DNA from: a phage
Direction: 5' to 3' (one strand)
Length of the DNA: 64,000 nt
Sequence record: PZ476263.1
Shown: one piece after another, positions 1 through 64,000 of the stretch
Layout: each line of letters begins with the position of its first letter
How positions within the stretch are numbered: the stretch's first letter is position 1
The notes under the pieces: generated by a model
Told to the model about the DNA's origin: nothing
The model's input: the letters and a program-made list of their open reading frames with translations, nothing else
The model's database searches: none
Program-made: the position numbers and the translations under genes

Positions 1-1
1 A

Positions 2-1729
2 AAAGGCGATATTGGTAGTGGCCTTATTGCTCGTGGAACTGTTGAAACATCTGTGCAATTGCCTAGTGACGCTGCAATCGGTGATTTTTACGTTGTAACT
101 TCCGAAGGTATTGGCTATGCTTGGGACGGTTCTGATTGGGTAGCCACAGGATTAGCACAAGGACCTATAGGTCCTGCTGGAGCTGATGGTGCCAAGGGTG
201 AAAAAGGCGACAAAGGAGATCAAGGAGAAAAAGGCGACGCTGGTACAGGTCTGACTCCGAAAGGTCTTGTTGACACATCTTCTGACTTACCTTCTTCTGC
301 TGAAGTTGGTGATTTCTACGTAGCTGCTGACACTGGTATTGGTTATGCTTGGGACGGCACTTCTTTTGTAGAGTCCGGCACTGTACGTGGACCACAAGGT
401 GAAGCGGGTCCTCAGGGCGAAGCAGGTCCAGAAGGTCCGCAAGGCCCTCAGGGTGGAATAGGTCCCGTTGGACCAGAAGGTCCGCAAGGTATCGCTGGCC
501 CTAAAGGGGATAAAGGTGACGTTGGTAGTGGTTTAATCCCTCGTGGAACAATCCCGACTATGGCAGACCTTCCTTTGACTGGTGAAGTTGGTGACTTTTA
601 CGTAGCCAATGATACGGGAATCGGCTATGCCTTTAACGGGACTGCTTTTATAGAGTCTGGGGTTGCTCGCGGCCCTCAGGGCGAGAAGGGTGAAACTGGT
701 GCAGTTGGACCGCAGGGTCCGGTTGGTGCTACTGGTGCAATTGGACCGCAGGGTCCTCAGGGTGCTCAAGGTGAACAGGGCATTCAAGGTGAACGAGGAG
801 AAATCGGTCCTCAGGGTGAGAAAGGTGACACTGGAGAGCAGGGTCCTCAAGGGGATATCGGTCCAGGGGTTGAGATCATCGGTAAATTCGATAACTCTTC
901 CGAACTTCCTTCTACTGGTCAATTAGGTCAAGGTTATCTGATCCAAGGTGATTTCTGGGGATGGACAGGTACTGCTTATGAAAACTTAGGTCGTATTCAA
1001 GGTCCTGTAGGCCCTGTAGGTCCGACTGGTAACCAAGGTCCACAAGGTCCTGTCGGTGTTAAAGGGGATAAAGGTGACCAAGGTACTTTGTGGATTGTAT
1101 TCGCAAGGGATCCTTTGGTAAGTGATGGTCGTGTCAACGACTTCTTCCTGAACTCTTCTACTTTGGAATACTTCCGTAAAACGTCTGCAACTAACTGGGC
1201 TTCCCTCGGATACTTGGGTGGTGGTAACGTTTATGATGCACCTGGGGATGGTAAAGCTTACGTCCGTCAAGATCAGGGCTGGTCTGAATTAACTTACCCT
1301 GTCAATGAAGCACCTACCGATGGCGGTGATTATGTTCGTAAGAATGGTACTTGGAGCACTCTGGTTATTCCGGTAACGGAAGCTCCGCTGGAAGGTGGAT
1401 TCTACGTCCGTGAAAACGGTGAGTGGGTGAAACTCGACAAATACGACTTGCGTGTAATTGCTTCTACTGGTGTGGTTGATGCATCTCAGGCCAACAGCTG
1501 GACTTTGGACGGAACAACCAGTAAGTCCTTGGTGATTAATAACCTTCCCGAAGGCCGAGCAATGACTCTTGTACTGAGATTCACTGGTAACGGTGGAAAC
1601 ATTACTTGGGACTCTAAGATCGCATGGTCTAATGGTACAGCACCTGTGCTGGGAGTTACCCGTACTATCCTGACTCTGTTCTGGGATGGTGAGTTCCTTA
1701 CTGGTACTCAAGCAATGACTGTTGGTTAA
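2..1729 (+). CDS. collagen-like fibre protein, 5' end outside window
   Basis: Frame open from window start. Gly-X-Y tracts (GPQGEAGPQG...) alternate with at least three copies of a module 'GSGLIxRGT..DLP..EVGDFYVA.DTGIGYAWDG'. C-terminal three-fold 'DG.YVR.NG.W' repeat. Confidence 0.6.
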   Translation, partial: KGDIGSGLIARGTVETSVQLPSDAAIGDFYVVTSEGIGYAWDGSDWVATGLAQGPIGPAGADGAKGEKGDKGDQGEKGDAGTGLTPKGLVDTSSDLPSSAEVGDFYVAADTGIGYAWDGTSFVESGTVRGPQGEAGPQGEAGPEGPQGPQGGIGPVGPEGPQGIAGPKGDKGDVGSGLIPRGTIPTMADLPLTGEVGDFYVANDTGIGYAFNGTAFIESGVARGPQGEKGETGAVGPQGPVGATGAIGPQGPQGAQGEQGIQGERGEIGPQGEKGDTGEQGPQGDIGPGVEIIGKFDNSSELPSTGQLGQGYLIQGDFWGWTGTAYENLGRIQGPVGPVGPTGNQGPQGPVGVKGDKGDQGTLWIVFARDPLVSDGRVNDFFLNSSTLEYFRKTSATNWASLGYLGGGNVYDAPGDGKAYVRQDQGWSELTYPVNEAPTDGGDYVRKNGTWSTLVIPVTEAPLEGGFYVRENGEWVKLDKYDLRVIASTGVVDASQANSWTLDGTTSKSLVINNLPEGRAMTLVLRFTGNGGNITWDSKIAWSNGTAPVLGVTRTILTLFWDGEFLTGTQAMTVG

Positions 1730-1739
1730 TTTTCAATAA

Positions 1740-1760
1740 GGGGGCTTCGGCCCCCATTTT
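1740..1760 (+). terminator. rho-independent terminator
   Basis: GGGGGC-TTCG-GCCCCC hairpin followed by ATTTT. Confidence 0.55.
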
Positions 1761-1771
1761 AAGGAGAAGTA

Positions 1772-2407
1772 ATGAGTATTAAAATTTATGGCTGGGTTCC
1801 AATGATTCGTATGTCCGACATGCGTTATCCTGTTTACCTTTCCGACTTTAAAGCTGAATATACCAACGTATCTACCGGAAGCTTCGTCTATGAAGAGGGT
1901 ATGGCTGAATTTGGTTATTACCCTGTTCTTGATGTTGATATTCCGCAAGGTGATGTAGTTACCGAAGGAGCACCAGTTCAAGGTGAGGATGGCAAATGGT
2001 ATAAATCTTGGAACTCTCGTGACTACACCGAAGAAGAGATCGCTGATAACCTTCGTCGTCAAAAAGAACAATTAATCTACTCTGCCAAATCTAATTTCGA
2101 AAATGAAAACATGGGGGGTGTAGAAGTTGATGGTAGTTTCTATTCTGTAGATTCAAATTCACTCTCTCTTTATCATTCTATTCTCTCTGTTGCAGAAATG
2201 TCTGAAGACGACAAATTGTTCAGTCTGTTAACTTACGACAATAAGGTTATCGAACATCTCCGTTTAGATGCAATCGAACTTATTGAAGAAATAATTTCCG
2301 TGTATGTAGAAAGCTACAATAATATGACGGCTTTCATTAAAGAAGTGAATGTTGCAAAAAATATGGAAGAATTACCTTCCGTACCTGAGTCTTTCCGCAT
2401 TGCTTAA
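1772..2407 (+). CDS. hypothetical protein, possible fibre-associated chaperone
   Basis: 211-aa ORF with SD AAGGAG, sitting between fibre genes. No motif recognised. Confidence 0.4.
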   Translation: MSIKIYGWVPMIRMSDMRYPVYLSDFKAEYTNVSTGSFVYEEGMAEFGYYPVLDVDIPQGDVVTEGAPVQGEDGKWYKSWNSRDYTEEEIADNLRRQKEQLIYSAKSNFENENMGGVEVDGSFYSVDSNSLSLYHSILSVAEMSEDDKLFSLLTYDNKVIEHLRLDAIELIEEIISVYVESYNNMTAFIKEVNVAKNMEELPSVPESFRIA

Positions 2408-2419
2408 TCGAGGTAATAT

Positions 2420-4036
<1,617 letters not shown>

Positions 4037-4074
4037 TTTAATTATAATTCACAGGGACGTGATTAGGAGATAAT

Positions 4075-5658
4075 ATGACGAATTCTGTAGTAGGTATGGC
4101 AGGTCACAATAATGGTGTATTTTATGGATACTCTCTTTATGACTTGGAGCAAAAAAGAAAGATAGCCTTTAAAGATTTAACTAAGGGTGACTCAGGGGCG
4201 AAGGGCGATAAGGGTGATCCTGGTCCAGAAGGTCCACAAGGTGATAAAGGAGATACCGGAGAGCAAGGCCCTGTAGGACCTCAAGGTCCTGCTGGTGCAC
4301 CAGGGCAACAAGGTGTGCCTGGTGAAAGAGGACCTCAAGGTCCCGAAGGCCCACAAGGCCCTCAAGGCCCAATTGGTCCCGAAGGACCAGTAGGACCAAT
4401 CGGCTCCCAAGGTCCCGAAGGTCCTAAAGGAGAGCAAGGTGAACAAGGCCCTTCTGGATCTCAAGGTCCTCAAGGATTAAAAGGGGATACAGGGGCACAA
4501 GGACCTCAAGGTCCCGTTGGACCCAGAGGAGAGACAGGTGCAACAGGACCTGTTGGACCTAAAGGGGACACAGGCCCAACAGGTCCAAAAGGAGAAACGG
4601 GTGAACAGGGACCCATTGGTCCGCAAGGACCTAAGGGTGATACAGGTCCCGTGGGTCCTGCAAGCTTAACCTTCAGAGGTTTCTATGAACCTCTTGAAGA
4701 ATACAACGAAAAGGATACAGTAGCTTATAATGGTTCTACTTATTTTGCGTTAAGAACCAGTACAGGAGCAACACCGGATATTTCTCCCGATGACTGGGCA
4801 TTACTTGCAGCTGAAGGTGCAGTTGGACCACAAGGACCTATGGGACCAGAGGGTCCGCAAGGTATCGCTGGTGCTCAAGGTCAGGAAGGCCCTATAGGAC
4901 CGCAAGGTGAACAGGGTCCGGTTGGACCTGTTGGCCCACAAGGCCCACAAGGTCCTGCGGGTCAGGAAGGAATAGAAGGCCCTCAGGGACCTCAAGGAGA
5001 AGAAGGCCCTATGGGACCTCAGGGACCACAAGGGATTGTAGGACCAACAGGTCCACAAGGCCCTCAAGGCCCCAAAGGGGACACTGGTGCAGTTGGACCA
5101 CAAGGTCCTCAAGGCCAACAAGGTCTTGATGGTCCACAAGGCCCTGCTGGTCCGCAAGGCGAAAGAGGTGTTACTGGACTAACCGGACCCCAAGGTCCCA
5201 AGGGTGATATCGGCCCTGTGGGTCCGGCTGGCCCTCAAGGTAAGGATGGTAATTCTTACACTATCTACAACTGGGGCAACATATCAACGGGCTATGGTGA
5301 GATGGTAATACCTGGTGTTACTAACACAGTATTCAGAGTGAGACGAGTAGGAACCACATTAGAATACAGTGTACTTAGTAAAGGTGGTGCGAATAGATAC
5401 CTTGACTTCCATACCATAATTCCAGCCCCCTCTACAGGGGGCGCTGTAATTATCCAATCAGGAAATACAACATTGACATCCTCCAGCTCTTTAAATGTTG
5501 TTACATCTGCACCTCCTGGTCTTGGTTTTCGACCAATATTCATCTCTTTAAAAGAGTGGGGAGATAGGGCAATAGTAACCATAGAGGTTTTCCACACAGG
5601 TAGAAGTGGAGATTCCAGTTACCCAATACATGTTCGTATGCTAACGACGAAGTATTGA
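4075..5658 (+). CDS. collagen-like fibre protein, paralog of 2420-4036
   Basis: Same N-terminal motif ('[22 protein letters not shown]') and Gly-X-Y architecture, different C-terminal domain. Confidence 0.65.
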
Positions 5659-5662
5659 CATG

Positions 5663-5691
5663 AAAGCCACCTTCGGGTGGCTTTATTTTTA
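5663..5691 (+). terminator. rho-independent terminator
   Basis: AAAGCCACC-TTCG-GGTGGCTTT hairpin followed by a T-run. Confidence 0.6.
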
Positions 5692-5748
5692 TACAAATGA
5701 CTTTCTTTTAATTTTGTGATAACATGTTTTAATACACTGGAGGATAAT

Positions 5749-6273
5749 ATGACTGATGCAGAAGTAGTACAGCTTGTTCGTAACTTTTTAGGCGGACTTA
5801 CTGAAGATGAAATGCCTGATAGCATGATTCTGTTTTTCTATAATAAATGGAAGGTTTGTTACGACTTAGAAAACAGGCCAGATCAATTTTCAATTATTCT
5901 GTACAATACCGTGCTTGATTGCGTACGTTGGCTTATTGTTCAGGAAGTTTCAAGTGGAGCTTCTGCAATTCGTGAACGATTCGAAAAAGTCGGTGATGAA
6001 ACCATATCCGTTAAATACGGGTCTAACTCTGGAAACTGGCAAGACTTCCTCGACTGGTTGACCGAACATCCTGAATATATTGATCCCTGCCTTAAGGATA
6101 ATGCCGTAGGTTCTGGGCTTGGTCTAATTATTATCGGTGGAACAAGAAAGGGGGAATTTGCAAGAGTTAAAAGAAATCGTGATTCTTTCAATGGCTTTAT
6201 GGAACCAGGTATTTTCCCTGCTGCGGGTACAAGAACTGGTGTCAAAAAGCGTAATCCTTGGATGGTCAACTAA
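5749..6273 (+). CDS. hypothetical structural protein, neck region
   Basis: ATG with SD GGAGGA; the ORF-track start at 5716 lacks an SD. Position between fibre and sheath genes. Confidence 0.4.
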   Translation: MTDAEVVQLVRNFLGGLTEDEMPDSMILFFYNKWKVCYDLENRPDQFSIILYNTVLDCVRWLIVQEVSSGASAIRERFEKVGDETISVKYGSNSGNWQDFLDWLTEHPEYIDPCLKDNAVGSGLGLIIIGGTRKGEFARVKRNRDSFNGFMEPGIFPAAGTRTGVKKRNPWMVN

Positions 6274-6335
6274 AGCTTTGACTTTGTTGCTTTTGCTCAT
6301 CTATTGTGGTAAAATAACTTTCATGGAGAATAACC

Positions 6336-6797
6336 GTGAAGAAAGTATCAACAATTGATTTTTCCGTCATGGACCACTATTACGACCAAATAACTGAATT
6401 GGAAGGCAAAGAAATAGAAGTAGGATTCTTTGACGAGCCTCACTATTCAGGTCTTAATATGGCAACTCTCGCCGCTATTCATGAAAACGGCTGGCACAAT
6501 CTCCCTGAACGTAATTTCATGCTTTCTACCGCTGTTCATTACAGGGGTGGACTCTATAAGAATCTTGCAAAACTTCATTCGGATATTCTCAAGCGTAAAC
6601 CTTATACTGTCGCTCTTAATAAGATCGGCAAGGATTATGCAGATAGTATCCGATTCACTATCGACCAAGGGACATTTACCAATAACCGAGTATCCTCGGA
6701 ATGGGCCAGTGTTAAGGGTTTCAGTGATGCAATGATTCACTACGGAGATCTTTACAGTTCAGCGAAGTTTAAGATTGTTGCACTAACGAAAGACTAA
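6336..6797 (+). CDS. hypothetical structural protein
   Basis: GTG start with SD GGAGA, 153 aa. Confidence 0.35.
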   Translation: MKKVSTIDFSVMDHYYDQITELEGKEIEVGFFDEPHYSGLNMATLAAIHENGWHNLPERNFMLSTAVHYRGGLYKNLAKLHSDILKRKPYTVALNKIGKDYADSIRFTIDQGTFTNNRVSSEWASVKGFSDAMIHYGDLYSSAKFKIVALTKD

Positions 6798-6806
6798 GGG
6801 GGCTGA

Positions 6807-7247
6807 ATGTCTCGCGGATATGCATTGCTGAGGGGACGTAACCAGCTTATTCCTCGTATAGAGGTTGAAGGTCGTCGCCGTACATATAAAAAAGTAGATT
6901 TAGATGACCCGTTCGACAATGGTGGTGTGGAAATTGAATACACACCAATAACCGCTGTAGAATGTGTCATCCAACCAATCAGGGGTAAGGCTTTACGTGA
7001 TCAAAACAACCAGCTAACTGCTGCGGGTGAAGAAGATTACGATTCTTACACTGTTTATTCAGAAACTGTGCTTTATCGAGCACAGGAAGGTACGGATAAA
7101 TTATCTGATCAGTTATGGCTTCCTAACTCTGTTGGGGAGCATAGTTGGTTTACCGTTATGAAAGCTGACCCTTATCCGAGTTCAGGTACGATGCGTTATC
7201 GCTACTATCTGATTGCTGTTCCTGTAGGAACGGAGGGTGGATTATAA
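6807..7247 (+). CDS. hypothetical protein, possible head-tail joining
   Basis: 146 aa, SD AGGGGG, stop overlaps next start. Function inferred from position only. Confidence 0.35.
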   Translation: MSRGYALLRGRNQLIPRIEVEGRRRTYKKVDLDDPFDNGGVEIEYTPITAVECVIQPIRGKALRDQNNQLTAAGEEDYDSYTVYSETVLYRAQEGTDKLSDQLWLPNSVGEHSWFTVMKADPYPSSGTMRYRYYLIAVPVGTEGGL

Positions 7248-7897
7248 TGGATCAACTTCCTAATGAGTTTACCAACTCCGACGAGATTATGGGTAATCTT
7301 ACAAAGACCATCGGTCGTCTATTGAAAGACGTAACCACCTATCGTGTGGTTGAAGCTAATGAAACAATCCCTAAAGTTGAGGGACCTTTCATTCTCGTAG
7401 ATCTTACAGATTTGACCCCTCTCGATTGGGAAACAAATAGTATTGTTGAAGATGGTGTTACCCACACTGTTCACAACTACACCGCAACATATAACCTTAC
7501 GGCATATCGTGGAAAACCTCACTGGGCGTTAACTCGATTCCATCAAGCGTTAAGTTTGGCTTGGATAAGAGATAAATACTTTCCAGTTGGTTCTCCTTTT
7601 GCCTATTCGTCATCTTCATCTATTGCAAGATTAAGAATACCTCTTAATGAACAATATTATGAAAACAGGGCGAGACTGCTTGTTACATTTAACGTTACGT
7701 TCGTTGAAAGTGACTTCGGTCAGTTTGAGGACATTGAAACTATCATCATTAGCACAACGACTGACCCTGAGGGGATCGAGAACGATGCGGTTGTTGATAT
7801 CAATTTTCCACCTGGAGGTGATGTCCCTATGTTGCCACCACAACCTGAACACGAATTAACTTACATCGACACTATCGTCACTGTCAATGAAAAGTAA
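7247..7897 (+). CDS. hypothetical structural protein
   Basis: 216 aa, start overlaps upstream stop (TAATG). Confidence 0.4.
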   Translation: MDQLPNEFTNSDEIMGNLTKTIGRLLKDVTTYRVVEANETIPKVEGPFILVDLTDLTPLDWETNSIVEDGVTHTVHNYTATYNLTAYRGKPHWALTRFHQALSLAWIRDKYFPVGSPFAYSSSSSIARLRIPLNEQYYENRARLLVTFNVTFVESDFGQFEDIETIIISTTTDPEGIENDAVVDINFPPGGDVPMLPPQPEHELTYIDTIVTVNEK

Positions 7898-7937
7898 ATC
7901 CGGTTATTGATAGGCACTTGCTTATCAGTGACAAATG

Positions 7938-7953
7938 AGGGGCTTCGGCCCCT
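7938..7953 (+). terminator. GC hairpin with UUCG loop, no U-tract
   Basis: AGGGGC-TTCG-GCCCCT; no T-run follows, so could be an RNA stability or processing element. Confidence 0.3.
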
Positions 7954-8007
7954 AATCAATTGGCACTTCCGTGCTAGTCAATAATCGTCTAGAAGCAGAG
8001 GATAAAC

Positions 8008-9423
8008 ATGGCTTATGAAGATAAGGTAGTTGACGTCGAGGTAACTCTTGGTACTCAGCCTATTGATACCGTAGGGTTCGAAACCCCGATGTTCTTAGCA
8101 GTTCATAATAACTTCCCAGAACGTGTACGTTTTTATGGATCATTGGAAAGTCTGGTAGGTGATGGTTTTGCAGTTGGTTCAGCTGCTTATCAGTTTGCCT
8201 CGAACGTATTTGCAGGTTCTTTTGCTGCAAGTCTGGTAGGTATCGGACGTATGTCTCTGGCAAGTTCTCGTGTAGATTTTACCGGAACAGTCAATGAAGA
8301 ACGCGTCGTTGTAAATATTACCATCAATGGTACTATTAAAGCAGTAACTATTTCGCTGCAAGTTGGAAACACCCCAGGTCAAGTTGCTACCGCTCTTGCA
8401 ACTGGTATTAATGATGATGTAGACCTCGCAGGTCGAGTTGTTGCTACTGTAGAAAACAGCACTGTTGTAGTGATCCAGTCTGCTGAGAAAGTTAGCATCG
8501 GGAAAGGTGAGGGCACTTATAAGATCGTAAACACCTCTGCTGAAACTGTTGCTACTGTATTGCCTCAGGTTCTGGCTGAAAACCACAACTGGTACTTCCT
8601 GTCCCATGAACAGCGTTCTGATGCAGATATCGTTGCTGCTGCCGAATTTGCTCAGGCAAACTACAAACTGCACGTTTATAACTCCAGCGATTCTGATGCA
8701 CTGGCGGCTGCTAACCAAAGCACCTCTGTCTTTGACACGCTGAAATCTTTGGGTTATAACTCCCTCGGGACCTACGACAAAGATGCAGATGTGGAATATA
8801 CCGAAGGTTCTGTAATCGGTGCAATGGCTGCAAACGATCCTTCTTACGGTGACTCTATCCACCTGAAGACAATGCCTGGTATGGCTCCTTCTACCATCTC
8901 TGAAACTCAGCGTATGAACGCATGGGGACGTAACGCAAACATTTATCGTGCAATGTACGGTACTAACAGCTATATCGAAGGTCGTACTTCCAGCGGTCAG
9001 TATGTTGACGTTATTCGCTTCTCCCACTGGCTGAAGTTCCGTATGGAAGAATCTGTATTTGGTTACATGAAGCGTCGTTCTGATCAAGGTCAGTCCATGA
9101 AGATGAGTGATGAAGATCTTCCGGTTCTGCGTTCTATCCTGTTTAACAACCCAATCAACATCGGTATTCGTAACGGTGGTATCTTGACGGGTTATGACAG
9201 TGTGAACCGTGTAAGCTACGATCCGATTATCACCATCCCACGTCGTGCTGAAATCCCGACTAACGATTTAGCTAACCGTATCCTGCGTGATGTTAAAGTT
9301 GAAGTAGTTTACAACAACTCTCTGCATTACGTCAAAATCCGCGCTGCTGTGGTTCTTGATCGTCCGGCAAATACGACTCAGAGCACCCAAGCTCCTTTCT
9401 CTAACTCTTCTGTAGGGGTGTAA
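8008..9423 (+). CDS. putative tail sheath protein
   Basis: 471 aa, immediately upstream of a 160-aa tube-like gene and a tape measure gene. Called from gene order and size. Confidence 0.5.
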   Translation: MAYEDKVVDVEVTLGTQPIDTVGFETPMFLAVHNNFPERVRFYGSLESLVGDGFAVGSAAYQFASNVFAGSFAASLVGIGRMSLASSRVDFTGTVNEERVVVNITINGTIKAVTISLQVGNTPGQVATALATGINDDVDLAGRVVATVENSTVVVIQSAEKVSIGKGEGTYKIVNTSAETVATVLPQVLAENHNWYFLSHEQRSDADIVAAAEFAQANYKLHVYNSSDSDALAAANQSTSVFDTLKSLGYNSLGTYDKDADVEYTEGSVIGAMAANDPSYGDSIHLKTMPGMAPSTISETQRMNAWGRNANIYRAMYGTNSYIEGRTSSGQYVDVIRFSHWLKFRMEESVFGYMKRRSDQGQSMKMSDEDLPVLRSILFNNPINIGIRNGGILTGYDSVNRVSYDPIITIPRRAEIPTNDLANRILRDVKVEVVYNNSLHYVKIRAAVVLDRPANTTQSTQAPFSNSSVGV

Positions 9424-9426
9424 TAA

Positions 9427-9909
9427 ATGGCTTCGAATCCTAAGTTAATTAGTCTCCAGGCGTATGACCCAGCGAAAGTTCTGATCTTTATTGGTGGACA
9501 ACGTGTTTCTGGATTTGCTGCCGATACCAAGGTCGTAATTTCTCGTAACAACGACAACATCACTCCGCTGTCTGGTGTGGATGGGGAGATCAGTTCTGCA
9601 ATTGTTCGTGATAACTCTGGTGTCGTAACTATTTCTCTCCAGAACACTTCCGTTTGGAATGGTTATCTGGCACAATGGCAGTTGCAAGCTCGTGTCACCG
9701 GACTCGTGTACTTCCCAATCCAGATTGAAGGTTCTCAGGGTCTGTCTCTGAACACCTTTGGATGGGTACAACGTCAACCGGACTTGACATATGGCTCAGA
9801 AGTTGGTCAAATGGACTGGGAAATCGGTGTTGTCGATGCTCAACTGTCCGCTGATCAGATTCAGGGAGTTGCAGCTGGCATTACTGGTATTCTTGGTTTA
9901 GATCAGTAA
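9427..9909 (+). CDS. putative tail tube protein
   Basis: 160 aa directly after the sheath candidate. Synteny-based. Confidence 0.5.
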   Translation: MASNPKLISLQAYDPAKVLIFIGGQRVSGFAADTKVVISRNNDNITPLSGVDGEISSAIVRDNSGVVTISLQNTSVWNGYLAQWQLQARVTGLVYFPIQIEGSQGLSLNTFGWVQRQPDLTYGSEVGQMDWEIGVVDAQLSADQIQGVAAGITGILGLDQ

Positions 9910-9984
9910 TTACGTGAGCCTCAGGGATGAGGCCCTTATTCACGGTATGGAAAATATTAACTAAGTGGACACAGGAGTGTAAAC

Positions 9985-10458
9985 GTGCAAGGTTTTAAAA
10001 TTAAAAAGAGTACAGATATTATCCTTTGCGGTGGTAAACGATTCACTATTTATCATTGGTCACCTACTCAAGTGATCCGTAACATGCCTAAGATTGGTAA
10101 ACTTGTTGCTGTTCCTCTGGGAACTATGGCAGGCTCTGCAATCTCTGGTGGGCAAGATTTTCAAGACGCTGTACCAACAGCAATCCTTTACATTCTGGAT
10201 CGTATCGATGAAGGCGGTCTGGATATAATCAACCTTCTTTTAGATGGTGTTGAAGTAGATAGTATGGGTGGCCCAATCGATATCGATGAAGTGTTCGATG
10301 GTCACGTTGAAGATTTGTTTAAATTACTGGCTGAAATTATTCAAGTGAACTACGGCTGTTTTTTCGGGAAGAGCGGTTTCGGGACAATCGAAAATCTCCT
10401 TCAGAAATTTGGTCTGGTTCGGAAGGTGAACGAGCTGGATCAGACGGAAGAAGCCTGA
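9985..10458 (+). CDS. putative tail assembly chaperone
   Basis: 157 aa acidic protein between tube and tape measure, GTG start with SD AGGAG. Confidence 0.4.
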   Translation: MQGFKIKKSTDIILCGGKRFTIYHWSPTQVIRNMPKIGKLVAVPLGTMAGSAISGGQDFQDAVPTAILYILDRIDEGGLDIINLLLDGVEVDSMGGPIDIDEVFDGHVEDLFKLLAEIIQVNYGCFFGKSGFGTIENLLQKFGLVRKVNELDQTEEA

Positions 10459-10484
10459 GGCCGCTTAGTACCGTAGAGAGGGCT

Positions 10485-10727
10485 TTGGACTACGCCAGAA
10501 GAAATTCCAGCTTGAAATGGTATGACTATCTTTATTTCCGTGTCATGGAACGCTTTAAGGGCGTTAATGAGTTATCTATCGAAAGTGGTGACATGGAGGA
10601 TCTTCTTAAAAAGAATGAATATCTTGATATTCAGGATTATCTGGAAGGTGCACAAGAGAAAGAGAAGGAATACGAGCGGCAACGTCAAGAACAAGAAGCC
10701 CTGTTAAAACGGAGAAGAGGTAAATAA
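10485..10727 (+). CDS. hypothetical protein
   Basis: 80-aa ORF with TTG start, charged and helical C-terminus. Existence uncertain. Confidence 0.25.
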   Translation: MDYARRNSSLKWYDYLYFRVMERFKGVNELSIESGDMEDLLKKNEYLDIQDYLEGAQEKEKEYERQRQEQEALLKRRRGK

Positions 10728-10780
10728 AAAGGGCTGGGGTCGAGAGACTCCGGCCTTTATTTTTATTATGAGGAGTTAAA

Positions 10781-13213
10781 ATGGCTGTAGAAGTAATTGC
10801 TACAACAAAGAACCGTGTCATATTTGAAACTGACAAAGGGTCTTATAAAAAGGCTCGTGATGAGATAAAGAAACTCTCTAACGAGTGGAAGAAGGCATCT
10901 ACGGAAGCCACCACCACATCTAGAAACTCTCCATCTGAGGTTTACAAGAAGTCTGCAAGAGAGATGCGACTTGTAAGTAAAAGATTGGCGGAGACTAGAA
11001 AACGGGAAGAGAAGCGAGAATCGGATTACAGGATCGCACTTGCCAAAAAGGAAGCGAAAGCAAAAGAGGCGGTAGCCAAAATATCTGCTTCGAGAATAAA
11101 ACAGCAGGTAAAAAGCTTAACTGCTGCAAGCCCTGGTTCAGCAGAGATGAGAAGATTCTACCAGCAGCAAGAAAAGGCTGCAAGAGCTGCATCGCGTTCT
11201 GCAAATAGGGCTGCTACGCCATTGCCACCTTTTAATGTTCAACGTGTGGAAGCTGCAAACCAGTTACTTTCCCGTGGACAACAACAGGCAGGTTCTGGTA
11301 TTGTTGGAGATCCAAATAGTCGTTTCCGCCCTGAACTGATTGCTGCACAGAACCGAGCTATGCAACAAAGTTCTCGTAATCAGGAAAAGTTACGTAAACA
11401 GCAAACAAGGGAAGAAGAAAGGCAGAAGATCAATGCTGCAAGGGCTGCTGCAAGGGTAGATGATGTTTCTGCACAACAGCGTATTCGATTAAGTTCTAAA
11501 TATGGAAGAGGCTACGCAGGTGCTTTGGGTAAAGATTCCGAAGGAAGGGGGATTGAGGATCTTAACAGACAATTCCGCGCTGGGACATTAACATCGGGTC
11601 AATACAGACAGAGCATCCAAGCATTAGAAAGACAGTTTAGAAGTGCCCAAGCAAGTGCAGGATCGTTTTCCTCTACTTTGGGGGATATTCGTTCTGGTCT
11701 TGTAAGTGCAACAGCAGCATATAGCGTATTCGCCGCAGGTGCTTCTGTTACTAGACAAGGACAATTCTTTGAAGGTATAAACGCCACCAGTTTACTTATT
11801 TCTGACTCTGCGGAAGAAGCAGGTCAAAGGGTTAAATTTGTAAGAGAAGAAGCTTATCGTTTAGGTCTTAACTTAAAAGAGGCATCTCAAGGCTTCACTC
11901 AGTTAGCGATTTCTGCCGAAGGTCAGATTTCAAAATCTGAAACCAATGAATTGTTCAGTGCATTCTCCGAATACTCAACGGCCTTGCAGGTTGATCCTGT
12001 TAGATATCAACGTGGTATTACAGCTATCCAACAGATCCTTGGTAAAGGCCAGGTAATGGCTGAAGAACTTAAAGGTCAGTTGTCGGAAGCGATACCTGGT
12101 TCTCTTCAGGTATTCTTAAAAGCAACTCAAGAGGCTTTTAATGATTCCTCTATAGATGTTGCTAAATTCCTGAAGTTAATGGAAGATGGTGAATTAAAAG
12201 CTTCTAAAATTATACCTCTTGTTGGTAAATATTATGCTGAGGCTGCTAGAAGGGGCGGTGCTCTTGATAAAGCTCTTGAAAGCAACCGAGTAGCTTATCA
12301 ACGTCTAAACCAGACTTTTGCAGAGTTCCAGAACAGAATATTCCAGGGTGGATTTGGAGAACAATTAACCCGAGTTTTCAACAATTTAGCCACTATTTTG
12401 TCAAGTAACGGTAATGTTGCAACAACTATCGGAAGATTCTTTGGTAATGTAATCGAAGGTTTTACCGACATGGTTCTCGAAGTCCATGACAACCTGGTTC
12501 TTCTTGATCGTGTCGTTACTTACTACTTCAAGAAGATTGGTGTAGAAGGTGATACCTTGAGACAGGTTTTCGACTGGGGTTCTTATCTACTCGGTATCGG
12601 CCTGTTTATCGGGGGTCTGACTAAGGTGTTTAACATCTTAGCGAAGATCGCAGGATTGAAAGGGGCCTTAAAAGAAATCCGTGGAACTCTCGGTGGTGAC
12701 CTTGCTACTGGTGGGAAAACCGGAACAGGTGCTAACACAACGGCTTCCGGCGGCGCAGGTACTGGTGGTACTACAGGAAAAACCAGTGTCGCAGGTAGAT
12801 TCAGCCAGTTGGGCAAACTCGGTAAGTTATTTGGCCTTGGTACGCTTTATTCCGCAGGATCAGAGATTAATGACCGCTTTATTCAGAGTGGTGAAAATCG
12901 TCTTGCAAATGCTGGGGTTGATACAGAAGCTTTCAAAAACACCTATGGCGTGACTCCGCAACCTGTAGGGCTTACGGATGTATTCAGAGAACTATTTGGC
13001 GGTTCTAAGAATATCACTGTAGATACTAATGCGATAAGCACCCCATCGGGAATAAGACCTTCTGGATTCCCTCTGACCGCTCCGCAAGAGCCACCTGAAG
13101 GTAAGATCACTGTTGAGATTAAGGCTGGCGAAATTCGTCAGTACATCAAAGCAGTTGTTGATGAAGAAAATAGATTCAATATCAACTTACTTACTCAGGG
13201 CGGTAACCAATAA
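10781..13213 (+). CDS. tail tape measure protein
   Basis: 810 aa, long helical Ala/Gln/Arg-rich N-terminal half, Gly/Thr-rich linker, position after tube and chaperone. Confidence 0.7.
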   Translation: MAVEVIATTKNRVIFETDKGSYKKARDEIKKLSNEWKKASTEATTTSRNSPSEVYKKSAREMRLVSKRLAETRKREEKRESDYRIALAKKEAKAKEAVAKISASRIKQQVKSLTAASPGSAEMRRFYQQQEKAARAASRSANRAATPLPPFNVQRVEAANQLLSRGQQQAGSGIVGDPNSRFRPELIAAQNRAMQQSSRNQEKLRKQQTREEERQKINAARAAARVDDVSAQQRIRLSSKYGRGYAGALGKDSEGRGIEDLNRQFRAGTLTSGQYRQSIQALERQFRSAQASAGSFSSTLGDIRSGLVSATAAYSVFAAGASVTRQGQFFEGINATSLLISDSAEEAGQRVKFVREEAYRLGLNLKEASQGFTQLAISAEGQISKSETNELFSAFSEYSTALQVDPVRYQRGITAIQQILGKGQVMAEELKGQLSEAIPGSLQVFLKATQEAFNDSSIDVAKFLKLMEDGELKASKIIPLVGKYYAEAARRGGALDKALESNRVAYQRLNQTFAEFQNRIFQGGFGEQLTRVFNNLATILSSNGNVATTIGRFFGNVIEGFTDMVLEVHDNLVLLDRVVTYYFKKIGVEGDTLRQVFDWGSYLLGIGLFIGGLTKVFNILAKIAGLKGALKEIRGTLGGDLATGGKTGTGANTTASGGAGTGGTTGKTSVAGRFSQLGKLGKLFGLGTLYSAGSEINDRFIQSGENRLANAGVDTEAFKNTYGVTPQPVGLTDVFRELFGGSKNITVDTNAISTPSGIRPSGFPLTAPQEPPEGKITVEIKAGEIRQYIKAVVDEENRFNINLLTQGGNQ

Positions 13214-13217
13214 TTCA

Positions 13218-13241
13218 AGAGGGCTTCGGCCCTCTTTTTTA
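13218..13241 (+). terminator. rho-independent terminator
   Basis: AGAGGGC-TTCG-GCCCTCT followed by TTTTTT. Confidence 0.6.
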
Positions 13242-13281
13242 TTGCTCGTATTCGTGTTAAAATACTGAAAGGAGGAAACTT

Positions 13282-14157
13282 ATGGCTACTGATTTAAAAC
13301 CTGGTACGTATCAAATGGGGACATTCTCCCCTCAGCAAATTGAAGCGATAGATAAAGCTTATCGCGAAACTCAGGCCGAAGAGGCAAGACAGAAGCAAAC
13401 TGTTGATAATGCCAAACTAAGGGGTGATGTACAGTATACTCTTTTCGCTTCGGGATTGAATACCGGAAGAGCTTCTTTGCTCGAAGGTAAAAATCAGACA
13501 AACGACATTGCAGTTTTGTTTGACGTTGTGACGAGACACACCTATACAAAGGATTATAACAAAACCAGTTATGCAGTTGAGTCAAAGGCGAAAGCTTCTG
13601 ATCATGTTGTAACTCAAGACGGTAAGTTTAGCTTCTCTGCAATCATAACTGATTCTCCTCTTGTCATCAATGAGAGAAACTATATTGATGCGGATACGGA
13701 CAAAGATGCTCCTCTCCAATCCAAGCGTCCAGCAAAGGCTGTTGAAATTCTCCGTCAGATGGCAGACAATCATCAATTGGTAACTCTGGTAACGGAAGAA
13801 GACATTCTCACAAACTATGTGATAACAAACTTTACTGTTGTTCGTGAGACTGGTCAAGGGGGCAGTGTTGCAATAGATATGAGCTTAGAAGAATTCCGCT
13901 TCAAGAATATATCTAAAACAGTCCTCGGAAGAACAACCGCAGATCCTAAGAAAGCGAAGAACGTTAACTCTGGTACGAAGCAGACTGCTGAAAACGGTGC
14001 TGTATCTGATAACGCACAAGGAAAGAGACAAACACCTTACCTCGGTAAGAATGCCGCTGCAAAGGAACGTATAGAGAATGCCTTGACGGGAACTACAGAT
14101 TTCTCTGGAGAAGCAGGCAAGAAATATGAATTCGATCCTTCATCTCTGAAGAGGTAA
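13282..14157 (+). CDS. hypothetical tail/baseplate-associated protein
   Basis: 291 aa after the tape measure gene. Confidence 0.4.
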   Translation: MATDLKPGTYQMGTFSPQQIEAIDKAYRETQAEEARQKQTVDNAKLRGDVQYTLFASGLNTGRASLLEGKNQTNDIAVLFDVVTRHTYTKDYNKTSYAVESKAKASDHVVTQDGKFSFSAIITDSPLVINERNYIDADTDKDAPLQSKRPAKAVEILRQMADNHQLVTLVTEEDILTNYVITNFTVVRETGQGGSVAIDMSLEEFRFKNISKTVLGRTTADPKKAKNVNSGTKQTAENGAVSDNAQGKRQTPYLGKNAAAKERIENALTGTTDFSGEAGKKYEFDPSSLKR

Positions 14158-14159
14158 AA

Positions 14160-14528
14160 ATGATTGACTTAGATAAGAAATACGTTAGAACTTTCGATTT
14201 TGAATTGAGTGGTTACCCTGACGAAACATTCCGTGTGGTATTGGACTCTGTAACATATGAAGTGAGATTTACTTGGAATGAAAGGGATGAATCTTGGTTC
14301 TTCTCTCTTGGAGATATCGGTGTCCCACCGACAATAACAACTAAACTCACATGTTATTCCGATATCATAGGCCCTTATCGTTATTTAGATAATGTGCCTG
14401 ATGGTAACCTTTACCTCTTTCCACTGAGAAACATTGAAACTCGTGTGGGAAGGTATAATGTTGGCCCACTTGCGGGTGTTCAAATGATCTATGCCTCGCA
14501 AGAAGAAGATGTGGAGACTATATTCTAA
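14160..14528 (+). CDS. hypothetical tail/baseplate protein
   Basis: 122 aa, tightly packed (3-nt gap; stop overlaps next start). Confidence 0.4.
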   Translation: MIDLDKKYVRTFDFELSGYPDETFRVVLDSVTYEVRFTWNERDESWFFSLGDIGVPPTITTKLTCYSDIIGPYRYLDNVPDGNLYLFPLRNIETRVGRYNVGPLAGVQMIYASQEEDVETIF

Positions 14529-15484
14529 TGAGAGCATTGGAAAGGACATATACTTTAGTTATCGGAAGACCTGTTTACATTGGTGAAAAGCCCGTCAATA
14601 TCGAGAGATATGCGAGTAACACTAACCAAGGTGAGGCATACAAGATTACAGATCTTCATATGACCTTTGAGTTGAAAAAAGATAACTCGAAGGAACCGAA
14701 TAAGGGATTTGTTAGTGTATTCAACCTTTCCGATGAAGTAGTTAACTACCTGTCTATCAACCAAAGAGAATCCTTGGCGGTTCTCTTATACGCAGGCTAC
14801 AATGGGGATGAGAAATTAATATTCTCGGGAACTATTGAATGGGTTCAAGATACCTTCAAAGACGAGACACGAGAAACAAAATTCATATTTGGAGATGGAA
14901 CTTTAAATTTAACTACTGCAACAACTGCCCGTTCTTATCGTAAAGGTACACCGACAAATCAGGTATTAAATGATCTTATTTCAGACCTGAAATTACCAAA
15001 AGGTAGAGTGGTAGATTTCGGTAATCAAACTATTCAAAACTCTATGGCTTTTACAGGATCTGCGTCTCAAAATCTTGATAACCTGGCAAAGAATACCGGA
15101 TCTACTTTCTCTGTTCAAGATGGGGCTGTGTACTGGACGAAAGAAGGCTCTCGATTCGCTAATGTAATGTTTGAAATATCTGAAGACGGTGGAATGGTTG
15201 GTGTCCCAACATTAAAACAGCCTGCGGTTTCTAAAAAGAAGAAGAAAAAGGATACTAAAGAGTCCGCGAAGACAAAAGAGAAGAATGTTAAAGAGGATGT
15301 TGGTCTTACGGTAACCACATTACTTAACGGTGCAATTCTTCCTGAGTCAACTGTGTACTTAAATACAAAGTACATAAAAGGATTTTATAAGGTGATTGAG
15401 TTAACCCATCGCGGAGGTTATGAGGGCGGCGACTGGACAACTGAATTAGGATTGGCAGAAACACGAGGGGAGTTGATAAGATAA
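14528..15484 (+). CDS. putative baseplate hub/assembly protein
   Basis: 318 aa, position in baseplate cluster. Has a Lys-rich stretch (KKKKKKD). Confidence 0.35.
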   Translation: MRALERTYTLVIGRPVYIGEKPVNIERYASNTNQGEAYKITDLHMTFELKKDNSKEPNKGFVSVFNLSDEVVNYLSINQRESLAVLLYAGYNGDEKLIFSGTIEWVQDTFKDETRETKFIFGDGTLNLTTATTARSYRKGTPTNQVLNDLISDLKLPKGRVVDFGNQTIQNSMAFTGSASQNLDNLAKNTGSTFSVQDGAVYWTKEGSRFANVMFEISEDGGMVGVPTLKQPAVSKKKKKKDTKESAKTKEKNVKEDVGLTVTTLLNGAILPESTVYLNTKYIKGFYKVIELTHRGGYEGGDWTTELGLAETRGELIR

Positions 15485-15487
15485 ATT

Positions 15488-16228
15488 ATGGCTTATGTAG
15501 ATCGCTACGATGCTGCACTTTCTGTATTCTTTTCCAGACATATGAGAAACGTGCATACAAATATCCGAGGGAGAGTTGTAGGCGTTAACTATGCAGTACC
15601 TTCCGTAGATGTTCAACCTATGGCACAAACTCAATTTGAGAATGGTACTGTGGATAAATTCCCTGTTCTTTATGATGTGCCTATAAACTTTCCTTCAGGT
15701 GCGGGTGGAAAGGCAAGATTGACTATGCCGATCAAAGTGGGGGATATGGTCGGCGTATCTTTTTCAGAAAGAAATGAATCAGATTTTAATGATGTTACCA
15801 CCCATCAATTATTCCCAGGGTGGGCAGTCACCCAAATATTTACAGACGGAAACTCTAAGGCTTCTCACCCAGACAACGTTGTGCTTGAAAATGATAAAGG
15901 ATCATTAACTTTCACGCCCGAGGGTAAAACAACATTGAAAAACGATGTTGCTACTTTTGACGTTTCTGAAACAGGTAAGCTTAACTATACAAATGGTCCC
16001 GCCAATCTTGAAATAGACGAATCGGGAAAAATGACATTCAGCAATGGGTCTGCGAACATAATAGCAAACCCTGGTGGATTGGTAACTGTAAACGGTTGTC
16101 AAATAACCCCTTCGGGGAACGTGATAACTGCATCCGGTATTGACTTAGAGCAATTCTACAGCGAATACAGAATCCATAAACACGGTGGTGTCGAAAGAGG
16201 TGGTGATATTAGTGGAGAACCAGTATAA
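15488..16228 (+). CDS. putative baseplate spike/plug protein
   Basis: 246 aa, position-based call. Confidence 0.3.
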   Translation: MAYVDRYDAALSVFFSRHMRNVHTNIRGRVVGVNYAVPSVDVQPMAQTQFENGTVDKFPVLYDVPINFPSGAGGKARLTMPIKVGDMVGVSFSERNESDFNDVTTHQLFPGWAVTQIFTDGNSKASHPDNVVLENDKGSLTFTPEGKTTLKNDVATFDVSETGKLNYTNGPANLEIDESGKMTFSNGSANIIANPGGLVTVNGCQITPSGNVITASGIDLEQFYSEYRIHKHGGVERGGDISGEPV

Positions 16229-16752
16229 TGGCAACAGTATTTAAAGATTTTCTTTTAAATCCGACAACTGGGGATCTTGATTTTAGTTCTCGAACCCTTG
16301 AGGTTGTCACATCTAACCAGATGAGCTTAAGACAAAGGCTTTATATCCGTTTTGGTATCTGGCAAGGAACTTGGTATTTCGATGAAGGTATTGGATTTCC
16401 TTACGGAATGTTTATCGCTAAGAAAACCTCTAAAACAGTTCTGGACAACAGGATAAAACAAGAAGTAAGACAAGAGCCAGATGTTATCGCAATAGAAGGC
16501 TTTACTTCTTCAATTGACGTGACTAGCAGAAGTTACAAATGCTTTTTTACGGTTGTTACTTCAGAAGGGGAAGAAATAAACTTTGCATTCTTAGGGGAGG
16601 ATGCTTTCGAATACCCTACCCCGCCAGAAGGTAACGTTGAATTGTGTGGTGATGTTGGTTCATTAATCGAATTTAAGAACAAGCTTTACTATCTTATCAA
16701 CTTCAGATTACCTAAATATGGTGATTCCACTTGGGTAAATAACTGGAAATAA
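16228..16752 (+). CDS. putative baseplate wedge protein (gpW/gp25/XkdS-like position)
   Basis: 174 aa immediately upstream of a J-like-sized gene; start overlaps upstream stop. Confidence 0.35.
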   Translation: MATVFKDFLLNPTTGDLDFSSRTLEVVTSNQMSLRQRLYIRFGIWQGTWYFDEGIGFPYGMFIAKKTSKTVLDNRIKQEVRQEPDVIAIEGFTSSIDVTSRSYKCFFTVVTSEGEEINFAFLGEDAFEYPTPPEGNVELCGDVGSLIEFKNKLYYLINFRLPKYGDSTWVNNWK

Positions 16753-16755
16753 CAC

Positions 16756-16780
16756 AAGGGAGCCTAGCGCTCCCTTTTCT
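16756..16780 (+). terminator. rho-independent terminator
   Basis: GGGAGC-CTAGC-GCTCCC followed by TTTTCTTTT. Confidence 0.5.
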
Positions 16781-16842
16781 TTTAATTCTCGGAATATTAT
16801 GATAAAATACGCTTATCGTCTAATTTTGGAGCAGGAGGAACA

Positions 16843-18327
16843 ATGGCGTCCAATTACGGTCTAACGGGTAGTGGATTTAACCTCCCGCCGATGGAAGACT
16901 TAGTTCAGGAAACGAAGAAAACCTTTAAGAATGAATTTGGTGAGGACTTCAATACTGAAAGCAACTCCGTCGCAGACAAACTAATTTCTATTTTCAACGA
17001 ACGTGAATACCAACTTTGGCTTTTGATGGGTTCTGTATATTACGCTCAGACAATGCAAGGTGCGGAAGGTATTTACCTTGATGATCTTCTATCTAAACGC
17101 GGTATCTATCGTAACGGCAAGACTCGAAGCACAGGTCAGGTACAAATGACCATTGGGTCAACTGTTCCTTACAATATGATCTATTCCGCGACGGCTTATA
17201 CCATTGACAATGATTATCGTCTTTCTAACGATGTACAGGTAGCAGGGAACATCTTTGCTCAAGTCATTAAAGGAACTGATCTTTCTGTTGGTAGTTATCG
17301 TCTACAGATCCAGAATATTAATGATCAATCCATAAAGGTCATGACTTATCAACTAACAGCCACTTCCGGTGCGCCTGTTATCGCATTCTTCTCAGCAATC
17401 AAAGAATTTATCGTCGAAAACACGATCCTTTCCAATACGGATAAGATCATCATCGACTCTGTGGAAAATGCAATCTACATTGGTTATGATACTAACAAGA
17501 ATCTTACAGGGTTGTCAAGTCGTATCGACTTCAGAACTCAACCCATTGCAGGTAACCGAACGATAACTTTAGATGTTCGTGCAACAGAGCCTGGTCCAAT
17601 ATCTCGTGATGCTTACAGTGTACGAGGTATAAGTCCTGTCCCTGCCGACTTCCTCGATCTTACAAACCTTGTGGCGTTCACGCCTGGTTCAGATGTAGAA
17701 TCTGATAACGAATATCGACTTCGTGCAATCGATGCAGTTAATACCGGAAAGGCAACAAGAACCGCGATCTTGGCTGCATTGCTGAACAAGGTTGAAGGTA
17801 TTGAAAAGGTAAGGATCTTCGCAAACAACACTGACAAGACTAATGCACTTGGTGTCCCTCCTTACTCGTTTATGCCAGTTGTTTATGGTGGTAACACCGC
17901 AGAGATTAGTCAAGTCCTTTACGACACAATCGCAGGTTCCAATAACACTTCGGGAACTACCTTCTACAACATCACGACTGAAGATGACCAGGTGGAAACT
18001 ATTTGGCATACAAAAGCTCAGGCAAGAAGATTGAGCTTACGTATCAGCTATCGTGGAAGACCTCTTTCTGTTGTTGAAGAAACAACGATATCAAATAGCT
18101 TGATTACTGCGATAAATGGAACTATGATAGCCGGAACACTGTATAACGTACAGCTCGTGGGTACTGTTATCAGTTCTACCGCATCCTCCCGCTTTACTCA
18201 AGTTTTTGTAGAGATAAAGAACGTAGAAGAACCTGAATCTTCCTACGTGGGAACGGATGTGTCTGCGGCAGTGACAGAAGTTTTTGCATTGTCGGCAGAA
18301 AATATTGAATTCCGTCAAATAGTTTAA
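16843..18327 (+). CDS. putative baseplate J-like protein
   Basis: 494 aa, typical size and position for baseplate J in contractile-tail modules. Confidence 0.45.
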   Translation: MASNYGLTGSGFNLPPMEDLVQETKKTFKNEFGEDFNTESNSVADKLISIFNEREYQLWLLMGSVYYAQTMQGAEGIYLDDLLSKRGIYRNGKTRSTGQVQMTIGSTVPYNMIYSATAYTIDNDYRLSNDVQVAGNIFAQVIKGTDLSVGSYRLQIQNINDQSIKVMTYQLTATSGAPVIAFFSAIKEFIVENTILSNTDKIIIDSVENAIYIGYDTNKNLTGLSSRIDFRTQPIAGNRTITLDVRATEPGPISRDAYSVRGISPVPADFLDLTNLVAFTPGSDVESDNEYRLRAIDAVNTGKATRTAILAALLNKVEGIEKVRIFANNTDKTNALGVPPYSFMPVVYGGNTAEISQVLYDTIAGSNNTSGTTFYNITTEDDQVETIWHTKAQARRLSLRISYRGRPLSVVEETTISNSLITAINGTMIAGTLYNVQLVGTVISSTASSRFTQVFVEIKNVEEPESSYVGTDVSAAVTEVFALSAENIEFRQIV

Positions 18328-18337
18328 GGAGTTAATT

Positions 18338-18979
18338 GTGGCAGAGAACGTAGAGAAAAAAGATGTTAACCACATCCATCCTCTGCCCGATTTCGTAAAA
18401 GGCGGTATAGATTACTTACCGCCCGAGATCTTTGAAAACAAAGATAACTTGCAGAAGGTCCTTGAGATCTTTCTGAAACGTCTTGAACTCATTGATCAAA
18501 AAGCTGTTGAACTTGCAGAGATGAGAACAATAATCAATGCGGAAGGTGAGACGCTTGACGAGATCGGAAGACAAAATGGGATATTCCGTAATGGACTCAA
18601 TGACCCTGAATATCGCGCGGTAATCATCATCCTAACGGGTGTTGGTTCTAAGAGCGGCACAAGGTCAGAAATAATATCCACACTGAAGCAGCTTTTCGGT
18701 GACGAAGGTGTTACTACCTATAAGGGTAAGAACTACCGAATGGATATTAACATATTTAACACATGTGTTGAAGTTGAACTTATTCTTGACCAGATCCTCG
18801 ATATGCTTCCTTTGGTTACTCACTTGAGACTTGTGGAGCATCAAGGGTATCCCTTTGGATTTGAGGGTGACCAACAAGCTTTCGGGTGGGCATCTGTCTA
18901 TGACAGTGAAAGAACTGGTGCAGGTGGATTATCAACTTTAGTTTATGTATCTGACGAAGAAGACCCTTGGAGCTTCTAA
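18338..18979 (+). CDS. putative baseplate/tail-fibre connector protein
   Basis: 213 aa, GTG start with SD AGGAG, between J-like and fibre genes. Confidence 0.35.
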   Translation: MAENVEKKDVNHIHPLPDFVKGGIDYLPPEIFENKDNLQKVLEIFLKRLELIDQKAVELAEMRTIINAEGETLDEIGRQNGIFRNGLNDPEYRAVIIILTGVGSKSGTRSEIISTLKQLFGDEGVTTYKGKNYRMDINIFNTCVEVELILDQILDMLPLVTHLRLVEHQGYPFGFEGDQQAFGWASVYDSERTGAGGLSTLVYVSDEEDPWSF

Positions 18980-18991
18980 TAGGAGAATTTA

Positions 18992-20626
18992 ATGGCTATA
19001 CCAACTACGCCGATTGTTGTTTTTGCGGCACAAGATGTTAACCTTCCTGGTACTGGAAGACCAAACAAATCAAAACCTATTGATGATCTGTTGGCGAAAG
19101 GTTATGACAAGGGCCAGAAACCTGCGGCGGAAGAATTTAACTATATCCTCCACCAATCTGGAGCTTGGCTTTCTTATATCATCAATGAGAAGTTCCCCGA
19201 GGTAGAAGAGGAATATCGCAGACTAATCAACGAGCTTGAAAATCGTATTAACGAACAGATCACTATTATTCGTCAAGACGTTGCTGCGGTAAGGCAAAAC
19301 GTAATTGAATTACGTCAATACTTGGATCAACAGGTGGCGAATCTTCGTCGTGAGATTACTGCGGTTGACCAACGGGTTACTCGTTTATCTCAAGACTTGG
19401 ATGCGGCTGTTGCTAACCTTACTTCACGTATAGATGCATTGGAGCCTCGTTTAGTTCCAATTGGTGCAATCCTTACATGGGCAGGACAAACCCCGCCTGC
19501 GGGTTATTTAGAGTGTAATGGTCAGGTATACAATACGAACCAAAACCCGAAACTCTATCAAGTTTTAGGAAGAAACGTAGTTCCTGATTATCGTGGTTTG
19601 TTCCTTCGTGGATGGGCGCATGGGTCTAACGCATACGATCCTGATTCTGGTCGTGCATTGGGATCTATTCAGGGCGATGCAATCCGAAACATTACGGGCG
19701 CAATGGGATATGAAAGTATCCGTACTGACCACGGTTATCGTGAAACTGGTGCACTTTATACTCAGTACAATTCCAACAGTGGTCCAGACCATGACCGTAA
19801 AAACCCTGCGGGTGATGTACGGTTTGATGCGAGCCGTGTAGTTCCTACCGCTCCTGAGAACAGACCAAAAAACGCCGCAGTTATGTATATCATAAAAACT
19901 GATCAGGCTCAGGGTACGGGAAGTCTTTCTCCTACGTCCTTGATTACTACACCTGATACGATAACTAACCGTGTTGGATTTACTCAAGGGATTAGTGCTC
20001 AAGTTCTTCCTGCAAACTTAGCTAGTCAGTATCCGGTAACTTGGACATCACAAAACGGTAATGTTGCAACCGTGGATAGTGCAGGTAACGTAAGATTGAC
20101 CGGACCTGGTGAGACGAATATTATTGCCTCTATATCTACGGGATTGTCGGCGCAGGTTAGAATTGTATCCTATACCGCACTAACAAGTATTAGTATTGGC
20201 ACTATTCCAACCATAGAAGTTAACGGGTCTGAAGTTGTACCTATTAACAGAGTACCTGCAAACTCCAATGAACCTCTGGTTTATTCAACCAGTAATGCAA
20301 ACGTGGCAGTAGTTACCCAAGGTGGTTATGTTTCAGGTGTTGCTCCAGGGACAGCTGTTATTACTGTGCGTGGCTCTATTTCTGGCGCTCAAGCTACAAG
20401 ACAGGTAACTGTAATTCCTGCGACTGTTGTTCAAACTATCGAAGATGTTCGTTTAGGTATTGAACAGCAAACCACTATGAACGGTGACAACTACACGAGT
20501 CCAGTTCGTGCTCCGGCAGGTTGTGTTATCACAGGTGTTGTTTCTGCGGGTCTTGGTCTTAACCAAGGTTATTATAAACCAATCCAGAAGCTTATGTCCG
20601 GCGTTTGGGTGACAGTTCAAGGATAA
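18992..20626 (+). CDS. tail fibre protein with collar domain
   Basis: Coiled-coil heptads, then the phage tail-collar signature 'PIGAILTWAGQTPPAGYLECNGQVYN...NPKLYQVLG', then Ig-like beta-rich C-terminal region. Confidence 0.65.
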   Translation: MAIPTTPIVVFAAQDVNLPGTGRPNKSKPIDDLLAKGYDKGQKPAAEEFNYILHQSGAWLSYIINEKFPEVEEEYRRLINELENRINEQITIIRQDVAAVRQNVIELRQYLDQQVANLRREITAVDQRVTRLSQDLDAAVANLTSRIDALEPRLVPIGAILTWAGQTPPAGYLECNGQVYNTNQNPKLYQVLGRNVVPDYRGLFLRGWAHGSNAYDPDSGRALGSIQGDAIRNITGAMGYESIRTDHGYRETGALYTQYNSNSGPDHDRKNPAGDVRFDASRVVPTAPENRPKNAAVMYIIKTDQAQGTGSLSPTSLITTPDTITNRVGFTQGISAQVLPANLASQYPVTWTSQNGNVATVDSAGNVRLTGPGETNIIASISTGLSAQVRIVSYTALTSISIGTIPTIEVNGSEVVPINRVPANSNEPLVYSTSNANVAVVTQGGYVSGVAPGTAVITVRGSISGAQATRQVTVIPATVVQTIEDVRLGIEQQTTMNGDNYTSPVRAPAGCVITGVVSAGLGLNQGYYKPIQKLMSGVWVTVQG

Positions 20627-20631
20627 TAATC

Positions 20632-21144
20632 ATGAGAATGAATAATTTTAAAGTATACTCGCCAGAGGTTAAAGCTTTTGGTGAAGGAGTTCAATATTTT
20701 CAAGATGAAAAGGGAAGGGACTTCTATGAATCTCGTGGACTATTCAAAAAGAAATATGTAGTTTTCTTTGATGAGCACAATATAGTTCGTGGATGGGCAA
20801 AAAGTGAAGAAGTTACCCGTCTTCACCCAGGTGGTTTATCCGTTGTCGACCTGAATACCTTGCCGAAAGAATTTTCTTTACAGGATGGTGTGTGGTCATT
20901 CAATGGGAAACAGGTCGTTAAAGCCGACTATGATCCGGTATTTACCACGGAAGTAAGAAAGGCAGGTATTTTGCAAGTAATTGGGTCTGTTATCGCCCCA
21001 CTTCAAGATGCTGTTGAATTAGGAGAGGCTACGGAAGAAGAGACTGAAAAATACAATCATCTCCGCAGGATGAGAGTTAAAGTCATGCGTATTCCAGATA
21101 GCACTTGCCCCGCCGATATAGACTGGTCAGAGTTTACTGTCTAA
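20632..21144 (+). CDS. tail fibre assembly protein
   Basis: Directly follows the fibre gene. Resembles Tfa-type fibre assembly proteins by position and C-terminal region. Start moved to the ATG after the upstream stop. Confidence 0.5.
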   Translation: MRMNNFKVYSPEVKAFGEGVQYFQDEKGRDFYESRGLFKKKYVVFFDEHNIVRGWAKSEEVTRLHPGGLSVVDLNTLPKEFSLQDGVWSFNGKQVVKADYDPVFTTEVRKAGILQVIGSVIAPLQDAVELGEATEEETEKYNHLRRMRVKVMRIPDSTCPADIDWSEFTV

Positions 21145-21156
21145 TCTTACATTTAT

Positions 21157-21174
21157 GTCGGGCTTCGGCCCGAC
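21157..21174 (+). terminator. GC hairpin with UUCG loop, no U-tract
   Basis: GTCGGGC-TTCG-GCCCGAC with no T-run after it. Confidence 0.3.
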
Positions 21175-21186
21175 TGTGGAGAATCT

Positions 21187-21519
21187 ATGATTGTTGATTT
21201 AATGGCAGTATTAAAAGCACTATGGGGCCTATTAACATTCATTCTTTTAGGTGCACTTAAGATATTTTATTCCGACTTCAAAAAATTGGAGTCCCGTCAA
21301 AGTGAACTTGAAAAGGATGTTCTGCGACTTAAAGAATCTGCGGTCACTAAGGATAGTATTGATGCGATCCTTGACCGAAAAATAAAACATATTACTGATA
21401 CCATTCAAGATATCCGCGAAGATATCACCGACATGAGAAGGGAGGCTAAGGAAGAGAACCATGCTCTTCAGCGTGATATTCGCGAATTGTTGAATAAGAT
21501 CATAGAGGGTCGTAAATGA
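21187..21519 (+). CDS. membrane-anchored coiled-coil protein (holin- or spanin-like)
   Basis: N-terminal hydrophobic helix then a charged coiled coil. Confidence 0.35.
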   Translation: MIVDLMAVLKALWGLLTFILLGALKIFYSDFKKLESRQSELEKDVLRLKESAVTKDSIDAILDRKIKHITDTIQDIREDITDMRREAKEENHALQRDIRELLNKIIEGRK

Positions 21520-21974
21520 TTACAGCCATAATATATGGCCTTTGTTTTGTAATCCTTGCAACCCGAAAAGAGAGTGGCACGAAGATGGTGGCGGGGATTT
21601 GCCTCGCCTACCTGATTATCGAAAATATAATTTTGTATTATTTCAGCGGTATGATCGTCTTTGACATTTCTCTTTATTTTAATGTCCTCTGGGCATTGGA
21701 TTCGATACTGCTTTTCACTTTAGGTTGCACAGTGAAAGGATTAAGACAAAAGCTAATAGTCGGACTCAGTATACCTTTTATGCTTGTCCAAGTGTTTGCA
21801 ATCCAATACCCAGAACTTTTCCCTCTTTGGGTGTATGAATTCGCTTTCAAGGATGCCCACAAATATTTCATAGAGGTATTTGTGTTTGTATTTTCTTGGA
21901 AGGATAATACAGTCCCTGAGTGGATCAGAACAGCCATAGTAATATTTCTGGTCTTGATTGCTCATTTGGTCTGA
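21516..21974 (+). CDS. polytopic membrane protein
   Basis: About four hydrophobic segments; ATGA overlap with upstream gene. Confidence 0.4.
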   Translation: MITAIIYGLCFVILATRKESGTKMVAGICLAYLIIENIILYYFSGMIVFDISLYFNVLWALDSILLFTLGCTVKGLRQKLIVGLSIPFMLVQVFAIQYPELFPLWVYEFAFKDAHKYFIEVFVFVFSWKDNTVPEWIRTAIVIFLVLIAHLV

Positions 21975-21996
21975 ACATTGATAATGAAGGTGATCC

Positions 21997-22257
21997 ATGT
22001 TAAAATTTCTGAAAGACCTAGTAACCTCCGCAATAGAACCAGATAAGGCTTCACATACGAAGTTTTGGTCCAATGTGGGTATGGCAGCTATGACTGCTGT
22101 CTTTTTATGGTATGGGTTTAATAATACATTACCAGAGTGGTACGTTTGGTTGTATGCCCCAACCGTGGTTGCTCCGCACCTGTTGAGTGACCTAATTAAC
22201 CTTCGCTGGGGATTATCTCTTAAAAAGGATAAAGACCCTTCAGACGAAAACAAGTAA
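21997..22257 (+). CDS. small membrane protein, holin-like
   Basis: 86 aa, two hydrophobic segments, charged C-terminus. Confidence 0.35.
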   Translation: MLKFLKDLVTSAIEPDKASHTKFWSNVGMAAMTAVFLWYGFNNTLPEWYVWLYAPTVVAPHLLSDLINLRWGLSLKKDKDPSDENK

Positions 22258-22269
22258 GAGGAGACAACT

Positions 22270-25200
22270 GTGTCGTCTAATACCGATATTTTAGCTTTGC
22301 TTAATACGGAAGCGGATCAAGCTGTGGACCAAATCATTGAAGACTCTAGAAGACTTCACTTGGTGGTCAATGGTACAGGAACAGAACAAGTAGTTACTGA
22401 AGATGGTAGCCTGATTCCTACAATCCGTAAAGCAATTATTGATAATTTTTATTTCAAAACTCCACCTTTACCTTGGAGAAATGGAGGATCGGTTGTTGAG
22501 TTTAACCAACTGTATGCTTTCACCGATCTGAATGGGAATGTATCTTGGTGGTATGCTCCTGGTGCGACGAGTGCTTCTCCTGTTGTGATGAGAGATAGCC
22601 CAATCAATGATGGTAAGTTTAGACCATTCTTTGATAAAGGTAATATTCAAGACACTTACGCTCCGCTTCTTTCTCCGGCTTTCCGTGGAAACCCTACAGT
22701 ACCACTCCCTCCTGAGGGAGATTCTTCCTTTACCATTGCACCAACTGCATGGGTATCTCGCGAAATTGAAAAGGTCCGTGGTGAAATAGTTGAAGAATCT
22801 CGCGGTGAATTTCAAAACATTATTGTAAGGGACGATGCATCTCTTAAAGACCTCTACGTAAGTGGGGAAGCGATCTTTACAAGTGAGAGAATTGCTGCAT
22901 TGGATTCCGAGCTGTCGCTTAAGCGCTTAAGAATGGCAGGTCCACAAGCGGAGATGGCTTTTGAGCAAAATGGATCCTCCCCTGCTGCGGGACTTACCAA
23001 AAAGACAAATATAAAGCCTTATGAAATAACCACTGGCAGGTTCATTTCCAATACTGTGCAGGCTGACGAGATTAAAGTTGGTGATACCTCTCGTTCAGTA
23101 AACAGTTTGGATGTTGAAGGTTACATGCAGGCTGATTATTTACATCTGGAAGGTAATGCCAATAACGATGCGGAAAGACCTCAGTTAATTGTTGACGGCA
23201 TCGCAGAGATTAAAACTCTTCGCGTTATAGATACAATTGAAGGGTTGAAAGCTGACGTTGAAGGTCTAGATATTAACCCCAATAGTGTCGTAGTTGAAAG
23301 AACTTCAAGGGTAAAAGGTGCAGCAACTTTTGATTCTACCGTAAATGTATCCGGCACAACGACTTTAAATAATGTGGTTATTGAAGGTACGCTAACGGGC
23401 GCAGGGATCGGTGTTGACGGAAAAGATATTGCTCCTCGTTCAGTAAATGCGACTTCTGTAACTGTTGCACAAAATCTTAACGTAACTGGTGAGACTTTTG
23501 CAGCTGGGGATATGACTGTAAATAACCTTAGGGTTAACGGTGCACTCATCGCAGATATCGATATTGAGGGAAGTGATCTTAACTTCACCAACATTAACGT
23601 CTCAGAAAAAGCCACAATAAAAGACCTTGAAGTGACAGGAACTGTAACCGGATTTACTGTAAGTGTTGACGGAGAGGATATTTCTCCTGCAACGGTAACA
23701 ACCTCCGGCAATGTAACTGTTGGAAATAACCTTCGTGTCTCTGGCGATCTTACTGTAGATGGTGAACTGGCAATACCTGCCTTAGATACAGGAGAGATCA
23801 CTGCGGGAGATATTTCAGGTAATTCTTTAACCCTCGACGGCGATCTTACCACAGGTCCAGAGTCTACCACTCGTCTTCATAATCTCGTTGTCACAGGAAC
23901 GACCACAGGCCTCACTGTAACAGCGAATGTAGATGGACAAGACATTCTCCCATCCAGTGTCGCTACAGGCAATCTGGATGCATCTGGAGAGGTTTCAGCG
24001 GCATCTCTGTCGGTTACTGGGGCAACGCAAGTAAAAGACCTGAATATTACAGGGACTGTTACCGGATTACAGATCGATCTTTCTGACGAGGCGGTATCTG
24101 TTGATTCAATAACGGCAAGAAGAACTTCCAACTTCGCAGATATTAGTACGACAAATATCACAAATGCTGAAAAGATTACAACTCAGGATTTACAAATCCT
24201 CGGTGATCTTACAGATGCTGACGGTAACCCATTCTATGCCAATGTGACTGGTCAAGACATCTTACCTAACAGTGTTCAATCTGCAACATCTGTCCGAACT
24301 AAAACTTTACGTGTTGAAGAAACATCTCTTCTTGAAGGAACAGTTACTTTAAATAACGGATTGATTGTTACTGACGGGGACATAACTTCAACGCAAGGTA
24401 TTGCAAAGTTTAACGATGTTCAGATATTTGGTTCTTTAACAGATGCGAATGGTAATGGTATTGGCACTGTTGAAAGTATCCAAGGAAGAGATATTGCCCC
24501 TCGAAGTGTTGTGGCTCAAGTTGATGTTCAGGCCGCAGCCTTAGAAATAACAGGGCAGGCACATGTAGGTTCTTTGATTGTTGATGGAGAAACTACAACG
24601 AGCAGCATAAACATTTCAGGTATTGCAACTGCTAATGAAGTTATTGTTGACACGGTAAGGTCTGGTCAGATAACTTCAGGAAACGTAGTAATAACAAGAA
24701 CTGTAGGCTCTTCTGATCCGGCACTTGAAGTACGTGGCCCAGGGCAGATTCAAGGCGATCTCAGTGTTACTGGAACAATCTCTGGAAACATTGACCTGTC
24801 TGCCAAAGATATCAGTGTAAACTCTTTAACCTCAGCAGGAGCTATAACCGGAATATCTGTTTCTTCCAGCACTTCTGTAACTGGATTGTCTGCTACTTTT
24901 GGTGAAGATTACCCTGAAGCACCTGCCTACGGGATTACATCTTTATCTGGTGCAAACATTAATAAAAACCTTCGTGTTGGTGGTAATTTAACTGTTGTTG
25001 GGAACATCTCTGGAAACATTGATCTTAGTGGGAAGACTATCTCTCCGCAAGAGGTTGATGCAACCACGATTGGAGCTACAAATGCCAATCTGACCAACCT
25101 TACAGTTACCGGAAACCTGACTTTACCTTCAGTACCTTTGACTTCTCAAAGTCTTACGGCGGAGGGTCTTGTTAGTGCAGCTAAGTTTAGCACAACTCCA

Positions 25201-25503
25201 AAAGAAAATACAACCAGTTCTTCTACCTACATCCCTGACGGAACTACAAGCGTTTATAACGTTAACGTAGTAAACGATGTGGAAGTAAGAGCACCGTTGA
25301 ATTTGCTTACAAGTGCTAAAGGAGAATCAATTTTCCTGTTCTTCGAACAAGACTCCATCGGAGGTCATGCTGTAACCTTCGGTTCTGATTTTGTTATTCA
25401 TGGAAGTGAAACCATCAACACGGATCCTAGTTCAATAACTGTGGTAAACATGGTTTATCGTGGTAAAGGTCCTTTGATTGACGTTTTCATCACCCGTCGC
25501 TAA
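22270..25503 (+). CDS. large tail fibre/spike protein with tandem beta-repeats
   Basis: 1077 aa, GTG start with SD AGAGGAG. About eight imperfect repeats of '..TG.(V/L)TG..V.VDG(K/E/Q)DI(A/S/L)P.SV..'. Confidence 0.6.
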   Translation: MSSNTDILALLNTEADQAVDQIIEDSRRLHLVVNGTGTEQVVTEDGSLIPTIRKAIIDNFYFKTPPLPWRNGGSVVEFNQLYAFTDLNGNVSWWYAPGATSASPVVMRDSPINDGKFRPFFDKGNIQDTYAPLLSPAFRGNPTVPLPPEGDSSFTIAPTAWVSREIEKVRGEIVEESRGEFQNIIVRDDASLKDLYVSGEAIFTSERIAALDSELSLKRLRMAGPQAEMAFEQNGSSPAAGLTKKTNIKPYEITTGRFISNTVQADEIKVGDTSRSVNSLDVEGYMQADYLHLEGNANNDAERPQLIVDGIAEIKTLRVIDTIEGLKADVEGLDINPNSVVVERTSRVKGAATFDSTVNVSGTTTLNNVVIEGTLTGAGIGVDGKDIAPRSVNATSVTVAQNLNVTGETFAAGDMTVNNLRVNGALIADIDIEGSDLNFTNINVSEKATIKDLEVTGTVTGFTVSVDGEDISPATVTTSGNVTVGNNLRVSGDLTVDGELAIPALDTGEITAGDISGNSLTLDGDLTTGPESTTRLHNLVVTGTTTGLTVTANVDGQDILPSSVATGNLDASGEVSAASLSVTGATQVKDLNITGTVTGLQIDLSDEAVSVDSITARRTSNFADISTTNITNAEKITTQDLQILGDLTDADGNPFYANVTGQDILPNSVQSATSVRTKTLRVEETSLLEGTVTLNNGLIVTDGDITSTQGIAKFNDVQIFGSLTDANGNGIGTVESIQGRDIAPRSVVAQVDVQAAALEITGQAHVGSLIVDGETTTSSINISGIATANEVIVDTVRSGQITSGNVVITRTVGSSDPALEVRGPGQIQGDLSVTGTISGNIDLSAKDISVNSLTSAGAITGISVSSSTSVTGLSATFGEDYPEAPAYGITSLSGANINKNLRVGGNLTVVGNISGNIDLSGKTISPQEVDATTIGATNANLTNLTVTGNLTLPSVPLTSQSLTAEGLVSAAKFSTTPKENTTSSSTYIPDGTTSVYNVNVVNDVEVRAPLNLLTSAKGESIFLFFEQDSIGGHAVTFGSDFVIHGSETINTDPSSITVVNMVYRGKGPLIDVFITRR

Positions 25504-25504
25504 T

Positions 25505-25530
25505 AAAGGCCCTTCGGGGCCTTTTCTTTT
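25505..25530 (+). terminator. rho-independent terminator
   Basis: AAAGGCCC-TTCG-GGGCCTTT followed by TCTTTT. Confidence 0.55.
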
Positions 25531-25541
25531 AAGGAGATAAC

Positions 25542-26774
25542 ATGATCCCTTTTCCAATTATAAACTTCGGTGCAGGACCTGTAATTCCGGCTGGGGTGAA
25601 AATTAAAAATATTCTTAATAATGTTTCTGGCGGAATCTATCTTTTGCTAACAAATGGTGATCTCTATGTTGTTGGTAATCAGGGCGGAAACGGTCTAGGA
25701 AAGAACGGAACAGCAAATATATTACCTTCTGGGTGGACCCTTACAAACACAGGTGTTGAGGAAGTCTATCCTGCAAGTATTACATATGGTTCTGGTGTGT
25801 GGGTTAAGAAGAATAATAATCTTTATGAGTATACGTCATCTTCAGTATTCCCTGCCGTAGCTACTGAACTAAATAACTCCTGGAACGTATTGCCTGCATC
25901 TTATTACACAATAGGAGGGGTTAATATACTGTCCTCCGCTGTCCAGATAACTAAAAACTACGCTATTCAACCTGACGGCACAGTTTACCAATTCAAAGCC
26001 ACAGGTCCTGAAGTGGCATGGCCCGAGAAGACTAAATACATTTTCGAAAATACCTTTAACCAAGTAAGGGTTGATGTTGACGGAAGTTTAAGATACAACG
26101 GTCCCAACGGGTACGACAGGATAGATGGCACTGTTTCTGGGGCAACTACCACATTGACTTGGAAAACAATAGGCGATTCCACAGTAAGATACGTGAAGGC
26201 AAAATGTTCGAGAGGTCAAATAAGAGATCCTTCCGGCGGGACTGGTGCGGTCCCTATAGTTGCTGTCTTTGCTCAAAGAGAAGATGGAGTTTGGGAAGGA
26301 TGCGGATCTACAGGTAGAGCAGGTTCCTCGCTTGGCAATTTACAAGGACCTACCTTGGGTGTAATGACCGACGTACCTGTGGGTAGTGACCTCTATACAG
26401 GTCAGGTATCCAGTTACAGAGAGGCGAGCTTAGGTGTGAGGACTGCCCTTCAAACATATATTGTAGATAGGGTTACCAATACGTACCTTTCCTCTGGCGG
26501 ACAAGGTGGTGAAACATACTCCCTGTACAGAAACTTACCTATCGCCACAAACTCTACCACTTATGCATCTATGGATCAACAGATAATTGATGATGGTGGT
26601 GTTCTGACGATTGCGGAAGGATTTGGAGATACCTTTGGACTACTTGCTACAAATAATGGGAGTCTTTATTGGGTTGGTAAGGGTTACAGTGGTACTAACT
26701 GGCCTTCTGACTTTAATAACACCTCTACTTATTTAAGTAAGTTCAATCTTGAAGGGATAGTGATTCCTGAATAA
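25542..26774 (+). CDS. putative tail fibre/receptor-binding protein
   Basis: 410 aa, Gly/Thr/Ser-rich beta-type composition, last gene of the late operon. Confidence 0.4.
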   Translation: MIPFPIINFGAGPVIPAGVKIKNILNNVSGGIYLLLTNGDLYVVGNQGGNGLGKNGTANILPSGWTLTNTGVEEVYPASITYGSGVWVKKNNNLYEYTSSSVFPAVATELNNSWNVLPASYYTIGGVNILSSAVQITKNYAIQPDGTVYQFKATGPEVAWPEKTKYIFENTFNQVRVDVDGSLRYNGPNGYDRIDGTVSGATTTLTWKTIGDSTVRYVKAKCSRGQIRDPSGGTGAVPIVAVFAQREDGVWEGCGSTGRAGSSLGNLQGPTLGVMTDVPVGSDLYTGQVSSYREASLGVRTALQTYIVDRVTNTYLSSGGQGGETYSLYRNLPIATNSTTYASMDQQIIDDGGVLTIAEGFGDTFGLLATNNGSLYWVGKGYSGTNWPSDFNNTSTYLSKFNLEGIVIPE

Positions 26775-26775
26775 T

Positions 26776-26810
26776 AAAAAAGGCTCCCAAAAGGGAGCCT
26801 TTATTTTTAT
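26776..26810. terminator. bidirectional terminator between convergent late and early units
   Basis: AAAAAGGCTCCC-AAAA-GGGAGCCTTTATTTTTAT, with T/A runs on both sides. Confidence 0.6.
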
Positions 26811-26819
26811 CCTTGAATA

Positions 26820-27977
26820 TTAGAATGGAATTTCATCATCGAAATCCATCATTCCGTCTGCAACCGACATATCGATGTGACCATCTGAAATCGTAGATTG
26901 AGGAGCATCTTCTTCACTAGGCTTCAGATCCTGCTGTTTTACAGGATCCTCTACCTTGCCACCATTTCGAATCTTATCTTCCAGAGAATTAATGAATCGG
27001 AATGTTTCTTCTGTTTTCTGAATAAATGCATCAATACTTTCATTTCCCCAACGAGCAGAAAGAATACCGGACTGACCTAAACGTGCACCAAATGCATAAT
27101 CATCTAAAGATTTAAATTCATCACGTAGCTTGGCTTTAACAGAATCCATAGCTTGAAGGATCTGTTCTACGATAACACCTTTTTCCAAAACTGATTGTTC
27201 AGGGAACATAGCTTCAGAAATTGAAAGGGCATTTCCGAGGCGAATAGGTAGATCATCTTTCTTACTGCCGCCGGACTTATTGCCTGTTGAGCCGCCTGAA
27301 TTTTTAGGACCATACGCTTTAAAGTTAGTTACTTTACCTTCACCATCCCGCAGACCTGCAATTCGACCATCTTTAGCAATTTGAGCCAACTGATCATTAG
27401 AAAGAACGACAAAAACTTCTTCACCACTTTCCACTTTCACAACCACACGATTCCCATCTACCGATGTAATATCACCATAGATTTTAGTTGCCGTTGCAGA
27501 AGACGTTTGCTGGCCTTGCTGTGCTGACTGTTGGCGAGCCTCTCGTGCACCGGAAGCGTCCGTAACCTTAATCTTAGATTTCTTACCTTCAATTGATTCA
27601 CCTTGCTCACCATTAGCACGAGTAAAGACTTTCTTTGAAACAGGTAGACGAATCTTCATACCCTCTTTCAGATCAACGTAGCCACCTTCAGGATTCTTAA
27701 TCTGGAACTGATTTTCATACTTCAGATTCTTAACTTCACCTTCACCAAAAGAAATCCAAGCCTGATCTTCACCTTCTTTCAACAGAACAGAATATCGATG
27801 AGTATTGTTAATGCTCTTTTGTTGGCCTGTGCTCTTATCCTTGAATGTCGTAACTCGTGGACTGCCGTCTTCATTAATACGTTTGATAACGATTCGCTCA
27901 ATAGTACCCGCAGCGATAGAAACAGTAACATCGTTAACAGCATCGTATACAGAATTAATAACTTTAACTTCAGACAT
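26820..27977 (-). CDS. single-stranded DNA-binding protein-like, acidic C-terminal tip
   Basis: 385 aa, Gln/Ser-rich linker, C-terminus '...MDFDDEIPF' closely matching the E. coli SSB tip (DFDDDIPF). Strong SD. Confidence 0.5.
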   Translation of the reverse strand: MSEVKVINSVYDAVNDVTVSIAAGTIERIVIKRINEDGSPRVTTFKDKSTGQQKSINNTHRYSVLLKEGEDQAWISFGEGEVKNLKYENQFQIKNPEGGYVDLKEGMKIRLPVSKKVFTRANGEQGESIEGKKSKIKVTDASGAREARQQSAQQGQQTSSATATKIYGDITSVDGNRVVVKVESGEEVFVVLSNDQLAQIAKDGRIAGLRDGEGKVTNFKAYGPKNSGGSTGNKSGGSKKDDLPIRLGNALSISEAMFPEQSVLEKGVIVEQILQAMDSVKAKLRDEFKSLDDYAFGARLGQSGILSARWGNESIDAFIQKTEETFRFINSLEDKIRNGGKVEDPVKQQDLKPSEEDAPQSTISDGHIDMSVADGMMDFDDEIPF

Positions 27978-28019
27978 TCAAACTCTCCTTTATTGATTAC
28001 CCTTTCGGGAACAGAAACT

Positions 28020-28048
28020 ATATTACTACTTCAAAACTTCAATTGCAA
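28020..28048 (-). promoter_or_regulatory. sigma70-like promoter
   Basis: Minus strand TTGCAA-N17-TAATAT upstream of the SSB-like gene. Confidence 0.4.
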
Positions 28049-28055
28049 CTACTTT

Positions 28056-28442
28056 TTACAAATAAACACGTTTAGTTTTAGAATCCACACCCTCAAAAAG
28101 TTCATTGATAATGTTTAAATCTTTGATAAAGCGAACAGTAAAGTCCTCATCTTTCAATGCTCGTAAACGGTCACGTTTTACAATCTTAGGTTCACCGTCA
28201 TCATAATTCAAAACATCAGTTAGATCAAAGAGAGTGATCGTAATTTTTGCGTAAGTTTCCTTATCTATTTTTTGGTTCTTGTCAATCCCATAGACTGACG
28301 CAATTTCAAGTTCGTCTGTATCTTTACTGTATACAATGTTGGTATTCATTGCATACTCTACATCAGTCCATTTTGTGATATTACGAGTTGCAGATTTAAT
28401 TTTCCAACTATCGTCTAATTCGTATTTATCAAAAACGCTCAT
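28056..28442 (-). CDS. hypothetical protein
   Basis: 128-aa acidic protein. Confidence 0.4.
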   Translation of the reverse strand: MSVFDKYELDDSWKIKSATRNITKWTDVEYAMNTNIVYSKDTDELEIASVYGIDKNQKIDKETYAKITITLFDLTDVLNYDDGEPKIVKRDRLRALKDEDFTVRFIKDLNIINELFEGVDSKTKRVYL

Positions 28443-28473
28443 CTTTATCTCCTTCGTTTAGGTTGAGGTAATC

Positions 28474-28502
28474 ATCTTACCCCAACCTTTATTACCTGTC
28501 AA
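28474..28502 (-). promoter_or_regulatory. sigma70-like promoter
   Basis: TTGACA-N17-TAAGAT on minus strand. Confidence 0.45.
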
Positions 28503-28942
28503 TACTCTGCGCGAGGTTTAACTACACCAGCTTTAGAAATTGGAAGCTCATCTGCATCTTTACCACGAAGACTATTGATCCATTCCCGTTCTGTCATGAC
28601 ATATTCGTGGTTGTCCTCTTTTGCTAGGCGAACATAAATTTCATAAGCTGACTCTCCGACGGGTCCCATATTACCTCGATCACCTTGTGGACCAGATAAA
28701 ATCTTTTCTACCTGTGCTTTTTCAACGACAGGTTTTGATTTGTATAGCGACCAAATCAGCAGGCCAGTCCAAATAGCCAGACCCGCAAAAGGGTAAATCG
28801 ACAATACAAGTCCCAACAAAGAAAGGATTAAAATAATGTGTTTGTTAAGATGGTCCCGCTTATAAGCGATAACTACAGGAACAAACCAGATCGCCAATAC
28901 AATTAAAGACAGAAAAAGAAAAATTACTATTGCAACATCCAT
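28499..28942 (-). CDS. membrane protein, superinfection-immunity-like N-terminus fused to fibre-like motif
   Basis: Two to three hydrophobic helices ('PVVIAYKRDHLNKHIILILSLLGLV...GLLIWSLY'), then 'GPQGDRGNMGPVGESAYEIYVRLAKED...EREWINSLRG'. Confidence 0.4.
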   Translation of the reverse strand: MDVAIVIFLFLSLIVLAIWFVPVVIAYKRDHLNKHIILILSLLGLVLSIYPFAGLAIWTGLLIWSLYKSKPVVEKAQVEKILSGPQGDRGNMGPVGESAYEIYVRLAKEDNHEYVMTEREWINSLRGKDADELPISKAGVVKPRAEY

Positions 28943-28957
28943 AATGACCTCCTCAGA

Positions 28958-29161
28958 TTAATCGCTTAAAGTAACAGTATCGAAAAACACATCCCGCATC
29001 CACTCTTCAGCGGGACGAATGTAATAACCAGTTTTACCTAGAGATTGGTAATATTTTAAAATCTCTTTGGCAATATCTTTAGTCAAACCTGCCGCTACAA
29101 TACAGCCACCAGGTCCAGAGACTACATGTGTTTTGTATTTATCATTTTTGTTTTTGCTCAT
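28958..29161 (-). CDS. hypothetical protein
   Basis: 67-aa ORF. Confidence 0.3.
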   Translation of the reverse strand: MSKNKNDKYKTHVVSGPGGCIVAAGLTKDIAKEILKYYQSLGKTGYYIRPAEEWMRDVFFDTVTLSD

Positions 29162-29450
29162 TATTCTCTCCCTCTAATTTTTGTTTAAGTTTTTCTGCAT
29201 CCCAACTGTATGAGCTTGGAAGCCCCATTTTAACGTCACTATCTGTAAATGTACATAAAACACCTTTTGCGTCCTGACCCCGTTTAATTATAGAACTATT
29301 ATTATAGTTCGGTTGACTTTTACAAAATTTGTGCAGACTAATAATTTCACTTGGGGTTAAGGATGGTAATTTAGAATAAGAATCTGGTTTTTCATCTTTT
29401 AAATCACAACCTGCAAGAAGAAAAATAAAAGCAACGATTAATTTTTTCAA
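29142..29450 (-). CDS. putative lipoprotein
   Basis: Signal peptide with lipobox (MKKLIVAFIFLLAGC), TTG start with SD GGAGGA. Confidence 0.4.
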   Translation of the reverse strand: MKKLIVAFIFLLAGCDLKDEKPDSYSKLPSLTPSEIISLHKFCKSQPNYNNSSIIKRGQDAKGVLCTFTDSDVKMGLPSSYSWDAEKLKQKLEGENNEQKQK

Positions 29451-29451
29451 T

Positions 29452-29601
29452 TCACGATCCTCCCCAATACTTAAACAATTCTACACATGCGATTGTTGAC
29501 AGTATGAACCATATGGCACTTACAACATTTACATACAGGAATCTACAACCTGCCATAGAAACCATTATAAAGAGGCAGACAAAAGTTTTATAATCAATCA
29601 T
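29452..29601 (-). CDS. small hydrophobic protein (49 aa), not in ORF track
   Basis: ATG overlaps upstream stop (ATGA); product MIDYKTFVCLFIMVSMAGCRF... has two hydrophobic segments. Confidence 0.25.
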   Translation of the reverse strand: MIDYKTFVCLFIMVSMAGCRFLYVNVVSAIWFILSTIACVELFKYWGGS

Positions 29602-30002
29602 TTCTTACTCTCCTTTTTTGATTTTTCGTCTGCATCTACCTGATCTTCCGCCAGACTAATTATCTGATAAACTGTTTCAGGGTTTTGAAGAAACTCTGTA
29701 TATTTCTTGATCCGAACTACGAGTTTTGAACGAACTTTTCTTTCTCTTTCTACTTGCTTGAAGTAATGACCCTTCTGAGTATAAGTCCACGCATAGTAAA
29801 CTGTTTTTGCACGATGGCGGGTTGATTTTAATTTCTCCGCCAGCTCCGTATACGGGTCATTATCTGTGGGACCAAAAAGAAAAATTTGTGCAAAATTCTC
29901 TTTCATAATTTGAGATTCTTCAGGTGTCAGTCGTGGACACTCTTCGGAACCGTACTTAGGACCTTTTACCATTGGTTTTTTAGGATAAACTTTACTATTC
30001 AT
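29598..30002 (-). CDS. hypothetical protein
   Basis: 134-aa basic protein. Confidence 0.4.
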   Translation of the reverse strand: MNSKVYPKKPMVKGPKYGSEECPRLTPEESQIMKENFAQIFLFGPTDNDPYTELAEKLKSTRHRAKTVYYAWTYTQKGHYFKQVERERKVRSKLVVRIKKYTEFLQNPETVYQIISLAEDQVDADEKSKKESKK

Positions 30003-30077
30003 ATTAATACCTCACTCCCGTTATGTTACTTTTACTCCGATGTAAGAGGGGTATTATAACCCCTCTCGATTTATTTA

Positions 30078-30707
30078 TCAATCACAACTTGAAGAACTTG
30101 AACCGCTATCATAAGAGCTACTGTCATAAGAGCTGGATGAACTCTCATAAGATGATGAAGAAGAACTTGAAGAACAAGATCGACTAGGTTCATCGCTCGC
30201 CATAACAGCGGCATACGTTCCAATACCTCCTAAAACACCTGCTGTTAATGGTACGTCATTGTTGCTGTTGACTTGAGTTGTTCCAGATCGAGATGTCGAA
30301 TTATGGGCCTCTTTAATAAATTTACGTTTAGCCTTTGGCGGCAGTTTCTTACCTTGTGCATAAACAGGAAGGTCAACTTCTTTCAATTTCTCATCTAAAG
30401 GTTTAGCCTTTTTAGGTGGAACTTTTTCAAGCTTAGAAACTTTAACAGTTTTCTTGTCGATGTTAACTCCAACGACGACTTCATTTTCTTCCAGATCGGT
30501 TTCAAATTTTTGAATCTTCGGCTTAGTGAAACGAACACTTTCAGACTTAACATTTAAACCAACAGCTTCAACATATTCTTTTACCTTTTGGGGAGCCTGA
30601 ACATTGTTCACATACTTCCGAGAATTAATATACTCATCAACTTTTGAAGTTTCGATCTTGACAGGTACAAAAATAGATTTCACCCAAGAAAATAATTTTT
30701 TAAACAT
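30078..30707 (-). CDS. hypothetical protein with Ser-rich C-terminal tail
   Basis: 209 aa, Lys-rich middle, one hydrophobic segment, C-terminal 'SCSSSSSSSSYESSSSSYDSSSYDSGSSSSSCD' from repetitive DNA. Confidence 0.4.
   Translation of the reverse strand: MFKKLFSWVKSIFVPVKIETSKVDEYINSRKYVNNVQAPQKVKEYVEAVGLNVKSESVRFTKPKIQKFETDLEENEVVVGVNIDKKTVKVSKLEKVPPKKAKPLDEKLKEVDLPVYAQGKKLPPKAKRKFIKEAHNSTSRSGTTQVNSNNDVPLTAGVLGGIGTYAAVMASDEPSRSCSSSSSSSSYESSSSSYDSSSYDSGSSSSSCD
30080..30180 (-). repeat. simple-sequence (Ser-codon) repeat inside CDS
   Basis: Reiterated short units (tcataagagct and gaagaacttgaa variants) on the plus strand. Confidence 0.4.
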
Positions 30708-30739
30708 AACTTCCTCCTTTCAATTTTTAATTCGAGGCT

Positions 30740-30768
30740 ATTGTAATTCAATAGCCTTTGCTTGTCAA
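30740..30768 (-). promoter_or_regulatory. sigma70-like promoter with -10 inside an inverted repeat
   Basis: TTGACA-N17-TACAAT; 9-bp inverted repeat AGGCTATTG/CAATAGCCT spans the -10. Confidence 0.5.
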
Positions 30769-30774
30769 TAAAAT

Positions 30775-31077
30775 TTAAATACCTTCTTCATCTTTTGGTC
30801 GACATTTCTTTTCCATAGCTTTTAGATTCTTATCAGTTTCTTCTGCGAGATCACGAAGTTTTTTAGCAAGAGGTTCACCAACAACGAACCATTTCTTTAC
30901 CGCAATCTTTGTCAACTTCGATAACCAATCGGCGAAATCTTCCATACGCCAAGCTACCCAACTGATAATCGCTGCAAAAATGTTTACAAACATCAACATA
31001 AATCGATGTGGGTTAATAATGCAAAGAATAACGATAAGGGAAAACATTTTTACAAAGTTAAATACAATTTTACTCAT
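30775..31077 (-). CDS. small membrane protein
   Basis: 100 aa, two hydrophobic helices. Confidence 0.35.
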   Translation of the reverse strand: MSKIVFNFVKMFSLIVILCIINPHRFMLMFVNIFAAIISWVAWRMEDFADWLSKLTKIAVKKWFVVGEPLAKKLRDLAEETDKNLKAMEKKCRPKDEEGI

Positions 31078-31481
31078 TTATTAATAGTCTCCTTAACAGT
31101 GTTTTGAATATTCTCATCCCATATTTCAAGGTCAAAGAATTCTAAAGGGCAATCGCCAATATCGTATGAGTTTGCAGTGCAAGGTGAAACCCAATAGCCT
31201 TCAGCAACTATTGATTGTACGCCTTCTGAACTAACAACATACTCAGTTATATAGGGAACCAAGATCGGTTCTACATCACCACAACCACATCCACAACAAA
31301 AATATTGACCATTTTTCAACTCATAGAGTTTATGTGGTGGTTTGATTATCACCTCTGCTAAAGGATATTCAGAGATGATTGCATCATTATACTGTTGGCC
31401 TCGGAACTTTGCAATAAATTTTAAAAAGTTTTGCGTATGTTTTTCTTGAGCTTCGTATTTACGTAAATTATCAATATTCAT
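31074..31481 (-). CDS. hypothetical Cys-rich protein
   Basis: 135 aa with 'YFCCGCGCGD' cluster; ATGA overlap. Confidence 0.35.
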   Translation of the reverse strand: MNIDNLRKYEAQEKHTQNFLKFIAKFRGQQYNDAIISEYPLAEVIIKPPHKLYELKNGQYFCCGCGCGDVEPILVPYITEYVVSSEGVQSIVAEGYWVSPCTANSYDIGDCPLEFFDLEIWDENIQNTVKETINK

Positions 31482-31714
31482 TTTTCTTCCTCTTTCCCTC
31501 CAAAGATACTAAAAGCTTTACTGTAGTCAATATGACCATCCACATAATGCTGTTCTTTCAACAGGCATTTCTTGCAAATACGGGATACTCTTGTCATATT
31601 GTCGGGATCATCTATGTACCGTCCTCTTATCGTGGTGTGCATATTTTCTGTTATGACCCACTCATGATTGCAAATAGTTTGAGGGTGTTCTTTTTTCTTT
31701 TTAAAAGGCCACAT
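31478..31714 (-). CDS. hypothetical Zn-finger-like protein
   Basis: Start taken at the internal ATG next to the upstream stop; C..H...C..C pattern. Confidence 0.3.
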   Translation of the reverse strand: MWPFKKKKEHPQTICNHEWVITENMHTTIRGRYIDDPDNMTRVSRICKKCLLKEQHYVDGHIDYSKAFSIFGGKEEEK

Positions 31715-31715
31715 G

Positions 31716-31913
31716 TTATTTTCCTTTCTTTGTAATGATGAGTTTAAATTTACCATACACTGAATCAGAAAACAAGACATCAACTAAAGAATTATCGTCC
31801 GCTTTAACTTTAAGAAAGTTGCGATTGCCACATTGATTAATGACTTCATACTCCTTACCTTCACTAAAAAGACCCCAACCCTTAAAATTACTTTTCTCAC
31901 AGAGTAGCTTCAT
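31716..31913 (-). CDS. hypothetical protein
   Basis: 65-aa ORF. Confidence 0.3.
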   Translation of the reverse strand: MKLLCEKSNFKGWGLFSEGKEYEVINQCGNRNFLKVKADDNSLVDVLFSDSVYGKFKLIITKKGK

Positions 31914-31945
31914 ATTTTATCCCCTTCTCGTCATTTGATGTAGAG

Positions 31946-31975
31946 ATTATAGTTCATAAAGTATGGACCTGTCAA
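31946..31975 (-). promoter_or_regulatory. sigma70-like promoter
   Basis: TTGACA-N18-TATAAT on minus strand. Confidence 0.45.
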
Positions 31976-31984
31976 CATATTTAT

Positions 31985-32010
31985 ATAAATAAAAAGGCCA
32001 CCCGAAGGTG
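31985..32010 (-). terminator. rho-independent terminator (minus strand)
   Basis: On minus-strand RNA: GGUCACC-UUCG-GGUGGCC followed by UUUUUAUUU. Confidence 0.55.
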
Positions 32011-32021
32011 ACCTTAATAAA

Positions 32022-32432
32022 TTAATCTTCCAGTGCTGCCAGTGCTGCCAGTTCCGCACGAAGTTCTTCTGGCGTTTTGTTCTTCAGTTCACGAAGTTCT
32101 GCATCTGCAAGCTGATCAATCAGGATCTGACGTTTACGCTTGATTTCTGCACGTTTTGCTGCTTCATCTTCTTCAGCTTTACGGATTTTAATTACCTCTT
32201 TAACAACGGCAAGAGCGAGATCCAGTTTCTTATCTTCTTGAGGTTTATCGTCCACAAAAGAAACTCCACCGAGGCTTTTAATTTCATCATCCAGGTCAAC
32301 AGCAATTCGGTTCAAAGAAAGTTCTGGACCACGAAGATGCAGTGTAAACAGGTCTTCAGTTGTGATATTGCCACGTACAGTTTTAAAACGCAGGTGCTGA
32401 CGAATAGCCTGTTCAAATACATTGTTACTCAT
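32022..32432 (-). CDS. hypothetical protein
   Basis: 136 aa with charged helical C-terminus. Confidence 0.4.
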   Translation of the reverse strand: MSNNVFEQAIRQHLRFKTVRGNITTEDLFTLHLRGPELSLNRIAVDLDDEIKSLGGVSFVDDKPQEDKKLDLALAVVKEVIKIRKAEEDEAAKRAEIKRKRQILIDQLADAELRELKNKTPEELRAELAALAALED

Positions 32433-32458
32433 GATAATCTCCTCTGTTATTTATTAAA

Positions 32459-32734
32459 TTATTCTTTTTCGAAAGGGCCGCCAAGGGACACTTTAAGATC
32501 AAAAGATTTTGATAAAATAAAATCAGCGTCCTCATTAAAGAAGTCAAACTGAATAAAACATTCGTTTAGGCTCACACAAACCCCAACCGATTTTACACCG
32601 TTGACATCTTTCATCAGATATTCATATTCAGGTAATAATTTTACATCATAAAAATAAAAGACTCCAGAATCAATTTCGTCCCAACCATCCCAAGATTTAA
32701 CAAATTTACCTTCAATACCTTTTAAGTCGCTCAT
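32459..32734 (-). CDS. hypothetical protein
   Basis: 91-aa acidic protein. Confidence 0.35.
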   Translation of the reverse strand: MSDLKGIEGKFVKSWDGWDEIDSGVFYFYDVKLLPEYEYLMKDVNGVKSVGVCVSLNECFIQFDFFNEDADFILSKSFDLKVSLGGPFEKE

Positions 32735-32763
32735 TCTAATCTCCTCTCGTTGTTGATGTGATG

Positions 32764-32792
32764 ATTATAGGCTTCCTTGCCCAATGTGTCAA
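32764..32792 (-). promoter_or_regulatory. sigma70-like promoter
   Basis: TTGACA-N17-TATAAT (consensus hexamers). Confidence 0.5.
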
Positions 32793-34805
32793 TTAAAAAG
32801 TTACTTCAATTACACGATTAAATTTACCAGCTACTTTCAGAATCACAGATTTGCCAGAGGTTTCTGAGAAACCGATACCTGCCAGTTGCTGATCAGATGG
32901 TGCAACTTTCATCTTCTCTGCCAGAACTTCAAATACCTTCTTATGTTTGTTCAGCTCTGGGCGAAGGTATTCATTATAGAATCCACGAGTACCTTCTGGA
33001 TTTGCACAACCTTCCAACATAAAGAAGTAGTGGCGCAGGCCAGTTTTGTTGTTATCCCAATGGTTAGGTGAATTCATAATTACAGAGACTTTCTTAAAGT
33101 TTTCTGTGTTGATTCCCCATACCTTTTTGGAGACTGGTGCAGCCGCCTTCATTTTGCCAGTAATCTTTTCCACCTTACCATTAACAATCTTCACAGAGGC
33201 CACCTGAATTTTGTTGCCATCCTGCGGATTGTTCTCGGCACTCATGTTGTAAATTTCCCCGTTCACCTCCACTTGGATAGAGAAACCTGAACGAGTATTT
33301 GAACGACGACGATAGTTGTGAACAAAGATACCATAAACCCCATCAACGAGATCAGAATAGTAAATATTCTCAACTGGATCCACATCATTCCCAATTCCGC
33401 CTGCATTCATATCTACATCCAATTGACCACCCATTGGAGATCGACGATTACGGTTACCGAAGTAAACTGTGTAATTGCCTGGTTCAACAACAGACAGATC
33501 AAGGTCATCCCCGTTTGACCAAGACAAAGATACACGGAAAGGTGAATCTGTATTGCCGCCTGCTGCTTTAACGCGCTCTTTAATAGAGTCGGTTACTTCA
33601 CCATTGTACGACCAAGAGAAGTTGTTGTCCCACTTAAGCATGTTTGTAGCATCTGCATGTACAGGTGCGATCAGGGATACAAAGTTACCCGCCAGATTGT
33701 TACCAACAAACGCATCAATTCGTTCAGCCGATGGAAGAATATTCTTAAAGAAGTGCTCAGCACTTACCTTTTCCACCTTGTTCAGACTACGAGATGAACC
33801 TTTTGCAGACTCCTCTGAAAGCTCCTCAAACACATTGAACAGCTTCTTAGCTTCACGGTTAGCAAAGAGTACATTGTTAATCGTAATGTCTTCAATCGTC
33901 GCATATCGACGTGCAAGAGAGTCTTCCATACCCAACTCTGCAACTGTTTTCTGAGCCTGTTCAATCATACCTTTGGTGATCAAAGACGTTGGGCGCTTAT
34001 AGTTTGTCGGAGCCATAACTTTTTCCCAAGCTTTAACCGCAGCTTCCAGATCCATATCGTTAGATAAGTTTTCAAGCAACGTTCCTAAAGCTGTGTTACG
34101 GAATTTAAGAACATAGTTATGTTCAACTGCCATCGTCCACAAGAAACCTTGTTTCTCTGAAATGGAGCGACGATCATATTCCTTTTTCAGTTTAATAAAC
34201 AGGTCTACTAAACCACGGAATTCATTACCGCGATACAGAGAGCCTTGAGCAGTCAGTTCTTTGATCGTCTCAGCTGCATCAAGAGTAAGTTCTTTCATGC
34301 TGCGCTCAAAAACTTGAACAATACCACGGATATCGTTCTGCTTGGTTGGGATCACACCTTTATCATACACAACATTGCTCGGAAGAACTGCATAAAAGTG
34401 ATTATAAGTTACAACCTGCCCATTTTCAATAACGTTGTTTTTCTCTAAGCCAACACGGCGTTCATGATGGAAAAACTGATCAACAACATTGCTATTACGA
34501 ACTTTGTTGGCAAGAGAATCAACCACGGCCTGATAGTAGCCAGGGACAGTGATATCCCACACGGACACGATCTCATTGTCGACAAAAGTAACTACACGAC
34601 CAACGTCACGAATAAAGTTTTTGCAGCAATTGCAATCGTACTCACGACGCTCACGGTATACATTGTTAGTCCCTTCAGGGAAAGAATCAAGGTAAAGGTT
34701 GTAAAATTCATCTTTATCAATATCGACAACGAACAGTCCGGTTTTAGACATTTTAGCCAGTTGTTTCTGAATCTCGGTTACGAAAGCGTGGTAGTTGTTA
34801 GACAT
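32793..34805 (-). CDS. large early protein of unknown function
   Basis: 670 aa, N-terminal Cys cluster 'YDCNCCKNF'. No ligase KxDG or P-loop motif seen. Confidence 0.5.
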   Translation of the reverse strand: MSNNYHAFVTEIQKQLAKMSKTGLFVVDIDKDEFYNLYLDSFPEGTNNVYRERREYDCNCCKNFIRDVGRVVTFVDNEIVSVWDITVPGYYQAVVDSLANKVRNSNVVDQFFHHERRVGLEKNNVIENGQVVTYNHFYAVLPSNVVYDKGVIPTKQNDIRGIVQVFERSMKELTLDAAETIKELTAQGSLYRGNEFRGLVDLFIKLKKEYDRRSISEKQGFLWTMAVEHNYVLKFRNTALGTLLENLSNDMDLEAAVKAWEKVMAPTNYKRPTSLITKGMIEQAQKTVAELGMEDSLARRYATIEDITINNVLFANREAKKLFNVFEELSEESAKGSSRSLNKVEKVSAEHFFKNILPSAERIDAFVGNNLAGNFVSLIAPVHADATNMLKWDNNFSWSYNGEVTDSIKERVKAAGGNTDSPFRVSLSWSNGDDLDLSVVEPGNYTVYFGNRNRRSPMGGQLDVDMNAGGIGNDVDPVENIYYSDLVDGVYGIFVHNYRRRSNTRSGFSIQVEVNGEIYNMSAENNPQDGNKIQVASVKIVNGKVEKITGKMKAAAPVSKKVWGINTENFKKVSVIMNSPNHWDNNKTGLRHYFFMLEGCANPEGTRGFYNEYLRPELNKHKKVFEVLAEKMKVAPSDQQLAGIGFSETSGKSVILKVAGKFNRVIEVTF

Positions 34806-34836
34806 TTAATATTCTCCTTTGTGTTTTGATGTGGTA

Positions 34837-34865
34837 ATACTACTTACTTTTCTTTTTGTTGTCAA
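34837..34865 (-). promoter_or_regulatory. sigma70-like promoter
   Basis: TTGACA-N17-TAGTAT upstream of the 670-aa gene. Confidence 0.45.
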
Positions 34866-35010
34866 CCTCTTTGTAGAATTCTTTTAAAAATTCTTCGGGA
34901 GGGACTCCCTTTTTATAGTAAGGTAAGCAATCAGAGATCACAAACCACCTGTGTGTTTTCATAGACCAAACGATCTTCTCACACTCGGCAATATACTGGA
35001 TAAAGGTCAT
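34840..35010 (-). CDS. small protein (56 aa), not in ORF track
   Basis: ATG overlaps upstream stop (TAATG); overlaps the downstream promoter. Confidence 0.2.
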   Translation of the reverse strand: MTFIQYIAECEKIVWSMKTHRWFVISDCLPYYKKGVPPEEFLKEFYKEVDNKKKSK

Positions 35011-35216
35011 TAATCCTTTTTCCCATAAGAAAGAGATTCAAACTGAGATGAATCATTTTCAAAGGACACTTGCTTAGAGTCTTGTTGAGTCTGCTTGTCG
35101 ATCTGGATCAGGCATGTTTCAATCACCGACCCTAAAGGCATTCTCATGCTTTTGCTATAGGCAAGTAAAAACTTAAGTGCTTCTGCTTCTTCTTTTGACA
35201 TGTTTAGTGTAATCAT
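35010..35216 (-). CDS. hypothetical small protein
   Basis: Start at the internal ATG with SD AAGAGAG. Confidence 0.3.
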   Translation of the reverse strand: MITLNMSKEEAEALKFLLAYSKSMRMPLGSVIETCLIQIDKQTQQDSKQVSFENDSSQFESLSYGKKD

Positions 35217-35235
35217 TGTTTTCTCTCTTTTAGTA

Positions 35236-35421
35236 TTATACGTGAACAACAAACCAGACTTGATTTTTATTATTGTAAACTTCATAAGATTTTAGTATGG
35301 AGTAACAATATTTTTGAAATCCTTTTACTAAGATCGTTGTTTTCTCTTCAGGGATTTCTGAAATATCTACATCAAATATTTCCATAACTACCTCACCGCT
35401 TTCAATTATGCGAATATTCAT
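35236..35421 (-). CDS. hypothetical small protein
   Basis: 61-aa ORF. Confidence 0.25.
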   Translation of the reverse strand: MNIRIIESGEVVMEIFDVDISEIPEEKTTILVKGFQKYCYSILKSYEVYNNKNQVWFVVHV

Positions 35422-35431
35422 ATCAGTACCA

Positions 35432-35806
35432 CTATTTAAGTTTTTTCATCTTTTTGATCTGTGATGGCAAAATATAAGTTACTTCATTGAAGATTTCAAG
35501 ATCTTCTTTTTCAACCCATACTCGGCCCGTGTCTGGACAGAAAGTATGACCAACGAGGACAGTCATTGTGTTCTCTTCCCCGATCCCGTAGCAGGGTTGA
35601 CCATCACCATAGTTACTGAAAACAAAGTTTTCATTAGGTTTAAGTGCTTCACCTTGGACAAAGATAACGTAACCAGCTTCTTTCATCGCTTGGATTTCTT
35701 TTGCTCGTTCAAAGCCTTTCATGAAACGAGTGTAAGAGTGTTTATTGGCGAAATCTTTAATTTTGATCTCTTCTAACTTGATGTGGCGGATGTTCAAATG
35801 AGACAT
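35432..35806 (-). CDS. hypothetical protein
   Basis: 124-aa ORF. Confidence 0.4.
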   Translation of the reverse strand: MSHLNIRHIKLEEIKIKDFANKHSYTRFMKGFERAKEIQAMKEAGYVIFVQGEALKPNENFVFSNYGDGQPCYGIGEENTMTVLVGHTFCPDTGRVWVEKEDLEIFNEVTYILPSQIKKMKKLK

Positions 35807-35818
35807 TTTGTTTTCCTC

Positions 35819-35995
35819 TTATTTGTTAATGAATTGGCTAAGGATTTCGATAAGATCTTTAGCTTGTTTCTTGTCGAGAATCACGCTGTCTCCTGCGTGG
35901 AGGATTTCAATAACATCCTCTTCTGCATGATATTCAACTTCCTTTGCATGAAAATCTTCAGTTTCTTTAATCACTTTTACAATGCGCTGTGTCAT
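35819..35995 (-). CDS. small acidic protein (58 aa), not in ORF track
   Basis: ATG with SD AAGGAGAG; the 108-aa plus-strand ORF here is antisense to it. Confidence 0.3.
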   Translation of the reverse strand: MTQRIVKVIKETEDFHAKEVEYHAEEDVIEILHAGDSVILDKKQAKDLIEILSQFINK

Positions 35996-36105
35996 CTTGT
36001 TTCTCTCCTTTTCTCTCTTTCATCGTTTAGTTTCGATAAGGTGATAGTACATCAACTAACCAATTATTATTTAGCAATTAGTGCTAAACGCCATAATCAA
36101 TCTTA

Positions 36106-36348
36106 TTAATTTTCATTTAATACCCTTAGTGATTTCTTTTCACAAATATCCCTGAGCCTGACTACCTCTCCTATTAGATAGGAAATAGCCTTAGCTTGTA
36201 CTGGTTCATCGTAATCCCCAACTGTCCCAAACACTTCATCGAGAGATAGGAAGAACCCTGAAGAGTAAATACTGTTTTGATCTTCTATAGCACGGTCTGC
36301 ATTAAATTTAATATCTTCCAGGGTGCTATTACTGATATTCATAGTCAA
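36106..36348 (-). CDS. hypothetical protein
   Basis: 80-aa ORF, ATGA overlap with downstream gene. Confidence 0.3.
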   Translation of the reverse strand: MTMNISNSTLEDIKFNADRAIEDQNSIYSSGFFLSLDEVFGTVGDYDEPVQAKAISYLIGEVVRLRDICEKKSLRVLNEN

Positions 36349-36725
36349 ACTCCATAATCTATCTTAACAAGCTTCCCTTTGTAGTATCCAAAGTTTTTAG
36401 GAAATGCGTCGTACTCGAAGAAATCTCGGTCAAGGGTTCTATCTTTATCGTTATCAATCTCATCATAAAGTTTTTGTAGATCAGCTTTAAATAATTCCTC
36501 ATTTTCTACTGGTTTAGCCTTGTGCATCACAACCATAAGTCCGAACCTGTTTGAGTGAGCTATTGGGCACAGATGCGGGTTATTATACCCTTTCCACTGA
36601 CCCTCTGTCATATTGCTGAGCATTCCTTGAACAAACGCCTTCCATGAATTAAATCTTGGGAACTTAATCGCATACTTGTTTGTGATTATGACAATTCTCG
36701 TCCCGCCACTCCTGTTTATCTGCAT
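36345..36725 (-). CDS. hypothetical protein
   Basis: Start set at the internal ATG with SD GGAG, because the ORF-track start lies inside the promoter -10. Confidence 0.35.
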   Translation of the reverse strand: MQINRSGGTRIVIITNKYAIKFPRFNSWKAFVQGMLSNMTEGQWKGYNNPHLCPIAHSNRFGLMVVMHKAKPVENEELFKADLQKLYDEIDNDKDRTLDRDFFEYDAFPKNFGYYKGKLVKIDYGV

Positions 36726-36765
36726 CTTAATATCTCCAGACCTCGTTACTTGTTTCGATGAGGGC

Positions 36766-36793
36766 ATCATACCAGAATGAATCTGTGTGTCAA
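36766..36793 (-). promoter_or_regulatory. sigma70-like promoter
   Basis: TTGACA-N16-TATGAT on minus strand. Confidence 0.4.
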
Positions 36794-36807
36794 CACTTTT
36801 TATTCAG

Positions 36808-36834
36808 GCAATAAAAAACCACCCCGAAGGGTGG
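36808..36834 (-). terminator. rho-independent terminator (minus strand)
   Basis: On minus-strand RNA: CCACCC-UUCG-GGGUGG followed by UUUUUUAUU, just downstream of the polymerase 3' exon. Confidence 0.55.
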
Positions 36835-36852
36835 CTTAAGATTAAAGTTTCA

Positions 36853-37755
36853 TTAGTGACAATCTCCCCAGCTGTATCCACACAAGTATTCCCCTGTGAT
36901 ATGCACTGGTGATTTCATCATCTTAGCTGCTTGTTCGACACAACGAACAACCATCTCTCCTACAGGGCAGTATGTAATAGTGAAGATACCATTTTCATCT
37001 GGATCACACTTAAACTTACCTTCCTTGACACAATGGCCTTCGAGGACCATCTTCTTAGCAAGACATGCCTCAACAAAAGCTTTTGCATCAGCTTCGTTAT
37101 CAAACTTCCATACCTTTTTGAACTTCTCCGGCACTTCAAGCTGGTACTCGTCATGGTAATAAATTGTACGACGTACACCTTGATCATACCAACCTTTTTT
37201 AACCAGCTGCCAATGCAACAGGATACCTACCAAGTCAAACATGGCAGCACCACCGTTCTGTTGGAAAGCGTTAAGCAATGAGTGTTTGGATCGGGTATAG
37301 ATCTTACGACCATCAAGACCATAAATGAATCGTTTACCGTTGGCTTCCCAAAACTTCTCAAGTGCTTCTTTACGACCTTTCAAACCTAAGTTGCTATCCC
37401 AAAATGCATCGATTACTGCTTGTGCTTTCTCCAATGAAATTCCAAGCATGGATGCAATCTTAGCTGCTTGAGCACCGTACATAATTCCATAGGTGATCCC
37501 CTTTCCTTCCCCACGAGATACTTTCTTACCCGCTGCCTTGGTATATGCTTCTGCGTTTCGACTATGAGCATCACCACTTTCCATAATTCGGAGGTAAGCA
37601 CCACCATCGAATTCATAACTTCCCCATGCAGCGACCATACCCTCTAAGTTAGAACCGTCTATACCTACCTGATACTTACCCTCGGGTACAGTGAAAAGGT
37701 CACGCATTTCTTTACCTAGAAGAACCTTAGGATCAGGCTTCGGCACGTTAGCACA
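36853..37755 (-). CDS. DNA polymerase (family A), 3' exon
   Basis: Contains motif A-like 'VGIDGSNLEGM', motif B-like 'ITYGIMYGAQAAKIA' and motif C 'YHDEYQLEV'. Frame stays open upstream of the GTG ('..ANVPKP', cf. PNLxNIP). Confidence 0.75.
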   Translation of the reverse strand, partial: CANVPKPDPKVLLGKEMRDLFTVPEGKYQVGIDGSNLEGMVAAWGSYEFDGGAYLRIMESGDAHSRNAEAYTKAAGKKVSRGEGKGITYGIMYGAQAAKIASMLGISLEKAQAVIDAFWDSNLGLKGRKEALEKFWEANGKRFIYGLDGRKIYTRSKHSLLNAFQQNGGAAMFDLVGILLHWQLVKKGWYDQGVRRTIYYHDEYQLEVPEKFKKVWKFDNEADAKAFVEACLAKKMVLEGHCVKEGKFKCDPDENGIFTITYCPVGEMVVRCVEQAAKMMKSPVHITGEYLCGYSWGDCH

Positions 37756-38959
37756 ATATGTTCGTTAAAGGTCGCAACTCTTTAACCGGGATCGTATACA
37801 CCTGAAGAAATATCTCTTCACACTTTCGAGTACGATTCCTGTTTCTTTTGCTACGTCACAGAAATCTTTCCCATCAAGTATCATTTTTGTTATCTCTAGT
37901 TCCAACTCTTCTTTAGTTTTGTTTCTTAACTTACTGACCCCAAAAGTTTTATCTTCGGCAAATTTACCGATAAAAAATCTAACTGTCGGTTTCTCTAAGT
38001 TTAGGATCTCACAAATCTTTAAAAGAGTCGCACCTTTCCACCATAAAGATCTTGCTTCTTCTGCAAGATGTTTCTTTTCTTCCACTTCAGAAACACATTT
38101 CCCCATGTCGAAAGTTTTTAAGTATCTTGCTGCAAAGTGCCTTTCTTGTCCAAGGTCCAGAGAGATTTTTGCATACGAATCACCTGCCAGATATCTTTTA
38201 TGGATGTGCAGATACATCTCTCCATAGTTATCAAAGCCGGATTGTTTTGCTCTATTATCTCTTTTTGCCATTGAACTTCTTTCAGATGCGATAGTTTTTA
38301 TGGACTCACCAAAAGAGTTTCCAATTGCATCTGGACTAGGACTCACCGCTGAAAAAGTATTATTAGTCATGTTATAGAATTCTGTATTGTTGGCTGCATC
38401 ATTCTCTAAAAGAACTTTTTCTTCGATTTCACGAAGGAGATCTCTTTTGTCTACAACTTCCAACACCTCAGCTACAAATCTATGACCACTTTTTAAATCC
38501 TTTTTCATATCTGGATTGGAAGAGGACCCAAGATAAGGTTTTCCACTCTTAATCGAGATTATTGTGGGGATTCCATCCACATCTATCACTTTGCATTCAC
38601 TTTTACTTCCGATATATTTGTTCGGGTATTCTTCTTTATCGATGTTTTTCAAGAGATAAACAATGTTCATGTATACGTCCTCCGCTGTATCTTTCAACAC
38701 AGTTCAGACTATATCTTTGACACACTAAAGGATAGCTGAACCAATCTACCCCTAATGTATCACAAACCACTTCGATTGTCTACGCTTACAATCTACGCCT
38801 TCCGGCTAGTCGTTGAACCTTCTACCTGTCTGGTAGCTTGGCTGCTGATTGCCCAATCCTTTAACTTTTTAAACCTTCGCTTTGTATTCCTACTCGCAGT
38901 GGTATAAAGGCTCTAAGGGGTTCCCAGCAATTCAATTTGTTTTATACTGAGGCAGCTTT
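37756..38959 (-). mobile_element. group I intron (with homing endonuclease ORF) in the DNA polymerase gene
   Basis: Minus-strand RNA carries the conserved elements in order: P-like AAUUGCUGGGAAC (38920-38931), Q-like AAUCAGCAGCC (38840-38850), R-like GUUCAACGACUAG (38806-38818), S-like AAGAUAUAGUC (38707-38717). Boundaries approximate. Confidence 0.7.
37765..38670 (-). CDS. GIY-YIG family homing endonuclease (intron-encoded)
   Basis: Starts 'MNIVYLLKNIDKEEYPNKYIGSK...' (IVY...YIGS, cf. I-TevI GIY...YVGS); SD GGAGGA; ORF lies 3' of the intron core. Confidence 0.6.
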   Translation of the reverse strand: MNIVYLLKNIDKEEYPNKYIGSKSECKVIDVDGIPTIISIKSGKPYLGSSSNPDMKKDLKSGHRFVAEVLEVVDKRDLLREIEEKVLLENDAANNTEFYNMTNNTFSAVSPSPDAIGNSFGESIKTIASERSSMAKRDNRAKQSGFDNYGEMYLHIHKRYLAGDSYAKISLDLGQERHFAARYLKTFDMGKCVSEVEEKKHLAEEARSLWWKGATLLKICEILNLEKPTVRFFIGKFAEDKTFGVSKLRNKTKEELELEITKMILDGKDFCDVAKETGIVLESVKRYFFRCIRSRLKSCDL

Positions 38960-40694
38960 AGTTTACCACAGTGTGTTTACGACGGCCTGTATTCGTTATT
39001 CCAGTATAACGTGCAGGTAATTTACCGTCCACCGCAAGTCGAGGATGGTTTAACCAACCTGTATCTACTTTATCCTCTTTCAAAGGATCAAGAACACTTC
39101 GACGGTTACGAAGAGATAGCCATTTTACAATCTGCTTTGCCATATCACCATCGACTCGCTCAAGGTTAGGACAAAGGCCCTGCTGATCCTTAAGCTGCGG
39201 TGATGTTGGTAATGCTCTTGCCTTCTTCCTGAAGAACTTATACATCTTCTCTTTATCTTGCCACTGCTTACCACTGATACCTAAACTTTTCAGAATCAGA
39301 TCGCGATATTCAGTCTGGTCAAGATCATCAATGTATTGACGAACAATGATATCGACTTCGTTATCGGGACGTTGTTTCTTAAACTGGTCCTTCGTCGCAT
39401 CTTTGGTTCGCCACAATGTTGGGACCCAACCCGCATCACGAATAAGGAATTTTTTAACGTCATCCTGATTACCAATACGCATCGGAATCATAATATCCGG
39501 CATCTTTTGATCTTTGATATCCATCAATGCACGGGCCATGTCTTCCGGTGGCAAAGGTACAAGATTTTCCTTTTTCACATTTTGAGAACGAATAAATTCA
39601 GCCATTTTGGATTCATCTTCTACACCATGCTCTACACAATACTTAATTGCAGCAGATGTGAGTGAACCATCGCCCTTAAACGGCTTACTTGGAGCGCCTT
39701 TAAATTCAAGAGCTTCCCAATTCACATTGTAACCTAACTTCTCTAACCATTTCCAGCCCGTACCAGAAAGAGATCCATCTCCTTTAAACGGCTTAGACGG
39801 GAAAGTAGGCTGTGCTGACTTGGACATCTCTTTCTTCGGCAGCTTTGGTTCAACCTCTTCTTCAATTTCTTTCATCATCGTATCAATACGATCACGCAAA
39901 GCTAAACCTTTCTCCACGTCGAAAGTAACACCCTGAATTTCTTGCTCAACCATCAAATAGTCGGTAAGCATACCTCGACGCAAGGCATTCTTCCAATTGA
40001 TGAGCTTCATCTTCTTCGGATCTTTGTCCGATTCATCTTTGTACATGAAACGTTTATCATCCGGCATAGAGTCACATGAAATTTCTTTCATGAGGGCATC
40101 CCATACCATTTCGTTGATGATTACGTCTTCAATAATACGATCACAATATTTCCACAAAGGGAGTCCACGCCAATCTTCGATTGCTACCTTCTGGTTTGCT
40201 ACTCGCATACCCCAAGCTTCAAGTCCATGAGGGCCTACAGGCTTCATTTTACCTGTAACTGGGTTCTTTACCATCTCGGGACAACCGCGCGGCAGAGGGC
40301 GATCTGGATACAGTGTACGGGACATTGAAAGGGTATCGAAGATGTTAACTTGTTTACCATTGATAGTCCCCATGCAACCAGGGTCTGCAAACATATCGTA
40401 TGTTGTTCCAAACATCTTTTTAAACAGCTGTAAGTCATAGCCGAAGATATTATGGATAGCAACAGCTTTTGGTTCAGTCACAAACCACTCATTAAGTTCT
40501 TCCAACTTACGGATCTTAAAGTTCTTACCTTTGGATTGAATAAACTTAACCGCTTGCTCGTAGCCTTCGCGGTTCGGATCGATAAAAATATTCCAATTGT
40601 CCTTTTTGTACTCTTTAAAAAGAACACAGTGAACAAGATCAACTTCTGTCAACAGGCCGTTAGCCTCTGCATCTCCAATAAACAAACCTTTCAT
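38958..40694 (-). CDS. DNA polymerase (family A), 5' exon with 3'-5' exonuclease domain
   Basis: N-terminus 'MKGLFIGDAEANGLL' matches the T7-type Exo I motif; ends '...YTGITNTGRR' (cf. TGR..PNL.NIP) before running into intron sequence. Confidence 0.75.
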   Translation of the reverse strand: MKGLFIGDAEANGLLTEVDLVHCVLFKEYKKDNWNIFIDPNREGYEQAVKFIQSKGKNFKIRKLEELNEWFVTEPKAVAIHNIFGYDLQLFKKMFGTTYDMFADPGCMGTINGKQVNIFDTLSMSRTLYPDRPLPRGCPEMVKNPVTGKMKPVGPHGLEAWGMRVANQKVAIEDWRGLPLWKYCDRIIEDVIINEMVWDALMKEISCDSMPDDKRFMYKDESDKDPKKMKLINWKNALRRGMLTDYLMVEQEIQGVTFDVEKGLALRDRIDTMMKEIEEEVEPKLPKKEMSKSAQPTFPSKPFKGDGSLSGTGWKWLEKLGYNVNWEALEFKGAPSKPFKGDGSLTSAAIKYCVEHGVEDESKMAEFIRSQNVKKENLVPLPPEDMARALMDIKDQKMPDIMIPMRIGNQDDVKKFLIRDAGWVPTLWRTKDATKDQFKKQRPDNEVDIIVRQYIDDLDQTEYRDLILKSLGISGKQWQDKEKMYKFFRKKARALPTSPQLKDQQGLCPNLERVDGDMAKQIVKWLSLRNRRSVLDPLKEDKVDTGWLNHPRLAVDGKLPARYTGITNTGRRKHTVVN

Positions 40695-40778
40695 GTTCTA
40701 AAACCCTCCTCATCTTCTCTTTACCTTTGACCATATGACCGACTAACTATCTTACACATGATCAAAGAGAAAGACAAC

Positions 40779-41012
40779 TTAATCTTCAATCAATTCGAAT
40801 TCTGGAGCGAAGAGAACTATATTTTGGTCCTCTTCACCTGCCCAGATCCTTGCTGTACAAGGCTTGCCGCTTTTACAACAAAAGTAAACATCGGCCTCGT
40901 AGATATCTCCTACAGAAATTCCATAAGAAGAAAGACTAACGCCATTGGTATCGGGAATGTCGTTCTTTCTGATCTTTATCGAAATTTCTTTTTCTACATA
41001 TGTATTTCTCAA
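40779..41012 (-). CDS. hypothetical small protein, possibly distant array relative
   Basis: 77 aa, 'GDIYEA' and acidic end 'LFAPEFELIED'. Confidence 0.3.
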   Translation of the reverse strand: MRNTYVEKEISIKIRKNDIPDTNGVSLSSYGISVGDIYEADVYFCCKSGKPCTARIWAGEEDQNIVLFAPEFELIED

Positions 41013-41452
41013 CGTTCAATCTCCTTCTTTTTGGACATAGTGATGAAATAGTTCTGACCTTTCTTGCACTGGTTAAACCAGCCAACAAGATATCCATCTT
41101 CGATACGAATATCATACTCAGGGTATTCGCCCGTTCCACTGATTATATGGAAAAGTTTACCGAAGTCAATAAAGGTCAGATTATACTGAAAGTTTTCCTC
41201 GTCCTGGAAGATTGCAACAGCAGAGCTTCGGCCCTTTGACGTAGTAATAAACTTAAGTTTAAGTTCACGATGCTCATGATCGACAATGTTAACTTTTCTC
41301 TCAAGCAAGTAATTTGGGTCAACACGGGGCCAATGAGCTTTAAATCTTTCAGCGCCTTCTTCAGTAAAGGCATCACCATCGTAACCAGTAAACCATTTAC
41401 CATTATCTTTTACGTAGCCATGATAACTACGCTTACCTTTTACTTTAATCAT
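41009..41452 (-). CDS. hypothetical protein
   Basis: 147-aa ORF, ATGA overlap. Confidence 0.4.
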   Translation of the reverse strand: MIKVKGKRSYHGYVKDNGKWFTGYDGDAFTEEGAERFKAHWPRVDPNYLLERKVNIVDHEHRELKLKFITTSKGRSSAVAIFQDEENFQYNLTFIDFGKLFHIISGTGEYPEYDIRIEDGYLVGWFNQCKKGQNYFITMSKKKEIER

Positions 41453-41652
41453 TCCGTTATCTCCTCTTGTTCTGGATCTTCGATCATTGAGCTTTTAACT
41501 CTTGACCCGTATGTGGTCATTTCACCCGACCTACTCGAACCCTCAGGTGCTCTTATGACAGCATGACCTCTTAATAGTGTTCCTTCGTAGGTTTGTCCAA
41601 CTACAAAACCCATTTGGGAAACACCATTATCTCTATAACAAAGTAAATTCAT
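41449..41652 (-). CDS. tandem small-protein family, member 11 (divergent)
   Basis: 'VVGQTYEG' ... 'IEDPEQEEITE'. Start uncertain. Confidence 0.35.
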   Translation of the reverse strand: MNLLCYRDNGVSQMGFVVGQTYEGTLLRGHAVIRAPEGSSRSGEMTTYGSRVKSSMIEDPEQEEITE

Positions 41653-41863
41653 CGTTCTCTATTTTAATTTCCTCTGTGATTTTATTTTCGGGATCAAGAA
41701 TAAGGCATGACTTTTTACACGGCACGGAATAAAACAACCCCCGCTCGTTTGGACAGATAATTAAAATATTTCGACCTCCCATATCTTTACCCTCGTAAGA
41801 CTCTCCTACCATTACCCCTTTGTCCCTCAGGAAACTATCCTCTTTTATGTAGATATACCTCAT
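41633..41863 (-). CDS. tandem small-protein family, member 10
   Basis: 'MRYIYIKED...VGESYEG...CLILDPENK'; pairs with member 4. Confidence 0.45.
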   Translation of the reverse strand: MRYIYIKEDSFLRDKGVMVGESYEGKDMGGRNILIICPNERGLFYSVPCKKSCLILDPENKITEEIKIENDEFTLL

Positions 41864-42060
41864 AGGCTGTTTTCCTCAGGGTCAAGAATAAAATGTTTAT
41901 CTTCGCAAAATCCCCAGTTATTTTCTCGTCCTAATGGATAGATACAGAGAATATTTTTCTTTATACTTGCATATTTCCCTTCATAAGTACAGCCTATTTC
42001 TACATGTTTCCAAGTAGGAACACTTAAGCATATGTATTTTTTAAATGTTTCTTCATTCAT
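41860..42060 (-). CDS. tandem small-protein family, member 9
   Basis: 'KKYICLS...GCTYEG...LCIYP...FILDPEENSL'. Confidence 0.45.
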   Translation of the reverse strand: MNEETFKKYICLSVPTWKHVEIGCTYEGKYASIKKNILCIYPLGRENNWGFCEDKHFILDPEENSL

Positions 42061-42256
42061 TTTGGTCCTCCCCCTCAGGGTCAATAACGAAGTGTATAGA
42101 ATTTAAATATCTTATCCCACCATCCAACCCTGTCGGGTAGATACAAAGATAGTGAAGCATTACGCTATCTTCACATCCATAATAAGTCGATCCTAAAGAA
42201 ACTTGACTGCTTGCTTTATCTGATAAGCAGATGTACTTTTTTAAATCCTGTTTCAT
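42053..42256 (-). CDS. tandem small-protein family, member 8
   Basis: 'KKYICLS...GSTYYG...LCIYP...FVIDPEGEDQNE'. Confidence 0.45.
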   Translation of the reverse strand: MKQDLKKYICLSDKASSQVSLGSTYYGCEDSVMLHYLCIYPTGLDGGIRYLNSIHFVIDPEGEDQNE

Positions 42257-42459
42257 TCATTAACCTCCTCAGGGTCGAGAATGAAATCATTAAAATCGCA
42301 AATTATCCAATCAGCAGACCAAGGGTGATGACCATCAGGGAAAATATATAGAACACCAGGTATCATTCCCCCTATAAAACCTGTATATGTCTCGCCTATT
42401 TTGACAAGATCCTCGTTACTTTTTATACAGAGGAACTTTTTAGTGTTTTTATCTCTCAT
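42253..42459 (-). CDS. tandem small-protein family, member 7
   Basis: 'KKFLCIKS...GETYTG...LYIFP...FILDPEEVNE'. Confidence 0.45.
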   Translation of the reverse strand: MRDKNTKKFLCIKSNEDLVKIGETYTGFIGGMIPGVLYIFPDGHHPWSADWIICDFNDFILDPEEVNE

Positions 42460-42662
42460 TTTTTAATATCCTCTGGTTCCTTTGCAAAACTCTTAGTGCC
42501 TATATATACCCATCCACTACCTATTCCATGAGGATATATACAAAGTGCATCCGACATTGTACTGTCGAATCCTGAATAAGTCTCCCCCAAATTAAGATTT
42601 GAGCATCCTTTGGTGCTTATGCATATGTAATTTTGAATATACATTTCAGGTTTTTGTTTCAT
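42456..42662 (-). CDS. tandem small-protein family, member 6
   Basis: Start at the ATG with SD GAGGAG: 'MKQKPEMYIQNYICIS...GETYSG...LCIYP...AKEPEDIKK'. Confidence 0.45.
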   Translation of the reverse strand: MKQKPEMYIQNYICISTKGCSNLNLGETYSGFDSTMSDALCIYPHGIGSGWVYIGTKSFAKEPEDIKK

Positions 42663-42666
42663 TTTA

Positions 42667-42864
42667 TTACTCCTCGTGCTCGGGGTCAAGAACGAAGTCC
42701 GCAGAATGATAGTACACACCATAAGTTTCTATCCCTTTCGGAAAAATATGAAGATAGTTGCTCATTAAAATATCTTTACGACCATAATAGGTCAATCCTT
42801 GAGAGATTGCTGTACCTGCCTCATCAGATATGCAAAGATACTTTTTAAATCCTATTTCACTCAT
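42667..42864 (-). CDS. tandem small-protein family, member 5
   Basis: 'KKYLCIS...GLTYYG...LHIFP...FVLDPEHEE'. Confidence 0.45.
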   Translation of the reverse strand: MSEIGFKKYLCISDEAGTAISQGLTYYGRKDILMSNYLHIFPKGIETYGVYYHSADFVLDPEHEE

Positions 42865-43053
42865 TTAATCTCCTTCCGGATCAGCCGCTAAGCAAGATCC
42901 CTTACAAGGTGCTGACCTGAGCCAACCCTCATCGTTTAAATAGTAAATGATAATAACAGCATCTCCTATACCCTCAGTGCCTTCGTAAGATTCTCCTATT
43001 ATCAACGGGTAGTCTTCCAAAAGGCGATCTTCTTTTATGTAGATATATTTCAT
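42865..43053 (-). CDS. tandem small-protein family, member 4
   Basis: 'MKYIYIKED...IGESYEG...CLAADPEGD'. Confidence 0.45.
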   Translation of the reverse strand: MKYIYIKEDRLLEDYPLIIGESYEGTEGIGDAVIIIYYLNDEGWLRSAPCKGSCLAADPEGD

Positions 43054-43245
43054 TTATTCATCGCCTTCGGGATCTTCGACAAAATTATCTAACTTTACAG
43101 GCATAGATAAATTATCAGTCACCTTCACTGTGATGTAAATACTTTGAAAAGATTTAAATTTATTCTCTTCCCGATAAGTCTCGCCAACTACCAAGAGTTT
43201 AGAGTCCTTATTTTGTATGCATAGATAATTTGTCATTGTTTTCAC
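43054..43245 (-). CDS. tandem small-protein family, member 3
   Basis: 'NYLCIQN...VGETY...FVEDPEGDE'. Confidence 0.45.
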   Translation of the reverse strand: MKTMTNYLCIQNKDSKLLVVGETYREENKFKSFQSIYITVKVTDNLSMPVKLDNFVEDPEGDE

Positions 43246-43445
43246 CTGTATTCAGGGTCTTCCGTGAAACTCTCCTTATTGAAAAATAGAGTAGTATCTT
43301 CATTTGGGAACGTTATAGGTATGTACTTACCCCGAGGAATACTATCGTTTATAAAGTAAGTCATACCTAATTGAAGTTTAGTGCTGTGTATGTTACTTAT
43401 ACATATAACCCCGACAAATCTTTCACCCTTCCTCTCCTTCTTCAT
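43242..43445 (-). CDS. tandem small-protein family, member 2
   Basis: 'VGVICIS...LGMTYF...FTEDPEYR'. Confidence 0.4.
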   Translation of the reverse strand: MKKERKGERFVGVICISNIHSTKLQLGMTYFINDSIPRGKYIPITFPNEDTTLFFNKESFTEDPEYR

Positions 43446-43632
43446 ATATTTCAGGATCCTCTACAAAATCAGATTTCTTAAGCCATAGTTCCAAAGTATC
43501 ACTTACCCTTACGGATATCTGCCCACCAAATATTTTAGATGGTCTTACATAGTAAGTTTCTCCGATTACAAGTTTGTAAGTAGACCTATTGCTAACGCAG
43601 AGAAACTTAACATATTTTTGCTGTATACTCAT
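43423..43632 (-). CDS. tandem small-protein family, member 1
   Basis: 'VKFLCVS...IGETYY...FVEDPEIYEEGEEG'. Confidence 0.45.
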   Translation of the reverse strand: MSIQQKYVKFLCVSNRSTYKLVIGETYYVRPSKIFGGQISVRVSDTLELWLKKSDFVEDPEIYEEGEEG

Positions 43633-43949
43633 GCAAGGCTTCGAACATACTCAAAGACTTTTTCATAATCTTCACCAAAGGAAACATAACCACTTCCCTT
43701 CGGATTGTCTAAACCATATGAATCGTCTTCAAATTTTTCCAGAATGATCCCGCCAGTGTATTCGATATACATCAAATCTCGTACTTTTGTCCACTTACCT
43801 ATACCAAAGGAAGCGAGATCTTTTTTGCAAATTTTAACATGCATATCTTTCTCTCCAGTATGATAGATATAAACATCCCCACTTTGGAGCTGTTCAACAA
43901 TGACCTCTGGAAAGATACCGCTTTGTGATTTACCGAATACCTTTTTCAT
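43629..43949 (-). CDS. hypothetical protein
   Basis: 106-aa ORF immediately upstream of the array, ATGA overlap. Confidence 0.4.
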   Translation of the reverse strand: MKKVFGKSQSGIFPEVIVEQLQSGDVYIYHTGEKDMHVKICKKDLASFGIGKWTKVRDLMYIEYTGGIILEKFEDDSYGLDNPKGSGYVSFGEDYEKVFEYVRSLA

Positions 43950-43963
43950 TTTACCCCCAATAA

Positions 43964-44644
43964 TTAGTGATTGAATTTAAAAACTGCCCGTGCAAAACCT
44001 TCTGGTGTTAGTGATCGCAATTGTTTTGTCCGATCAGACTTTCCACCTAAATACCGCCATCCCCAAAAACATCCAATATGTTCAACAGGTTTCTTTTCAG
44101 GCATTATAAACCCATTTCCTGACCAAAGGCAAGTCTTTTTAGTGTAGGCATTCTGTAAAGGCATCTGAGGATGATAAGAACCTTCGTGTGGTTCCAGATA
44201 ACCCCCATACTCATACGGATCAAAGTAATGGTCAGGTTTTCGCCATAGGGTACTCATCTTTCCTACAGGATTCTCCACAAACCAAGGACAATTAAATGTA
44301 TTCGCAATCCGCTCTACCATTTTTGCATTGATGATTGACTCCATCAACTGATCATTAGTCCTCTCATGTTTTGCACCCGCTACCGTTAAGTTTGTGCAAG
44401 AAGGGAAAGAGAAGATGATATCTGGCTTTGGGATACCCGCTTTGGCTGCAAAGGCTTCAAAATTATCATCAATCCAACAATTCACATACTCAATATTTGG
44501 ATGCTCTTTACGCATCTTGTACTGACCGTGATCCGCCGTATCGGCATTGAAGCAATAAACTTTCCAACCTGCCTTTGCATACTCATAGCCCATAAAGCCA
44601 CTACCGTCAAAAAGCGACCAAACCACTTTAAAAATATTAATCAT
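43964..44644 (-). CDS. methyltransferase-like protein with C5-cytosine-MTase-type motifs
   Basis: 'SLFDGSGFMG' (motif I-like F.G.G), 'FPSCTNLTVAG' (Pro-Cys motif IV-like), 'FVENPVG' (ENV-like motif VI). Only 226 aa, no obvious target-recognition domain. Confidence 0.35.
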   Translation of the reverse strand: MINIFKVVWSLFDGSGFMGYEYAKAGWKVYCFNADTADHGQYKMRKEHPNIEYVNCWIDDNFEAFAAKAGIPKPDIIFSFPSCTNLTVAGAKHERTNDQLMESIINAKMVERIANTFNCPWFVENPVGKMSTLWRKPDHYFDPYEYGGYLEPHEGSYHPQMPLQNAYTKKTCLWSGNGFIMPEKKPVEHIGCFWGWRYLGGKSDRTKQLRSLTPEGFARAVFKFNH

Positions 44645-44645
44645 A

Positions 44646-44975
44646 TTATCCTCGGATTGAAAGTTTCGCCAAATAAAATATAACCAGGTACAAGCCGTAT
44701 GCTAACGCAACCGAACTCAGTATTGTAATTGTGACAGGCAAGGCCCATAAAAGAACGATAATCATCATCGTTAAACCGAATGCTCCACCAAAACACTCTA
44801 AAAAAGCTTCACTTCCGAACTTAATGGGGTCCAAAGATTTCTTTATCTTGTCCCTTAGGAAAAGAAAAGACATAATAACAAATATTGCGATCCCCAGCAA
44901 GACCCATTGGGTAACAGAGGTGTTTTGTCGGATAAAATGATACCATGCATCATAAATTACTGTCAAGTTTTCCAT
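44646..44975 (-). CDS. membrane protein
   Basis: 109 aa, three hydrophobic helices. Confidence 0.4.
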   Translation of the reverse strand: MENLTVIYDAWYHFIRQNTSVTQWVLLGIAIFVIMSFLFLRDKIKKSLDPIKFGSEAFLECFGGAFGLTMMIIVLLWALPVTITILSSVALAYGLYLVIFYLAKLSIRG

Positions 44976-45301
44976 TAGGTCCTCACTGATAGTTTAACAA
45001 GGATTTCAATAATTTTTACAAGTACAAAGATTAAGACTGCAAAAATAGACACAAAAATAATCAAAGGTAAAAGGTATATTGTCCCTGTGATCAATGCTGA
45101 AATAAGTAAGGAAAAGAAAATCTCCGGTACACCATCCCAACACCACAGTTGCTTACTCTTTTTGTATTGATACCTTAAAATACCAAATAAAGATACAATT
45201 GAAAAAGATATGAAAATGATAAATGGTGTTTCCTTCGAGATCAAGAAACTTATTACATCATTAAACCAAAATATTACGACTCTCTGTGCGAATTCAATCA
45301 T
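44975..45301 (-). CDS. membrane protein
   Basis: Start at the ATG overlapping the upstream stop; three hydrophobic helices. Confidence 0.35.
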   Translation of the reverse strand: MIEFAQRVVIFWFNDVISFLISKETPFIIFISFSIVSLFGILRYQYKKSKQLWCWDGVPEIFFSLLISALITGTIYLLPLIIFVSIFAVLIFVLVKIIEILVKLSVRT

Positions 45302-45507
45302 TTCTTTTTCCTCTCTTTCTTCTCTGGTTTTACATCGCAAATTTTGGCTTCATATGCAATTGGTGTTACATAGCGCCAAGTCTTTTTGTAATGGTCGAGG
45401 AGTTCTCTCATATTCTCCTCGTCCTTTGCCCAACCACAAACGTGAGGTATTTCATCAACAGACATTTGACACTTAATATACCAACGCGTTTCTGTGTTTT
45501 TATTCAT
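45298..45507 (-). CDS. hypothetical small protein
   Basis: Start at the ATG overlapping the upstream stop; basic C-terminus. Confidence 0.3.
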   Translation of the reverse strand: MNKNTETRWYIKCQMSVDEIPHVCGWAKDEENMRELLDHYKKTWRYVTPIAYEAKICDVKPEKKERKKK

Positions 45508-45740
45508 GATTTTTTCACCAGTTCGTAAATCTCGAAGTCGGATTTCTTTACACACGCTCGCCAACCTGAAGATAAGCAACGAGCAACAACAAAGTCGTCT
45601 GGTAAAGAGGGTGTATTGTTTTCAACCATCAACACATCGCCTTTGAAAACATTAATTTCTATGCTTGTATTATCCCAACATACGTAAGAATAATTATCAT
45701 TTTTGGCAACTAAGAACATTTTAATATTTTTAATTGTCAT
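45504..45740 (-). CDS. hypothetical protein
   Basis: 78-aa ORF. Confidence 0.35.
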   Translation of the reverse strand: MTIKNIKMFLVAKNDNYSYVCWDNTSIEINVFKGDVLMVENNTPSLPDDFVVARCLSSGWRACVKKSDFEIYELVKKS

Positions 45741-46021
45741 TTTACCAACCCCAATTCATATGCCGAGTATAAATCATTTCCTTCGTACCCGTCAACAATA
45801 ATTTTCACATTTTTATCGCGACGCTCATCAACAACCATTCGAGATCCTGCGCCGGATTTAACAAGGTAGGTGTCCTTATTAACCCTTACCGTTTGTGTTC
45901 TTCTTGCAGAAACAATCTCAACCTGTGTATTTTTAGGAACAAATTTAACAATCTCCACCATAGTACCTTCGGTCCCCATTTCCATAAGGTCATACTTAAT
46001 AGCTTTCATTAATGTAGTCAT
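45737..46021 (-). CDS. hypothetical protein
   Basis: 94-aa ORF. Confidence 0.4.
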   Translation of the reverse strand: MTTLMKAIKYDLMEMGTEGTMVEIVKFVPKNTQVEIVSARRTQTVRVNKDTYLVKSGAGSRMVVDERRDKNVKIIVDGYEGNDLYSAYELGLVK

Positions 46022-46191
46022 TGTGCATTCTCCTCTGAAGGGCCTTCTTTAGCCTTTGCAATTGCGTTAATAGTGATTATATAGCTATCTTGTAAGTTTT
46101 CAAGCTCTTTCTTAGTGTCAAAAGGATACCATCCATCTTTAGACATCTTGGCTATGGTTTCGTAATCATCAAATTTCACATCTGAAGGCAT
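46018..46191 (-). CDS. small protein (57 aa), not in ORF track
   Basis: ATG overlaps upstream stop (TAATG) and its stop overlaps the next ATG (ATGA); product MPSDVKFDDYETIAKMSKDGWYPFD... Confidence 0.3.
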   Translation of the reverse strand: MPSDVKFDDYETIAKMSKDGWYPFDTKKELENLQDSYIITINAIAKAKEGPSEENAQ

Positions 46192-46568
46192 TAGCATAAT
46201 TTTACCTCTTTGTTCAGAAAGTCTTTGGCAATAAGACGGATAATTTCTTCTGCGTTTTCAGAATTTACCACACCATAGTTCTTGAAAGGTAAAATGGTGT
46301 CTTCACAAACTTCTTCGAAGAATTTAAATTCGTCATCACATATTTCAAAATATTCGTCACCATTCTCCAGGCAAGTTAACTTTTTTCCATTTATACACAA
46401 AGCCTCTTCAATAAAATAAACCTCATTGAAAAGTCCAATTTTCGTAGGACAAAACACACCACCATTAGAATTAAGTAAATTTACCATTGGGGTGTTGGAA
46501 CGAGGATTATCCTCGACAAACTCAGAGACACGAGATTCTTTTAATTTGTACCATTTACCTAATTCCAT
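46191..46568 (-). CDS. hypothetical protein
   Basis: 125-aa ORF. Confidence 0.4.
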   Translation of the reverse strand: MELGKWYKLKESRVSEFVEDNPRSNTPMVNLLNSNGGVFCPTKIGLFNEVYFIEEALCINGKKLTCLENGDEYFEICDDEFKFFEEVCEDTILPFKNYGVVNSENAEEIIRLIAKDFLNKEVKLC

Positions 46569-46601
46569 CTTCTTTTCCTCTTTTATTGTGTTGATGAGAT
46601 A

Positions 46602-46630
46602 AGTATAAGGATATTTTAGGTGGCTGTCAA
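46602..46630 (-). promoter_or_regulatory. sigma70-like promoter
   Basis: TTGACA-N17-TATACT on minus strand. Confidence 0.45.
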
Positions 46631-46635
46631 TAGAA

Positions 46636-46662
46636 AAACCACCCCGAAGGGTGGTTTATTTT
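46636..46662 (-). terminator. rho-independent terminator after primase-helicase gene
   Basis: AAACCACCCC-GAA-GGGGTGGTTT with T-runs. Confidence 0.5.
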
Positions 46663-46670
46663 GAAAAATA

Positions 46671-48713
46671 TCAGAAAGGTGCTTCCTCGTCGAAATCCAC
46701 ATCTTCAACTTCCGGTACGTCTGGAATGTTTGCTGCCGCTTCGACAATATCTTGTTGCTCCCAAATCTCTTCCATAGGTTGTCCAAGTTCTTCCATTACT
46801 TCCTTCATCTCTTGCTTCTGAGCTTCAAGGAAGTTTTCATCCGGATCTGGAATGTCCTCTTCTGTGATATCCGAACGGGTAAGGTCCGAATTACTTTCCG
46901 ACAGAGGCTGGATTTCAGCTGCCTTTGGCTTAAAGTCTGGAGAACGATGATCATCTTCTGGATGTGCTGCATACCATTCCCGAAGAGTCTCATATGGACT
47001 GTCCAAAAAGCCTTCTGGCGGCTCAAGGTAATCACCCGTGTCAATGTCATAGAACACAGGGAATTTACCAGCACGACCGTGTTTACGGTCATCCAGAATA
47101 ACAAACCATGAAGTATTTCGTTGCTTCATAGGTAGTTCTGGATCTTTGTTACGCTCAATACCCCACATGTAATACGTGTTACGCATCATTGCACGACTAC
47201 CAGCAAACTGAGCTGATTGAACTTGACCACCAAACTCGTGTGGCTTACCTGCATCTGGCTTATTGAGGTGGCAGAAGCAATAATAAGTAAAACCAAGTTC
47301 TTTAGCCAGCTTGGAGATCTCATCAGAGAACCGCTCAAGTTCCTGGTTAGCCTCTGACGCACTCATACCCTGAACAAGTCGAGTGATCGGGTCAATAAAG
47401 ATATCTTCACACCCTTCTACGATTACAGCATGGCGGATAGCACCTTTCAGTTCATCCCATACTGCACGACCATAGTTGTTATAGTAAATTACACTATCAC
47501 CAACTTCATCTGTCGCCTTGATCAGCTCTTCCTGCTTAAAGTATCCACGTTGACCTTCAAAAACTTCATTGCCCCAAATGTCACGGTAAGTCCCGTCAGG
47601 TTGCGGAAGCATTACTTTTTCTGCGTTAACGAAGTCTTTATGATATCGCTTACCTGCAATCTTCTTACAGGTGATTTCGTTCTCTTCTTCAAACTTAAAT
47701 ACCGCTGCTTTTGCTTTCTCTACGCCAGTGATATGTTCAACCAGCTGGTTAAGCAATTCACTCTTACCCATTTTTACACCCGCACCAATGAAGTAACCTT
47801 CACCGAGGCGACGGCCCAAAGTAAGTTTTGTCAGTGTAGGCCAAGGGAATTTTTTACCCAGCTTAGGGATTTCATGAGCCTTTTCACGGAATTGTGAATA
47901 AGTTGAAAAACCGTCCGGTACATATTCCTTTGGTTTCATTGCTGCCCAAAACAACTGATCAGCAAGACCTTTGTTATACATGTCACAAGGGTCCATATCT
48001 TCAGGGATATCGACCACCTTCATTTGAGGAATAACAGAGTAAACTGCGGCAACCGCATCTTTACCCTTCATAATTCCTTTTGCTTTTTCTGCTTCAGTTG
48101 CCCGATCCGCATCGAAAGCTACAATAATCTCATCAAACTTACTTAACAGCTTATAGTTGTTCTTTTGTGACAAGTTCTGAACAGCGTTAGAAGTTCCGTT
48201 AGAGATGGAAACAACTGTGAAGTTCGGTTTACGTGTCGCACCATCTTTGGGTTTATACTTTTCACGAAGAACTTGCCAAAGAACGGCAGCATCGTATTCA
48301 CCCTCAGTGATAAAGATCATTCGTTTGGAGGATTTATTAGCACCTTCAAGACCAAACAGATCACAAGCTACCGATTGAAAACCGATAGTTGTAAAATGAC
48401 CTTTCTGCTGTTTTGGGATTGTAAGATCACGCTTCTTAAAACCTACAATCTTCCCATCCAAAGTATACGGAAAGTAATGTGCTTCTGCCGAAAGACCGTC
48501 TTTTGCGGAAAGCTTAGTACGAATACCAAAACGCTCTGCTGTCTTTTCATCGATACCACGCTCAGGGATTGCTTTGAACGGATAAGTCATTACATCTGCA
48601 ACTGTTTCTTCTACTCGCGAAGAACTGCTACCAAAACTACGTTGAACACTGGCCTTTGGATTCTTATGCCCAAATTTGTAACCGCCAAACAAACTTTCTC
48701 CGATGGTACTCAT
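46671..48713 (-). CDS. primase-helicase (TOPRIM plus DnaB/gp4-like helicase)
   Basis: TOPRIM-like 'IFITEGEYDAAV', helicase Walker A 'GAGVKMGKSE', acidic C-terminus '...DVDFDEEAPF'. No N-terminal Cys4 zinc ribbon seen. Confidence 0.7.
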   Translation of the reverse strand: MSTIGESLFGGYKFGHKNPKASVQRSFGSSSSRVEETVADVMTYPFKAIPERGIDEKTAERFGIRTKLSAKDGLSAEAHYFPYTLDGKIVGFKKRDLTIPKQQKGHFTTIGFQSVACDLFGLEGANKSSKRMIFITEGEYDAAVLWQVLREKYKPKDGATRKPNFTVVSISNGTSNAVQNLSQKNNYKLLSKFDEIIVAFDADRATEAEKAKGIMKGKDAVAAVYSVIPQMKVVDIPEDMDPCDMYNKGLADQLFWAAMKPKEYVPDGFSTYSQFREKAHEIPKLGKKFPWPTLTKLTLGRRLGEGYFIGAGVKMGKSELLNQLVEHITGVEKAKAAVFKFEEENEITCKKIAGKRYHKDFVNAEKVMLPQPDGTYRDIWGNEVFEGQRGYFKQEELIKATDEVGDSVIYYNNYGRAVWDELKGAIRHAVIVEGCEDIFIDPITRLVQGMSASEANQELERFSDEISKLAKELGFTYYCFCHLNKPDAGKPHEFGGQVQSAQFAGSRAMMRNTYYMWGIERNKDPELPMKQRNTSWFVILDDRKHGRAGKFPVFYDIDTGDYLEPPEGFLDSPYETLREWYAAHPEDDHRSPDFKPKAAEIQPLSESNSDLTRSDITEEDIPDPDENFLEAQKQEMKEVMEELGQPMEEIWEQQDIVEAAANIPDVPEVEDVDFDEEAPF

Positions 48714-48870
48714 TCCTTCTCCTTAATCATTGTCGCCAAATAAATTGTGTTGCCATTACTATTTACACCTATAGTTACTGATCCTACAAGATGATAACCA
48801 TGACCATAGCACTTCCCTATGATATTTTCAAGAATCGCTAAATTGGTATAACATAATAATTTAACCTCCA

Positions 48871-49146
48871 TTAAAAACCTCCAGTTTCTTCATTGAATGC
48901 TCGTTCGAGTTGAGCATTACGAACCTGATTTTCAATGTTACGATACACTACAGAGTAAGGAATATCAAGAGCAACTTCTTCACCATCTTCATAAACAGTT
49001 ACCGACCAAATGTCCATATAATCACTTGCGTCCCAGTCACTTGCGGCTTCTTCAATACCTTTGGTAAGGATAACTTCAGCCTCAACAACAACTTCTTTAC
49101 CAATTTCTTCGTTAAACATGGTGAATTCGATATTTACTGTACGCAT
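48871..49146 (-). CDS. hypothetical acidic protein
   Basis: 91-aa ORF. Confidence 0.4.
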   Translation of the reverse strand: MRTVNIEFTMFNEEIGKEVVVEAEVILTKGIEEAASDWDASDYMDIWSVTVYEDGEEVALDIPYSVVYRNIENQVRNAQLERAFNEETGGF

Positions 49147-49180
49147 TTATTGTCTCCTGATATTTTATATTTATTCTATA

Positions 49181-49375
49181 TTACTTTTGAGAAGTGATCT
49201 GATCTTCTCTAACCTGAACCTTAGTTCCGTCTGGCATTTCAACAAGATATGCGTTGCATGTCAAGTATTCTTGTTGGAGAAGAATTTTACCTTCTCCGTT
49301 GTAATCCCATTTTTGACTACCTTGCTCAAAATTAACCGAATCGTTGATCTCGTACTTGAAGGTCGTACTCTTCAC
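49181..49375 (-). CDS. hypothetical small protein
   Basis: 64-aa ORF. Confidence 0.3.
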   Translation of the reverse strand: MKSTTFKYEINDSVNFEQGSQKWDYNGEGKILLQQEYLTCNAYLVEMPDGTKVQVREDQITSQK

Positions 49376-49571
49376 TTGTCAATACCTCCCCAATCTTTTC
49401 AAAGTTGTCTTTATTCAGATAAAAGTTCATAGTACCTTTATCTACCGGAAGAATCAACCACATTTCATCTTTTTCACAACCATAGTAATTAATTCCGTAC
49501 CCTAAATCACAGGCCCGATCAAAGTCACCTTGGCCTTTTACAACTTTACAACGGCATTCGTTTCTCATCAT
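49332..49571 (-). CDS. hypothetical Cys-rich small protein
   Basis: 79 aa, 'CRCK...C...GC'. Confidence 0.3.
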   Translation of the reverse strand: MMRNECRCKVVKGQGDFDRACDLGYGINYYGCEKDEMWLILPVDKGTMNFYLNKDNFEKIGEVLTSEEYDLQVRDQRFG

Positions 49572-49837
49572 TTACCTCTCGTATGTGGATGGTCAGGAAC
49601 AACATATTTAGAAATAACCTTCGAGATCTGCGTCCGACATTGTTGTGTGTTACCATATTTCTCTGTTGTTTCCATAATCTCGATGATCAACTTATTATAA
49701 AGATCAGGACGAATACGGGGAACTTTGTCTTCAGTCTTTAAAAGCTCCTCAATCGCATCATAAGCGATGCTTTTCATTTGCTGAGCGTTTCCATGATCAG
49801 CTTCGTCAAACCTTTCCCACAAGCGTTCTGGAGTCAT
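49568..49837 (-). CDS. hypothetical protein
   Basis: 89-aa ORF, ATGA overlap. Confidence 0.4.
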   Translation of the reverse strand: MTPERLWERFDEADHGNAQQMKSIAYDAIEELLKTEDKVPRIRPDLYNKLIIEIMETTEKYGNTQQCRTQISKVISKYVVPDHPHTRGK

Positions 49838-50067
49838 TAATCGTCACTCCCGATAACCTTTAGACCACCATCCATTTCATAGATGACGTGTTCTTTATTT
49901 TCGATCTCTTCTAATCGAGCAATAACGGCATCAAGAAAATTTTGTTCGTCTTTAATTTGTGCCTTAAGACGCTGTAAATTTTGAGAGCTAATGTCACGCA
50001 AGCTTAAGATCTGTGCCTTGTTCAGTTTTGAAAGGTCTTTGCTGTAATCAACAACTTCTAATTTCAT
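49837..50067 (-). CDS. hypothetical coiled-coil protein
   Basis: 76-aa ORF. Confidence 0.4.
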   Translation of the reverse strand: MKLEVVDYSKDLSKLNKAQILSLRDISSQNLQRLKAQIKDEQNFLDAVIARLEEIENKEHVIYEMDGGLKVIGSDD

Positions 50068-50149
50068 TTGTTATCTCCTGTTCTTAAGTATGTGTGTACT
50101 CTATCATAAGTTTTGAAAGGTGCAAGTGTTAATTACACCTTTCTTAAAA

Positions 50150-51502
50150 TTATTGAAAAATTGTCGGGAACTTTTCCTTATAGAAAGCCACAACATCTTG
50201 ATCAACGATAACATCCTTTACTCGCAAACGCTTAAGTAAGCGAAGACCGCTAGTATCTGTCGCACGAGAAAGCATAACGTAAGCCTGACCAGGTGAGAAT
50301 GTCCCATATCCTAGATCAATGTTAACTTTACCAAGTGTAAGACCCTGTGCTTTGTGTCCGGTGATCGCATATCCCAACTTAAATGGATACTGAATATATT
50401 CACCAATTGACTTATCAACCAAAACTGTTTTCTCTACCATCTTCTTAATGGTCTTCTTAGTCCCATCCGGCATATCAATCTCTACGTCTTCGAGAACATT
50501 TTTCTTTTCAGGGACTTGTGTAATATTGTTCCAAGTGAACGGTGCAATCGGGACCATTTTACCATCGATCTCTACAACAACGAAAGTTTTAGCGATACGT
50601 CGAATAATTCCAACAGTACCATTCACATAATCAGGGGTCTTTTTCTTCTGATCATTGTCATTAACGACAATCATAACCTTAAGACCTTCTTTGAGCATTA
50701 ATTTTTCATTAACAGGACGCTCAGTAAATTCACCTGTGATACGTGCATTGAATTCATGAGGTTCTGCCTTAATTTTAGAAAATTCTTTATTGTTAATCTC
50801 TTCCGCGAGCTTGTTTGTTGTTGTAAGAGTTACAGCACCCTCTAAAGAAGGCCCATAGCATTTACTGTTAAAGTAATTCACCGCATCAGGAATGTTTTTA
50901 CCGATACGAATATTATTGAGATGTTCAGCAAATTCTGGATCTGTTTGGCGATGAACCTTAGGCAAGTAAGCATAAGTCATATCCAAGGATTCCCAAGCCT
51001 CACAACCAAAAGGGATTTCTTTACCGTGAAGTTCACGGAATGTTGGAACTTCTTCTTTTTTAAGGACAGGCTTGATCTGGAAGCCATCACCAAACATGAT
51101 TACCTGCAAGCCACCGAAAGGCTCATTAACTTTACGATGATAACGCAGCTTCATATCGATCTCTTTAAGCTTGTCACTACGTGTCATGCCGATCTCATCG
51201 AATACGATTGCATCCAATGCTTCAGATGCCATAAGCATAGCGGGTTTCTTTGATTTAGCTTTATAATCTTCGCTTGTGGTTACTCCAAAGGTGAGTCCAA
51301 AAGCTTTATGAGTCGTCACACCACGGATATTCAATGAAGCTACGCCAGTTGGTGCGACAAAAAGAAAACTGTCAGCAAAGAATTCACGCAGAGAAGCGAT
51401 CATCATACTTTTACCACTACCACCAGGGCCTGTAACGAAAACATTCTTCCCTGCCATAATCTCTGCCATAGCCGCTTCTGTACCGATAACATAATTACTC
51501 AT
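50150..51502 (-). CDS. Dda/Pif1/RecD-like superfamily 1 DNA helicase
   Basis: Walker A 'VTGPGGSGKS', 'FVAPTGVAS', Walker B 'IVFDEIGM'. Confidence 0.65.
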   Translation of the reverse strand: MSNYVIGTEAAMAEIMAGKNVFVTGPGGSGKSMMIASLREFFADSFLFVAPTGVASLNIRGVTTHKAFGLTFGVTTSEDYKAKSKKPAMLMASEALDAIVFDEIGMTRSDKLKEIDMKLRYHRKVNEPFGGLQVIMFGDGFQIKPVLKKEEVPTFRELHGKEIPFGCEAWESLDMTYAYLPKVHRQTDPEFAEHLNNIRIGKNIPDAVNYFNSKCYGPSLEGAVTLTTTNKLAEEINNKEFSKIKAEPHEFNARITGEFTERPVNEKLMLKEGLKVMIVVNDNDQKKKTPDYVNGTVGIIRRIAKTFVVVEIDGKMVPIAPFTWNNITQVPEKKNVLEDVEIDMPDGTKKTIKKMVEKTVLVDKSIGEYIQYPFKLGYAITGHKAQGLTLGKVNIDLGYGTFSPGQAYVMLSRATDTSGLRLLKRLRVKDVIVDQDVVAFYKEKFPTIFQ

Positions 51503-51692
51503 TAATGTATTCTCCTACTTCTTCAGGATAAAGGACGTATGATTTACCATCTTTAAGGCTCTGTGCATAATAACAGAATACACTACCATCGGAAACAACT
51601 TCATCATACTCGATGTCTAAAACTTTAAAAATATCATTTGCTTTTGGATGATCGTCTCGGTCGCTGTAATCAGCCTTTAAAAAGATTTTCAC
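51495..51692 (-). CDS. hypothetical small protein
   Basis: GTG start with SD GAGGAG overlapping the hydrolase stop; the 90-aa track ORF would overlap the hydrolase C-terminal frame. Confidence 0.3.
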   Translation of the reverse strand: MKIFLKADYSDRDDHPKANDIFKVLDIEYDEVVSDGSVFCYYAQSLKDGKSYVLYPEEVGEYINE

Positions 51693-52205
51693 TTTTTCTT
51701 CTCCTCTTTGTCTTTGTAAAAAACATGATTTTCTATTGTAACCGTACGCTTGAGAAGTTTTCTCCAAATTGGTTTAACCTTCTTCGTATGATAGTACAGA
51801 GATCCGTATGTCGGGTCAAGTCTTTTATAAAGTAATTCATTATCTTTTATTTTGTGAACAAACTTAGATATGTTTATCGCAACTTCCCATGAATCTTTAT
51901 CAGTGATTCGATAATCAGATTTAACAAGTGTCCATGAAAATTGTGAAGACTGGTAAAAACACCCCCTTCATGGTGGTAGGGAACTTATCATGTTTCATTC
52001 TGTTCATGGTCACAAAAGCAACAGCCATCTGACCATTAACTGTCTCACCTCTCGCCTCCATATAGACATTACAGGCAAGAGATTTTACAGAATTATCCTT
52101 CTTACTGCATTTATGGATAACCTTCTGTGCTCTCTCTTTGGCATAAGTAAAGCCTGGTGCCAGAGACAGAGTACAAACTAAAACACCTAAAACAATATTT
52201 CTCAT
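51689..52205 (-). pseudogene. SleB-type cell-wall hydrolase with signal peptide, frameshifted
   Basis: N-terminal frame: signal peptide plus 'YMEARGE...MAVAFVTMNRMK...FPTTMKGV'. The continuation 'QSSQFSWT...YYHTKKVKPIWR' is in the +1 frame, with the break in an A5/C5 homopolymer near 51956-51966. Confidence 0.5.
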
Positions 52206-52226
52206 CTTTCCTCCAATTGAGGACCC

Positions 52227-52255
52227 AGTTTATCACTGGGTCGCTCTCTTGTCAA
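52227..52255 (-). promoter_or_regulatory. sigma70-like promoter with -10 inside an inverted repeat
   Basis: TTGACA-N17-TAAACT; 8-bp inverted repeat GACCCAGT/ACTGGGTC spans the -10. Confidence 0.45.
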
Positions 52256-52635
52256 TTCCCTTTTTTACTTACAATCTGATCAGCGATCCCTTTCCACAGA
52301 TCATTTAAGAAAGGATTGCTGGTGATAACTTCACCCAACCAAGGACCATACAGACGATAAACATAATCATCTGTTATCGCATACAAAGAACCTTGACGTA
52401 CTGCAAGTCCACGAACAAGGGAAGTTGTTACTCGTCTACCATAATCCCCTGTTTCTTTTGCAACGGATTCTTTGTTTTCAATATAACCAACAAGATTTAC
52501 GAGTTTATCAATACCATCGATCTTGAATCCACACTTACTTTCAAGATCTTCTTGCAAAGTACTAAAACCTTCCAAGCATAAATTGCCACCGAATTTTAAA
52601 CCATACTTAGCTGCAAATTTATCTTGTGAATTCAT
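52252..52635 (-). CDS. hypothetical protein
   Basis: 127-aa ORF. Confidence 0.4.
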   Translation of the reverse strand: MNSQDKFAAKYGLKFGGNLCLEGFSTLQEDLESKCGFKIDGIDKLVNLVGYIENKESVAKETGDYGRRVTTSLVRGLAVRQGSLYAITDDYVYRLYGPWLGEVITSNPFLNDLWKGIADQIVSKKGN

Positions 52636-52838
52636 CAGTATTTCCCTGTTTGGATTTTTCGGGTCTGTTCAGCAATATTTTCAACAGTTTGCTTAACTTT
52701 AATAATCGCTCCATCCACTAAAGTAACTTCAACATGATTACCGTATAGTTCGTTATAACGCTCACGAAAATACAAGACAGATTCTGCACGAACACCGATT
52801 TTAGTATCATCACCACAAATTTCTAATTCTACAAACAT
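52635..52838 (-). CDS. hypothetical small protein
   Basis: Start at the internal ATG with SD AAGGAGG; the longer track ORF overlaps the upstream gene. Confidence 0.35.
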   Translation of the reverse strand: MFVELEICGDDTKIGVRAESVLYFRERYNELYGNHVEVTLVDGAIIKVKQTVENIAEQTRKIQTGKY

Positions 52839-52839
52839 A

Positions 52840-53103
52840 TCATTCCTCCTTTTCTGCTTCATAACGACGAAGAACAGCTTCACAAATGCCAAGAAATTCT
52901 TGAGTGGAGATATCTTTACCTGCCATACCGATTGTATTGAATAAAACTTCAAGGTCAATAGCTTTTGTATCTTTCTTGAGTTTCAGGGAACCATCTTTAT
53001 TGTACTTCAATTTTTCCAAGAAGAGCATTTGTGGATGTTTACCATTCGGATCAGTGGTTGCAAGATAATCCATAATGTCTTCACGAGGTTCAACGATATT
53101 CAT
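52840..53103 (-). CDS. hypothetical protein
   Basis: 87-aa ORF. Confidence 0.4.
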   Translation of the reverse strand: MNIVEPREDIMDYLATTDPNGKHPQMLFLEKLKYNKDGSLKLKKDTKAIDLEVLFNTIGMAGKDISTQEFLGICEAVLRRYEAEKEE

Positions 53104-53104
53104 A

Positions 53105-53548
53105 TTATTCTCCTGTTAAGTTAAGCTTTGTACCTTTACGAGATTCTAAGAAATTTTTCAAATCTCCGAACTTACCCTTGGGTTTTTCTAAATAAGATGG
53201 TGCTTTATTATAATCCCACTCTTCCTTGGTCTTGTCAATGTCTTTTACACGATCCTCTATGAGTTTTCGAAAAGTGTAAGCTGAATAACCAGAGCGAATA
53301 ACTTTTGGAGGTACGTAGCGCATAAGTCCTGCATCTATCGCCCTTTTGGACAGCCTCAGCTTTTGGTTGTGCATCTTTATACATTTTAAAACATATTGAG
53401 AAAATTCTTCTTTGAATGCTGGATGAATCAATGATTCAGGTGCACCAAACTGAACCTTATTGTAATTTCCATTTCCATCATTAAAGTAACATACTTCTGG
53501 ACGACCTGCAATCACTTCAACATTAAATTCTTCAACTGTGAACTTCAT
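53105..53548 (-). CDS. hypothetical protein
   Basis: 147-aa ORF. Confidence 0.4.
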   Translation of the reverse strand: MKFTVEEFNVEVIAGRPEVCYFNDGNGNYNKVQFGAPESLIHPAFKEEFSQYVLKCIKMHNQKLRLSKRAIDAGLMRYVPPKVIRSGYSAYTFRKLIEDRVKDIDKTKEEWDYNKAPSYLEKPKGKFGDLKNFLESRKGTKLNLTGE

Positions 53549-53581
53549 AATAAAAATGCCCTCACTGTTTCCAATAAGGGC

Positions 53582-53610
53582 ATATTAATATAATTTTAAC
53601 TACCTGTCAA
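53582..53610 (-). promoter_or_regulatory. sigma70-like promoter
   Basis: TTGACA-N17-TAATAT; a 7-bp hairpin (ATGCCCT...AGGGCAT) follows in the leader. Confidence 0.45.
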
Positions 53611-53615
53611 TCACT

Positions 53616-54023
53616 TTAAGAGACAAATACAAAATCTTCGAACTTCTCTTTAACCACTCTCCATTTCCACAGGTGACCATCAAGAGGTAACTCTTCCCCT
53701 TTTTCCCAACCACCACCATTTTTGAAAGATTTGTCCTGAGTTAAACGAAACCTTTTATTATCTACAAAAACCCCTTTAACTTTTTCACCAAGTGAAATAG
53801 TGGAACTCTTAGATGCAATGCATTCAAAAACAAGAGATTCAACATCTAAAGAGTCACGATGCATCTCTTCAAAATTTATCTCTAAAACCTTGGCGACAAC
53901 GGGAAGACCCGCTTCAATCTTTTCTTTAGCTTTCAACAGGAATTCCAGATCATCAGAGTCTTTTTCAAATTTGAACTCTTCATCATTATTCCATTTTGTC
54001 CACAATTGGTATTTCTTGATCAT
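53616..54023 (-). CDS. hypothetical protein
   Basis: 135-aa ORF. Confidence 0.4.
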   Translation of the reverse strand: MIKKYQLWTKWNNDEEFKFEKDSDDLEFLLKAKEKIEAGLPVVAKVLEINFEEMHRDSLDVESLVFECIASKSSTISLGEKVKGVFVDNKRFRLTQDKSFKNGGGWEKGEELPLDGHLWKWRVVKEKFEDFVFVS

Positions 54024-54037
54024 CTTTTAATCCTTCT

Positions 54038-54358
54038 TTAATTGAGTAGTTGGATTTTTGGAGTTGTGTCTGCTTTAGCTTCATCACGGAGTCGTTGACG
54101 AACATACAGTTCAATATCTGTTGGTCGCCACAGTTCAACAATAACGACTTCAAATCGGTTAGGATGAGCACCTAGTTGGCTGTTCATATGCTCTGCCATA
54201 AGATCTGCACTGGTTTTGTCTGCAAATACTGCCTTCGCGACAATATTTTTACCGTCTGCCGTCTGGCCCATGCTCATCGATGGGATGTTGTGACCCGCAT
54301 CGTTATCACGAATAGCGAATACCAGTGTAGTGCTTGCATCTTTTAGTAAATCAGTCAT
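54038..54358 (-). CDS. hypothetical protein
   Basis: Start at the ATG with SD GGTGGAG overlapping the upstream stop. Confidence 0.35.
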   Translation of the reverse strand: MTDLLKDASTTLVFAIRDNDAGHNIPSMSMGQTADGKNIVAKAVFADKTSADLMAEHMNSQLGAHPNRFEVVIVELWRPTDIELYVRQRLRDEAKADTTPKIQLLN

Positions 54359-54563
54359 TAATAATCTCCACCTTGTCTGTAATTGAACCCATGTAACACA
54401 AACCCTCAGGACCGCCAAACGGGACCAGTATCTTATTTTTGTACTCCATAGCATCATCCGATGCTTCAAAGATCATACTGTATACTGGCTTACCGAATAA
54501 GTCACAGTCTGTAATATAACGGAACTTATCTCCCTTTACAATATCTTTCGCAAGTTTATTCAT
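54351..54563 (-). CDS. hypothetical small protein
   Basis: 70-aa ORF, start overlaps upstream stop. Confidence 0.35.
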   Translation of the reverse strand: MNKLAKDIVKGDKFRYITDCDLFGKPVYSMIFEASDDAMEYKNKILVPFGGPEGLCYMGSITDKVEIIND

Positions 54564-55254
54564 TTTCTTTATTCTCCAGGGTGATTGGTGATATACCTAA
54601 ACCTTCCATACCCTTATTTAAGATTACACGGTGTACACTAGCTTCAAACTCAGCCTGTGCTTGTGCCTTGATCACTTCGGTATTCTCCTCGAACATACGG
54701 ACAGCAAAATCTGTAGTTTCAGGCAGTTTTCGATGAATCTCTGTCAGTTTGGAGTAAGCTATCGCAAGTTTTCCTTTGGTCACTTTACCACTCGTAATCA
54801 TATTTTCAATATCTGAAAGACCATCTTCATAGTCTTTGAGCATCTTTTGTAAATCCTTTTTAATGTCTACACCAGATAATTCAGATGTACTCTTTTGACC
54901 GACAATACGCGGGATCGGGCCTTCACCTTTTACATGACGTAAAGTAGCCGGAACACCTTGACCACTATGGCAAGACACGAGACTGGCCCATTGGTAAGCG
55001 GTCATTTCAACTTCAACAATACGCTGGCGAGATTTTTCATAATATGTTGGGATACCTGAAGTAACATCCTGATAGCCTTGACTAATCCGTAAACAAACAC
55101 GCTGGTTATGTGTGGTATCTGATCCAAACATTTCCATGTCACCACCCTGAGGATGAGTAATAGTCACCATCCCATAAGCAGGGTGTTCTTGAATAAGACG
55201 GTCCATCGAACCTACTTGCTGAACTTTAACTTCTGGTTTTTGTTTGTTGCTCAT
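54556..55254 (-). CDS. hypothetical protein
   Basis: 232-aa ORF. Confidence 0.45.
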   Translation of the reverse strand: MSNKQKPEVKVQQVGSMDRLIQEHPAYGMVTITHPQGGDMEMFGSDTTHNQRVCLRISQGYQDVTSGIPTYYEKSRQRIVEVEMTAYQWASLVSCHSGQGVPATLRHVKGEGPIPRIVGQKSTSELSGVDIKKDLQKMLKDYEDGLSDIENMITSGKVTKGKLAIAYSKLTEIHRKLPETTDFAVRMFEENTEVIKAQAQAEFEASVHRVILNKGMEGLGISPITLENKENE

Positions 55255-55258
55255 ATGA

Positions 55259-55564
55259 TCACTCCTTCAAAGATTCAATGCATTCTTCCAAAATCTGTTT
55301 TGCATGTTTAAGTTTAATGTTGTTTTGACTTTGTTTTTGTTTTTCACGAATTTCTTCAAAGAAAAGATGATCAGCCAAGTTCATAAGTTCTGTTGCTAAT
55401 TCACGGGCCTCTTCACGAGACAAACGGATGCCTGCCGCTGCTGATTTGCCACTTGCAATCTGCGTCATGTTGGTTTCAATAACAATCTTACCCCTTTCAA
55501 TCTCGGAGGGAGAGATACACAAAGAACCTTCATATTGTGAACTTTTTTCTTTATACAATTTCAT
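55259..55564 (-). CDS. hypothetical protein
   Basis: 101-aa ORF. Confidence 0.4.
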   Translation of the reverse strand: MKLYKEKSSQYEGSLCISPSEIERGKIVIETNMTQIASGKSAAAGIRLSREEARELATELMNLADHLFFEEIREKQKQSQNNIKLKHAKQILEECIESLKE

Positions 55565-55574
55565 ACTTTTCTCC

Positions 55575-56117
55575 TTATTTACGTTTAAATTTGTTATGGC
55601 CTTTTCCTTTCTTCAATTTCGATTGTTTCCAATCTGAAGTATTTGAATTTCCAATTTCAATCGGGCTTGCAAACCAACTTGTAAGATCTTTCTTAGTGAT
55701 ATGCTTCCCAATAGTAGGACATGCACCAAGTAATACAGCTTTAGATTTAATTTCTACAACAGCTTCATTAACTTCATCTTTAAAAGAATCCATAAATTTA
55801 CCAGTTGTCTCAATATCGTAATTACTGTATGAATGAACATAAAGCATAGTTTTAAGCTCATGACGGTTACTTACAACAACTTTAAAACCAGTGTAAGTCC
55901 TCAATCTTGAAAAGATTTCCTGAATGTCATCTGCATCTACAACCGAATCTTTGTCAAGAGACTGAATCAATAAGTATTTAAAATCGAATTTGTAGTCAGA
56001 TTTTGGATTCTTGATTGTTTCAACATACTCTTCAAGACGTTCCCACTCAGTAGGATCATTAATAAGGTCTTCAATACGAAAGATAAAGGGATGCTTGCGA
56101 TTTTGTTGAACTGTCAT
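55575..56117 (-). CDS. hypothetical protein with basic C-terminus
   Basis: 180-aa ORF. Confidence 0.4.
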   Translation of the reverse strand: MTVQQNRKHPFIFRIEDLINDPTEWERLEEYVETIKNPKSDYKFDFKYLLIQSLDKDSVVDADDIQEIFSRLRTYTGFKVVVSNRHELKTMLYVHSYSNYDIETTGKFMDSFKDEVNEAVVEIKSKAVLLGACPTIGKHITKKDLTSWFASPIEIGNSNTSDWKQSKLKKGKGHNKFKRK

Positions 56118-56147
56118 TTTATTATCCTCTTTTGTTTAAGTAGGGTC

Positions 56148-56175
56148 ATTATACATGACCCTTATTGTGTGTCAA
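56148..56175 (-). promoter_or_regulatory. sigma70-like promoter with -10 inside an inverted repeat
   Basis: TTGACA-N16-TATAAT; 7-bp inverted repeat GGGTCAT/ATGACCC spans the -10. Confidence 0.5.
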
Positions 56176-56423
56176 GCAAAAATTAAAGAAAGTACCTTAA
56201 CAACGACCTGTGGGAACAGGATGATATAATAAACCCCTAAAAGTAAGAAAGGGATAATCAATAACTTTGACTTTACACTGAAAGTTTTATTGAACAAAGA
56301 TTTAATCTGTTCGTAAGTATTGATGATTGTCTGATAATAGGCGGCAGATCCTGAAAAAATACCGATAAGAATCAGAACCATTACACTCGCATTTTCAGAA
56401 ATTGTAAAAATTGCATCGATCAT
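56172..56423 (-). CDS. small membrane protein
   Basis: 83 aa, two hydrophobic helices. Confidence 0.35.
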   Translation of the reverse strand: MIDAIFTISENASVMVLILIGIFSGSAAYYQTIINTYEQIKSLFNKTFSVKSKLLIIPFLLLGVYYIILFPQVVVKVLSLIFA

Positions 56424-56425
56424 TT

Positions 56426-56674
56426 TTATTCTCCTTGGTTAATGGTGGAAACTGAAATACGGGTTTTACCTGTGCTGTAAGATGTACTTACCTGTGCACT
56501 TGGACAATAGATTGCACGTAGTGCAGGACCTTGACCACGTACAACGTAAATCTCACAACCTTTTGCCACAAGCTCTGGAGGAAGAACATAGCTATCTGAT
56601 ACTTTTTCCGTTTGTCGGTCGTCACATGCACTAATCATAAACACTAATGCGATTACTGTCAACAACTTTTTCAT
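56426..56674 (-). CDS. putative lipoprotein
   Basis: Signal peptide with lipobox (MKKLLTVIALVFMISAC). Confidence 0.4.
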   Translation of the reverse strand: MKKLLTVIALVFMISACDDRQTEKVSDSYVLPPELVAKGCEIYVVRGQGPALRAIYCPSAQVSTSYSTGKTRISVSTINQGE

Positions 56675-57034
56675 TTAATCAACCCTCTTAAAGTAAACCC
56701 TAACCTTAACGACATCAAGAATCTTATTGCTATTCCCGCCGCAATTTTGTAGTCGACGACGTTTATCATCGGCTTCACTGTAGTCCCCAAATAAGTAAAA
56801 ATCTTTTCCAATTGTGGGGATATTATCCTGACCACGAATGGCTAATGCATATTTAATGCCGTCGCCTTCGATAAGTCCACGACTTACTTGTTTACTTACC
56901 CATTTCTCAAACTCCTTTGGTGTGGTGTCTTCAATCTCTTTGTAACCTTCCATTCCCCAAAGCTTATCCCAAAACTTGTCTTCAATCAAGATAATTTTAT
57001 CTTTTAATTTCTTAATGCTATTTTTAATCTTCAT
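56675..57034 (-). CDS. hypothetical protein
   Basis: 119-aa ORF. Confidence 0.4.
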   Translation of the reverse strand: MKIKNSIKKLKDKIILIEDKFWDKLWGMEGYKEIEDTTPKEFEKWVSKQVSRGLIEGDGIKYALAIRGQDNIPTIGKDFYLFGDYSEADDKRRRLQNCGGNSNKILDVVKVRVYFKRVD

Positions 57035-57491
57035 CTATAATTTTCATCCAACTTGGTTTAGAGAATCCCATCGCAAGAGTATCAATCTCTTGCTTAGCCT
57101 TTTGTTCTATTACATTTTGCAATACGATTTCGTTTGCCTCTGGTAAACTAGAATACGCTTCTCTGATTACCCTGTCAAACTTTTCCTTCATCTTTTTAAC
57201 TTCAACCTTAATTTCTACTTCGTCCATTGCATCTTTACAAACACAACAATGACCCTTAAAGTTTAATGTTGACCTGTCTTGTATTGGGAGTGCCACTCTC
57301 CCACAATAAGCACATACGGGAGTACCATAATCACCGATCATCACTGTTTTTGTGGGACGCAAACCAGTTTTAGTAGGGTTCCAGTCAGAAACCCAACCAT
57401 CTTTTCCATAAAGAGTGGAAAAGAAAGGGTATGCTCTTTCATCTACATGATCTTCATCTTTATTTTTCGTCTTTCCTAAGAATTTTATCAT
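57024..57491 (-). CDS. hypothetical Cys-rich (Zn-ribbon-like) protein
   Basis: 'CAYCGR...CCVCKD'; start set at the ATG with SD GAGGA, since the track start is a TTG inside the promoter. Confidence 0.4.
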   Translation of the reverse strand: MIKFLGKTKNKDEDHVDERAYPFFSTLYGKDGWVSDWNPTKTGLRPTKTVMIGDYGTPVCAYCGRVALPIQDRSTLNFKGHCCVCKDAMDEVEIKVEVKKMKEKFDRVIREAYSSLPEANEIVLQNVIEQKAKQEIDTLAMGFSKPSWMKIIDED

Positions 57492-57520
57492 CTTCGTATC
57501 CTCGTCGTTTTGATGATTCA

Positions 57521-57549
57521 AATTTACGAGAACTTGAGGGAGAAGTCAA
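57521..57549 (-). promoter_or_regulatory. sigma70-like promoter, first of the leftward early unit
   Basis: TTGACT-N17-TAAATT on minus strand, in the divergent intergenic region. Confidence 0.4.
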
Positions 57550-57612
57550 TACTTGATTTTCATTTATTTTGTGATATTCTTCTCTCAACTTAAACGAGAA
57601 GGAGAGTAATAG

Positions 57613-58143
57613 ATGAAAAAAGATAAAGAGCTTGCAATTGCAATCAGTCTTGCAGCACATCACCACGTTGATCAAACAGATAAAGGAGGTAACGTATACA
57701 TCCTTCACCCTTTGGAAGTTATGAATACTCTAGCAAGTCGTGGTGATTATCATCTTATGGCTGCTGGTGTTCTTCACGACATTCTGGAGGATTGCCCTGT
57801 TACTGAACAAGATTTATTGGACGCAGGGATTAGTATAAAGACAGTAAGAACAGTGAAGAAAGTTACAAAGGTTAAGGGTCAGAAACCTCGGGACTATCTC
57901 TTAGGTATCTTGTATGACATTAACGCTTCAAAAGTTAAGTTGGCAGATCTTAAGCATAACTTGGATCTTCTACGTGTTCGTGAAATCGACGAGAAAGCAG
58001 TAAAAAGAATTAAAAAATATGTTGACATGTATACCGTAATAGAGCAATCTATTGCCTGGCAACAAAAGAACTTTGAAGATTCGGATTCTTACTATAATGC
58101 AAGAGATGAGTATCTGGAGGAGTTAATCAAAATACTGAAATAA
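57613..58143 (+). CDS. HD-domain protein of the RelA/SpoT hydrolase type (putative small alarmone hydrolase)
   Basis: 'LAAHHHVDQTDKGGNVYILHPLEV...AAGVLHDILEDCPV' matches the (p)ppGpp-hydrolase HD signature. Confidence 0.55.
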   Translation: MKKDKELAIAISLAAHHHVDQTDKGGNVYILHPLEVMNTLASRGDYHLMAAGVLHDILEDCPVTEQDLLDAGISIKTVRTVKKVTKVKGQKPRDYLLGILYDINASKVKLADLKHNLDLLRVREIDEKAVKRIKKYVDMYTVIEQSIAWQQKNFEDSDSYYNARDEYLEELIKILK

Positions 58144-58159
58144 ATTATTAAAAAAGTTA

Positions 58160-58188
58160 TTGACACGATAAACAAAACGCTCCATAAT
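58160..58188 (+). promoter_or_regulatory. sigma70-like promoter
   Basis: TTGACA-N17-CATAAT upstream of the AAA+ gene. Confidence 0.5.
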
Positions 58189-58220
58189 GAGCACATCAAC
58201 TAAACGAAAGGAGAAACAAA

Positions 58221-59450
58221 ATGCAAGCAACTTATCAACGTATGGACCAGAGCATGTTCAAAAAACGTATCAGCATTCGTCATATGGAAGCGCTTATTCG
58301 CTTGGGTGCATCGATTGGTAAAACTGTGTTCTTTTATGGCGGCGCTGGTCTGGGTAAATCCGAGAAAGTTCGTCAGATCGCAGACGCAATGTTCCCAAAT
58401 CGCGTAGGTAATAACCTCTGTGATGTTCGTCTGTCCGATAAAGAACCACAAGACGTTGCAGGTATTCCGATCCCTGTTACCTTGATTGATGAGAAAACTG
58501 GTAAAGAAGTTACTCGTACCGTTTATGCTGTACCAAACTTCTGGCCTACCGATCCTGATTGGCAGGGTATTGTTTTCCTTGATGAACTGCCTAACGCCCC
58601 GCTGGGTACTCAGCACTCGGCATATCAGGTAATTCTGGATCACGTTGCAGGTGAGCATAAATTCCCTGAAGGCTGCGTGTTTGTAGGTGCGGGTAACCGT
58701 GATACCGATGGTGCAGGTACTACCACAATGCCAGGTCCATTGGTTAACCGTATGATCTTGGCAGAAATTGATTATAACTTGGATGTTTGGATTGAAGATT
58801 ATGCGATTCCTTATCGTTTACATCCGAACGTAATTGGTTTCCTCAAGCAATTCCCTGAACATTTTTACACAGGGGATGTTGAGAACCGAAGCACTCAGGT
58901 ATTCGCTTCGCCTCGCCAATGGAAAACTGTTTCAGATATCCTTTATAAATATGATCAAGGAACTATGTCTGAATTTATCGCAGAGGTGGCGATTGCAGGT
59001 ACAGTTGGCGAAGGTCTTGAAGTTCAAGTATTGGCTTATCATATGCGTACTAAAGAACTTCCGGCGATTGAAGACATTTTCAGCGGTAAAACTAAAGAGC
59101 ATAAGTTGGATCGTAGTAAAAACGACCTGGTTTATGTATTGGCACAGACTGGTCTTCGTAAGATGGAAGATGAAGTCATGGATAATGAGATTAAGGATGA
59201 AGATTTCCTGGAGCGTTCAGGTAACTTCTTAACCTTTATGTACAATAACTATTACGATAACAACAAGGATACTCTGATTGCGATGATCTTGGGTGTATTC
59301 CGTGGTCCAAATGACAAGCCGTCCATTTTGACTGTTAACCCTCGTCGTCAGAAGATGATCCCGATGATGCGTAAGACTTGTCCGACCATCTCAGCTGTTG
59401 TTATGGAGTACATGACTCGTTATGGTCAACTGATTAAAGATTTTGAATAA
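58221..59450 (+). CDS. AAA+ ATPase, MoxR/CobS-like
   Basis: Walker A 'GGAGLGKSE', Walker B 'IVFLDELPNA'; followed by a VWA-domain gene. Confidence 0.55.
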   Translation: MQATYQRMDQSMFKKRISIRHMEALIRLGASIGKTVFFYGGAGLGKSEKVRQIADAMFPNRVGNNLCDVRLSDKEPQDVAGIPIPVTLIDEKTGKEVTRTVYAVPNFWPTDPDWQGIVFLDELPNAPLGTQHSAYQVILDHVAGEHKFPEGCVFVGAGNRDTDGAGTTTMPGPLVNRMILAEIDYNLDVWIEDYAIPYRLHPNVIGFLKQFPEHFYTGDVENRSTQVFASPRQWKTVSDILYKYDQGTMSEFIAEVAIAGTVGEGLEVQVLAYHMRTKELPAIEDIFSGKTKEHKLDRSKNDLVYVLAQTGLRKMEDEVMDNEIKDEDFLERSGNFLTFMYNNYYDNNKDTLIAMILGVFRGPNDKPSILTVNPRRQKMIPMMRKTCPTISAVVMEYMTRYGQLIKDFE

Positions 59451-59455
59451 AATCG

Positions 59456-59484
59456 TTGACAACAAAATCTAACTGACTTATTAT
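59456..59484 (+). promoter_or_regulatory. sigma70-like promoter
   Basis: TTGACA-N17-TATTAT. Confidence 0.5.
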
Positions 59485-59496
59485 AGGGGCATCTCG

Positions 59497-59517
59497 AAAG
59501 GGGTGTCCCTTTTTAAT
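59497..59517 (+). terminator. terminator-like hairpin between promoter and start codon
   Basis: AAAGGG-GTGT-CCCTTT followed by TTT, located between the -10 and the SD of the VWA gene. Confidence 0.35.
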
Positions 59518-59532
59518 ACCGGAGGATATGTA

Positions 59533-61050
59533 ATGATTGACCAAAAAGAAAAAGATATGATTCAACAACAAGACTCAGAAGCTGTTCGTATTATCGAGGC
59601 AGCAAGCCTTCAGTTGATGCGATTTAAACCGTTTTACGGAGTCATGCTGTCATCCATGCCCGTTAAGAACGGTACTTCATGGTGCTCCACAATGGCAACT
59701 GATGGTCGTAACCTCTATTATCATCCAGAATTTATCGCAGGGATGACAGATGAGCGTAAACAGTTAGTTCTTTCACGCCTGAAAGCTTCTGTGAGCGATC
59801 CTCAGCGCCTTAAAGAACTTACCCTGTACATCGAGTCATTTTATCGTCGTAAGACCGCCAGAGAGGTCGCTCTTATCCTTGAGCACGAATGTGACCACGT
59901 AGTTTCTGATCACGCCAGTCGTGGGAAAGGTTTTAATCACGAGCTTTACAATATTGCTGCGGATCATCGTATCAATACAACGGCAGTCCTGATCCATCAA
60001 AAAGGTGATGCATTAGGTAAGGCTTGGTTCCCTCAGGGTGAAAAGACAGTATTTGATCCGTTGCAAGAGTTTGGTTTTATGCATTGGGCTTATTGTGATT
60101 TCAAATTCAAAGATATGTATACAGAGCAGATCTATGAAATTTTGAACAAAGAAGAAAATGAGAAAGATAAATCTGATGGGAAAGGAAATGGATCGGGTAA
60201 CGGTGGGCCGGATGGCGATCTGAAAGGTGTTGACCAACACACAGATGAAAACGGTGATCCTGATGATGGTAATAATGATGTTGAAGATGCATTAGGTATC
60301 GACAAGAAAAGCAAACCAAAGCAGACAGCCGAAGAGCGTCAATATAACGATGGTGTAATGCGTCGAGCTATTGAGAATGCTGTTCAGGCGGCGGGTTCTG
60401 GTGCGCCGGAAGATGCTCGTCTCTTTGTTGAAGCTGACGGTAAGCCAAAGATTAACTACCTTCGTTTGCTTCGTCGTACTATTGAGCGTTTATTTAAACA
60501 GGATGTGTCTTATCGTCGTTTATCTCGTCGTAGTCACTCTTTGACTCGTACATTGCGTGGTGCTGGTTATATTAGTTCTCGACAAACTGTTGGTTTACCT
60601 TCTCACAACAAGCAGAAGACTATTCGTGCGGGTGTTTTCTTTGATGTGTCGGGTTCTTTTAACGATGAACTTCTTAAGCCAACAATGCGAGAGATCAGGG
60701 GTCTTTGTAATCTTTATGATGAGTTTGAAGTTACAATGGCCTGTTGGTCAACTAAGGTTGGTAACATAGAAACTTACACCAAAAAGAATATTAAGGACAT
60801 GGCTAACTATAAGATTAAGACTACTTTTGGTACGGACGTATCTTGTGTCTTTGAAGAGCTAGATAAGATGGAAAATCCTATGGATCAGATCATTATCTAT
60901 ACGGATGGTTACTTCTCTGATGTTTCTCAAACAAAAGATTGGGCCAAAAAGTATGGTAAGAATGTTCTTTGGATCATCCTTGGTCGTGGAGGAAATTCTT
61001 TCAAACCTCCATTCGGCAACGCGATTGATTTTGATAAGTACGTTAAGTAA
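59533..61050 (+). CDS. VWA-domain protein with N-terminal HExxH motif
   Basis: ATG with SD GGAGGA. 'LEHECDHVV' (HExxH), acidic Gly/Asp-rich linker, MIDAS-like 'FFDVSGSF'. Confidence 0.55.
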   Translation: MIDQKEKDMIQQQDSEAVRIIEAASLQLMRFKPFYGVMLSSMPVKNGTSWCSTMATDGRNLYYHPEFIAGMTDERKQLVLSRLKASVSDPQRLKELTLYIESFYRRKTAREVALILEHECDHVVSDHASRGKGFNHELYNIAADHRINTTAVLIHQKGDALGKAWFPQGEKTVFDPLQEFGFMHWAYCDFKFKDMYTEQIYEILNKEENEKDKSDGKGNGSGNGGPDGDLKGVDQHTDENGDPDDGNNDVEDALGIDKKSKPKQTAEERQYNDGVMRRAIENAVQAAGSGAPEDARLFVEADGKPKINYLRLLRRTIERLFKQDVSYRRLSRRSHSLTRTLRGAGYISSRQTVGLPSHNKQKTIRAGVFFDVSGSFNDELLKPTMREIRGLCNLYDEFEVTMACWSTKVGNIETYTKKNIKDMANYKIKTTFGTDVSCVFEELDKMENPMDQIIIYTDGYFSDVSQTKDWAKKYGKNVLWIILGRGGNSFKPPFGNAIDFDKYVK

Positions 61051-61059
61051 GGAGGTATC

Positions 61060-61431
61060 TTGGACCAGTACGGTACTAAACACAGTATCCTTCGTAAAGG
61101 AGGACACCTCACTGTGTTCTCTATGGATCCCAAAGGGAATTTTAAATCAGAATGGATAATAACTTACAACGGCAAGGGTTTTAAAATGACAAGGTACACT
61201 TACCCTAGTTTTATTAGAAAAGATATTGTCAGCGAAGATACATTCTTGTATCCTGATAAGCTTAAGGATGAGGATATTGATTTTATCGAGGCACTCTTAG
61301 GGACACTAACTGATCAAGAGAGATCTTTGATTAAGCTTTGTTCCTTACTTGTTGCAAAATGGGCGGCGGGTCATTCAGAAGAAGATTTGTTAACAACGAC
61401 TAACAACGTAGTTAAGAGTTGGTCTAACTAA
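61060..61431 (+). CDS. hypothetical protein
   Basis: TTG start with SD AAGGAGG right after the VWA gene stop. Confidence 0.4.
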   Translation: MDQYGTKHSILRKGGHLTVFSMDPKGNFKSEWIITYNGKGFKMTRYTYPSFIRKDIVSEDTFLYPDKLKDEDIDFIEALLGTLTDQERSLIKLCSLLVAKWAAGHSEEDLLTTTNNVVKSWSN

Positions 61432-61530
61432 CAACATTCTCTTTATGCCCGTTTAGGCATACAATACTATATTAGATAATAAAACCCCTCGCTACGCTCA
61501 CCATTCTGGCCCTGGGGTTTTATATATCTA

Positions 61531-61577
61531 TTAAAAAATTAACCACACTCACATCCGTTCGGTACTTAATTTTTTAA
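61531..61577. repeat. 12-bp perfect AT-rich inverted repeat
   Basis: TTAAAAAATTAA ... TTAATTTTTTAA flanking a 23-bp core, upstream of the promoter at 61595. Confidence 0.45.
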
Positions 61578-61594
61578 GTTTTCCCAAAATTGTG

Positions 61595-61623
61595 TTGACA
61601 CACAAACATACTGAAGATATAGT
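61595..61623 (+). promoter_or_regulatory. sigma70-like promoter
   Basis: TTGACA-N17-TATAGT. Confidence 0.5.
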
Positions 61624-61640
61624 GAGTTAAAGGAAAAGAT

Positions 61641-61775
61641 ATGAATGTTAATGATTTATATAGTAAACTATCCAAAAGGTTCTTTACTTTCTATGGATTG
61701 ATGTTGATTGGTTTAGTTATGTTCTTAGTTGGATCTGTAGGTAAGTTGATCTTAAAATTGTTGGAGGTAATATGA
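61641..61775 (+). CDS. small membrane protein (44 aa), not in ORF track
   Basis: ATG after SD AAAGGAAAAG; one hydrophobic helix; ATGA overlap with next ORF. Confidence 0.3.
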   Translation: MNVNDLYSKLSKRFFTFYGLMLIGLVMFLVGSVGKLILKLLEVI

Positions 61776-61891
61776 TCACAGTTACAAACATGAAGTGGTG
61801 GGCATTAGCTCAAGTGGCTAATGATCAAGATGGTGGTGATGGTAAACGTGCAGTGGCACAGATCTATGTGTATGGTAAAGGAGGTAACTGA
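61772..61891 (+). CDS. small protein (39 aa), not in ORF track
   Basis: SD GGAGGT; stop overlaps next ATG (TGATG). Confidence 0.25.
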   Translation: MITVTNMKWWALAQVANDQDGGDGKRAVAQIYVYGKGGN

Positions 61892-62262
61892 TGTTGGAAT
61901 TTATTAATAATCTTGATTGGTATTTAGTAGCTTTAGTGGTTGTATACCTTATTTGTGTACCTTTGGTGTTATTCAACTTTGTGGACCTACTGGCCCTAGA
62001 TGATAAATCTGAAACTGCCACTTTTGGTGATCATCTAATGGCGATAGTTTGTGTATTGTCTGCACCCTTGGCACTGCTGTGCTTCTATTTTGTGGCCTTT
62101 GCTTTCTATTTCCCAAAAAGCAAATATGGGAAAAAGTACATTGCATGGAAGATTGAACGAAAACTACGTCGTAAGAAGATTATTAGTCCACTTGATTGGG
62201 CAGTGACCAAACGCCGCATTAGCCGAAAGGAGAAGAGAGATGAAACAGATAACCAAGTTTAA
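61891..62262 (+). CDS. membrane protein
   Basis: 123 aa, two hydrophobic helices, basic C-terminus. Confidence 0.4.
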   Translation: MLEFINNLDWYLVALVVVYLICVPLVLFNFVDLLALDDKSETATFGDHLMAIVCVLSAPLALLCFYFVAFAFYFPKSKYGKKYIAWKIERKLRRKKIISPLDWAVTKRRISRKEKRDETDNQV

Positions 62263-62392
62263 GTGGAAGTTTTGGGAGTACACTCTGATCATTGCTGGTT
62301 GGTTATTTGGCTATGGTCATGAAGTGTATTACAATGTGAAACATAAGAGAAATATGGCTTACATTCGTCATGTCTTCCACAAAAGAGGTTAA
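62240..62392 (+). CDS. small membrane protein (50 aa), not in ORF track
   Basis: ATG inside the upstream gene's 3' end; one hydrophobic helix. Confidence 0.25.
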   Translation: MKQITKFKWKFWEYTLIIAGWLFGYGHEVYYNVKHKRNMAYIRHVFHKRG

Positions 62393-62393
62393 G

Positions 62394-62921
62394 ATGAAAA
62401 TTGAAAGATCAATGGTTGAGAAGATTACCATCATGGGTCTTAAGAATTACACACCTATCACGGTGATTGTTGAAAATGGAGAGACGGAAGAGCAAGCGAA
62501 CATTAAAATATCTTGCTTTGGTGAAACTTGGTCACACTATTGGGGCAGTATGGGGTCATCGATTGGGGACTTCTTTAATCGTTGCGATAACGATTATCTG
62601 ATCTCTAAGTTAACCAATATCCCTCAAAAAGAAGAGGACTTGTTCCTTGATTGGAAAGTTATGCGTGATATTGTGCTAAAGGCAAGACGTAGACGAGAAA
62701 TTTCAGAGACAGATGCAAGACAGGCTTATTACTACATTTTATTTTATAAACCTGATCGTCATGAATTTGGAAATGGGTTGCCAGACGACCTTCAGCCTAT
62801 TGAAGAGTTGAGAGAATACTGGTATATTGACTGGCCTATGCGAGATAACCCGAAGTACAACTACATTTATGGGATCATTGATGCAGTACGAATTGCATTG
62901 AATACTGAAAAAGGTTGTTGA
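62394..62921 (+). CDS. hypothetical protein
   Basis: Start at the ATG with SD AAGAGG; the track start at 62370 lacks an SD. Confidence 0.4.
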   Translation: MKIERSMVEKITIMGLKNYTPITVIVENGETEEQANIKISCFGETWSHYWGSMGSSIGDFFNRCDNDYLISKLTNIPQKEEDLFLDWKVMRDIVLKARRRREISETDARQAYYYILFYKPDRHEFGNGLPDDLQPIEELREYWYIDWPMRDNPKYNYIYGIIDAVRIALNTEKGC

Positions 62922-62946
62922 CAACACCACATGGGTGCAGTAAGAT
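62918..62946 (+). promoter_or_regulatory. sigma70-like promoter with -10 inside an inverted repeat
   Basis: TTGACA-N17-TAAGAT; ATGGGT ... ACCCAT flanks the -10. Confidence 0.45.
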
Positions 62947-62976
62947 GTACCCATCAAGACAGAAGAGGGAAACAAA

Positions 62977-63657
62977 ATGAGTCATCTTATCGCAAAAATT
63001 AAACCAAACAAACTGGAAGAATTTCTTAAACGTGATTCTGCAAATAAATCTATTTATCATTCTTTGGGTGATAAATTTAAAATTAAACCTGCCAATTCAA
63101 GATGCCGAACAGCGGCCCCTGTACTTTTACCTCAGTATGGGTTCAGTGCAGAAGAAATTGAATATTTCATGAATGTAGTCCCAGATGAAAAATGTGAAGG
63201 GTTTGAATTTAAAGTTGTGTACACTGGAAATAAGGAACGGATGTCTTCTTACCTTGGAAGTTTGTTTGACGGAAAAGAGTTGGATTTTGAATTCACTGTT
63301 GAATTGAAATCCCTGAAATATGGCAGTACAGGAGAATTGGCTTGGTATTTTAAAGACCATCGGATTGACTTTTGTTTAAGTCATGGAGCATTTATTAAAG
63401 ATTTTTCCTTGACTTTAGATTCTGTTTTGGCATACTTAAAACATGTTCAAGAGAAACAAGACGCGGCAAATAAGAAACTAGAGGAGAGTCGAATGAATCC
63501 TAAGAATATTGCATCTCAACGCTACAACGGTTCTACAGTGCAGAGCATCCCTCTTGAGCTAGTAGTGGAAAAGAAAGTTGTAATCCATGATCTTGAAATC
63601 ACTAAACAAAACATTCAAGAAGTTTTTAAGAAAATCTCAAAAATGTTGGAGGACTGA
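62977..63657 (+). CDS. hypothetical protein
   Basis: 226-aa ORF. Confidence 0.45.
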   Translation: MSHLIAKIKPNKLEEFLKRDSANKSIYHSLGDKFKIKPANSRCRTAAPVLLPQYGFSAEEIEYFMNVVPDEKCEGFEFKVVYTGNKERMSSYLGSLFDGKELDFEFTVELKSLKYGSTGELAWYFKDHRIDFCLSHGAFIKDFSLTLDSVLAYLKHVQEKQDAANKKLEESRMNPKNIASQRYNGSTVQSIPLELVVEKKVVIHDLEITKQNIQEVFKKISKMLED

Positions 63658-63659
63658 TT

Positions 63660-63962
63660 ATGAACATTGATGTAGATATTGAAAAACTTTCTCAGGTATT
63701 TGCTGTTCGTGAAAAAATTGCGGTTGACTTTGAGTTTGAAGAAGATGGTCATAAAGACCTTGATTGGTCAAAACTGGAAAAGGATTTCTTAGATGATTTT
63801 CATGACCAAAGTTTTTCAGAGTTTGTTGAAATTACAGGGGATGATTCGGTATGGATGACCTTCTATATGGAAGCTGAAATTGATAATAAGTCTCACTTCC
63901 TTCAAGCACTGGCTTGGATCGAGGCTTACCAACAAGTTATTAATTTAAATATCGTTCGATAA
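63660..63962 (+). CDS. hypothetical acidic protein
   Basis: 100-aa ORF. Confidence 0.4.
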   Translation: MNIDVDIEKLSQVFAVREKIAVDFEFEEDGHKDLDWSKLEKDFLDDFHDQSFSEFVEITGDDSVWMTFYMEAEIDNKSHFLQALAWIEAYQQVINLNIVR

Positions 63963-63972
63963 GGGGGCTTAT

Positions 63973-63999
63973 ATGAGTACGAAGGACGTAAAATTTTAT
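63973..63999 (+). CDS. hypothetical protein, 5' end only
   Basis: ATG after SD AAGGGGG; runs off the window. Confidence 0.2.
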
Positions 64000-64000
64000 A

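What the first reader, a model, noticed from the sequence alone, without database searches (positions are those of the whole stretch)
28499..28942. Membrane protein joining a superinfection-immunity-like helix pair to a collagen/tail-fibre-type motif
The N-terminus (PVVIAYKRDHLNKH then two hydrophobic helices) resembles phage superinfection-immunity proteins. The C-terminus carries a short Gly-X-Y stretch and 'SAYEIYVRLAKED...EREWINSLRG', a motif I associate with phage fibre and collagen-like proteins. Fibre-like sequence on an early membrane protein could be a decoy for the phage's own fibres (superinfection exclusion).
Basis: inference. Interest (0 to 1): 0.45.

Follow-up and report, generated by a model that had tools for sequence, protein, structure and literature searches.

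The report
Imm-type membrane protein with collagen stalk
A small early gene of a large E. coli-type phage encodes a relative of the phage T4 "immunity" membrane protein carrying an added collagen-like stalk, a borrowed tail-fibre cassette and a conserved tip peptide; it most likely helps block a second phage from injecting DNA, not act as a fibre decoy.

Summary
The ORF is real (28499..28942, minus strand, 147 aa) and both sequence resemblances hold. Residues 1-68 are a divergent Imm_superinfect (T4 Imm-type) two-helix membrane domain. That domain is below Pfam's cut-off here, but the homology is confirmed in both directions by profile searches. Residues 84-127 are five Gly-X-Y triplets plus a 30-residue cassette that recurs in about 500 phage genomes, mostly inside tail-fibre or minor-tail proteins.

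Comparison of more than 50 relatives changes the emphasis. The cassette is optional (0, 1 or 2 copies) and the collagen run varies from none to 13 triplets. The constant parts are the Imm core and a C-terminal tip, DA(D)E-[IL]-P-[LI]-S-K-x-G-V. Charge distribution and the AlphaFold model favour a periplasmic stalk. A disulfide-type lipoprotein gene sits immediately upstream in 11 of 14 tip-bearing loci examined. The gene lies in a cluster with host-type (sigma-70) promoters.

Best reading: an early superinfection-exclusion protein whose Imm core acts at the inner membrane, as T4 Imm does on the tape-measure protein, and whose tethered tip contacts a periplasmic partner. The "fibre decoy" idea is not supported. 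This is a new variant of a known kind, and its function is untested.

The parts
28499..28942 (-). Whole ORF, 147 aa plus stop: Imm-like membrane domain, collagen-like stalk, fibre-type cassette and conserved tip.
   Evidence: PHROG 15593 matches full length at E=1.9e-19. More than 50 homologous clusters were found. Purifying selection is seen against L023 and L024.
28948..28954 (-). Shine-Dalgarno sequence GAGGAGG, 5 nt upstream of the ATG.
   Evidence: Read directly from the sequence.
28739..28942 (-). Residues 1-68: divergent Imm_superinfect-type domain. It comprises helix 2-28 (kinked at invariant P22), the basic loop K28-R-D-H-L-N-K34, and helix 34-67 with invariant W58.
   Evidence: Pfam and PHROG hits. 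hhalign to T4 Imm gives E=1.7e-5, with T4 R33 aligned to R29 and T4 W55 aligned to W58. The AF2 model has pLDDT 90-95 over residues 1-60. The reciprocal profile search retrieves genuine PF14373 proteins.
28694..28738 (-). Residues 69-83: juxtamembrane linker (SKPVVEKAQVEKILS). This is the most variable part of the protein.
   Evidence: Alignments. pN for linker plus Gly-X-Y is 0.44. In most relatives this stretch is a short 'SPEVVVVQ'-type strand, which is also present at the C-terminal end of canonical Imm proteins.
28652..28693 (-). Residues 84-97 (with S98 completing the fifth triplet): collagen-like run GPQ GDR GNM GPV GES.
   Evidence: G87 and G90 are invariant. Pfam Collagen hits 4 of 9 aligned relatives and is precomputed for many database relatives. 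Run length varies from none to 13 triplets.
28562..28651 (-). Residues 98-127: fibre-type collagen-interrupting cassette SAYEIYVRLAKEDNHEYVMTEREWINSLRG, modelled as helix-loop-helix.
   Evidence: tblastn to annotated tail fibres. The same placement between Gly-X-Y runs is seen in Heffalump gp8 and Hena1 gp196. AF2 gives H99-109 and H118-125 at pLDDT about 82. pN is 0.051 while pS is about 0.69. It is the only copy in the window.
28502..28561 (-). Residues 128-147: family-defining tip KDADELPISKAGVVKPRAEY. D129, A130, P134, G139 and V140 are invariant, and G127 is the invariant last Gly of the stalk.
   Evidence: Alignments. The tip is found once per genome, only at the syntenic locus of a subset of Vequintavirinae. 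Distant members keep DA[IV]P[LMI]SK.G. pN is 0.039.
29142..29450 (-). Candidate partner gene: a 102-aa lipoprotein (lipobox LAGC, Asp at +2) with two further invariant Cys. It sits two genes upstream here and directly upstream, overlapping, in most relatives.
   Evidence: and alignment A4. PHROG 15849 scores E=2e-25.
30053..30081 (-). Nearest strong sigma-70-type promoter upstream of the cassette: TTGATA-17-TATAAT, 11 of 12 matches.
   Evidence: This is a consensus match only; no transcription data are available.
26779..26802 (.). Bidirectional intrinsic-terminator-like hairpin that closes the minus-strand cluster and the convergent fibre cluster.

Best explanation
This is an early-expressed inner-membrane protein of a rV5/CR3-like (Vequintavirinae-type) myovirus, and it belongs to a previously undescribed sub-family of T4 Imm-type proteins.

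Shown:
- A two-helix Imm_superinfect-like core (aa 1-68) is followed, exactly where canonical Imm proteins end, by a Gly-X-Y collagen-like stalk of variable length.
- In this phage the stalk carries one copy of a mobile helix-loop-helix cassette that otherwise interrupts collagen runs in phage fibre proteins.
- The protein ends in a near-invariant tip peptide, DA(D)E-[IL]-P-[LI]-S-K-x-G-V.

Inferred:
- The acidic N-tail and the strongly basic loop place both termini in the periplasm, so the stalk projects from the inner membrane into the periplasm and probably trimerises.
- The tethered tip supplies a second contact, either with the co-encoded periplasmic disulfide-type lipoprotein or with the incoming tail tip.
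- The fibre-type cassette is a structural spacer or trimerisation element acquired by module shuffling. It is not a decoy.
For: Homology of the core:
- Searches give the Pfam, PHROG and hhalign support.
- The family profile retrieves small proteins that score 48-70 bits on PF14373.
- UniRef already names the CR8 and PBES 02 homologues 'Superinfection immunity protein'.
- T4 R33, whose mutation reduces exclusion, aligns with R29, which is at least 90% conserved in the family.

Architecture and constraint:
- pN is 0.05 for the cassette and 0.04 for the tip, against 0.25 for the membrane domain and 0.44 for the linker plus Gly-X-Y.

Topology:
- Over 56 members the N-tail has 0.00 basic and 1.04 acidic residues, the loop has 3.86 basic and 0.57 acidic, and the first 15 residues after helix 2 are net zero.
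- AF2 gives one continuous helix 34-67 at high confidence.
- A canonical family member (P0089) carries a signal-peptide-like leader in front of the domain.
- The partner domain has a lipobox or signal-anchor and two invariant Cys, so it is periplasmic.

Partner: the lipoprotein or anchored domain lies directly upstream in 11 of 14 loci with a PLSK-type tip and in 0 of 3 without one.

Early expression: several sigma-70 promoters matching 11-12 of 12 positions lie on the gene's strand, and a terminator closes the cluster.

Target available: the window encodes an 810-aa tape-measure protein. The T4 mechanism comes from preprint 10.64898/2026.03.06.709160.
Against: - No functional data exist for any member. 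Within PF14373, T4 Imm is the only member for which I found experimental evidence, so 'exclusion' is an extrapolation.
- The window protein itself scores below Pfam's cut-off and lacks the canonical GWT..GW motif. Its second helix carries an 8-9 residue insertion.
- The T4 preprint splits Imm's second hydrophobic stretch into two helices joined by a loop (W50). If that applied here, the stalk would be cytoplasmic.
- Members with only 4 triplets, or none (P0049), cannot form a stable triple helix, so trimerisation may not be essential.
- Three tip-bearing loci (L018, L019, L021) lack the lipoprotein, and the co-occurrence count is small and not phylogenetically independent.
- Promoter matches are consensus scans only.
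Confidence: 0.55

Rival explanations
1. Fibre decoy: the fibre-like C-terminus mimics part of the phage's own fibres or their target and titrates incoming virions, giving exclusion at the adsorption step.
For: The cassette is shared with annotated tail fibres. In this lineage it is under strong purifying selection, with pN 0.051.
Against: - The cassette is absent from most family members, which keep the rest of the architecture.
- In real fibres it sits in the collagen shaft, not in receptor-binding tips.
- No other copy exists in the window's fibre or collagen genes.
- The protein has an inner-membrane anchor and no route to the cell surface.
Confidence: 0.04
2. Cytoplasmic stalk: the second hydrophobic stretch forms a hairpin around the conserved S48/P51, as modelled for T4 Imm. 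The stalk and tip would then face the cytoplasm and tether a cytoplasmic phage or host factor to the membrane, for example something from the neighbouring DUF7325 or SSB-like genes.
For: - The T4 Imm model in the preprint has a loop (W50) inside the second hydrophobic stretch.
- That stretch is long here, 33 residues, with conserved S48 and P51.
- Collagen-like fibre proteins normally fold in the cytoplasm.
- The tip DADELP loosely recalls the acidic DFDDEIPF end of the neighbouring SSB-like protein.
Against: - AF2 models one uninterrupted helix 34-67 at pLDDT of at least 84.
- The post-helix flank has no net positive charge, and no basic residue at all in the CR3 subgroup.
- The acidic part of the tip is not conserved in distant members (DAVPLSK, ETYVPLSK), and the motif is internal rather than at the carboxyl end.
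- The best-correlated neighbour is a periplasmic lipoprotein.
Confidence: 0.15
3. Not exclusion: together with the lipoprotein it forms an envelope complex with another role, such as a spanin-like or lysis-timing device, protection against lysis-from-without, or envelope remodelling. The Imm fold would serve only as a membrane anchor.
For: - The pairing of an inner-membrane anchor with a periplasmic stalk next to a lipoprotein gene, often with overlapping reading frames, resembles the i-spanin/o-spanin arrangement.
- There is a weak 'Rz-like spanin' PHROG hit on the lipoprotein (E=0.003).
- Most PF14373 proteins have no known function.
Against: - The spanin hit covers only the signal peptide, aa 1-21.
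- Gene order is reversed relative to Rz/Rz1.
- The lipoprotein is an ~80-residue Cys-bonded domain, not a short Pro-rich peptide.
- The cluster has sigma-70 promoters and sits among small early genes next to an SSB-like gene, not with lysis genes.
- The stalk can be as short as about 10 residues (P0049), too short to span the periplasm.
Confidence: 0.15

Closest known systems
Phage T4 Imm (immunity to superinfection; Pfam PF14373 Imm_superinfect)
   Same: - It is a small early inner-membrane protein with two hydrophobic helices joined by a basic loop.
- The shared signature is P-x-x-I-A-x-x-R-x-(H)-x-(N), and T4 R33 aligns with R29.
- A Trp in helix 2 is conserved (T4 W55 aligns with W58).
- A short beta-like V/I-rich segment follows helix 2.
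- Both phages have contractile tails with a tape-measure protein.
   Different: - T4 Imm ends about 18 residues after helix 2, whereas this family adds a collagen-like stalk, 0-2 fibre cassettes and a conserved tip.
- Helix 2 has an 8-9 residue insertion and lacks the GWT..GW motif.
- The window protein scores below the Pfam cut-off (19.4 against 27.9 bits).
- It is paired with a lipoprotein gene that has no detected similarity to anything known.
Collagen-like phage and prophage fibre proteins (e.g. E. coli O157 prophage EPclA-D, PMC3368898; Mycobacterium phage Heffalump gp8; Erwinia phage Hena1 gp196)
   Same: Gly-X-Y runs are interrupted or flanked by short non-collagen modules that act as trimerisation or registration elements. 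The identical SAY-E-x-Y...E-W-L-x-S-L-R/K-G cassette sits between Gly-X-Y runs.
   Different: - Those are large virion proteins with N-terminal attachment and C-terminal binding domains; this is a 147-aa membrane-anchored non-structural protein.
- The cassette is not any of the Pfam-defined fibre modules. There is no PF03406, PF08400 or PF06820 hit, and it has no solved structure by sequence.
Two-component exclusion sets of lytic phages (T4 Imm plus the periplasmic Spackle; T5 lipoprotein Llp)
   Same: An early membrane protein and a periplasmic or lipid-anchored protein are encoded by the infecting phage, and both act in the envelope (PMC7677548 and PMC9586334, listed).
   Different: No sequence similarity of the lipoprotein to Sp or Llp was detected or specifically tested. 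The physical link proposed here, a tethered tip peptide, has no counterpart in those systems.
Two-component spanins (Rz/Rz1)
   Same: An inner-membrane anchored protein with an elongated periplasmic part is encoded next to, and sometimes overlapping, a lipoprotein gene.
   Different: See the membership test: gene order, expression context, nature of the lipoprotein and stalk length all differ.

Membership tests
Imm_superinfect (Pfam PF14373; T4 Imm type) | Score at or above Pfam's gathering threshold (27.9 bits). | tested here: not met
   The window protein scores 19.4 bits, E=0.001, and only profile positions 1-26 of 42 align. Some relatives carry a precomputed PF14373 hit (P0006, P0017, P0033, P0035, P0042). 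P0049 scores 27.0 bits.
Imm_superinfect (Pfam PF14373; T4 Imm type) | Homology to genuine members, shown by reciprocal profile searches. | tested here: met
   All 9 aligned members hit PF14373, best E=1.8e-5. hhalign of the family against T4 Imm gives E=1.7e-5, probability 79%. The family profile finds small proteins at E=1e-5 to 1e-9 in 1.8 billion sequences, and these score 48-70 bits on PF14373.
Imm_superinfect (Pfam PF14373; T4 Imm type) | Signature at the end of helix 1 and in the loop: (L/V)P-x-x-IA-x-x-R-x-H-x-N. | tested here: met
   The window protein has VPVVIAYKRDHLN. P22 and N33 are invariant, and A26, R29 and H31 are at least 90% conserved.
Imm_superinfect (Pfam PF14373; T4 Imm type) | Helix-2 motif N-x-x-x-GWT-x-x-GW. 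| tested here: not met
   The motif is replaced by S48-x-x-P51 plus an 8-9 residue insertion. Only the second Trp (W58) is kept.
Imm_superinfect (Pfam PF14373; T4 Imm type) | Two membrane helices with the N-terminus in the periplasm. | tested here: inconclusive
   AF2 gives a two-helix hairpin at pLDDT 90-95. The charge bias fits N-out and loop-in. No experimental topology exists, and the T4 model may differ.
Imm_superinfect (Pfam PF14373; T4 Imm type) | Blocks DNA entry of a superinfecting phage and binds the tape-measure protein. | not testable with these tools
   This needs plating-efficiency, DNA-entry and pull-down experiments. The tape-measure gene is present at 10781-13213.
Collagen triple-helix repeat proteins (Pfam PF01391) | Uninterrupted Gly-X-Y repeats, rich in Pro and charged residues. 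| tested here: met
   The window has five perfect triplets, aa 84-98, too few for a Pfam hit on this protein. Relatives have 4-13 triplets in register, always ending G-(K/R)-D, and many hit PF01391.
Collagen triple-helix repeat proteins (Pfam PF01391) | Forms a trimeric triple helix. | not testable with these tools
   Only monomer prediction is available, and the stalk is modelled as coil at pLDDT about 58. This needs circular dichroism, SEC-MALS or a multimer prediction.
Phage-fibre 'SAYE...EW..SL(R/K)G' collagen-interrupting cassette (no curated family) | A cassette of about 25-35 residues placed in register between Gly-X-Y runs, with conserved G-x-x-G-x-(S/T)-A-Y and (W/F)-(L/I)-x-x-L. | tested here: met
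   Alignment A3 shows invariant G1, G4, Y8 and L33. tblastn hits fibres, and placement in genuine fibres is seen. On the C-terminal side the window copy is followed by a single G-K-D triplet and then the tip.
Two-component spanin (Rz/Rz1) | Encoded in the lysis cassette. The i-spanin has a coiled-coil periplasmic domain, and the o-spanin is a short Pro-rich lipoprotein encoded after or within it. | tested here: not met
   The cluster is early-type with sigma-70 promoters. The lipoprotein gene comes first and encodes an ~80-aa domain with two invariant Cys. The stalk is collagen-like, not coiled coil, and can be absent. The PHROG spanin hit covers the signal peptide only.

The most novel reading that the evidence does not exclude
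A new two-component superinfection-exclusion device. A trimeric, collagen-stalked Imm protein presents its conserved tip to a co-encoded disulfide-bonded periplasmic lipoprotein, or directly to the incoming tail tip. This would build a periplasmic trap in front of the inner membrane that intercepts the tail tube or tape-measure protein of a second phage. Collagen and fibre cassettes would then have been recruited from virion genes into an anti-virion defence.
Probability: 0.2. Interest if true: 0.7.

Novelty: new variant of a known kind. Interest (0 to 1): 0.45.

Why it matters
The mechanism of T4 Imm was proposed only in a 2026 preprint: it binds the tape-measure protein.

This family offers a natural set of variants of the same core. 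They carry stalks of very different length (none to 13 triplets, with 0-2 cassettes), one invariant tip, and a frequently co-encoded periplasmic partner. That makes the question of what else is needed at the periplasmic face to stop genome delivery directly testable by truncations and swaps.

It also documents collagen-like sequence and a fibre cassette in a non-structural early phage protein. That is a clear case of structural modules being shuffled into a different functional class.

Practically, exclusion genes of rV5/CR3-like phages matter for phage-cocktail design.

Tried and rejected
1. A word-indexed protein search with the cassette alone found nothing, which reflects the index limit rather than absence. 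tblastn then showed the cassette is common.
2. No relative of the cassette, the whole family or the lipoprotein was found among solved structures by sequence or profile; hits were chance-level only.
3. A Foldseek search of the AF2 model against viral predicted structures returned only the family's own UPEC06-type homologue.
4. PADLOC and NCBIfam gave no hit for the protein or its cassette neighbours.
5. Single-sequence AF2 of the lipoprotein gave pLDDT 51.5 and is unusable.
6. I tested whether the cassette is the 'Pf2' or 'PCoil' element of E. coli prophage collagen proteins (PMC3368898). No PF03406 hit appears in this protein or in fibres carrying the cassette, so it is a different, uncurated module.
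7. I considered whether the tip DADE(I/L)PL mimics the SSB C-terminal tip DFDDDIPF. I rejected this because the motif is internal, its acidic part is lost in distant members, and the topology evidence points to the periplasm.
8. I checked whether the tip is copied from another phage protein. It occurs once per genome and only at this locus.
9. The 1993 T4 Imm topology paper (PMC237878) is not held, so T4 topology rests on the preprint's statement that the N-terminus is periplasmic.
10. A literature search on Vequintavirinae and superinfection found nothing about this gene.
Full report
**1. Observation.**
The ORF lies at 28499..28942 on the minus strand and encodes 147 aa. A GAGGAGG Shine-Dalgarno sequence sits 5 nt before the ATG (sequence). 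The protein reads: MDVAIVIFLFLSLIVLAIWFVPVVIAYKRDHLNKHIILILSLLGLVLSIYPFAGLAIWTGLLIWSLYKSKPVVEKAQVEKILSGPQGDRGNMGPVGESAYEIYVRLAKEDNHEYVMTEREWINSLRGKDADELPISKAGVVKPRAEY.

- Pfam Imm_superinfect: E=0.001, 19.4 bits (cut-off 27.9), aa 18-43.
- PHROG 1039 'immunity to superinfection': E=2.6e-5 over aa 4-81.
- PHROG 19976 'tail assembly protein': E=1.6e-5 over aa 81-140.
- PHROG 15593, an unannotated family: E=1.9e-19 over the full length.

**2. Genome context.**
The window is a distant relative of ~140-150 kb Vequintavirinae myoviruses. Only 12% of a 3 kb query matches at 84.5% DNA identity. The protein matches syntenic 'hypothetical' genes of UPEC06, A5-4, CR3, CR9, DU_PP_I and SSBI34.

The plus strand from about 50 to 26774 carries structural genes:
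- three large collagen-like ORFs;
- the tail sheath at 8008-9423;
- an 810-aa tape-measure protein at 10781-13213;
- tail fibres at 18992-20626 and 22270-25503.

The gene of interest lies near the end of a convergent minus-strand cluster of small genes. That cluster carries sigma-70-type promoters matching 12 of 12 positions (32792, 31975) and 11 of 12 positions (30768, 30081). It ends at a bidirectional terminator-like hairpin at 26779-26802. This is the layout expected of host-polymerase-transcribed early genes. It is an inference from consensus matches, not a measurement.

**3. The family and its anatomy.**
An alignment of nine homologues, a profile search giving 42 clusters and an exhaustive HMM search of 1.8 billion representatives define a family with a fixed plan.
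- (a) An N-terminal membrane domain. P22 and N33 are invariant; W19, A26, R29, H31, S48, P51 and L62 are at least 90% conserved.
- (b) A short V-rich juxtamembrane strand ('SPEVVVVQ').
- (c) A run of perfect Gly-X-Y triplets, always ending G-(K/R)-D.
- (d) Inserted in that run, 0, 1 or 2 copies of the cassette (S/T)AY-E-x-Y...(D/E)-W-(L/I)-x-S-L-(R/K)-G.
- (e) A near-invariant tip, D-A-D-E-(I/L)-P-(L/I)-S-K-x-G-V-(V/L)-K-P.

The window protein has five triplets and one cassette. CR9 and DU_PP_I have four triplets and no cassette, CR3 has ten triplets, and UPEC06 and A5-4 have two cassettes.

More distant members reduce the tip to DA(I/V)P(L/M/I)SK-x-G. One (P0049, 89 aa) has no collagen at all. 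Two (P0116, P0117) have a membrane domain, collagen and a cassette but no tip.

The constant elements are the Imm core and the tip.

**4. The N-terminal domain is a divergent Imm domain.**
- All nine aligned members hit PF14373 (best E=1.8e-5), and several database relatives have precomputed PF14373 hits.
- hhalign of the family against T4 Imm gives E=1.7e-5 over residues 12-70 versus 13-65.
- The family profile on its own retrieves small proteins (E=1e-5 to 1e-9) that are textbook PF14373 members at 48-70 bits.
- T4 R33, whose mutation weakens exclusion according to preprint 10.64898/2026.03.06.709160, aligns with R29. T4 W55 aligns with W58.

There are differences. The canonical GWT..GW motif of helix 2 is replaced by S48-x-x-P51 plus an 8-9 residue insertion, which is why the Pfam alignment stops at profile position 26 and the score stays under the cut-off. 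I therefore call it a homologue forming a distinct sub-family, not a threshold-passing member.

**5. The C-terminal cassette.**
- In Heffalump gp8 it reads ...GPQGPLGYSAYQVALEEGFEGTEAEWLASLRGPQGIQGPQGP....
- In Hena1 gp196 it reads ...GDQGLPGASAYEVYVSTVPEGEDPLEPEEWIASLQGSS....

So it interrupts or terminates collagen runs in genuine fibre shafts. A consensus-like copy finds 504 phage records at 980 places across Gram-negative and Gram-positive hosts, mostly annotated tail fibre or minor tail protein.

No Pfam family covers it, and no solved structure matches by sequence. AF2 models it as helix-loop-helix (H99-109, H118-125, pLDDT about 82).

A profile of the cassette finds no other copy in the window.

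By analogy with the non-collagen trimerisation modules of prophage collagen-like proteins (PMC3368898), it is most simply a registration or trimerisation spacer. That is an inference.

**6. Selection.**
Against the 67%-identical relative (L024), synonymous sites are saturated (pS about 0.78). Nonsynonymous divergence by region is shown below.

| Region | pN |
|---|---|
| Membrane domain (aa 1-68) | 0.25 |
| Linker plus Gly-X-Y (aa 69-98) | 0.44 |
| Cassette (aa 99-127) | 0.051 |
| Tip (aa 128-147) | 0.039 |

Against the 97% relative (L023), all five nonsynonymous changes fall in the linker and Gly-X-Y region, and the four synonymous changes fall in the cassette and tip.

The ORF is clearly coding. 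Where the cassette is present it is constrained, and the tip is the most conserved part.

**7. Topology.**
AF2 with a 35-sequence alignment gives pLDDT 90-95 for residues 1-60. The helices are 2-19 and 21-28, then a loop at 29-33, then a single uninterrupted helix at 34-67.

Charge statistics over 56 members:

| Segment | Basic residues (mean) | Acidic residues (mean) |
|---|---|---|
| N-tail | 0.00 | 1.04 |
| Loop between helices | 3.86 | 0.57 |
| First 15 residues after helix 2 | 1.62 | 1.62 |

The CR3 subgroup has no basic residue in the segment after helix 2. By the positive-inside rule (established knowledge), this gives N-out, loop-in, C-out. Helix 2 preceded by KRDHxNK then looks like an uncleaved signal-anchor that exports the stalk.

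This agrees with the periplasmic N-terminus reported for T4 Imm, and with a canonical family member (P0089) that carries a signal-peptide-like leader before the domain.

One caveat remains. The preprint's model of T4 Imm places a loop (W50) inside the second hydrophobic stretch. If helix 2 here were a hairpin around P51, the stalk would be cytoplasmic. I put the periplasmic orientation at roughly two in three.

**8. A conserved neighbour.**
In the window and all six annotated relatives the gene belongs to a cassette in this order:
- a ~135-aa protein (PHROG 12333);
- a ~50-aa membrane protein (PHROG 22594);
- a 92-102-aa lipoprotein;
- in the window, UPEC06 and A5-4 only, a 62-67-aa soluble protein;
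- the Imm-collagen gene;
- a DUF7325 gene;
- a 385-391-aa protein ending DFDD(D/E)IPF.

The lipoprotein has a lipobox L-x-G-C and two further invariant Cys, plus P33, L39, V64, Y81, D84 and A85 (alignment A4). It is therefore very probably a disulfide-bonded periplasmic domain. In two distant loci the same domain is held by an N-terminal membrane anchor instead of a lipid. In CR3, CR9, DU_PP_I and SSBI34 its stop overlaps the start of the Imm-collagen gene.

Across 17 loci examined, the partner is directly upstream in 11 of 14 with a PLSK-type tip and in 0 of 3 without one (Fisher p=0.03; the sample is small and not phylogenetically independent). This is suggestive of a functional pair, but three exceptions show the pairing is not obligatory.

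**9. Mechanism.**
Shown: the architecture, homology, conservation pattern, neighbourhood and promoter-like sites.

Inferred:
1. The protein is made early and inserts in the inner membrane with the stalk in the periplasm.
2. The Imm core acts like T4 Imm, which is reported to bind the tape-measure protein and prevent formation of the DNA channel.
3. The Gly-X-Y stalk with its cassette trimerises and/or simply tethers the tip. Stalk length varies from about 10 to about 120 residues, so it is a tether rather than a ruler.
4. The tip is a short linear binding motif for the co-encoded lipoprotein or for a component of the incoming tail.

**10. Novelty.**
I found no paper on this family. Database records say 'hypothetical protein', or 'Superinfection immunity protein' by automatic naming.

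An Imm-type core fused to collagen repeats, a fibre cassette and a conserved tip is a new variant of a known kind.

Interest is moderate. The anatomy is unusual and well supported, and it gives handles on an exclusion mechanism that is only now being resolved, but every functional statement is an extrapolation.

Noticed in passing
window 26820..27977 (-): A 385-aa protein (PHROG 4477, 'unknown function') ends in ...MMDFDDEIPF. Its homologues in UPEC06, L010 and L013 end in DFDDDIPF or DFDLDIPF, and L011 carries DFDDDIPF about 15 residues before its C-terminus. This is the acidic tip typical of bacterial SSB (own knowledge), so it is probably the phage's SSB-like protein. Pfam gives only weak OB/SH3-like hits.
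   Followed up: partly
window 29142..29450 (-); L001 about 3470-3766; L010 about 736-1017: A conserved lipoprotein family (PHROG 15849) with two invariant Cys lies next to the Imm-collagen gene. In UPEC06 it is annotated from an internal Met as a 67-aa protein although the full ORF with a lipobox is present. In L010 it was not called at all (GTG start). The residue after the lipid Cys is Asp in the window, CR9, DU_PP_I, L010 and L011 (inner-membrane retention by the E. coli rule), but Lys, Leu or Asn in others.
   Followed up: partly
window 2..5655 (+): Three consecutive large ORFs of about 530-575 aa have Gly-X-Y runs of more than 100 residues. One has a Fibritin_C (foldon-type) hit at E=4.8e-9, and two have weak CBM_5_12 hits. 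None carries the SAYE cassette.
   Followed up: partly
window 30078..30707 (-): A 209-aa ORF ends in an extreme Ser-rich tail, SCSSSSSSSSYESSSSSYDSSSYDSGSSSSSCD. An 11-of-12 sigma-70 promoter match lies just upstream at 30768..30740.
   Followed up: no
window 32792..32764 and 31975..31946 (-): Two perfect 12-of-12 sigma-70 consensus promoters (TTGACA-17/18-TATAAT) lie in the small-gene cluster. A terminator-like hairpin sits at 32015..31994.
   Followed up: no
L010 1286-1630; L011 1053-1385; L016 954-1388; L020 3116-3538; L021 2860-3219; L022 2978-3310: A conserved ~110-145-aa gene (motif ATLHMAGD...RKF..RGAC.Q.A.C.Y.YT.G.E.GFTAR...YPRFP) follows, directly or one gene downstream, the Imm-like gene in distant relatives. 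It is absent from the window's cassette. Function unknown.
   Followed up: no
proteins P0042 and P0044 (metagenomic relatives): The tip motif is duplicated: ...DDAEPVVAPLGKAGSTKGTVTVPLSKSGRR. This suggests the PL(S/G)K-x-G unit is the functional core of the tip.
   Followed up: no
window 29452..29601 (-): A 49-aa hydrophobic protein (PHROG 22594, E=1e-13) is conserved immediately upstream of the lipoprotein gene in the window, UPEC06, A5-4, DU_PP_I, L010 and L021. It is another small membrane component of the same cassette.
   Followed up: no

Follow-up and report, generated by a model that had tools for sequence, protein, structure and literature searches.

The 1,211 nucleotides at 38964..37754 on the minus strand of the analysed DNA (a stretch of 64,000 nucleotides, referred to below as the window) are, with a probability that we put at about 0.88, a mobile group I intron of type IA that interrupts codon 577 of a family A DNA polymerase gene, splices to give an 876-aa polymerase, and carries a homing nuclease of the GIY-YIG/helix-turn-helix (HTH) type. 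This reading is based on a match to the ribozyme model, covariation, exact restoration of the reading frame, the nuclease fold, and a signature of transfer; splicing in vivo, the activity of the nuclease, its cut site, and the role of a 3′-terminal hairpin are what we infer from them. In its general plan the element would be a typical composite mobile group I intron, in which splicing and nuclease activity are strongly predicted. Less ordinary are the presence of a GIY-YIG/HTH family at a hot spot of HNH enzymes, a covarying overlap of the ORF with the ribozyme, the sharpness of the transfer signature, and the existence of free-standing relatives of the nuclease.

Results

The Phage and the Interrupted Polymerase Gene

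The nucleotide identity of the window to the Escherichia phages A7_1, A5-4, A73, W70, UPEC06, and LTH01 (Vequintavirinae) is about 80–86%, which points to an undescribed rV5-like relative of these ~140-kb myoviruses.

An earlier note, made from the letters of the window, described a polymerase in two minus-strand ORFs about 1.2 kb apart, and the ORF list places them at 38958..40694 and 36853..37746/37753. The motifs A, B, and C that it located in the downstream ORF are confirmed by the match of exon 2 to Pfam DNA_pol_A (43.7 bits, above the cut-off of 34.3) and by an alignment with T7 DNA polymerase (E = 2.5e-16), which spans ...GIDGSNLE..., ...KGITYGIMYGA..., and ...YYHDEYQ.... The exonuclease domain that it ascribed to the upstream ORF was not recovered: exon 1 gave 0 matches to Pfam exonuclease domains, and the sole stretch of it that aligns with the T7 enzyme in this respect is the N-terminal DAEANG, which pairs weakly with DIEAN.

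The polymerase gene of A7_1 is uninterrupted and encodes 884 aa; the spliced window polymerase, of 876 aa, is 92.8% identical to this protein with 0 gaps. From the ORF list and from blastn and codon alignments to A7_1, exon 1 occupies 38965..40694 (−), that is, codons 1–576 and the first two nucleotides of codon 577, and ends in ...ACU GUG GU. Exon 2, delimited by the A7_1 junction and carrying motifs A, B, and C, occupies 36853..37753 (−), from the third nucleotide of codon 577 to the stop, and starts with U GCU AAC GUG CCG. For annotation this means one spliced 876-aa protein and not two genes with a “hypothetical protein”.

Outside the intron, 16 nt past the polymerase stop, there is an intrinsic-terminator-like hairpin (36816..36837, −; 9-bp stem with 5 G-C pairs, T run), and downstream of it a near-consensus sigma-70 promoter (36793-36766, −; TTGACA-16-TATGAT with TG, 11/12) precedes the gene at 36770..36345. 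No tRNA or tmRNA genes were found in the 64-kb window (1-64000). Two peculiarities of the neighbouring phages were also recorded. In A7_1 the polymerase stop is directly followed by an extra 167-aa ORF (L001 4159-4662) with a weak AP2-domain match. The window lacks this ORF, which may encode a free-standing homing endonuclease. The annotation of A5-4 divides the N-terminal part of its polymerase between two overlapping CDSs (L002 1477-1950 and 1947-3836); a frameshift or sequencing error seems a better account of this than an insertion.

Intron Boundaries

We set the limits of the intron from the intron-less allele, the P1 helix, and the terminal G, and not from the P1/P2 region of the Rfam model. 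When ...ACG ATC GTA GCA AAC GTA CCT... of A7_1 is aligned with ...ACT GTG GT|AAACTAAAGC... and ...CATATTG|TGCTAACGTGCC... of the window, one junction alone restores the frame and at the same time fits what a group I intron requires (a U preceding the 5′ splice site and a G at the intron end); exon 1 therefore ends at 38965 and exon 2 begins at 37753. The intron between them (Rfam RF00028) starts with AAACUAAAGCU... and ends with ...GAACAUAUUG, its terminal G being at 37754. The limits proposed before, 38959..37756, are thus corrected by 5 and 2 nt; they were off because they followed the ORF ends. The TAA at 38960-38958 belongs to the intron, and translation of the unspliced RNA would end at it, two codons into the intron. 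The predicted exon junction is ACUGUGGU|UGCUAACG, and the spliced reading, ...ACACUGUGGU|UGCUAACGUGCC..., is 1,211 nt shorter than the DNA.

Two other placements were rejected. A phase-0 junction (GUA|...|GCU) would leave the window intron without a U at −1 and without a terminal G, and in the limits given by Rfam itself (39052..38685) the P1/P2 alignment intrudes 88 nt into exon 1 and halts at P9.

The U|...G| rule is kept in 13 related introns, and a terminal G was present in every intron examined. Among the related introns, that of L028 splices 1 nt later, in phase 0, and that of L029 is possibly shifted by 3 nt (one codon). At the protein level the insertion lies where the earlier note had it, between the equivalents of TGR and PNL.NIP: the junction reads TGRRKHTV(V)|ANVP, in which N-V-P is the equivalent of PNLQNIP by the A7_1 alignment, and codon 577 is the sixth codon past the Arg of TGR.

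Ribozyme Core

A string search of the window found each of the four previously quoted core strings once, on the minus strand and in the order stated: P-like, AAUUGCUGGGAAC (38932-38920); Q-like, AAUCAGCAGCC (38850-38840); R-like, GUUCAACGACUAG (38818-38806); and S-like, AAGAUAUAGUC (38717-38707). That they belong to a group I intron is now supported by a model match and by covariation across 14 introns. The match to Rfam RF00028 (73.8 bits against a gathering threshold of 50, E = 7.3e-17) is the sole Rfam match at the gathering threshold in the 64-kb window, which places the intron far beyond chance.

For the covariation analysis, 13 more introns at the same position were taken from metagenomic and IMG/VR contigs and aligned with that of the window from exon position −10 to the ORF start (14 in total). 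Folding of the intron had been suggested as a check, and RNAalifold applied to the 14 introns gives P1, P3, P4, P5, P6/P6a, a P7.2-type hairpin, P8, and P9, whereas no P2 appears in the alignment or the fold. The catalytic core P3–P9 extends over 38685..38939 (−) and consists of P3 (38939-38934/38768-38763), P4 (38929-38924/38848-38843), P5 (38919-38917/38854-38852), P6/P6a (38842-38817), P7 (38811-38807/38711-38707), P7.2 (38793-38774), P8 (38762-38718), and P9 (38702-38685). When P7 is included as a pseudoknot, standard pairs account for 95.7% of the cells, compared with 34–42% when the partners are slid by 1–3 columns. Compensated pairs, changed on both sides, number 32 of 52, and the observed values were reached in 0 of 500 shuffles. 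All six pairs of the P7.2-like hairpin are compensated; P7 is invariant and hence uninformative for covariation, yet it is fully paired.

P1 is formed by the exon strand CUGUGGU (38965..38971, −), with U38965 in a U.G wobble at the 5′ splice site, and by the internal guide sequence GCCUCAG (38947..38953, −), which covariation identifies as its 3′ strand. Five of its six counted pairs are compensated in the 14 introns, the U.G pair is kept in 13/13, and there is a conserved U-U mismatch at −4. The exon strand varies with the host gene (ACUGUGGU, AGUGUGGU, UGUGUGGU, AGAGUGGU, CGUGUGGU, UCUGUGAU, CGUAUCGU, and GGACGAU), and matching guides are found in the introns (GCCUCAGU, GCCUCACU, GCCUCACA, GCCUCUCU, GCCUCACG, GUCUCAGA, GCGUUACG, and GUUGUCU); L024, L026, and L027, for example, differ in exon sequence and each has the guide that fits. 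The joint variation of exon and guide, together with the retained U.G, places the 5′ splice site without recourse to the protein alignment. The AGC just upstream of the guide can pair with nucleotides +2 to +4 of exon 2, which would give a short P10 of about 3 bp.

The presence of P7.2 and the absence of P2 argue for type IA; with the IA2 subgroup, to which the published polymerase introns belong, there is a resemblance only. A scan for an internal promoter gave no more sites than shuffled controls.

Endonuclease ORF

The ORF that had been seen to follow the core starts at ATG 38670 and stops at 37767-37765 (37765..38670, −). It begins past P9, so the whole catalytic core lies 5′ of it, and a putative Shine-Dalgarno sequence, GGAGGA (38678..38683, −), can be read 7 nt upstream of the ATG, directly 3′ of P9. 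The putative homing endonuclease comprises 301 aa, with a SegE-like GIY-YIG domain at residues ~1–105 and HTH repeats at ~125–295.

Its designation as a GIY-YIG-type protein holds on profile and fold evidence, with Pfam alone below the cut-off: the best Pfam match of the window protein, SegE_GIY-YIG, reaches 16.6 bits against a cut-off of 25. Among the relatives, 20 of 36 match SegE_GIY-YIG at E < 0.01 and 4 match PF01541. The protein has the GIY-YIG alpha/beta fold, its catalytic domain being structurally closest to I-TevI, and we regard the fold assignment as solid. Conservation extends over the full length in 38 clusters; E83 and N100, which align to E75 and N90 of I-TevI, are invariant, and Y5, Y19, G21, and Y46 are conserved. 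An invariant arginine corresponding to R27 of I-TevI was not found in the family, in which the aligned K56 is K or R in most members, not all. The nuclease domain (window 38670-38520) contains two GIY..YIG-like beta hairpins, at residues 3–23 (IVYLLKN..KYIGSK) and 33–50 (GIPTIIS..KPYLGSS); profile methods put I-TevI on the second of them, and the first has the better-conserved Tyr/Asn/Tyr-x-Gly pattern.

The family is largely unannotated, and the NCBI entry of one member is named “hypothetical protein”. With the window ORF as the query, an NCBIfam search returned weak HTH matches only, phmmer against the PDB gave nothing significant, and tblastn against 50,697 GenBank phages gave one match, at 29% identity, which left no annotated relative to draw on. 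The exact sequence is absent from a collection of 15 billion proteins, in which the nearest relative is 98% identical. A long-target nuclease with modular HTH repeats could be of interest for genome engineering, provided only that activity is shown.

A 3′ Hairpin Shared by the ORF and the Intron

The 3′ end of the intron contains the hairpin GUUAAAG-AGUUGCGAC-CUUUAAC (37764..37786, −), which is dual coding: it is built from the final six codons of the endonuclease, the stop, and one base more. It occurs in all intron-borne copies, with 77 of 77 cells paired in 11 introns (13–56% in slid controls), and 4 of its 7 pairs show compensatory changes. UUA...UAA in some introns corresponds to CUA...UAG in others, so that the stop codon and a Leu codon change together. 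The hairpin is missing at the 3′ ends of free-standing copies. Downstream of it the intron continues with GAAYA and an A-rich stretch up to the terminal G, the endonuclease stop lying 10 nt before the 3′ splice site. P9 and this splice site are about 930 nt apart, and the hairpin probably helps to present the latter to the core. Overlap of an ORF with intron structure is known from other cases (reviewed in PMC3984707).

Transfer of the Intron and Occupancy of Its Site

The introns of the window and of locus L008 are 96.9% identical (ribozyme 96.9%, ORF 96.9%), whereas the polymerase exons are 70.5% and 69.3% identical and the neighbouring genes scarcely align. The step in identity lies at most 9 nt from the 5′ splice site and at most 4 nt from the 3′ splice site, and the 5′ tract that L008 and the window have in common is exactly the P1 strand CTGTGGT. 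Such a pattern reads as the signature of a recent horizontal transfer with almost no co-conversion, and it would be a clean example of intron transfer between phages whose polymerase genes have diverged by ~30%. I-TevI cuts 23–25 nt from its insertion site; shared exon tracts shorter than 10 nt argue against such a distant cut here. What they suggest is either cleavage in the immediate vicinity of the insertion point or flanks under strong selection.

The insertion site is empty in all 60 of the 60 best-matching GenBank relatives. The insertion codon is occupied in L014, L024, and L025, whose polymerases are 20–36% identical to that of the window. Counted from R668, the window junction is what we take to be site 674 in the numbering of E. 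coli Pol I. The earlier description of a conserved site typical of homing targets is accordingly upheld, because occupation of one codon in such divergent polymerases and agreement with the published site 674 (PMC3428280) mark a genuine homing hot spot.

Free-Standing Relatives

Members of the same protein family occur outside introns in eight loci. In five of them (L015–L019) the endonuclease ends 9–10 nt ahead of an uninterrupted polymerase gene for 713–773 aa, the Shine-Dalgarno sequence of which comes after the endonuclease stop codon; in L020, L022, and L023 the endonuclease is downstream of the polymerase gene. A stop codon divides the copy in L017 (2501-3415) into parts of 102 + 195 aa, and those in L020 (2501-3712) and L022 (2501-3754) are longer, 403–417 aa, the former with a C-terminal AP2 DNA-binding domain. 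At the free-standing loci the spacers, of 13–80 nt, are too short for a ribozyme remnant, no free-standing copy was found beside an ORF-less intron among the loci examined, and a by-eye comparison of the ORF flanks revealed no obvious similarity to the exon junction, that is, no invasion footprint of the Loizos type. In a rough neighbour-joining tree without support values, the free-standing copies fall into two clades inside the intron-borne diversity.

A family that is both intron-borne and free-standing at the same target gene bears on the origins of mobile introns. The models of “endonuclease invasion” (Loizos et al.) and “collaborative homing” (Zeng, Bonocora and Shub 2009), as summarized in a review (PMC3984707), start from a free-standing enzyme near an uninterrupted gene, and the same arrangement is seen here beside polymerase genes. 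It is conceivable, though we would call it doubtful rather than likely, that the family is a homing endonuclease which switches between the free-standing and the intron-borne state at one gene, the 3′ end of its ORF having been recruited as a ribozyme hairpin and its transfer carrying essentially only the exon bases that pair in P1. If true, this would provide a natural series for how composite mobile introns form or fall apart in the sense of these two models, and cleavage by this GIY-YIG enzyme, unlike that by I-TevI, would presumably fall at or very near the insertion site.

Discussion

Proposed Mechanism

According to our model, the polymerase gene would be transcribed through the intron, the first ~280 nt of which contain the ribozyme core. 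The end of the 5′ exon, CUGUGGU, would pair with the guide GCCUCAG to form P1, with the U.G pair at the cleavage site; external guanosine would attack after U38965, and the freed exon would then attack after G37754. Ligation of ...ACU GUG GU to U GCU AAC... would yield the message for the 876-aa polymerase, while RNA left unspliced, with its UAA at 38960-38958, would give the N-terminal 578 aa only. The conserved hairpin formed by the last ORF codons and the stop, 10 nt before the 3′ splice site, would probably serve to present this distant site to the core. The 301-aa ORF would be translated from its own Shine-Dalgarno sequence into a GIY-YIG nuclease fused to HTH repeats, which most likely cuts intron-less polymerase alleles near the insertion site during mixed infection; repair of the break would copy the intron in, and this is homing. 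Since the shared exon tracts are very short, the enzyme may depart from textbook homing of the I-TevI type in its cut site or its mechanism.

Alternative Explanations

The part of this scheme most readily questioned is homing. The intron might splice while its ORF mainly does something else, as an inactive remnant, a maturase, or a weapon against the polymerase gene of co-infecting phages. Such a role would accord with the lack of an invariant catalytic Arg, the two candidate catalytic GIY..YIG hairpins, and a Pfam score under the cut-off; free-standing relatives beside uninterrupted polymerase genes indicate that the protein family is independent of the intron, and an intron endonuclease of phage PhiPA3 is reported to be used in phage competition (PMC11620839). 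However, the family is conserved over its full length in 38 clusters with E83 and N100 invariant, and the step from 96.9% to ~70% identity reflects recent, precise movement of the element, for which a targeting activity is needed; moreover, competition and homing can coexist. We therefore consider a mainly non-homing ORF improbable, at roughly the level of a one-in-ten exception, and retain the homing nuclease as the preferred reading.

Much less probable still is a truly split gene, with a dead ribozyme and a polymerase assembled from two separately translated parts. Exon 1 does meet an in-frame stop two codons into the intron, GTG 37746 could start exon 2, and phage genes split by endonucleases exist: for NrdA of Aeh1, separate translation and assembly have been proposed (a case cited in PMC7344957). 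But the core is intact and under structural selection, P1 tracks the exon changes, the reading frame is restored exactly, the break would fall in a conserved motif of the fingers subdomain, and GTG 37746 is preceded by CAUAUUGUGCUAAC, with no Shine-Dalgarno sequence in it. As for an intein or another protein-level element, inteins are present in replication genes of related phages (CB7; PMC7344957), but here the frame of exon 1 stops at 38960-38958 and the ORF is equipped with a start and a Shine-Dalgarno sequence of its own; an in-frame insertion translated with the host protein is refuted by the sequence. Chance resemblance to a group I intron is ruled out by the Rfam E value of 7e-17 and by covariation. 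A spliced and mobile group I intron thus remains our reading of the interruption.

Comparison with Known Introns

T4 has phage group I introns with GIY-YIG enzymes as well, td with I-TevI and nrdD (sunY) with I-TevII, and the sunY ORF is likewise 3′ of the intron core. The DNA-binding part of I-TevI consists of zinc finger, NUMOD, and HTH elements, whereas the window enzyme has HTH repeats and, unlike I-TevI, a nuclease domain of the SegE type that includes an additional beta hairpin. SegE itself, whose Pfam family is the best match of the window ORF, is a free-standing GIY-YIG enzyme of T4. In nucleotide sequence, the core resembles those of the Streptococcus phage Str-PAP-1 intron, the ORF of which (GIY-YIG + NUMOD) is 3′ of the core as in the window, and of the intron in the RNA polymerase gene of Pseudomonas phage PAP02, which has the same layout of core first and ORF 3′.

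The PAP02 (N4-like) intron deserves a record of its own. It is unannotated (L009 2947-3210; 91.4 bits), splits the “RNA polymerase large subunit” gene, and carries a 213-aa ORF without a Pfam match; its core is 85.8% identical to that of the window over 127 nt, although phage family and host gene are unrelated.

Within the Vequintavirinae, the nearest precedent is Pectobacterium phage CB7, which has two HNH introns in its polymerase gene, with splicing demonstrated by RT-PCR (PMC7344957). Gene and subfamily are the same as in the window; the CB7 sites lie after ~aa 665 and ~aa 778, compared with 577 in the window, and the enzymes are HNH, not GIY-YIG.

Several interruptions at these other sites were observed alongside. 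A73 (L003 6322-7055) and A5-4 (L002) have one after ~aa 778, with a 172-aa HNH ORF, which is absent from the window. That of A73 scores below the gathering threshold and is recognized as group I in a local search (39.7 bits, E = 1.8e-8). The position in A73 and A5-4 is the second CB7 site (L012 9494-13521), and the interruption matches the CB7_50 intron, which splices by RT-PCR (PMC7344957). Further group I introns occur in exon 2 of L004 (6287-6561), L005 (5210-5470 and 5844-6118), and L006 (5553-5827), at window-equivalent residues 666|667 and 779|780, sites also used in CB7 and A73; among the contigs that share the endonuclease-carrying intron of the window, one polymerase gene can have up to three introns. 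It should be noted that the Rfam gathering threshold misses the introns of A5-4/A73, CB7, Chotacabras, and L021; that of A73 was recovered by an E-value threshold and that of L021 by eye and tblastn.

Of the known introns, those of the hot spot itself are the closest in position. Phage family A polymerase genes are interrupted at site 674 in SPO1, SP82, Bastille, and Pf-WMP3, at 676 in phiL7, and at 881 in PhiI and W31 (E. coli numbering), and the introns at all three sites have HNH enzymes and are of type IA2 (PMC3428280). SPO1 (I-HmuI), SP82 (I-HmuII), Bastille/Chotacabras (I-BasI), and Pf-WMP3 (I-PfoP3I) share with the window both the gene and the hot spot, which lies between TGR and (Q)N-x-P in the fingers subdomain (PMC3428280); the SPO1, SP82, Bastille, and Pf-WMP3 introns carry HNH nicking enzymes, and the window intron carries a GIY-YIG/HTH protein. 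Over ~128 nt, the 5′ half of the intron in the Bastille-like phage Chotacabras is 78% identical to that of the window. The Chotacabras core, however, is split by the HNH ORF of I-BasI, with ~98 nt of intron after the ORF, whereas in the window the complete core precedes the ORF. The Chotacabras junction, ANP|QNMP, which we read from P1 (GAACCCU/GGGGUUC) and the terminal G, is, by our alignment, 1 nt apart from TVV|ANVP of the window, and L028 uses exactly its phase-0 position.

In a survey of Bastillevirinae, polymerase introns had HNH, LAGLIDADG, and unclassified nucleases, and GIY-YIG enzymes were in other genes only (PMC11878797). In the limited set of papers searched, polymerase introns with a GIY-YIG enzyme were not described, which is not proof of novelty. 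The window intron adds a predicted GIY-YIG enzyme to the codon-674 hot spot, where the introns described in these papers carry HNH nickases.

Follow-up and report, generated by a model that had tools for sequence, protein, structure and literature searches.

A tandem series of small genes within a phage replication operon raises the question of whether they form a single protein family and, if so, what that family contributes to infection. The series lies in a 64,000-nt stretch of phage DNA (sequence record PZ476263.1; the whole stretch is referred to here as the window) from an uncultured relative of the rV5-type coliphages, between a DNA methyltransferase gene and the DNA polymerase gene. 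The first-pass annotation of the window had reported eleven head-to-tail minus-strand ORFs at 41449-43632, and we recover the same eleven co-oriented ORFs over that span. With gene starts chosen by Shine-Dalgarno support and agreement with orthologues, their products are 60 (or 63) to 76 aa long. The 88-aa and 74-aa versions in a mechanical ORF list are over-extended relative to these supported starts. In the direction of transcription, the array and its surroundings comprise:

46602..46657, minus strand: terminator-like hairpin followed by a sigma70-like promoter (TTGACA-17-TATACT)
43964..44644, minus strand: DNA methyltransferase gene (phrog_757), left border of the variable slot
43629..43949, minus strand: orf106, directly upstream of the array in every phage that carries one and found in no others
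43423..43632, minus strand: array gene 1, subfamily E, 69 aa; its start codon and the orf106 stop share the bases ATGA; orthologue omega 0.06-0.20
43242..43445, minus strand: array gene 2, subfamily I, 67 aa; 23-nt overlap with gene 1
43054..43245, minus strand: array gene 3, subfamily J; start either ATG 43236 or GTG 43245
42865..43053, minus strand: array gene 4, subfamily M, 62 aa, MKYIYIKED type; seen in the window and the related phage L005 only
42667..42864, minus strand: array gene 5, subfamily K, 65 aa
42456..42662, minus strand: array gene 6, subfamily D, 68 aa; EPE in place of DPE (an 88-aa ORF from 42722 is its over-extended form)
42253..42459, minus strand: array gene 7, subfamily B, 68 aa; in every array seen
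42053..42256, minus strand: array gene 8, subfamily F, 67 aa; first member modelled
41860..42060, minus strand: array gene 9, subfamily L, 66 aa; start ATG 42060 after GGGGGAGG
41633..41863, minus strand: array gene 10, subfamily A, 76 aa, MRYIYIKED type
41449..41652, minus strand: array gene 11, subfamily C, 67 aa; 4-nt overlap with the orf147 start; always last in the array
41009..41452, minus strand: orf147 (phrog_7983), a gene conserved among Vequintavirinae that forms the right border of the variable slot

The start of gene 3 is likely ATG 43236 (60 aa), which is preceded by AGGTGA and matches the equivalent ATG start of its orthologue in the related phage L003; GTG 43245 would give 63 aa. 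Gene 10 carries a disordered C-terminal extension, and its final 20 nt overlap gene 11.

The spacing of these genes suggests that they are expressed as a unit. From gene 1 to gene 11 the junction spacings are -23, -4, 0, 0, +4, -4, -4, -8, -4 and -20 nt, such that seven of the ten junctions overlap, as the first-pass annotation had described for most of them, two abut and one has a 4-nt spacer. Spacing is likewise tight in four other arrays (-23 to +5 nt over the five); of every 7-10 junctions, 6-8 have a Shine-Dalgarno-like 4-mer, and the Shine-Dalgarno sequence of each array gene falls inside the acidic tail codons of the gene before it. Overlap or abutment, internal Shine-Dalgarno sequences and a shared strand are all found here, as expected from a polycistronic, translationally coupled array.

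Upstream, the hairpin and promoter at 46602..46657 probably start the transcription unit that contains the array. A 19-nt pattern, GGTGGTTTTTNNATTGACA, spans the 3′ arm of the hairpin, the T-tract and the -35 hexamer; it is exact in L003-L007 and L010 and has one mismatch in another relative, Septuagintavirus A7_1. The array lies within the run of same-strand genes from this promoter to the polymerase gene, where the coding strand has a single terminator-like site, formed by a weak stem of 5 bp within orf106. Promoter-like sites as a class show no excess in the region (27, versus 21 +/- 4.5 in shuffled sequence), and no Rfam RNA element was found in the array. These features agree with the earlier suggestion of a translationally coupled array, which we would now place in the replication operon behind a conserved sigma70-like promoter. 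From position and the consensus promoter we infer the timing of expression: the array proteins would be made with the replication proteins, early or mid-infection.

The eleven ORFs align far above chance. Leave-one-out profiles built from ten members recovered the eleventh in all eleven cases, at E values of 5.5e-5 to 5e-19 among 801 window ORFs, and array profiles matched no window ORF outside the array even at E<=100. Paralogues are 17-51% identical (median 25%), in line with the diversification previously noted outside the shared motifs, and at the DNA level they match only in short segments of 60-77% identity. Recent duplication or gene conversion is rejected, as there are no long identical DNA tracts among the paralogues. 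Judged from their sequences, the ORFs are true paralogues of one old family and are real, selected protein-coding genes.

Rather than two alternating subtypes, as first proposed, the family comprises four or five clades arranged in positional blocks, with the MxYIYIKED type present twice in the window (genes 4 and 10, 51% identical). The motif '(L/Y)(C/I)IYP', earlier listed as family-wide, belongs to the middle clade only. The C-terminal DPE, previously called invariant, proves to be nearly so: it is present in 10 window genes and replaced by EPE in 1, and over 57 distinct genes we count DPE 50 times, EPE 4, DPD 2 and EPK 1. Across the family, only the G and Y of G-x-T-Y and the P are invariant.

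We next considered selection on the individual genes. Pairwise omega between orthologues is mostly 0.05-0.3, at dS up to >1, and stays well below 1 in every subfamily over a dS range of 0.2 to >1. When pooled, omega is 0.09 across the scaffold and 0.25 across the loops. Subfamily C (gene 11) is the most conserved member (omega 0.03-0.14). Omega is 0.4-0.8 in subfamilies D and H, and 0.6-0.8 for gene 6 against other lineages. Because orthologues are under purifying selection, ongoing diversifying selection, as the first-pass annotation had supposed, is not supported. Faster short-term divergence of the array relative to its flanks is also rejected, since the per-gene difference between window and L005 is 0-10.8% in array and flanks alike. 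Six independent arrays have unbroken reading frames, and starts and Shine-Dalgarno sequences are conserved.

Although the fold had not been recognised at first, both of our structure predictions, made from a shallow alignment of 24 sequences, are SH3-like. Each member is predicted to be a single five-stranded beta-barrel of ~60 residues with RT, n-Src and distal loops, for which SH3 and other small beta-barrels (eukaryotic-type SH3 domains; KOW and Tudor-like barrels) are the closest known folds. No member matches an SH3 sequence profile (Pfam SH3_1 and relatives), including the ALYDY, WW and SNY ligand-binding residues. In the models, the shared residues map to strands (Y-I-C-I-S to beta1, G-x-T-Y to beta2, L-x-I to beta3 and F to beta5), and D-P-E is placed in a predicted turn after beta5. 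The three loops are unrelated between subfamilies and conserved within each: between-subfamily entropy is ~0 at motif columns versus ~3 bits in the loops, while conservation within subfamilies is 0.8-1.0. Members are mostly acidic (median pI 4.94; 51/56 below 7), and have no hydrophobic runs of >=10 residues. A BFVD structure search returned only weak matches (E>0.01), all to uncharacterised viral proteins. An SH3-like fold is too generic to point to function.

The near-invariance of D-P-E may reflect a shared functional handle, for example for a common partner or a common capping requirement. Alternatively, D-P-E and the acidic tail could be mainly a by-product of constraints at the junctions (Shine-Dalgarno sequence, overlapping start, recombination homology) rather than a protein-level motif, which we consider doubtful. 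The short acidic tail noted in the first-pass annotation is present, but part of it doubles as the next gene's Shine-Dalgarno sequence, and it is in these tail codons that the junction 4-mers, of GAGG or GGAG type, are found. In addition, homology blocks between arrays terminate at F-x-x-DPE, and A-type genes end in 'DEFTLL', whose coding bases also encode the invariant MNLLCY start of gene C; the one A-type gene that C does not follow has no such ending. Several observations argue against such a by-product. First, all synonymous codons are in use for each of the invariant residues G, Y, D, P and E (for D-P-E, GAC 27 and GAT 25; CCT 28, CCC 14, CCA 11 and CCG 4; GAA 31 and GAG 23), and the constraint on D, P and E therefore acts on the amino acids. 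Second, the Shine-Dalgarno sequences lie mostly downstream of the DPE codons. Finally, within subfamilies, conservation is lowest in the tail that follows DPE. The motif is not needed for the domain fold, since it is lacking in a distant relative, P0038, and in the first domain of another, P0032.

Database searches bear out the earlier view that the family is undescribed. Searches with all members matched no family in Pfam, PHROG, NCBIfam or PADLOC and found no match in a profile search of PDB sequences, so that no well-characterised domain emerged from any of these collections; the best PHROG match (0.0056) was to a family of unknown function, and PADLOC gave one match at chance level (0.021). 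No array member matched a profile of known anti-defence or defence-associated families (PADLOC-DB, PHROG anti-restriction). At the nucleotide level, the array had no match in 50,697 GenBank phage genomes, by either megablast or sensitive blastn, or in complete E. coli genomes by sensitive blastn, and tblastn with gene 8 alone and a concatenate of the other members gave only a chance match to a tape-measure gene (E=0.4). IMG/VR peptide scans with subfamily C and an F/K/L alignment found no family members, and a degenerate DNA pattern of the subfamily C N-terminus had 0 matches in JGI metagenome contigs. The family was found only in a few metagenomic Vequintavirinae-like contigs. Our literature search found no description of it or of DUF6501, a domain of possible relevance discussed below.

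An exhaustive profile search of 1.84-5.8 billion proteins yielded only ~20 relatives. Among them are P0038, a single-domain protein of 82 aa, P0032, a fusion of two domains, and P0037, a protein with four repeats; all share a C-I-x...G-x-x-Y pattern with the array family. Unlike array members, these distant relatives are not arrayed and mostly lack D-P-E; they are uncharacterised. The four-repeat protein P0037 matches DUF6501 (1.3e-10; 41.4 bits against a cut-off of 23.8). No array member matches this domain in Pfam at E<=1, short of the gathering threshold, and hhalign of the array family against P0037 gives a probability of 19%, which makes for a weak link between the array family and DUF6501. 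Long multi-stretch matches, including P0020, P0024/P0033 (DUF5719 repeats), P0034 and P0035 (SpaA repeats), were set aside as repeat or composition artefacts by eye and with Pfam.

The array occupies a slot whose content differs between related phages. In A7_1 and CR3, unrelated cargo lies between the same methyltransferase and orf147, and that of CR3 includes a Lar anti-restriction gene (Pfam Lar_restr_allev, E 1.4e-10). The slots of these relatives do not hold a fused polyprotein version of the array, as the 405-aa protein of A7_1 and the 317-aa and 204-aa proteins of CR3 are unrelated to the family. Neither is orf106 a divergent family member (hhalign probability 0.7%). A Pfam search of the methyltransferase, orf106 and orf147 gave no match, and the flanking genes include no Aca-type HTH regulator or known defence-related partner.

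Array-bearing relatives, none of them in culture, have 8-11 genes, drawn from ~15 subfamilies. The window carries E I J M K D B F L A C and L004 carries E H G D B F L A C, despite flanks that are 96% identical between the two; the complements of L003, L006 and L010 differ again, with two adjacent A-type genes in L003. A core of E/O, I/H, B, A and C is found in all five array types. In blastn comparisons, all 13 homology block boundaries fall at F-x-x-DPE, within the first 3 codons, or just after ICIS, and blocks never end mid-gene. Gene 5 is one example, where homology with L004, L006 and L010 resumes at FVLDPE (42689-42696); another is gene 2, where a chimera with subfamily H in L004 starts just after ICIS (window 43397). 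Sequence comparison thus shows whole cassettes exchanged between otherwise near-identical phages, with breakpoints at conserved family motifs. The breakpoint pattern is partly inflated, because blastn block ends are expected to extend into motifs that paralogues share.

This exchange has partial parallels in described loci. In a bacterial tandem paralogue cluster, the evolutionary unit spans two adjacent genes (PMC2568036); the likeness is in the exchanged unit, which runs from the 3′ region of one ORF through the junction into the next gene. That cluster is bacterial and involves unrelated proteins, and the array pattern is inflated by the extension noted above. Closer to phage biology, recombination in the tifA/dmd accessory islands of T4-like phages alters the copy number of small genes, and the resulting complements have been read as a record of the hosts infected (PMC9391042). 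There, as here, copy number and complement of small accessory genes vary between related phages, whereas array paralogues are ancient and individually conserved. The array proteins are a new family, yet the locus is of a familiar kind.

What might such a family do? The reading we tentatively favour, although we rate it somewhat less likely than not, is that the array encodes co-transcribed, translationally coupled binders for host takeover or counter-defence, each with a common scaffold and variable loops. The array would then be a repertoire of SH3-like scaffold binders whose loops direct each subfamily to a target of its own. The targets would most likely be host proteins involved in takeover or defence, because the complement varies between near-identical phages and the accessory slot adjoins the methyltransferase. 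By context and analogy, an effector, anti-defence or decoy role is plausible. A precedent for SH3-like domains in a phage counter-defence protein is Nip of an SPbeta-group phage, which has two predicted SH3-like domains and binds and inhibits a host defence protein; it differs from array members in being a 279-aa, multidomain product of a single gene, with an HU-like dimerisation domain (PMC11984713). No array member resembles any characterised inhibitor.

A more elaborate version, which we think unlikely, treats the array as a combinatorial SH3-like library with one host target per cassette, in which D-P-E leads to a common partner, recombination at junctions trades cassettes and array composition sets host range. 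Such a library could be likened to the multigene families by which large eukaryotic viruses evade immunity.

Purifying selection and a core in every array would be compatible, too, with a conserved function in the biology of the phage itself. The proteins could serve the replication or DNA-modification machinery as adaptors or accessory subunits, perhaps co-assembling, and so form a structural or regulatory module instead of anti-host effectors. The position of the array in the replication operon, between the methyltransferase and polymerase genes, the core common to all array types, the strong constraint on subfamily C and the constant company of orf106 are consistent with this possibility, and the common C-terminal motif could dock on one phage partner. 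We regard a role confined to the phage's own machinery as rather improbable.

Less probable still is a gene 'accordion', in which one function was multiplied into redundant copies, raising dosage against a single host factor, and the copies then drifted apart. Tandem amplification of a counter-defence gene is known for tifA in T4 (PMC9391042), copy number varies among arrays, and L003 carries a pair of adjacent A-type genes. The tifA amplifications, however, are recent identical repeats selected in the laboratory (PMC9391042), and array paralogues have the low identities and short DNA matches described above, with none of the long identical tracts of recent amplification or gene conversion. 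Loops specific to each subfamily are, moreover, kept across phages at dS up to >1.

We also compared the array proteins with virion-packaged or injected proteins, such as the internal proteins (IPs) of T-even phages, in which case the D-P-E region would be a targeting or protease-processing signal. T-even IPs are a highly diverse defence set that is packaged with DNA and has in common only a short N-terminal capsid-targeting sequence, and one of them, IPI*, inhibits a host restriction enzyme (PMC3012670). The likeness lies in a small, highly diverse set of phage proteins with one short, nearly invariant motif. Array members differ in having an entire fold in common, beyond a mere tag, and in their C-terminal motif and variable N-termini in place of an N-terminal targeting sequence. 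They lie in the replication operon rather than in a late or structural module, and they are mostly acidic, in contrast to T4 internal proteins, which contact packaged DNA through lysine residues (PMC3012670). Packaging is accordingly very unlikely. That the ORFs are non-functional, as chance frames or decaying selfish duplicates of a very rare family without known homologues, is scarcely credible given omega well below 1 in every subfamily, intact frames in six arrays, conserved starts and Shine-Dalgarno sequences, and confident fold predictions.

Read conservatively, the locus defines a new protein family with a confidently predicted fold and a puzzling, near-invariant D-P-E that is mostly absent from non-arrayed relatives. 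It is also a clean natural case of cassette shuffling in a phage operon, with conserved ends, a variable middle and breakpoints at motifs, and can serve studies of how phages build up their accessory repertoires. The rV5-type phages are a group in use for phage therapy and, to our knowledge, their early genes are almost entirely uncharacterised. If the array does encode a repertoire of binders, this 2.2-kb locus would hold 8-11 compact inhibitors of ~7 kDa, diversified by nature on a common scaffold, and each member would flag a host protein that is important in infection by rV5-type phages.

Eleven consecutive minus-strand ORFs occupy 41449-43632 in the mechanical ORF list of the window. With gene starts picked from Shine-Dalgarno context and orthologue comparison, their products are 60/63-76 aa long, and successive junctions are spaced by -23, -4, 0, 0, +4, -4, -4, -8, -4 and -20 nt. 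In leave-one-out searches of the 801 window ORFs, each ten-member profile recovered the eleventh gene (E 5.5e-5 to 5e-19) and matched nothing outside the array, even at E<=100; because the left-out member is found by a profile of the other ten, the homology is not circular. A family HMM run on the 64 kb matched exactly the 11 array genes. The eleven tandem paralogous ORFs described in the first-pass annotation thus align beyond chance, with some of its motif details revised. The glycine and tyrosine of G-x-T-Y and the P-E pair are invariant in the alignment, and the supposedly invariant C-terminal DPE is near-invariant instead (D in 10 of the 11 genes). The IYP motif is present, though confined to one clade and not array-wide, and the 'MxYIYIKED' type occurs twice, without the claimed alternation of two subtypes.

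The expectation of an undescribed family was borne out, with no match to array members in Pfam, PHROG, NCBIfam, PADLOC or PDB sequences. Nothing similar to the array was found in 50,697 GenBank phage genomes (blastn, tblastn), complete E. coli genomes or the JGI contig collection, nor anything similar to its members in IMG/VR. Among 5.8 billion proteins, a word-seeded profile search returned 17 matches, all of 59-76 aa and from a few metagenomic contigs, which carry five further distinct arrays at the same genomic position. Only three further credible relatives, all of them distant, came from an exhaustive HMM search of 1.84 billion representatives; they sit on short phage-like contigs, are not arrayed and are mostly without D-P-E:

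Contig L012, 2516-2764: P0038, 82 aa, a single domain, near a Kyano_Gp96 gene
Contig L011, 4297-4962: P0032, 221 aa, two fused domains and a helical tail, adjoining a ClpP-family gene
Contig L013, 239-1051: P0037, a four-repeat protein matching Pfam DUF6501

The link between the family and DUF6501 is weak (hhalign probability 19%). Since two-domain and four-repeat relatives exist, the predicted domain is not confined to separate genes and can occur in covalent tandem repeats. Judged by these searches, the family's sequence is new and its occurrence very rare. AlphaFold2, given a 24-sequence family alignment, predicted five strands for gene 8 (pLDDT 82.8). The gene 10 model (pLDDT 81.4), from a subfamily only about 21% identical to that of gene 8, has the same strand order; its first loop contains a short helix, and its C-terminal extension is disordered. 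In these models the fold itself is familiar, though the family's sequence is new.

The DNA polymerase encoded next to the array shares 93% protein identity (~85% in DNA) with that of Escherichia phage A7_1, a Septuagintavirus of the Vequintavirinae (PMC11370258), and 83% with that of Cronobacter phage CR3; by these identities, the source of the window is an uncultured rV5-like myovirus. The array is part of a same-strand run comprising a hairpin and promoter, several small ORFs, a DNA methyltransferase (phrog_757), orf106, the array, orf147 (phrog_7983), orf77 and the polymerase:

46657-46602, minus strand, downstream of the primase/helicase gene: GC-rich hairpin with T-tract, then immediately a TTGACA-17-TATACT promoter
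43629-43949, minus strand: orf106, always directly 5′ of the array, with an ATGA overlap
38958-40694, minus strand: N-terminal polymerase ORF
38685-39052: group I intron between the polymerase halves (Rfam RF00028, 73.8 bits, E 7e-17)
37765-38700: 311-aa ORF between the polymerase halves, with a weak homing-endonuclease PHROG match
36853-37746, minus strand: C-terminal polymerase ORF

The hairpin 3′ arm, the T-tract and the -35 hexamer are covered by a 19-nt pattern that is exact in six related metagenomic loci and has one mismatch in A7_1; the element is probably a terminator-promoter pair splitting the replication region into operons. orf106 occurs in array-bearing phages alone; it is 80-100% conserved in all of them and missing from the A7_1 and CR3 loci examined. 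Neither Pfam nor PHROG gives a match for it. It is unrelated to the family, which rules it out as a member; it may be the array's functional partner. The PolA-type polymerase gene, interrupted in the window (36853-40694, minus strand), is uninterrupted in the array-bearing loci L003-L008 (876-877 aa) and differently interrupted in L010, with an HNH_3 ORF. Elsewhere in the window, three adjacent plus-strand paralogous genes (53-1729, 2420-4036 and 4075-5658; 33-42% mutual identity) have strong PHROG tail-fibre matches.

The cargo between the methyltransferase and orf147 differs in cultured relatives. A7_1 carries a 405-aa protein without a Pfam match and a 110-aa protein (L001, 3300-4846); read by eye, the former has a GHKL-like 'ELMQNAIDT' motif. 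CR3 carries a Laminin_G_3 protein, a 124-aa ORF, a restriction-alleviation protein (Pfam Lar, E 1.4e-10) and a DUF6923-like 317-aa repeat protein (L002, 3059-5207). Because relatives carry different genes there, we read the interval as an accessory hot spot adjoining a self-protective methyltransferase.

At a threshold of >=55% identity, the 57 distinct genes of the six arrays fall into 15 subfamilies (A-O), arranged in gene order as follows:

Window and L005: E I J M K D B F L A C
L004: E H G D B F L A C
L003: E I J B N K A A C
L006-L008: E H F G D B A C
L010: O H G D B F A C

Arrays have conserved ends and a variable interior, and related subfamilies neighbour each other: E, O, H, I and J at the 5′ end; B, D, F, K, L and N in the middle; A/M; and C. 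This layout fits old local duplications, and DNA repeats within the window array are short and weak. On either flank of a replaced stretch, the window and L004 match at 96% identity; within that stretch, four window genes (43397-42692, 705 bp) stand against two different genes (317 bp); the left break lies just past ICIS of gene 2, creating a chimeric gene in L004, and the right break at VLDPE of gene 5. In four comparisons, all 13 internal block ends fell within 4 codons of F-x-x-DPE, in the first three codons or past ICIS, and none in codons 18-53. This pattern is tempered by the natural tendency of blastn matches to run on into paralogue-shared motifs and by breaks that were in some cases inherited and so are not independent. 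A similar unit of evolution, spanning the gene junction, has been described in a bacterial cluster of tandem paralogues (PMC2568036). The window and its closest relative, L005, are 97.4% identical overall with patchy divergence (10.3% in orf109, 44646-44975, minus strand; 10.8% in gene 10, 41633-41863, minus strand; 0-5% elsewhere), which suggests recent mosaic recombination inside the operon.

Window paralogues are 17-51% identical (median 25%). Motif columns are common to all subfamilies; loops are unrelated between subfamilies (~3 bits entropy) and conserved within each (0.8-1.0). Orthologue Nei-Gojobori omega is mostly 0.05-0.3 (dS 0.2 to above 1), higher only in subfamilies D (0.6-0.8, window lineage) and H (0.4-0.5), these pairwise values being averages that single-site positive selection could escape. 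For 17 orthologue pairs taken together, omega is 0.09 in the scaffold, 0.25 in loops, 0.51 in the N-terminal tail and 0.37 in the C-terminal tail. With loops kept within subfamilies and omega this low, the ongoing diversifying selection proposed earlier finds no support; the array looks like an old functional diversification since held by purifying selection.

All synonymous alternatives are used for the D, P and E codons, so the constraint on D-P-E acts on the protein. That the motif is only a junction by-product is unlikely. The acidic residues after DPE are a different case: at most junctions their GAG/GAA/GGA codons form the next gene's Shine-Dalgarno sequence, and conservation within subfamilies is lowest at these residues. 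A 20-nt stretch (41633-41652, minus strand) closes gene 10 (…ENDEFTLL*) and, read in another frame, opens gene 11 (MNLLCYR…). Because 'DEFTLL' shares its bases with the invariant MNLLCY start of gene C, and is absent from the sole A-type gene not followed by C, it is probably an overlap by-product imposed by that start. In the distant relatives outside arrays, the domain occurs without D-P-E, from which we infer that the motif may be dispensable for the fold and serve something specific to arrayed proteins.

Our tentative best fit, short of an even chance, is that the array is a repertoire of small binders against host proteins, for takeover or counter-defence. Several features together favour it: cytoplasmic members that are small and mostly acidic (median pI 4.94), a common scaffold on which each subfamily would present its own conserved loops, presumed co-expression with replication genes, a complement differing between near-identical phages, and the accessory slot. 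The main rival, that these proteins serve the phage itself, in its replication or modification machinery, is weakened by the family's absence from close cultured relatives and by varying copy number, and we consider it improbable. Dosage amplification is more doubtful still, packaged internal proteins are very improbable, and non-genes are scarcely credible. Loci of this type, in which small phage genes form a variable accessory array, are familiar. With function and mechanism still proposals, this one is a well-defined, experimentally tractable candidate.
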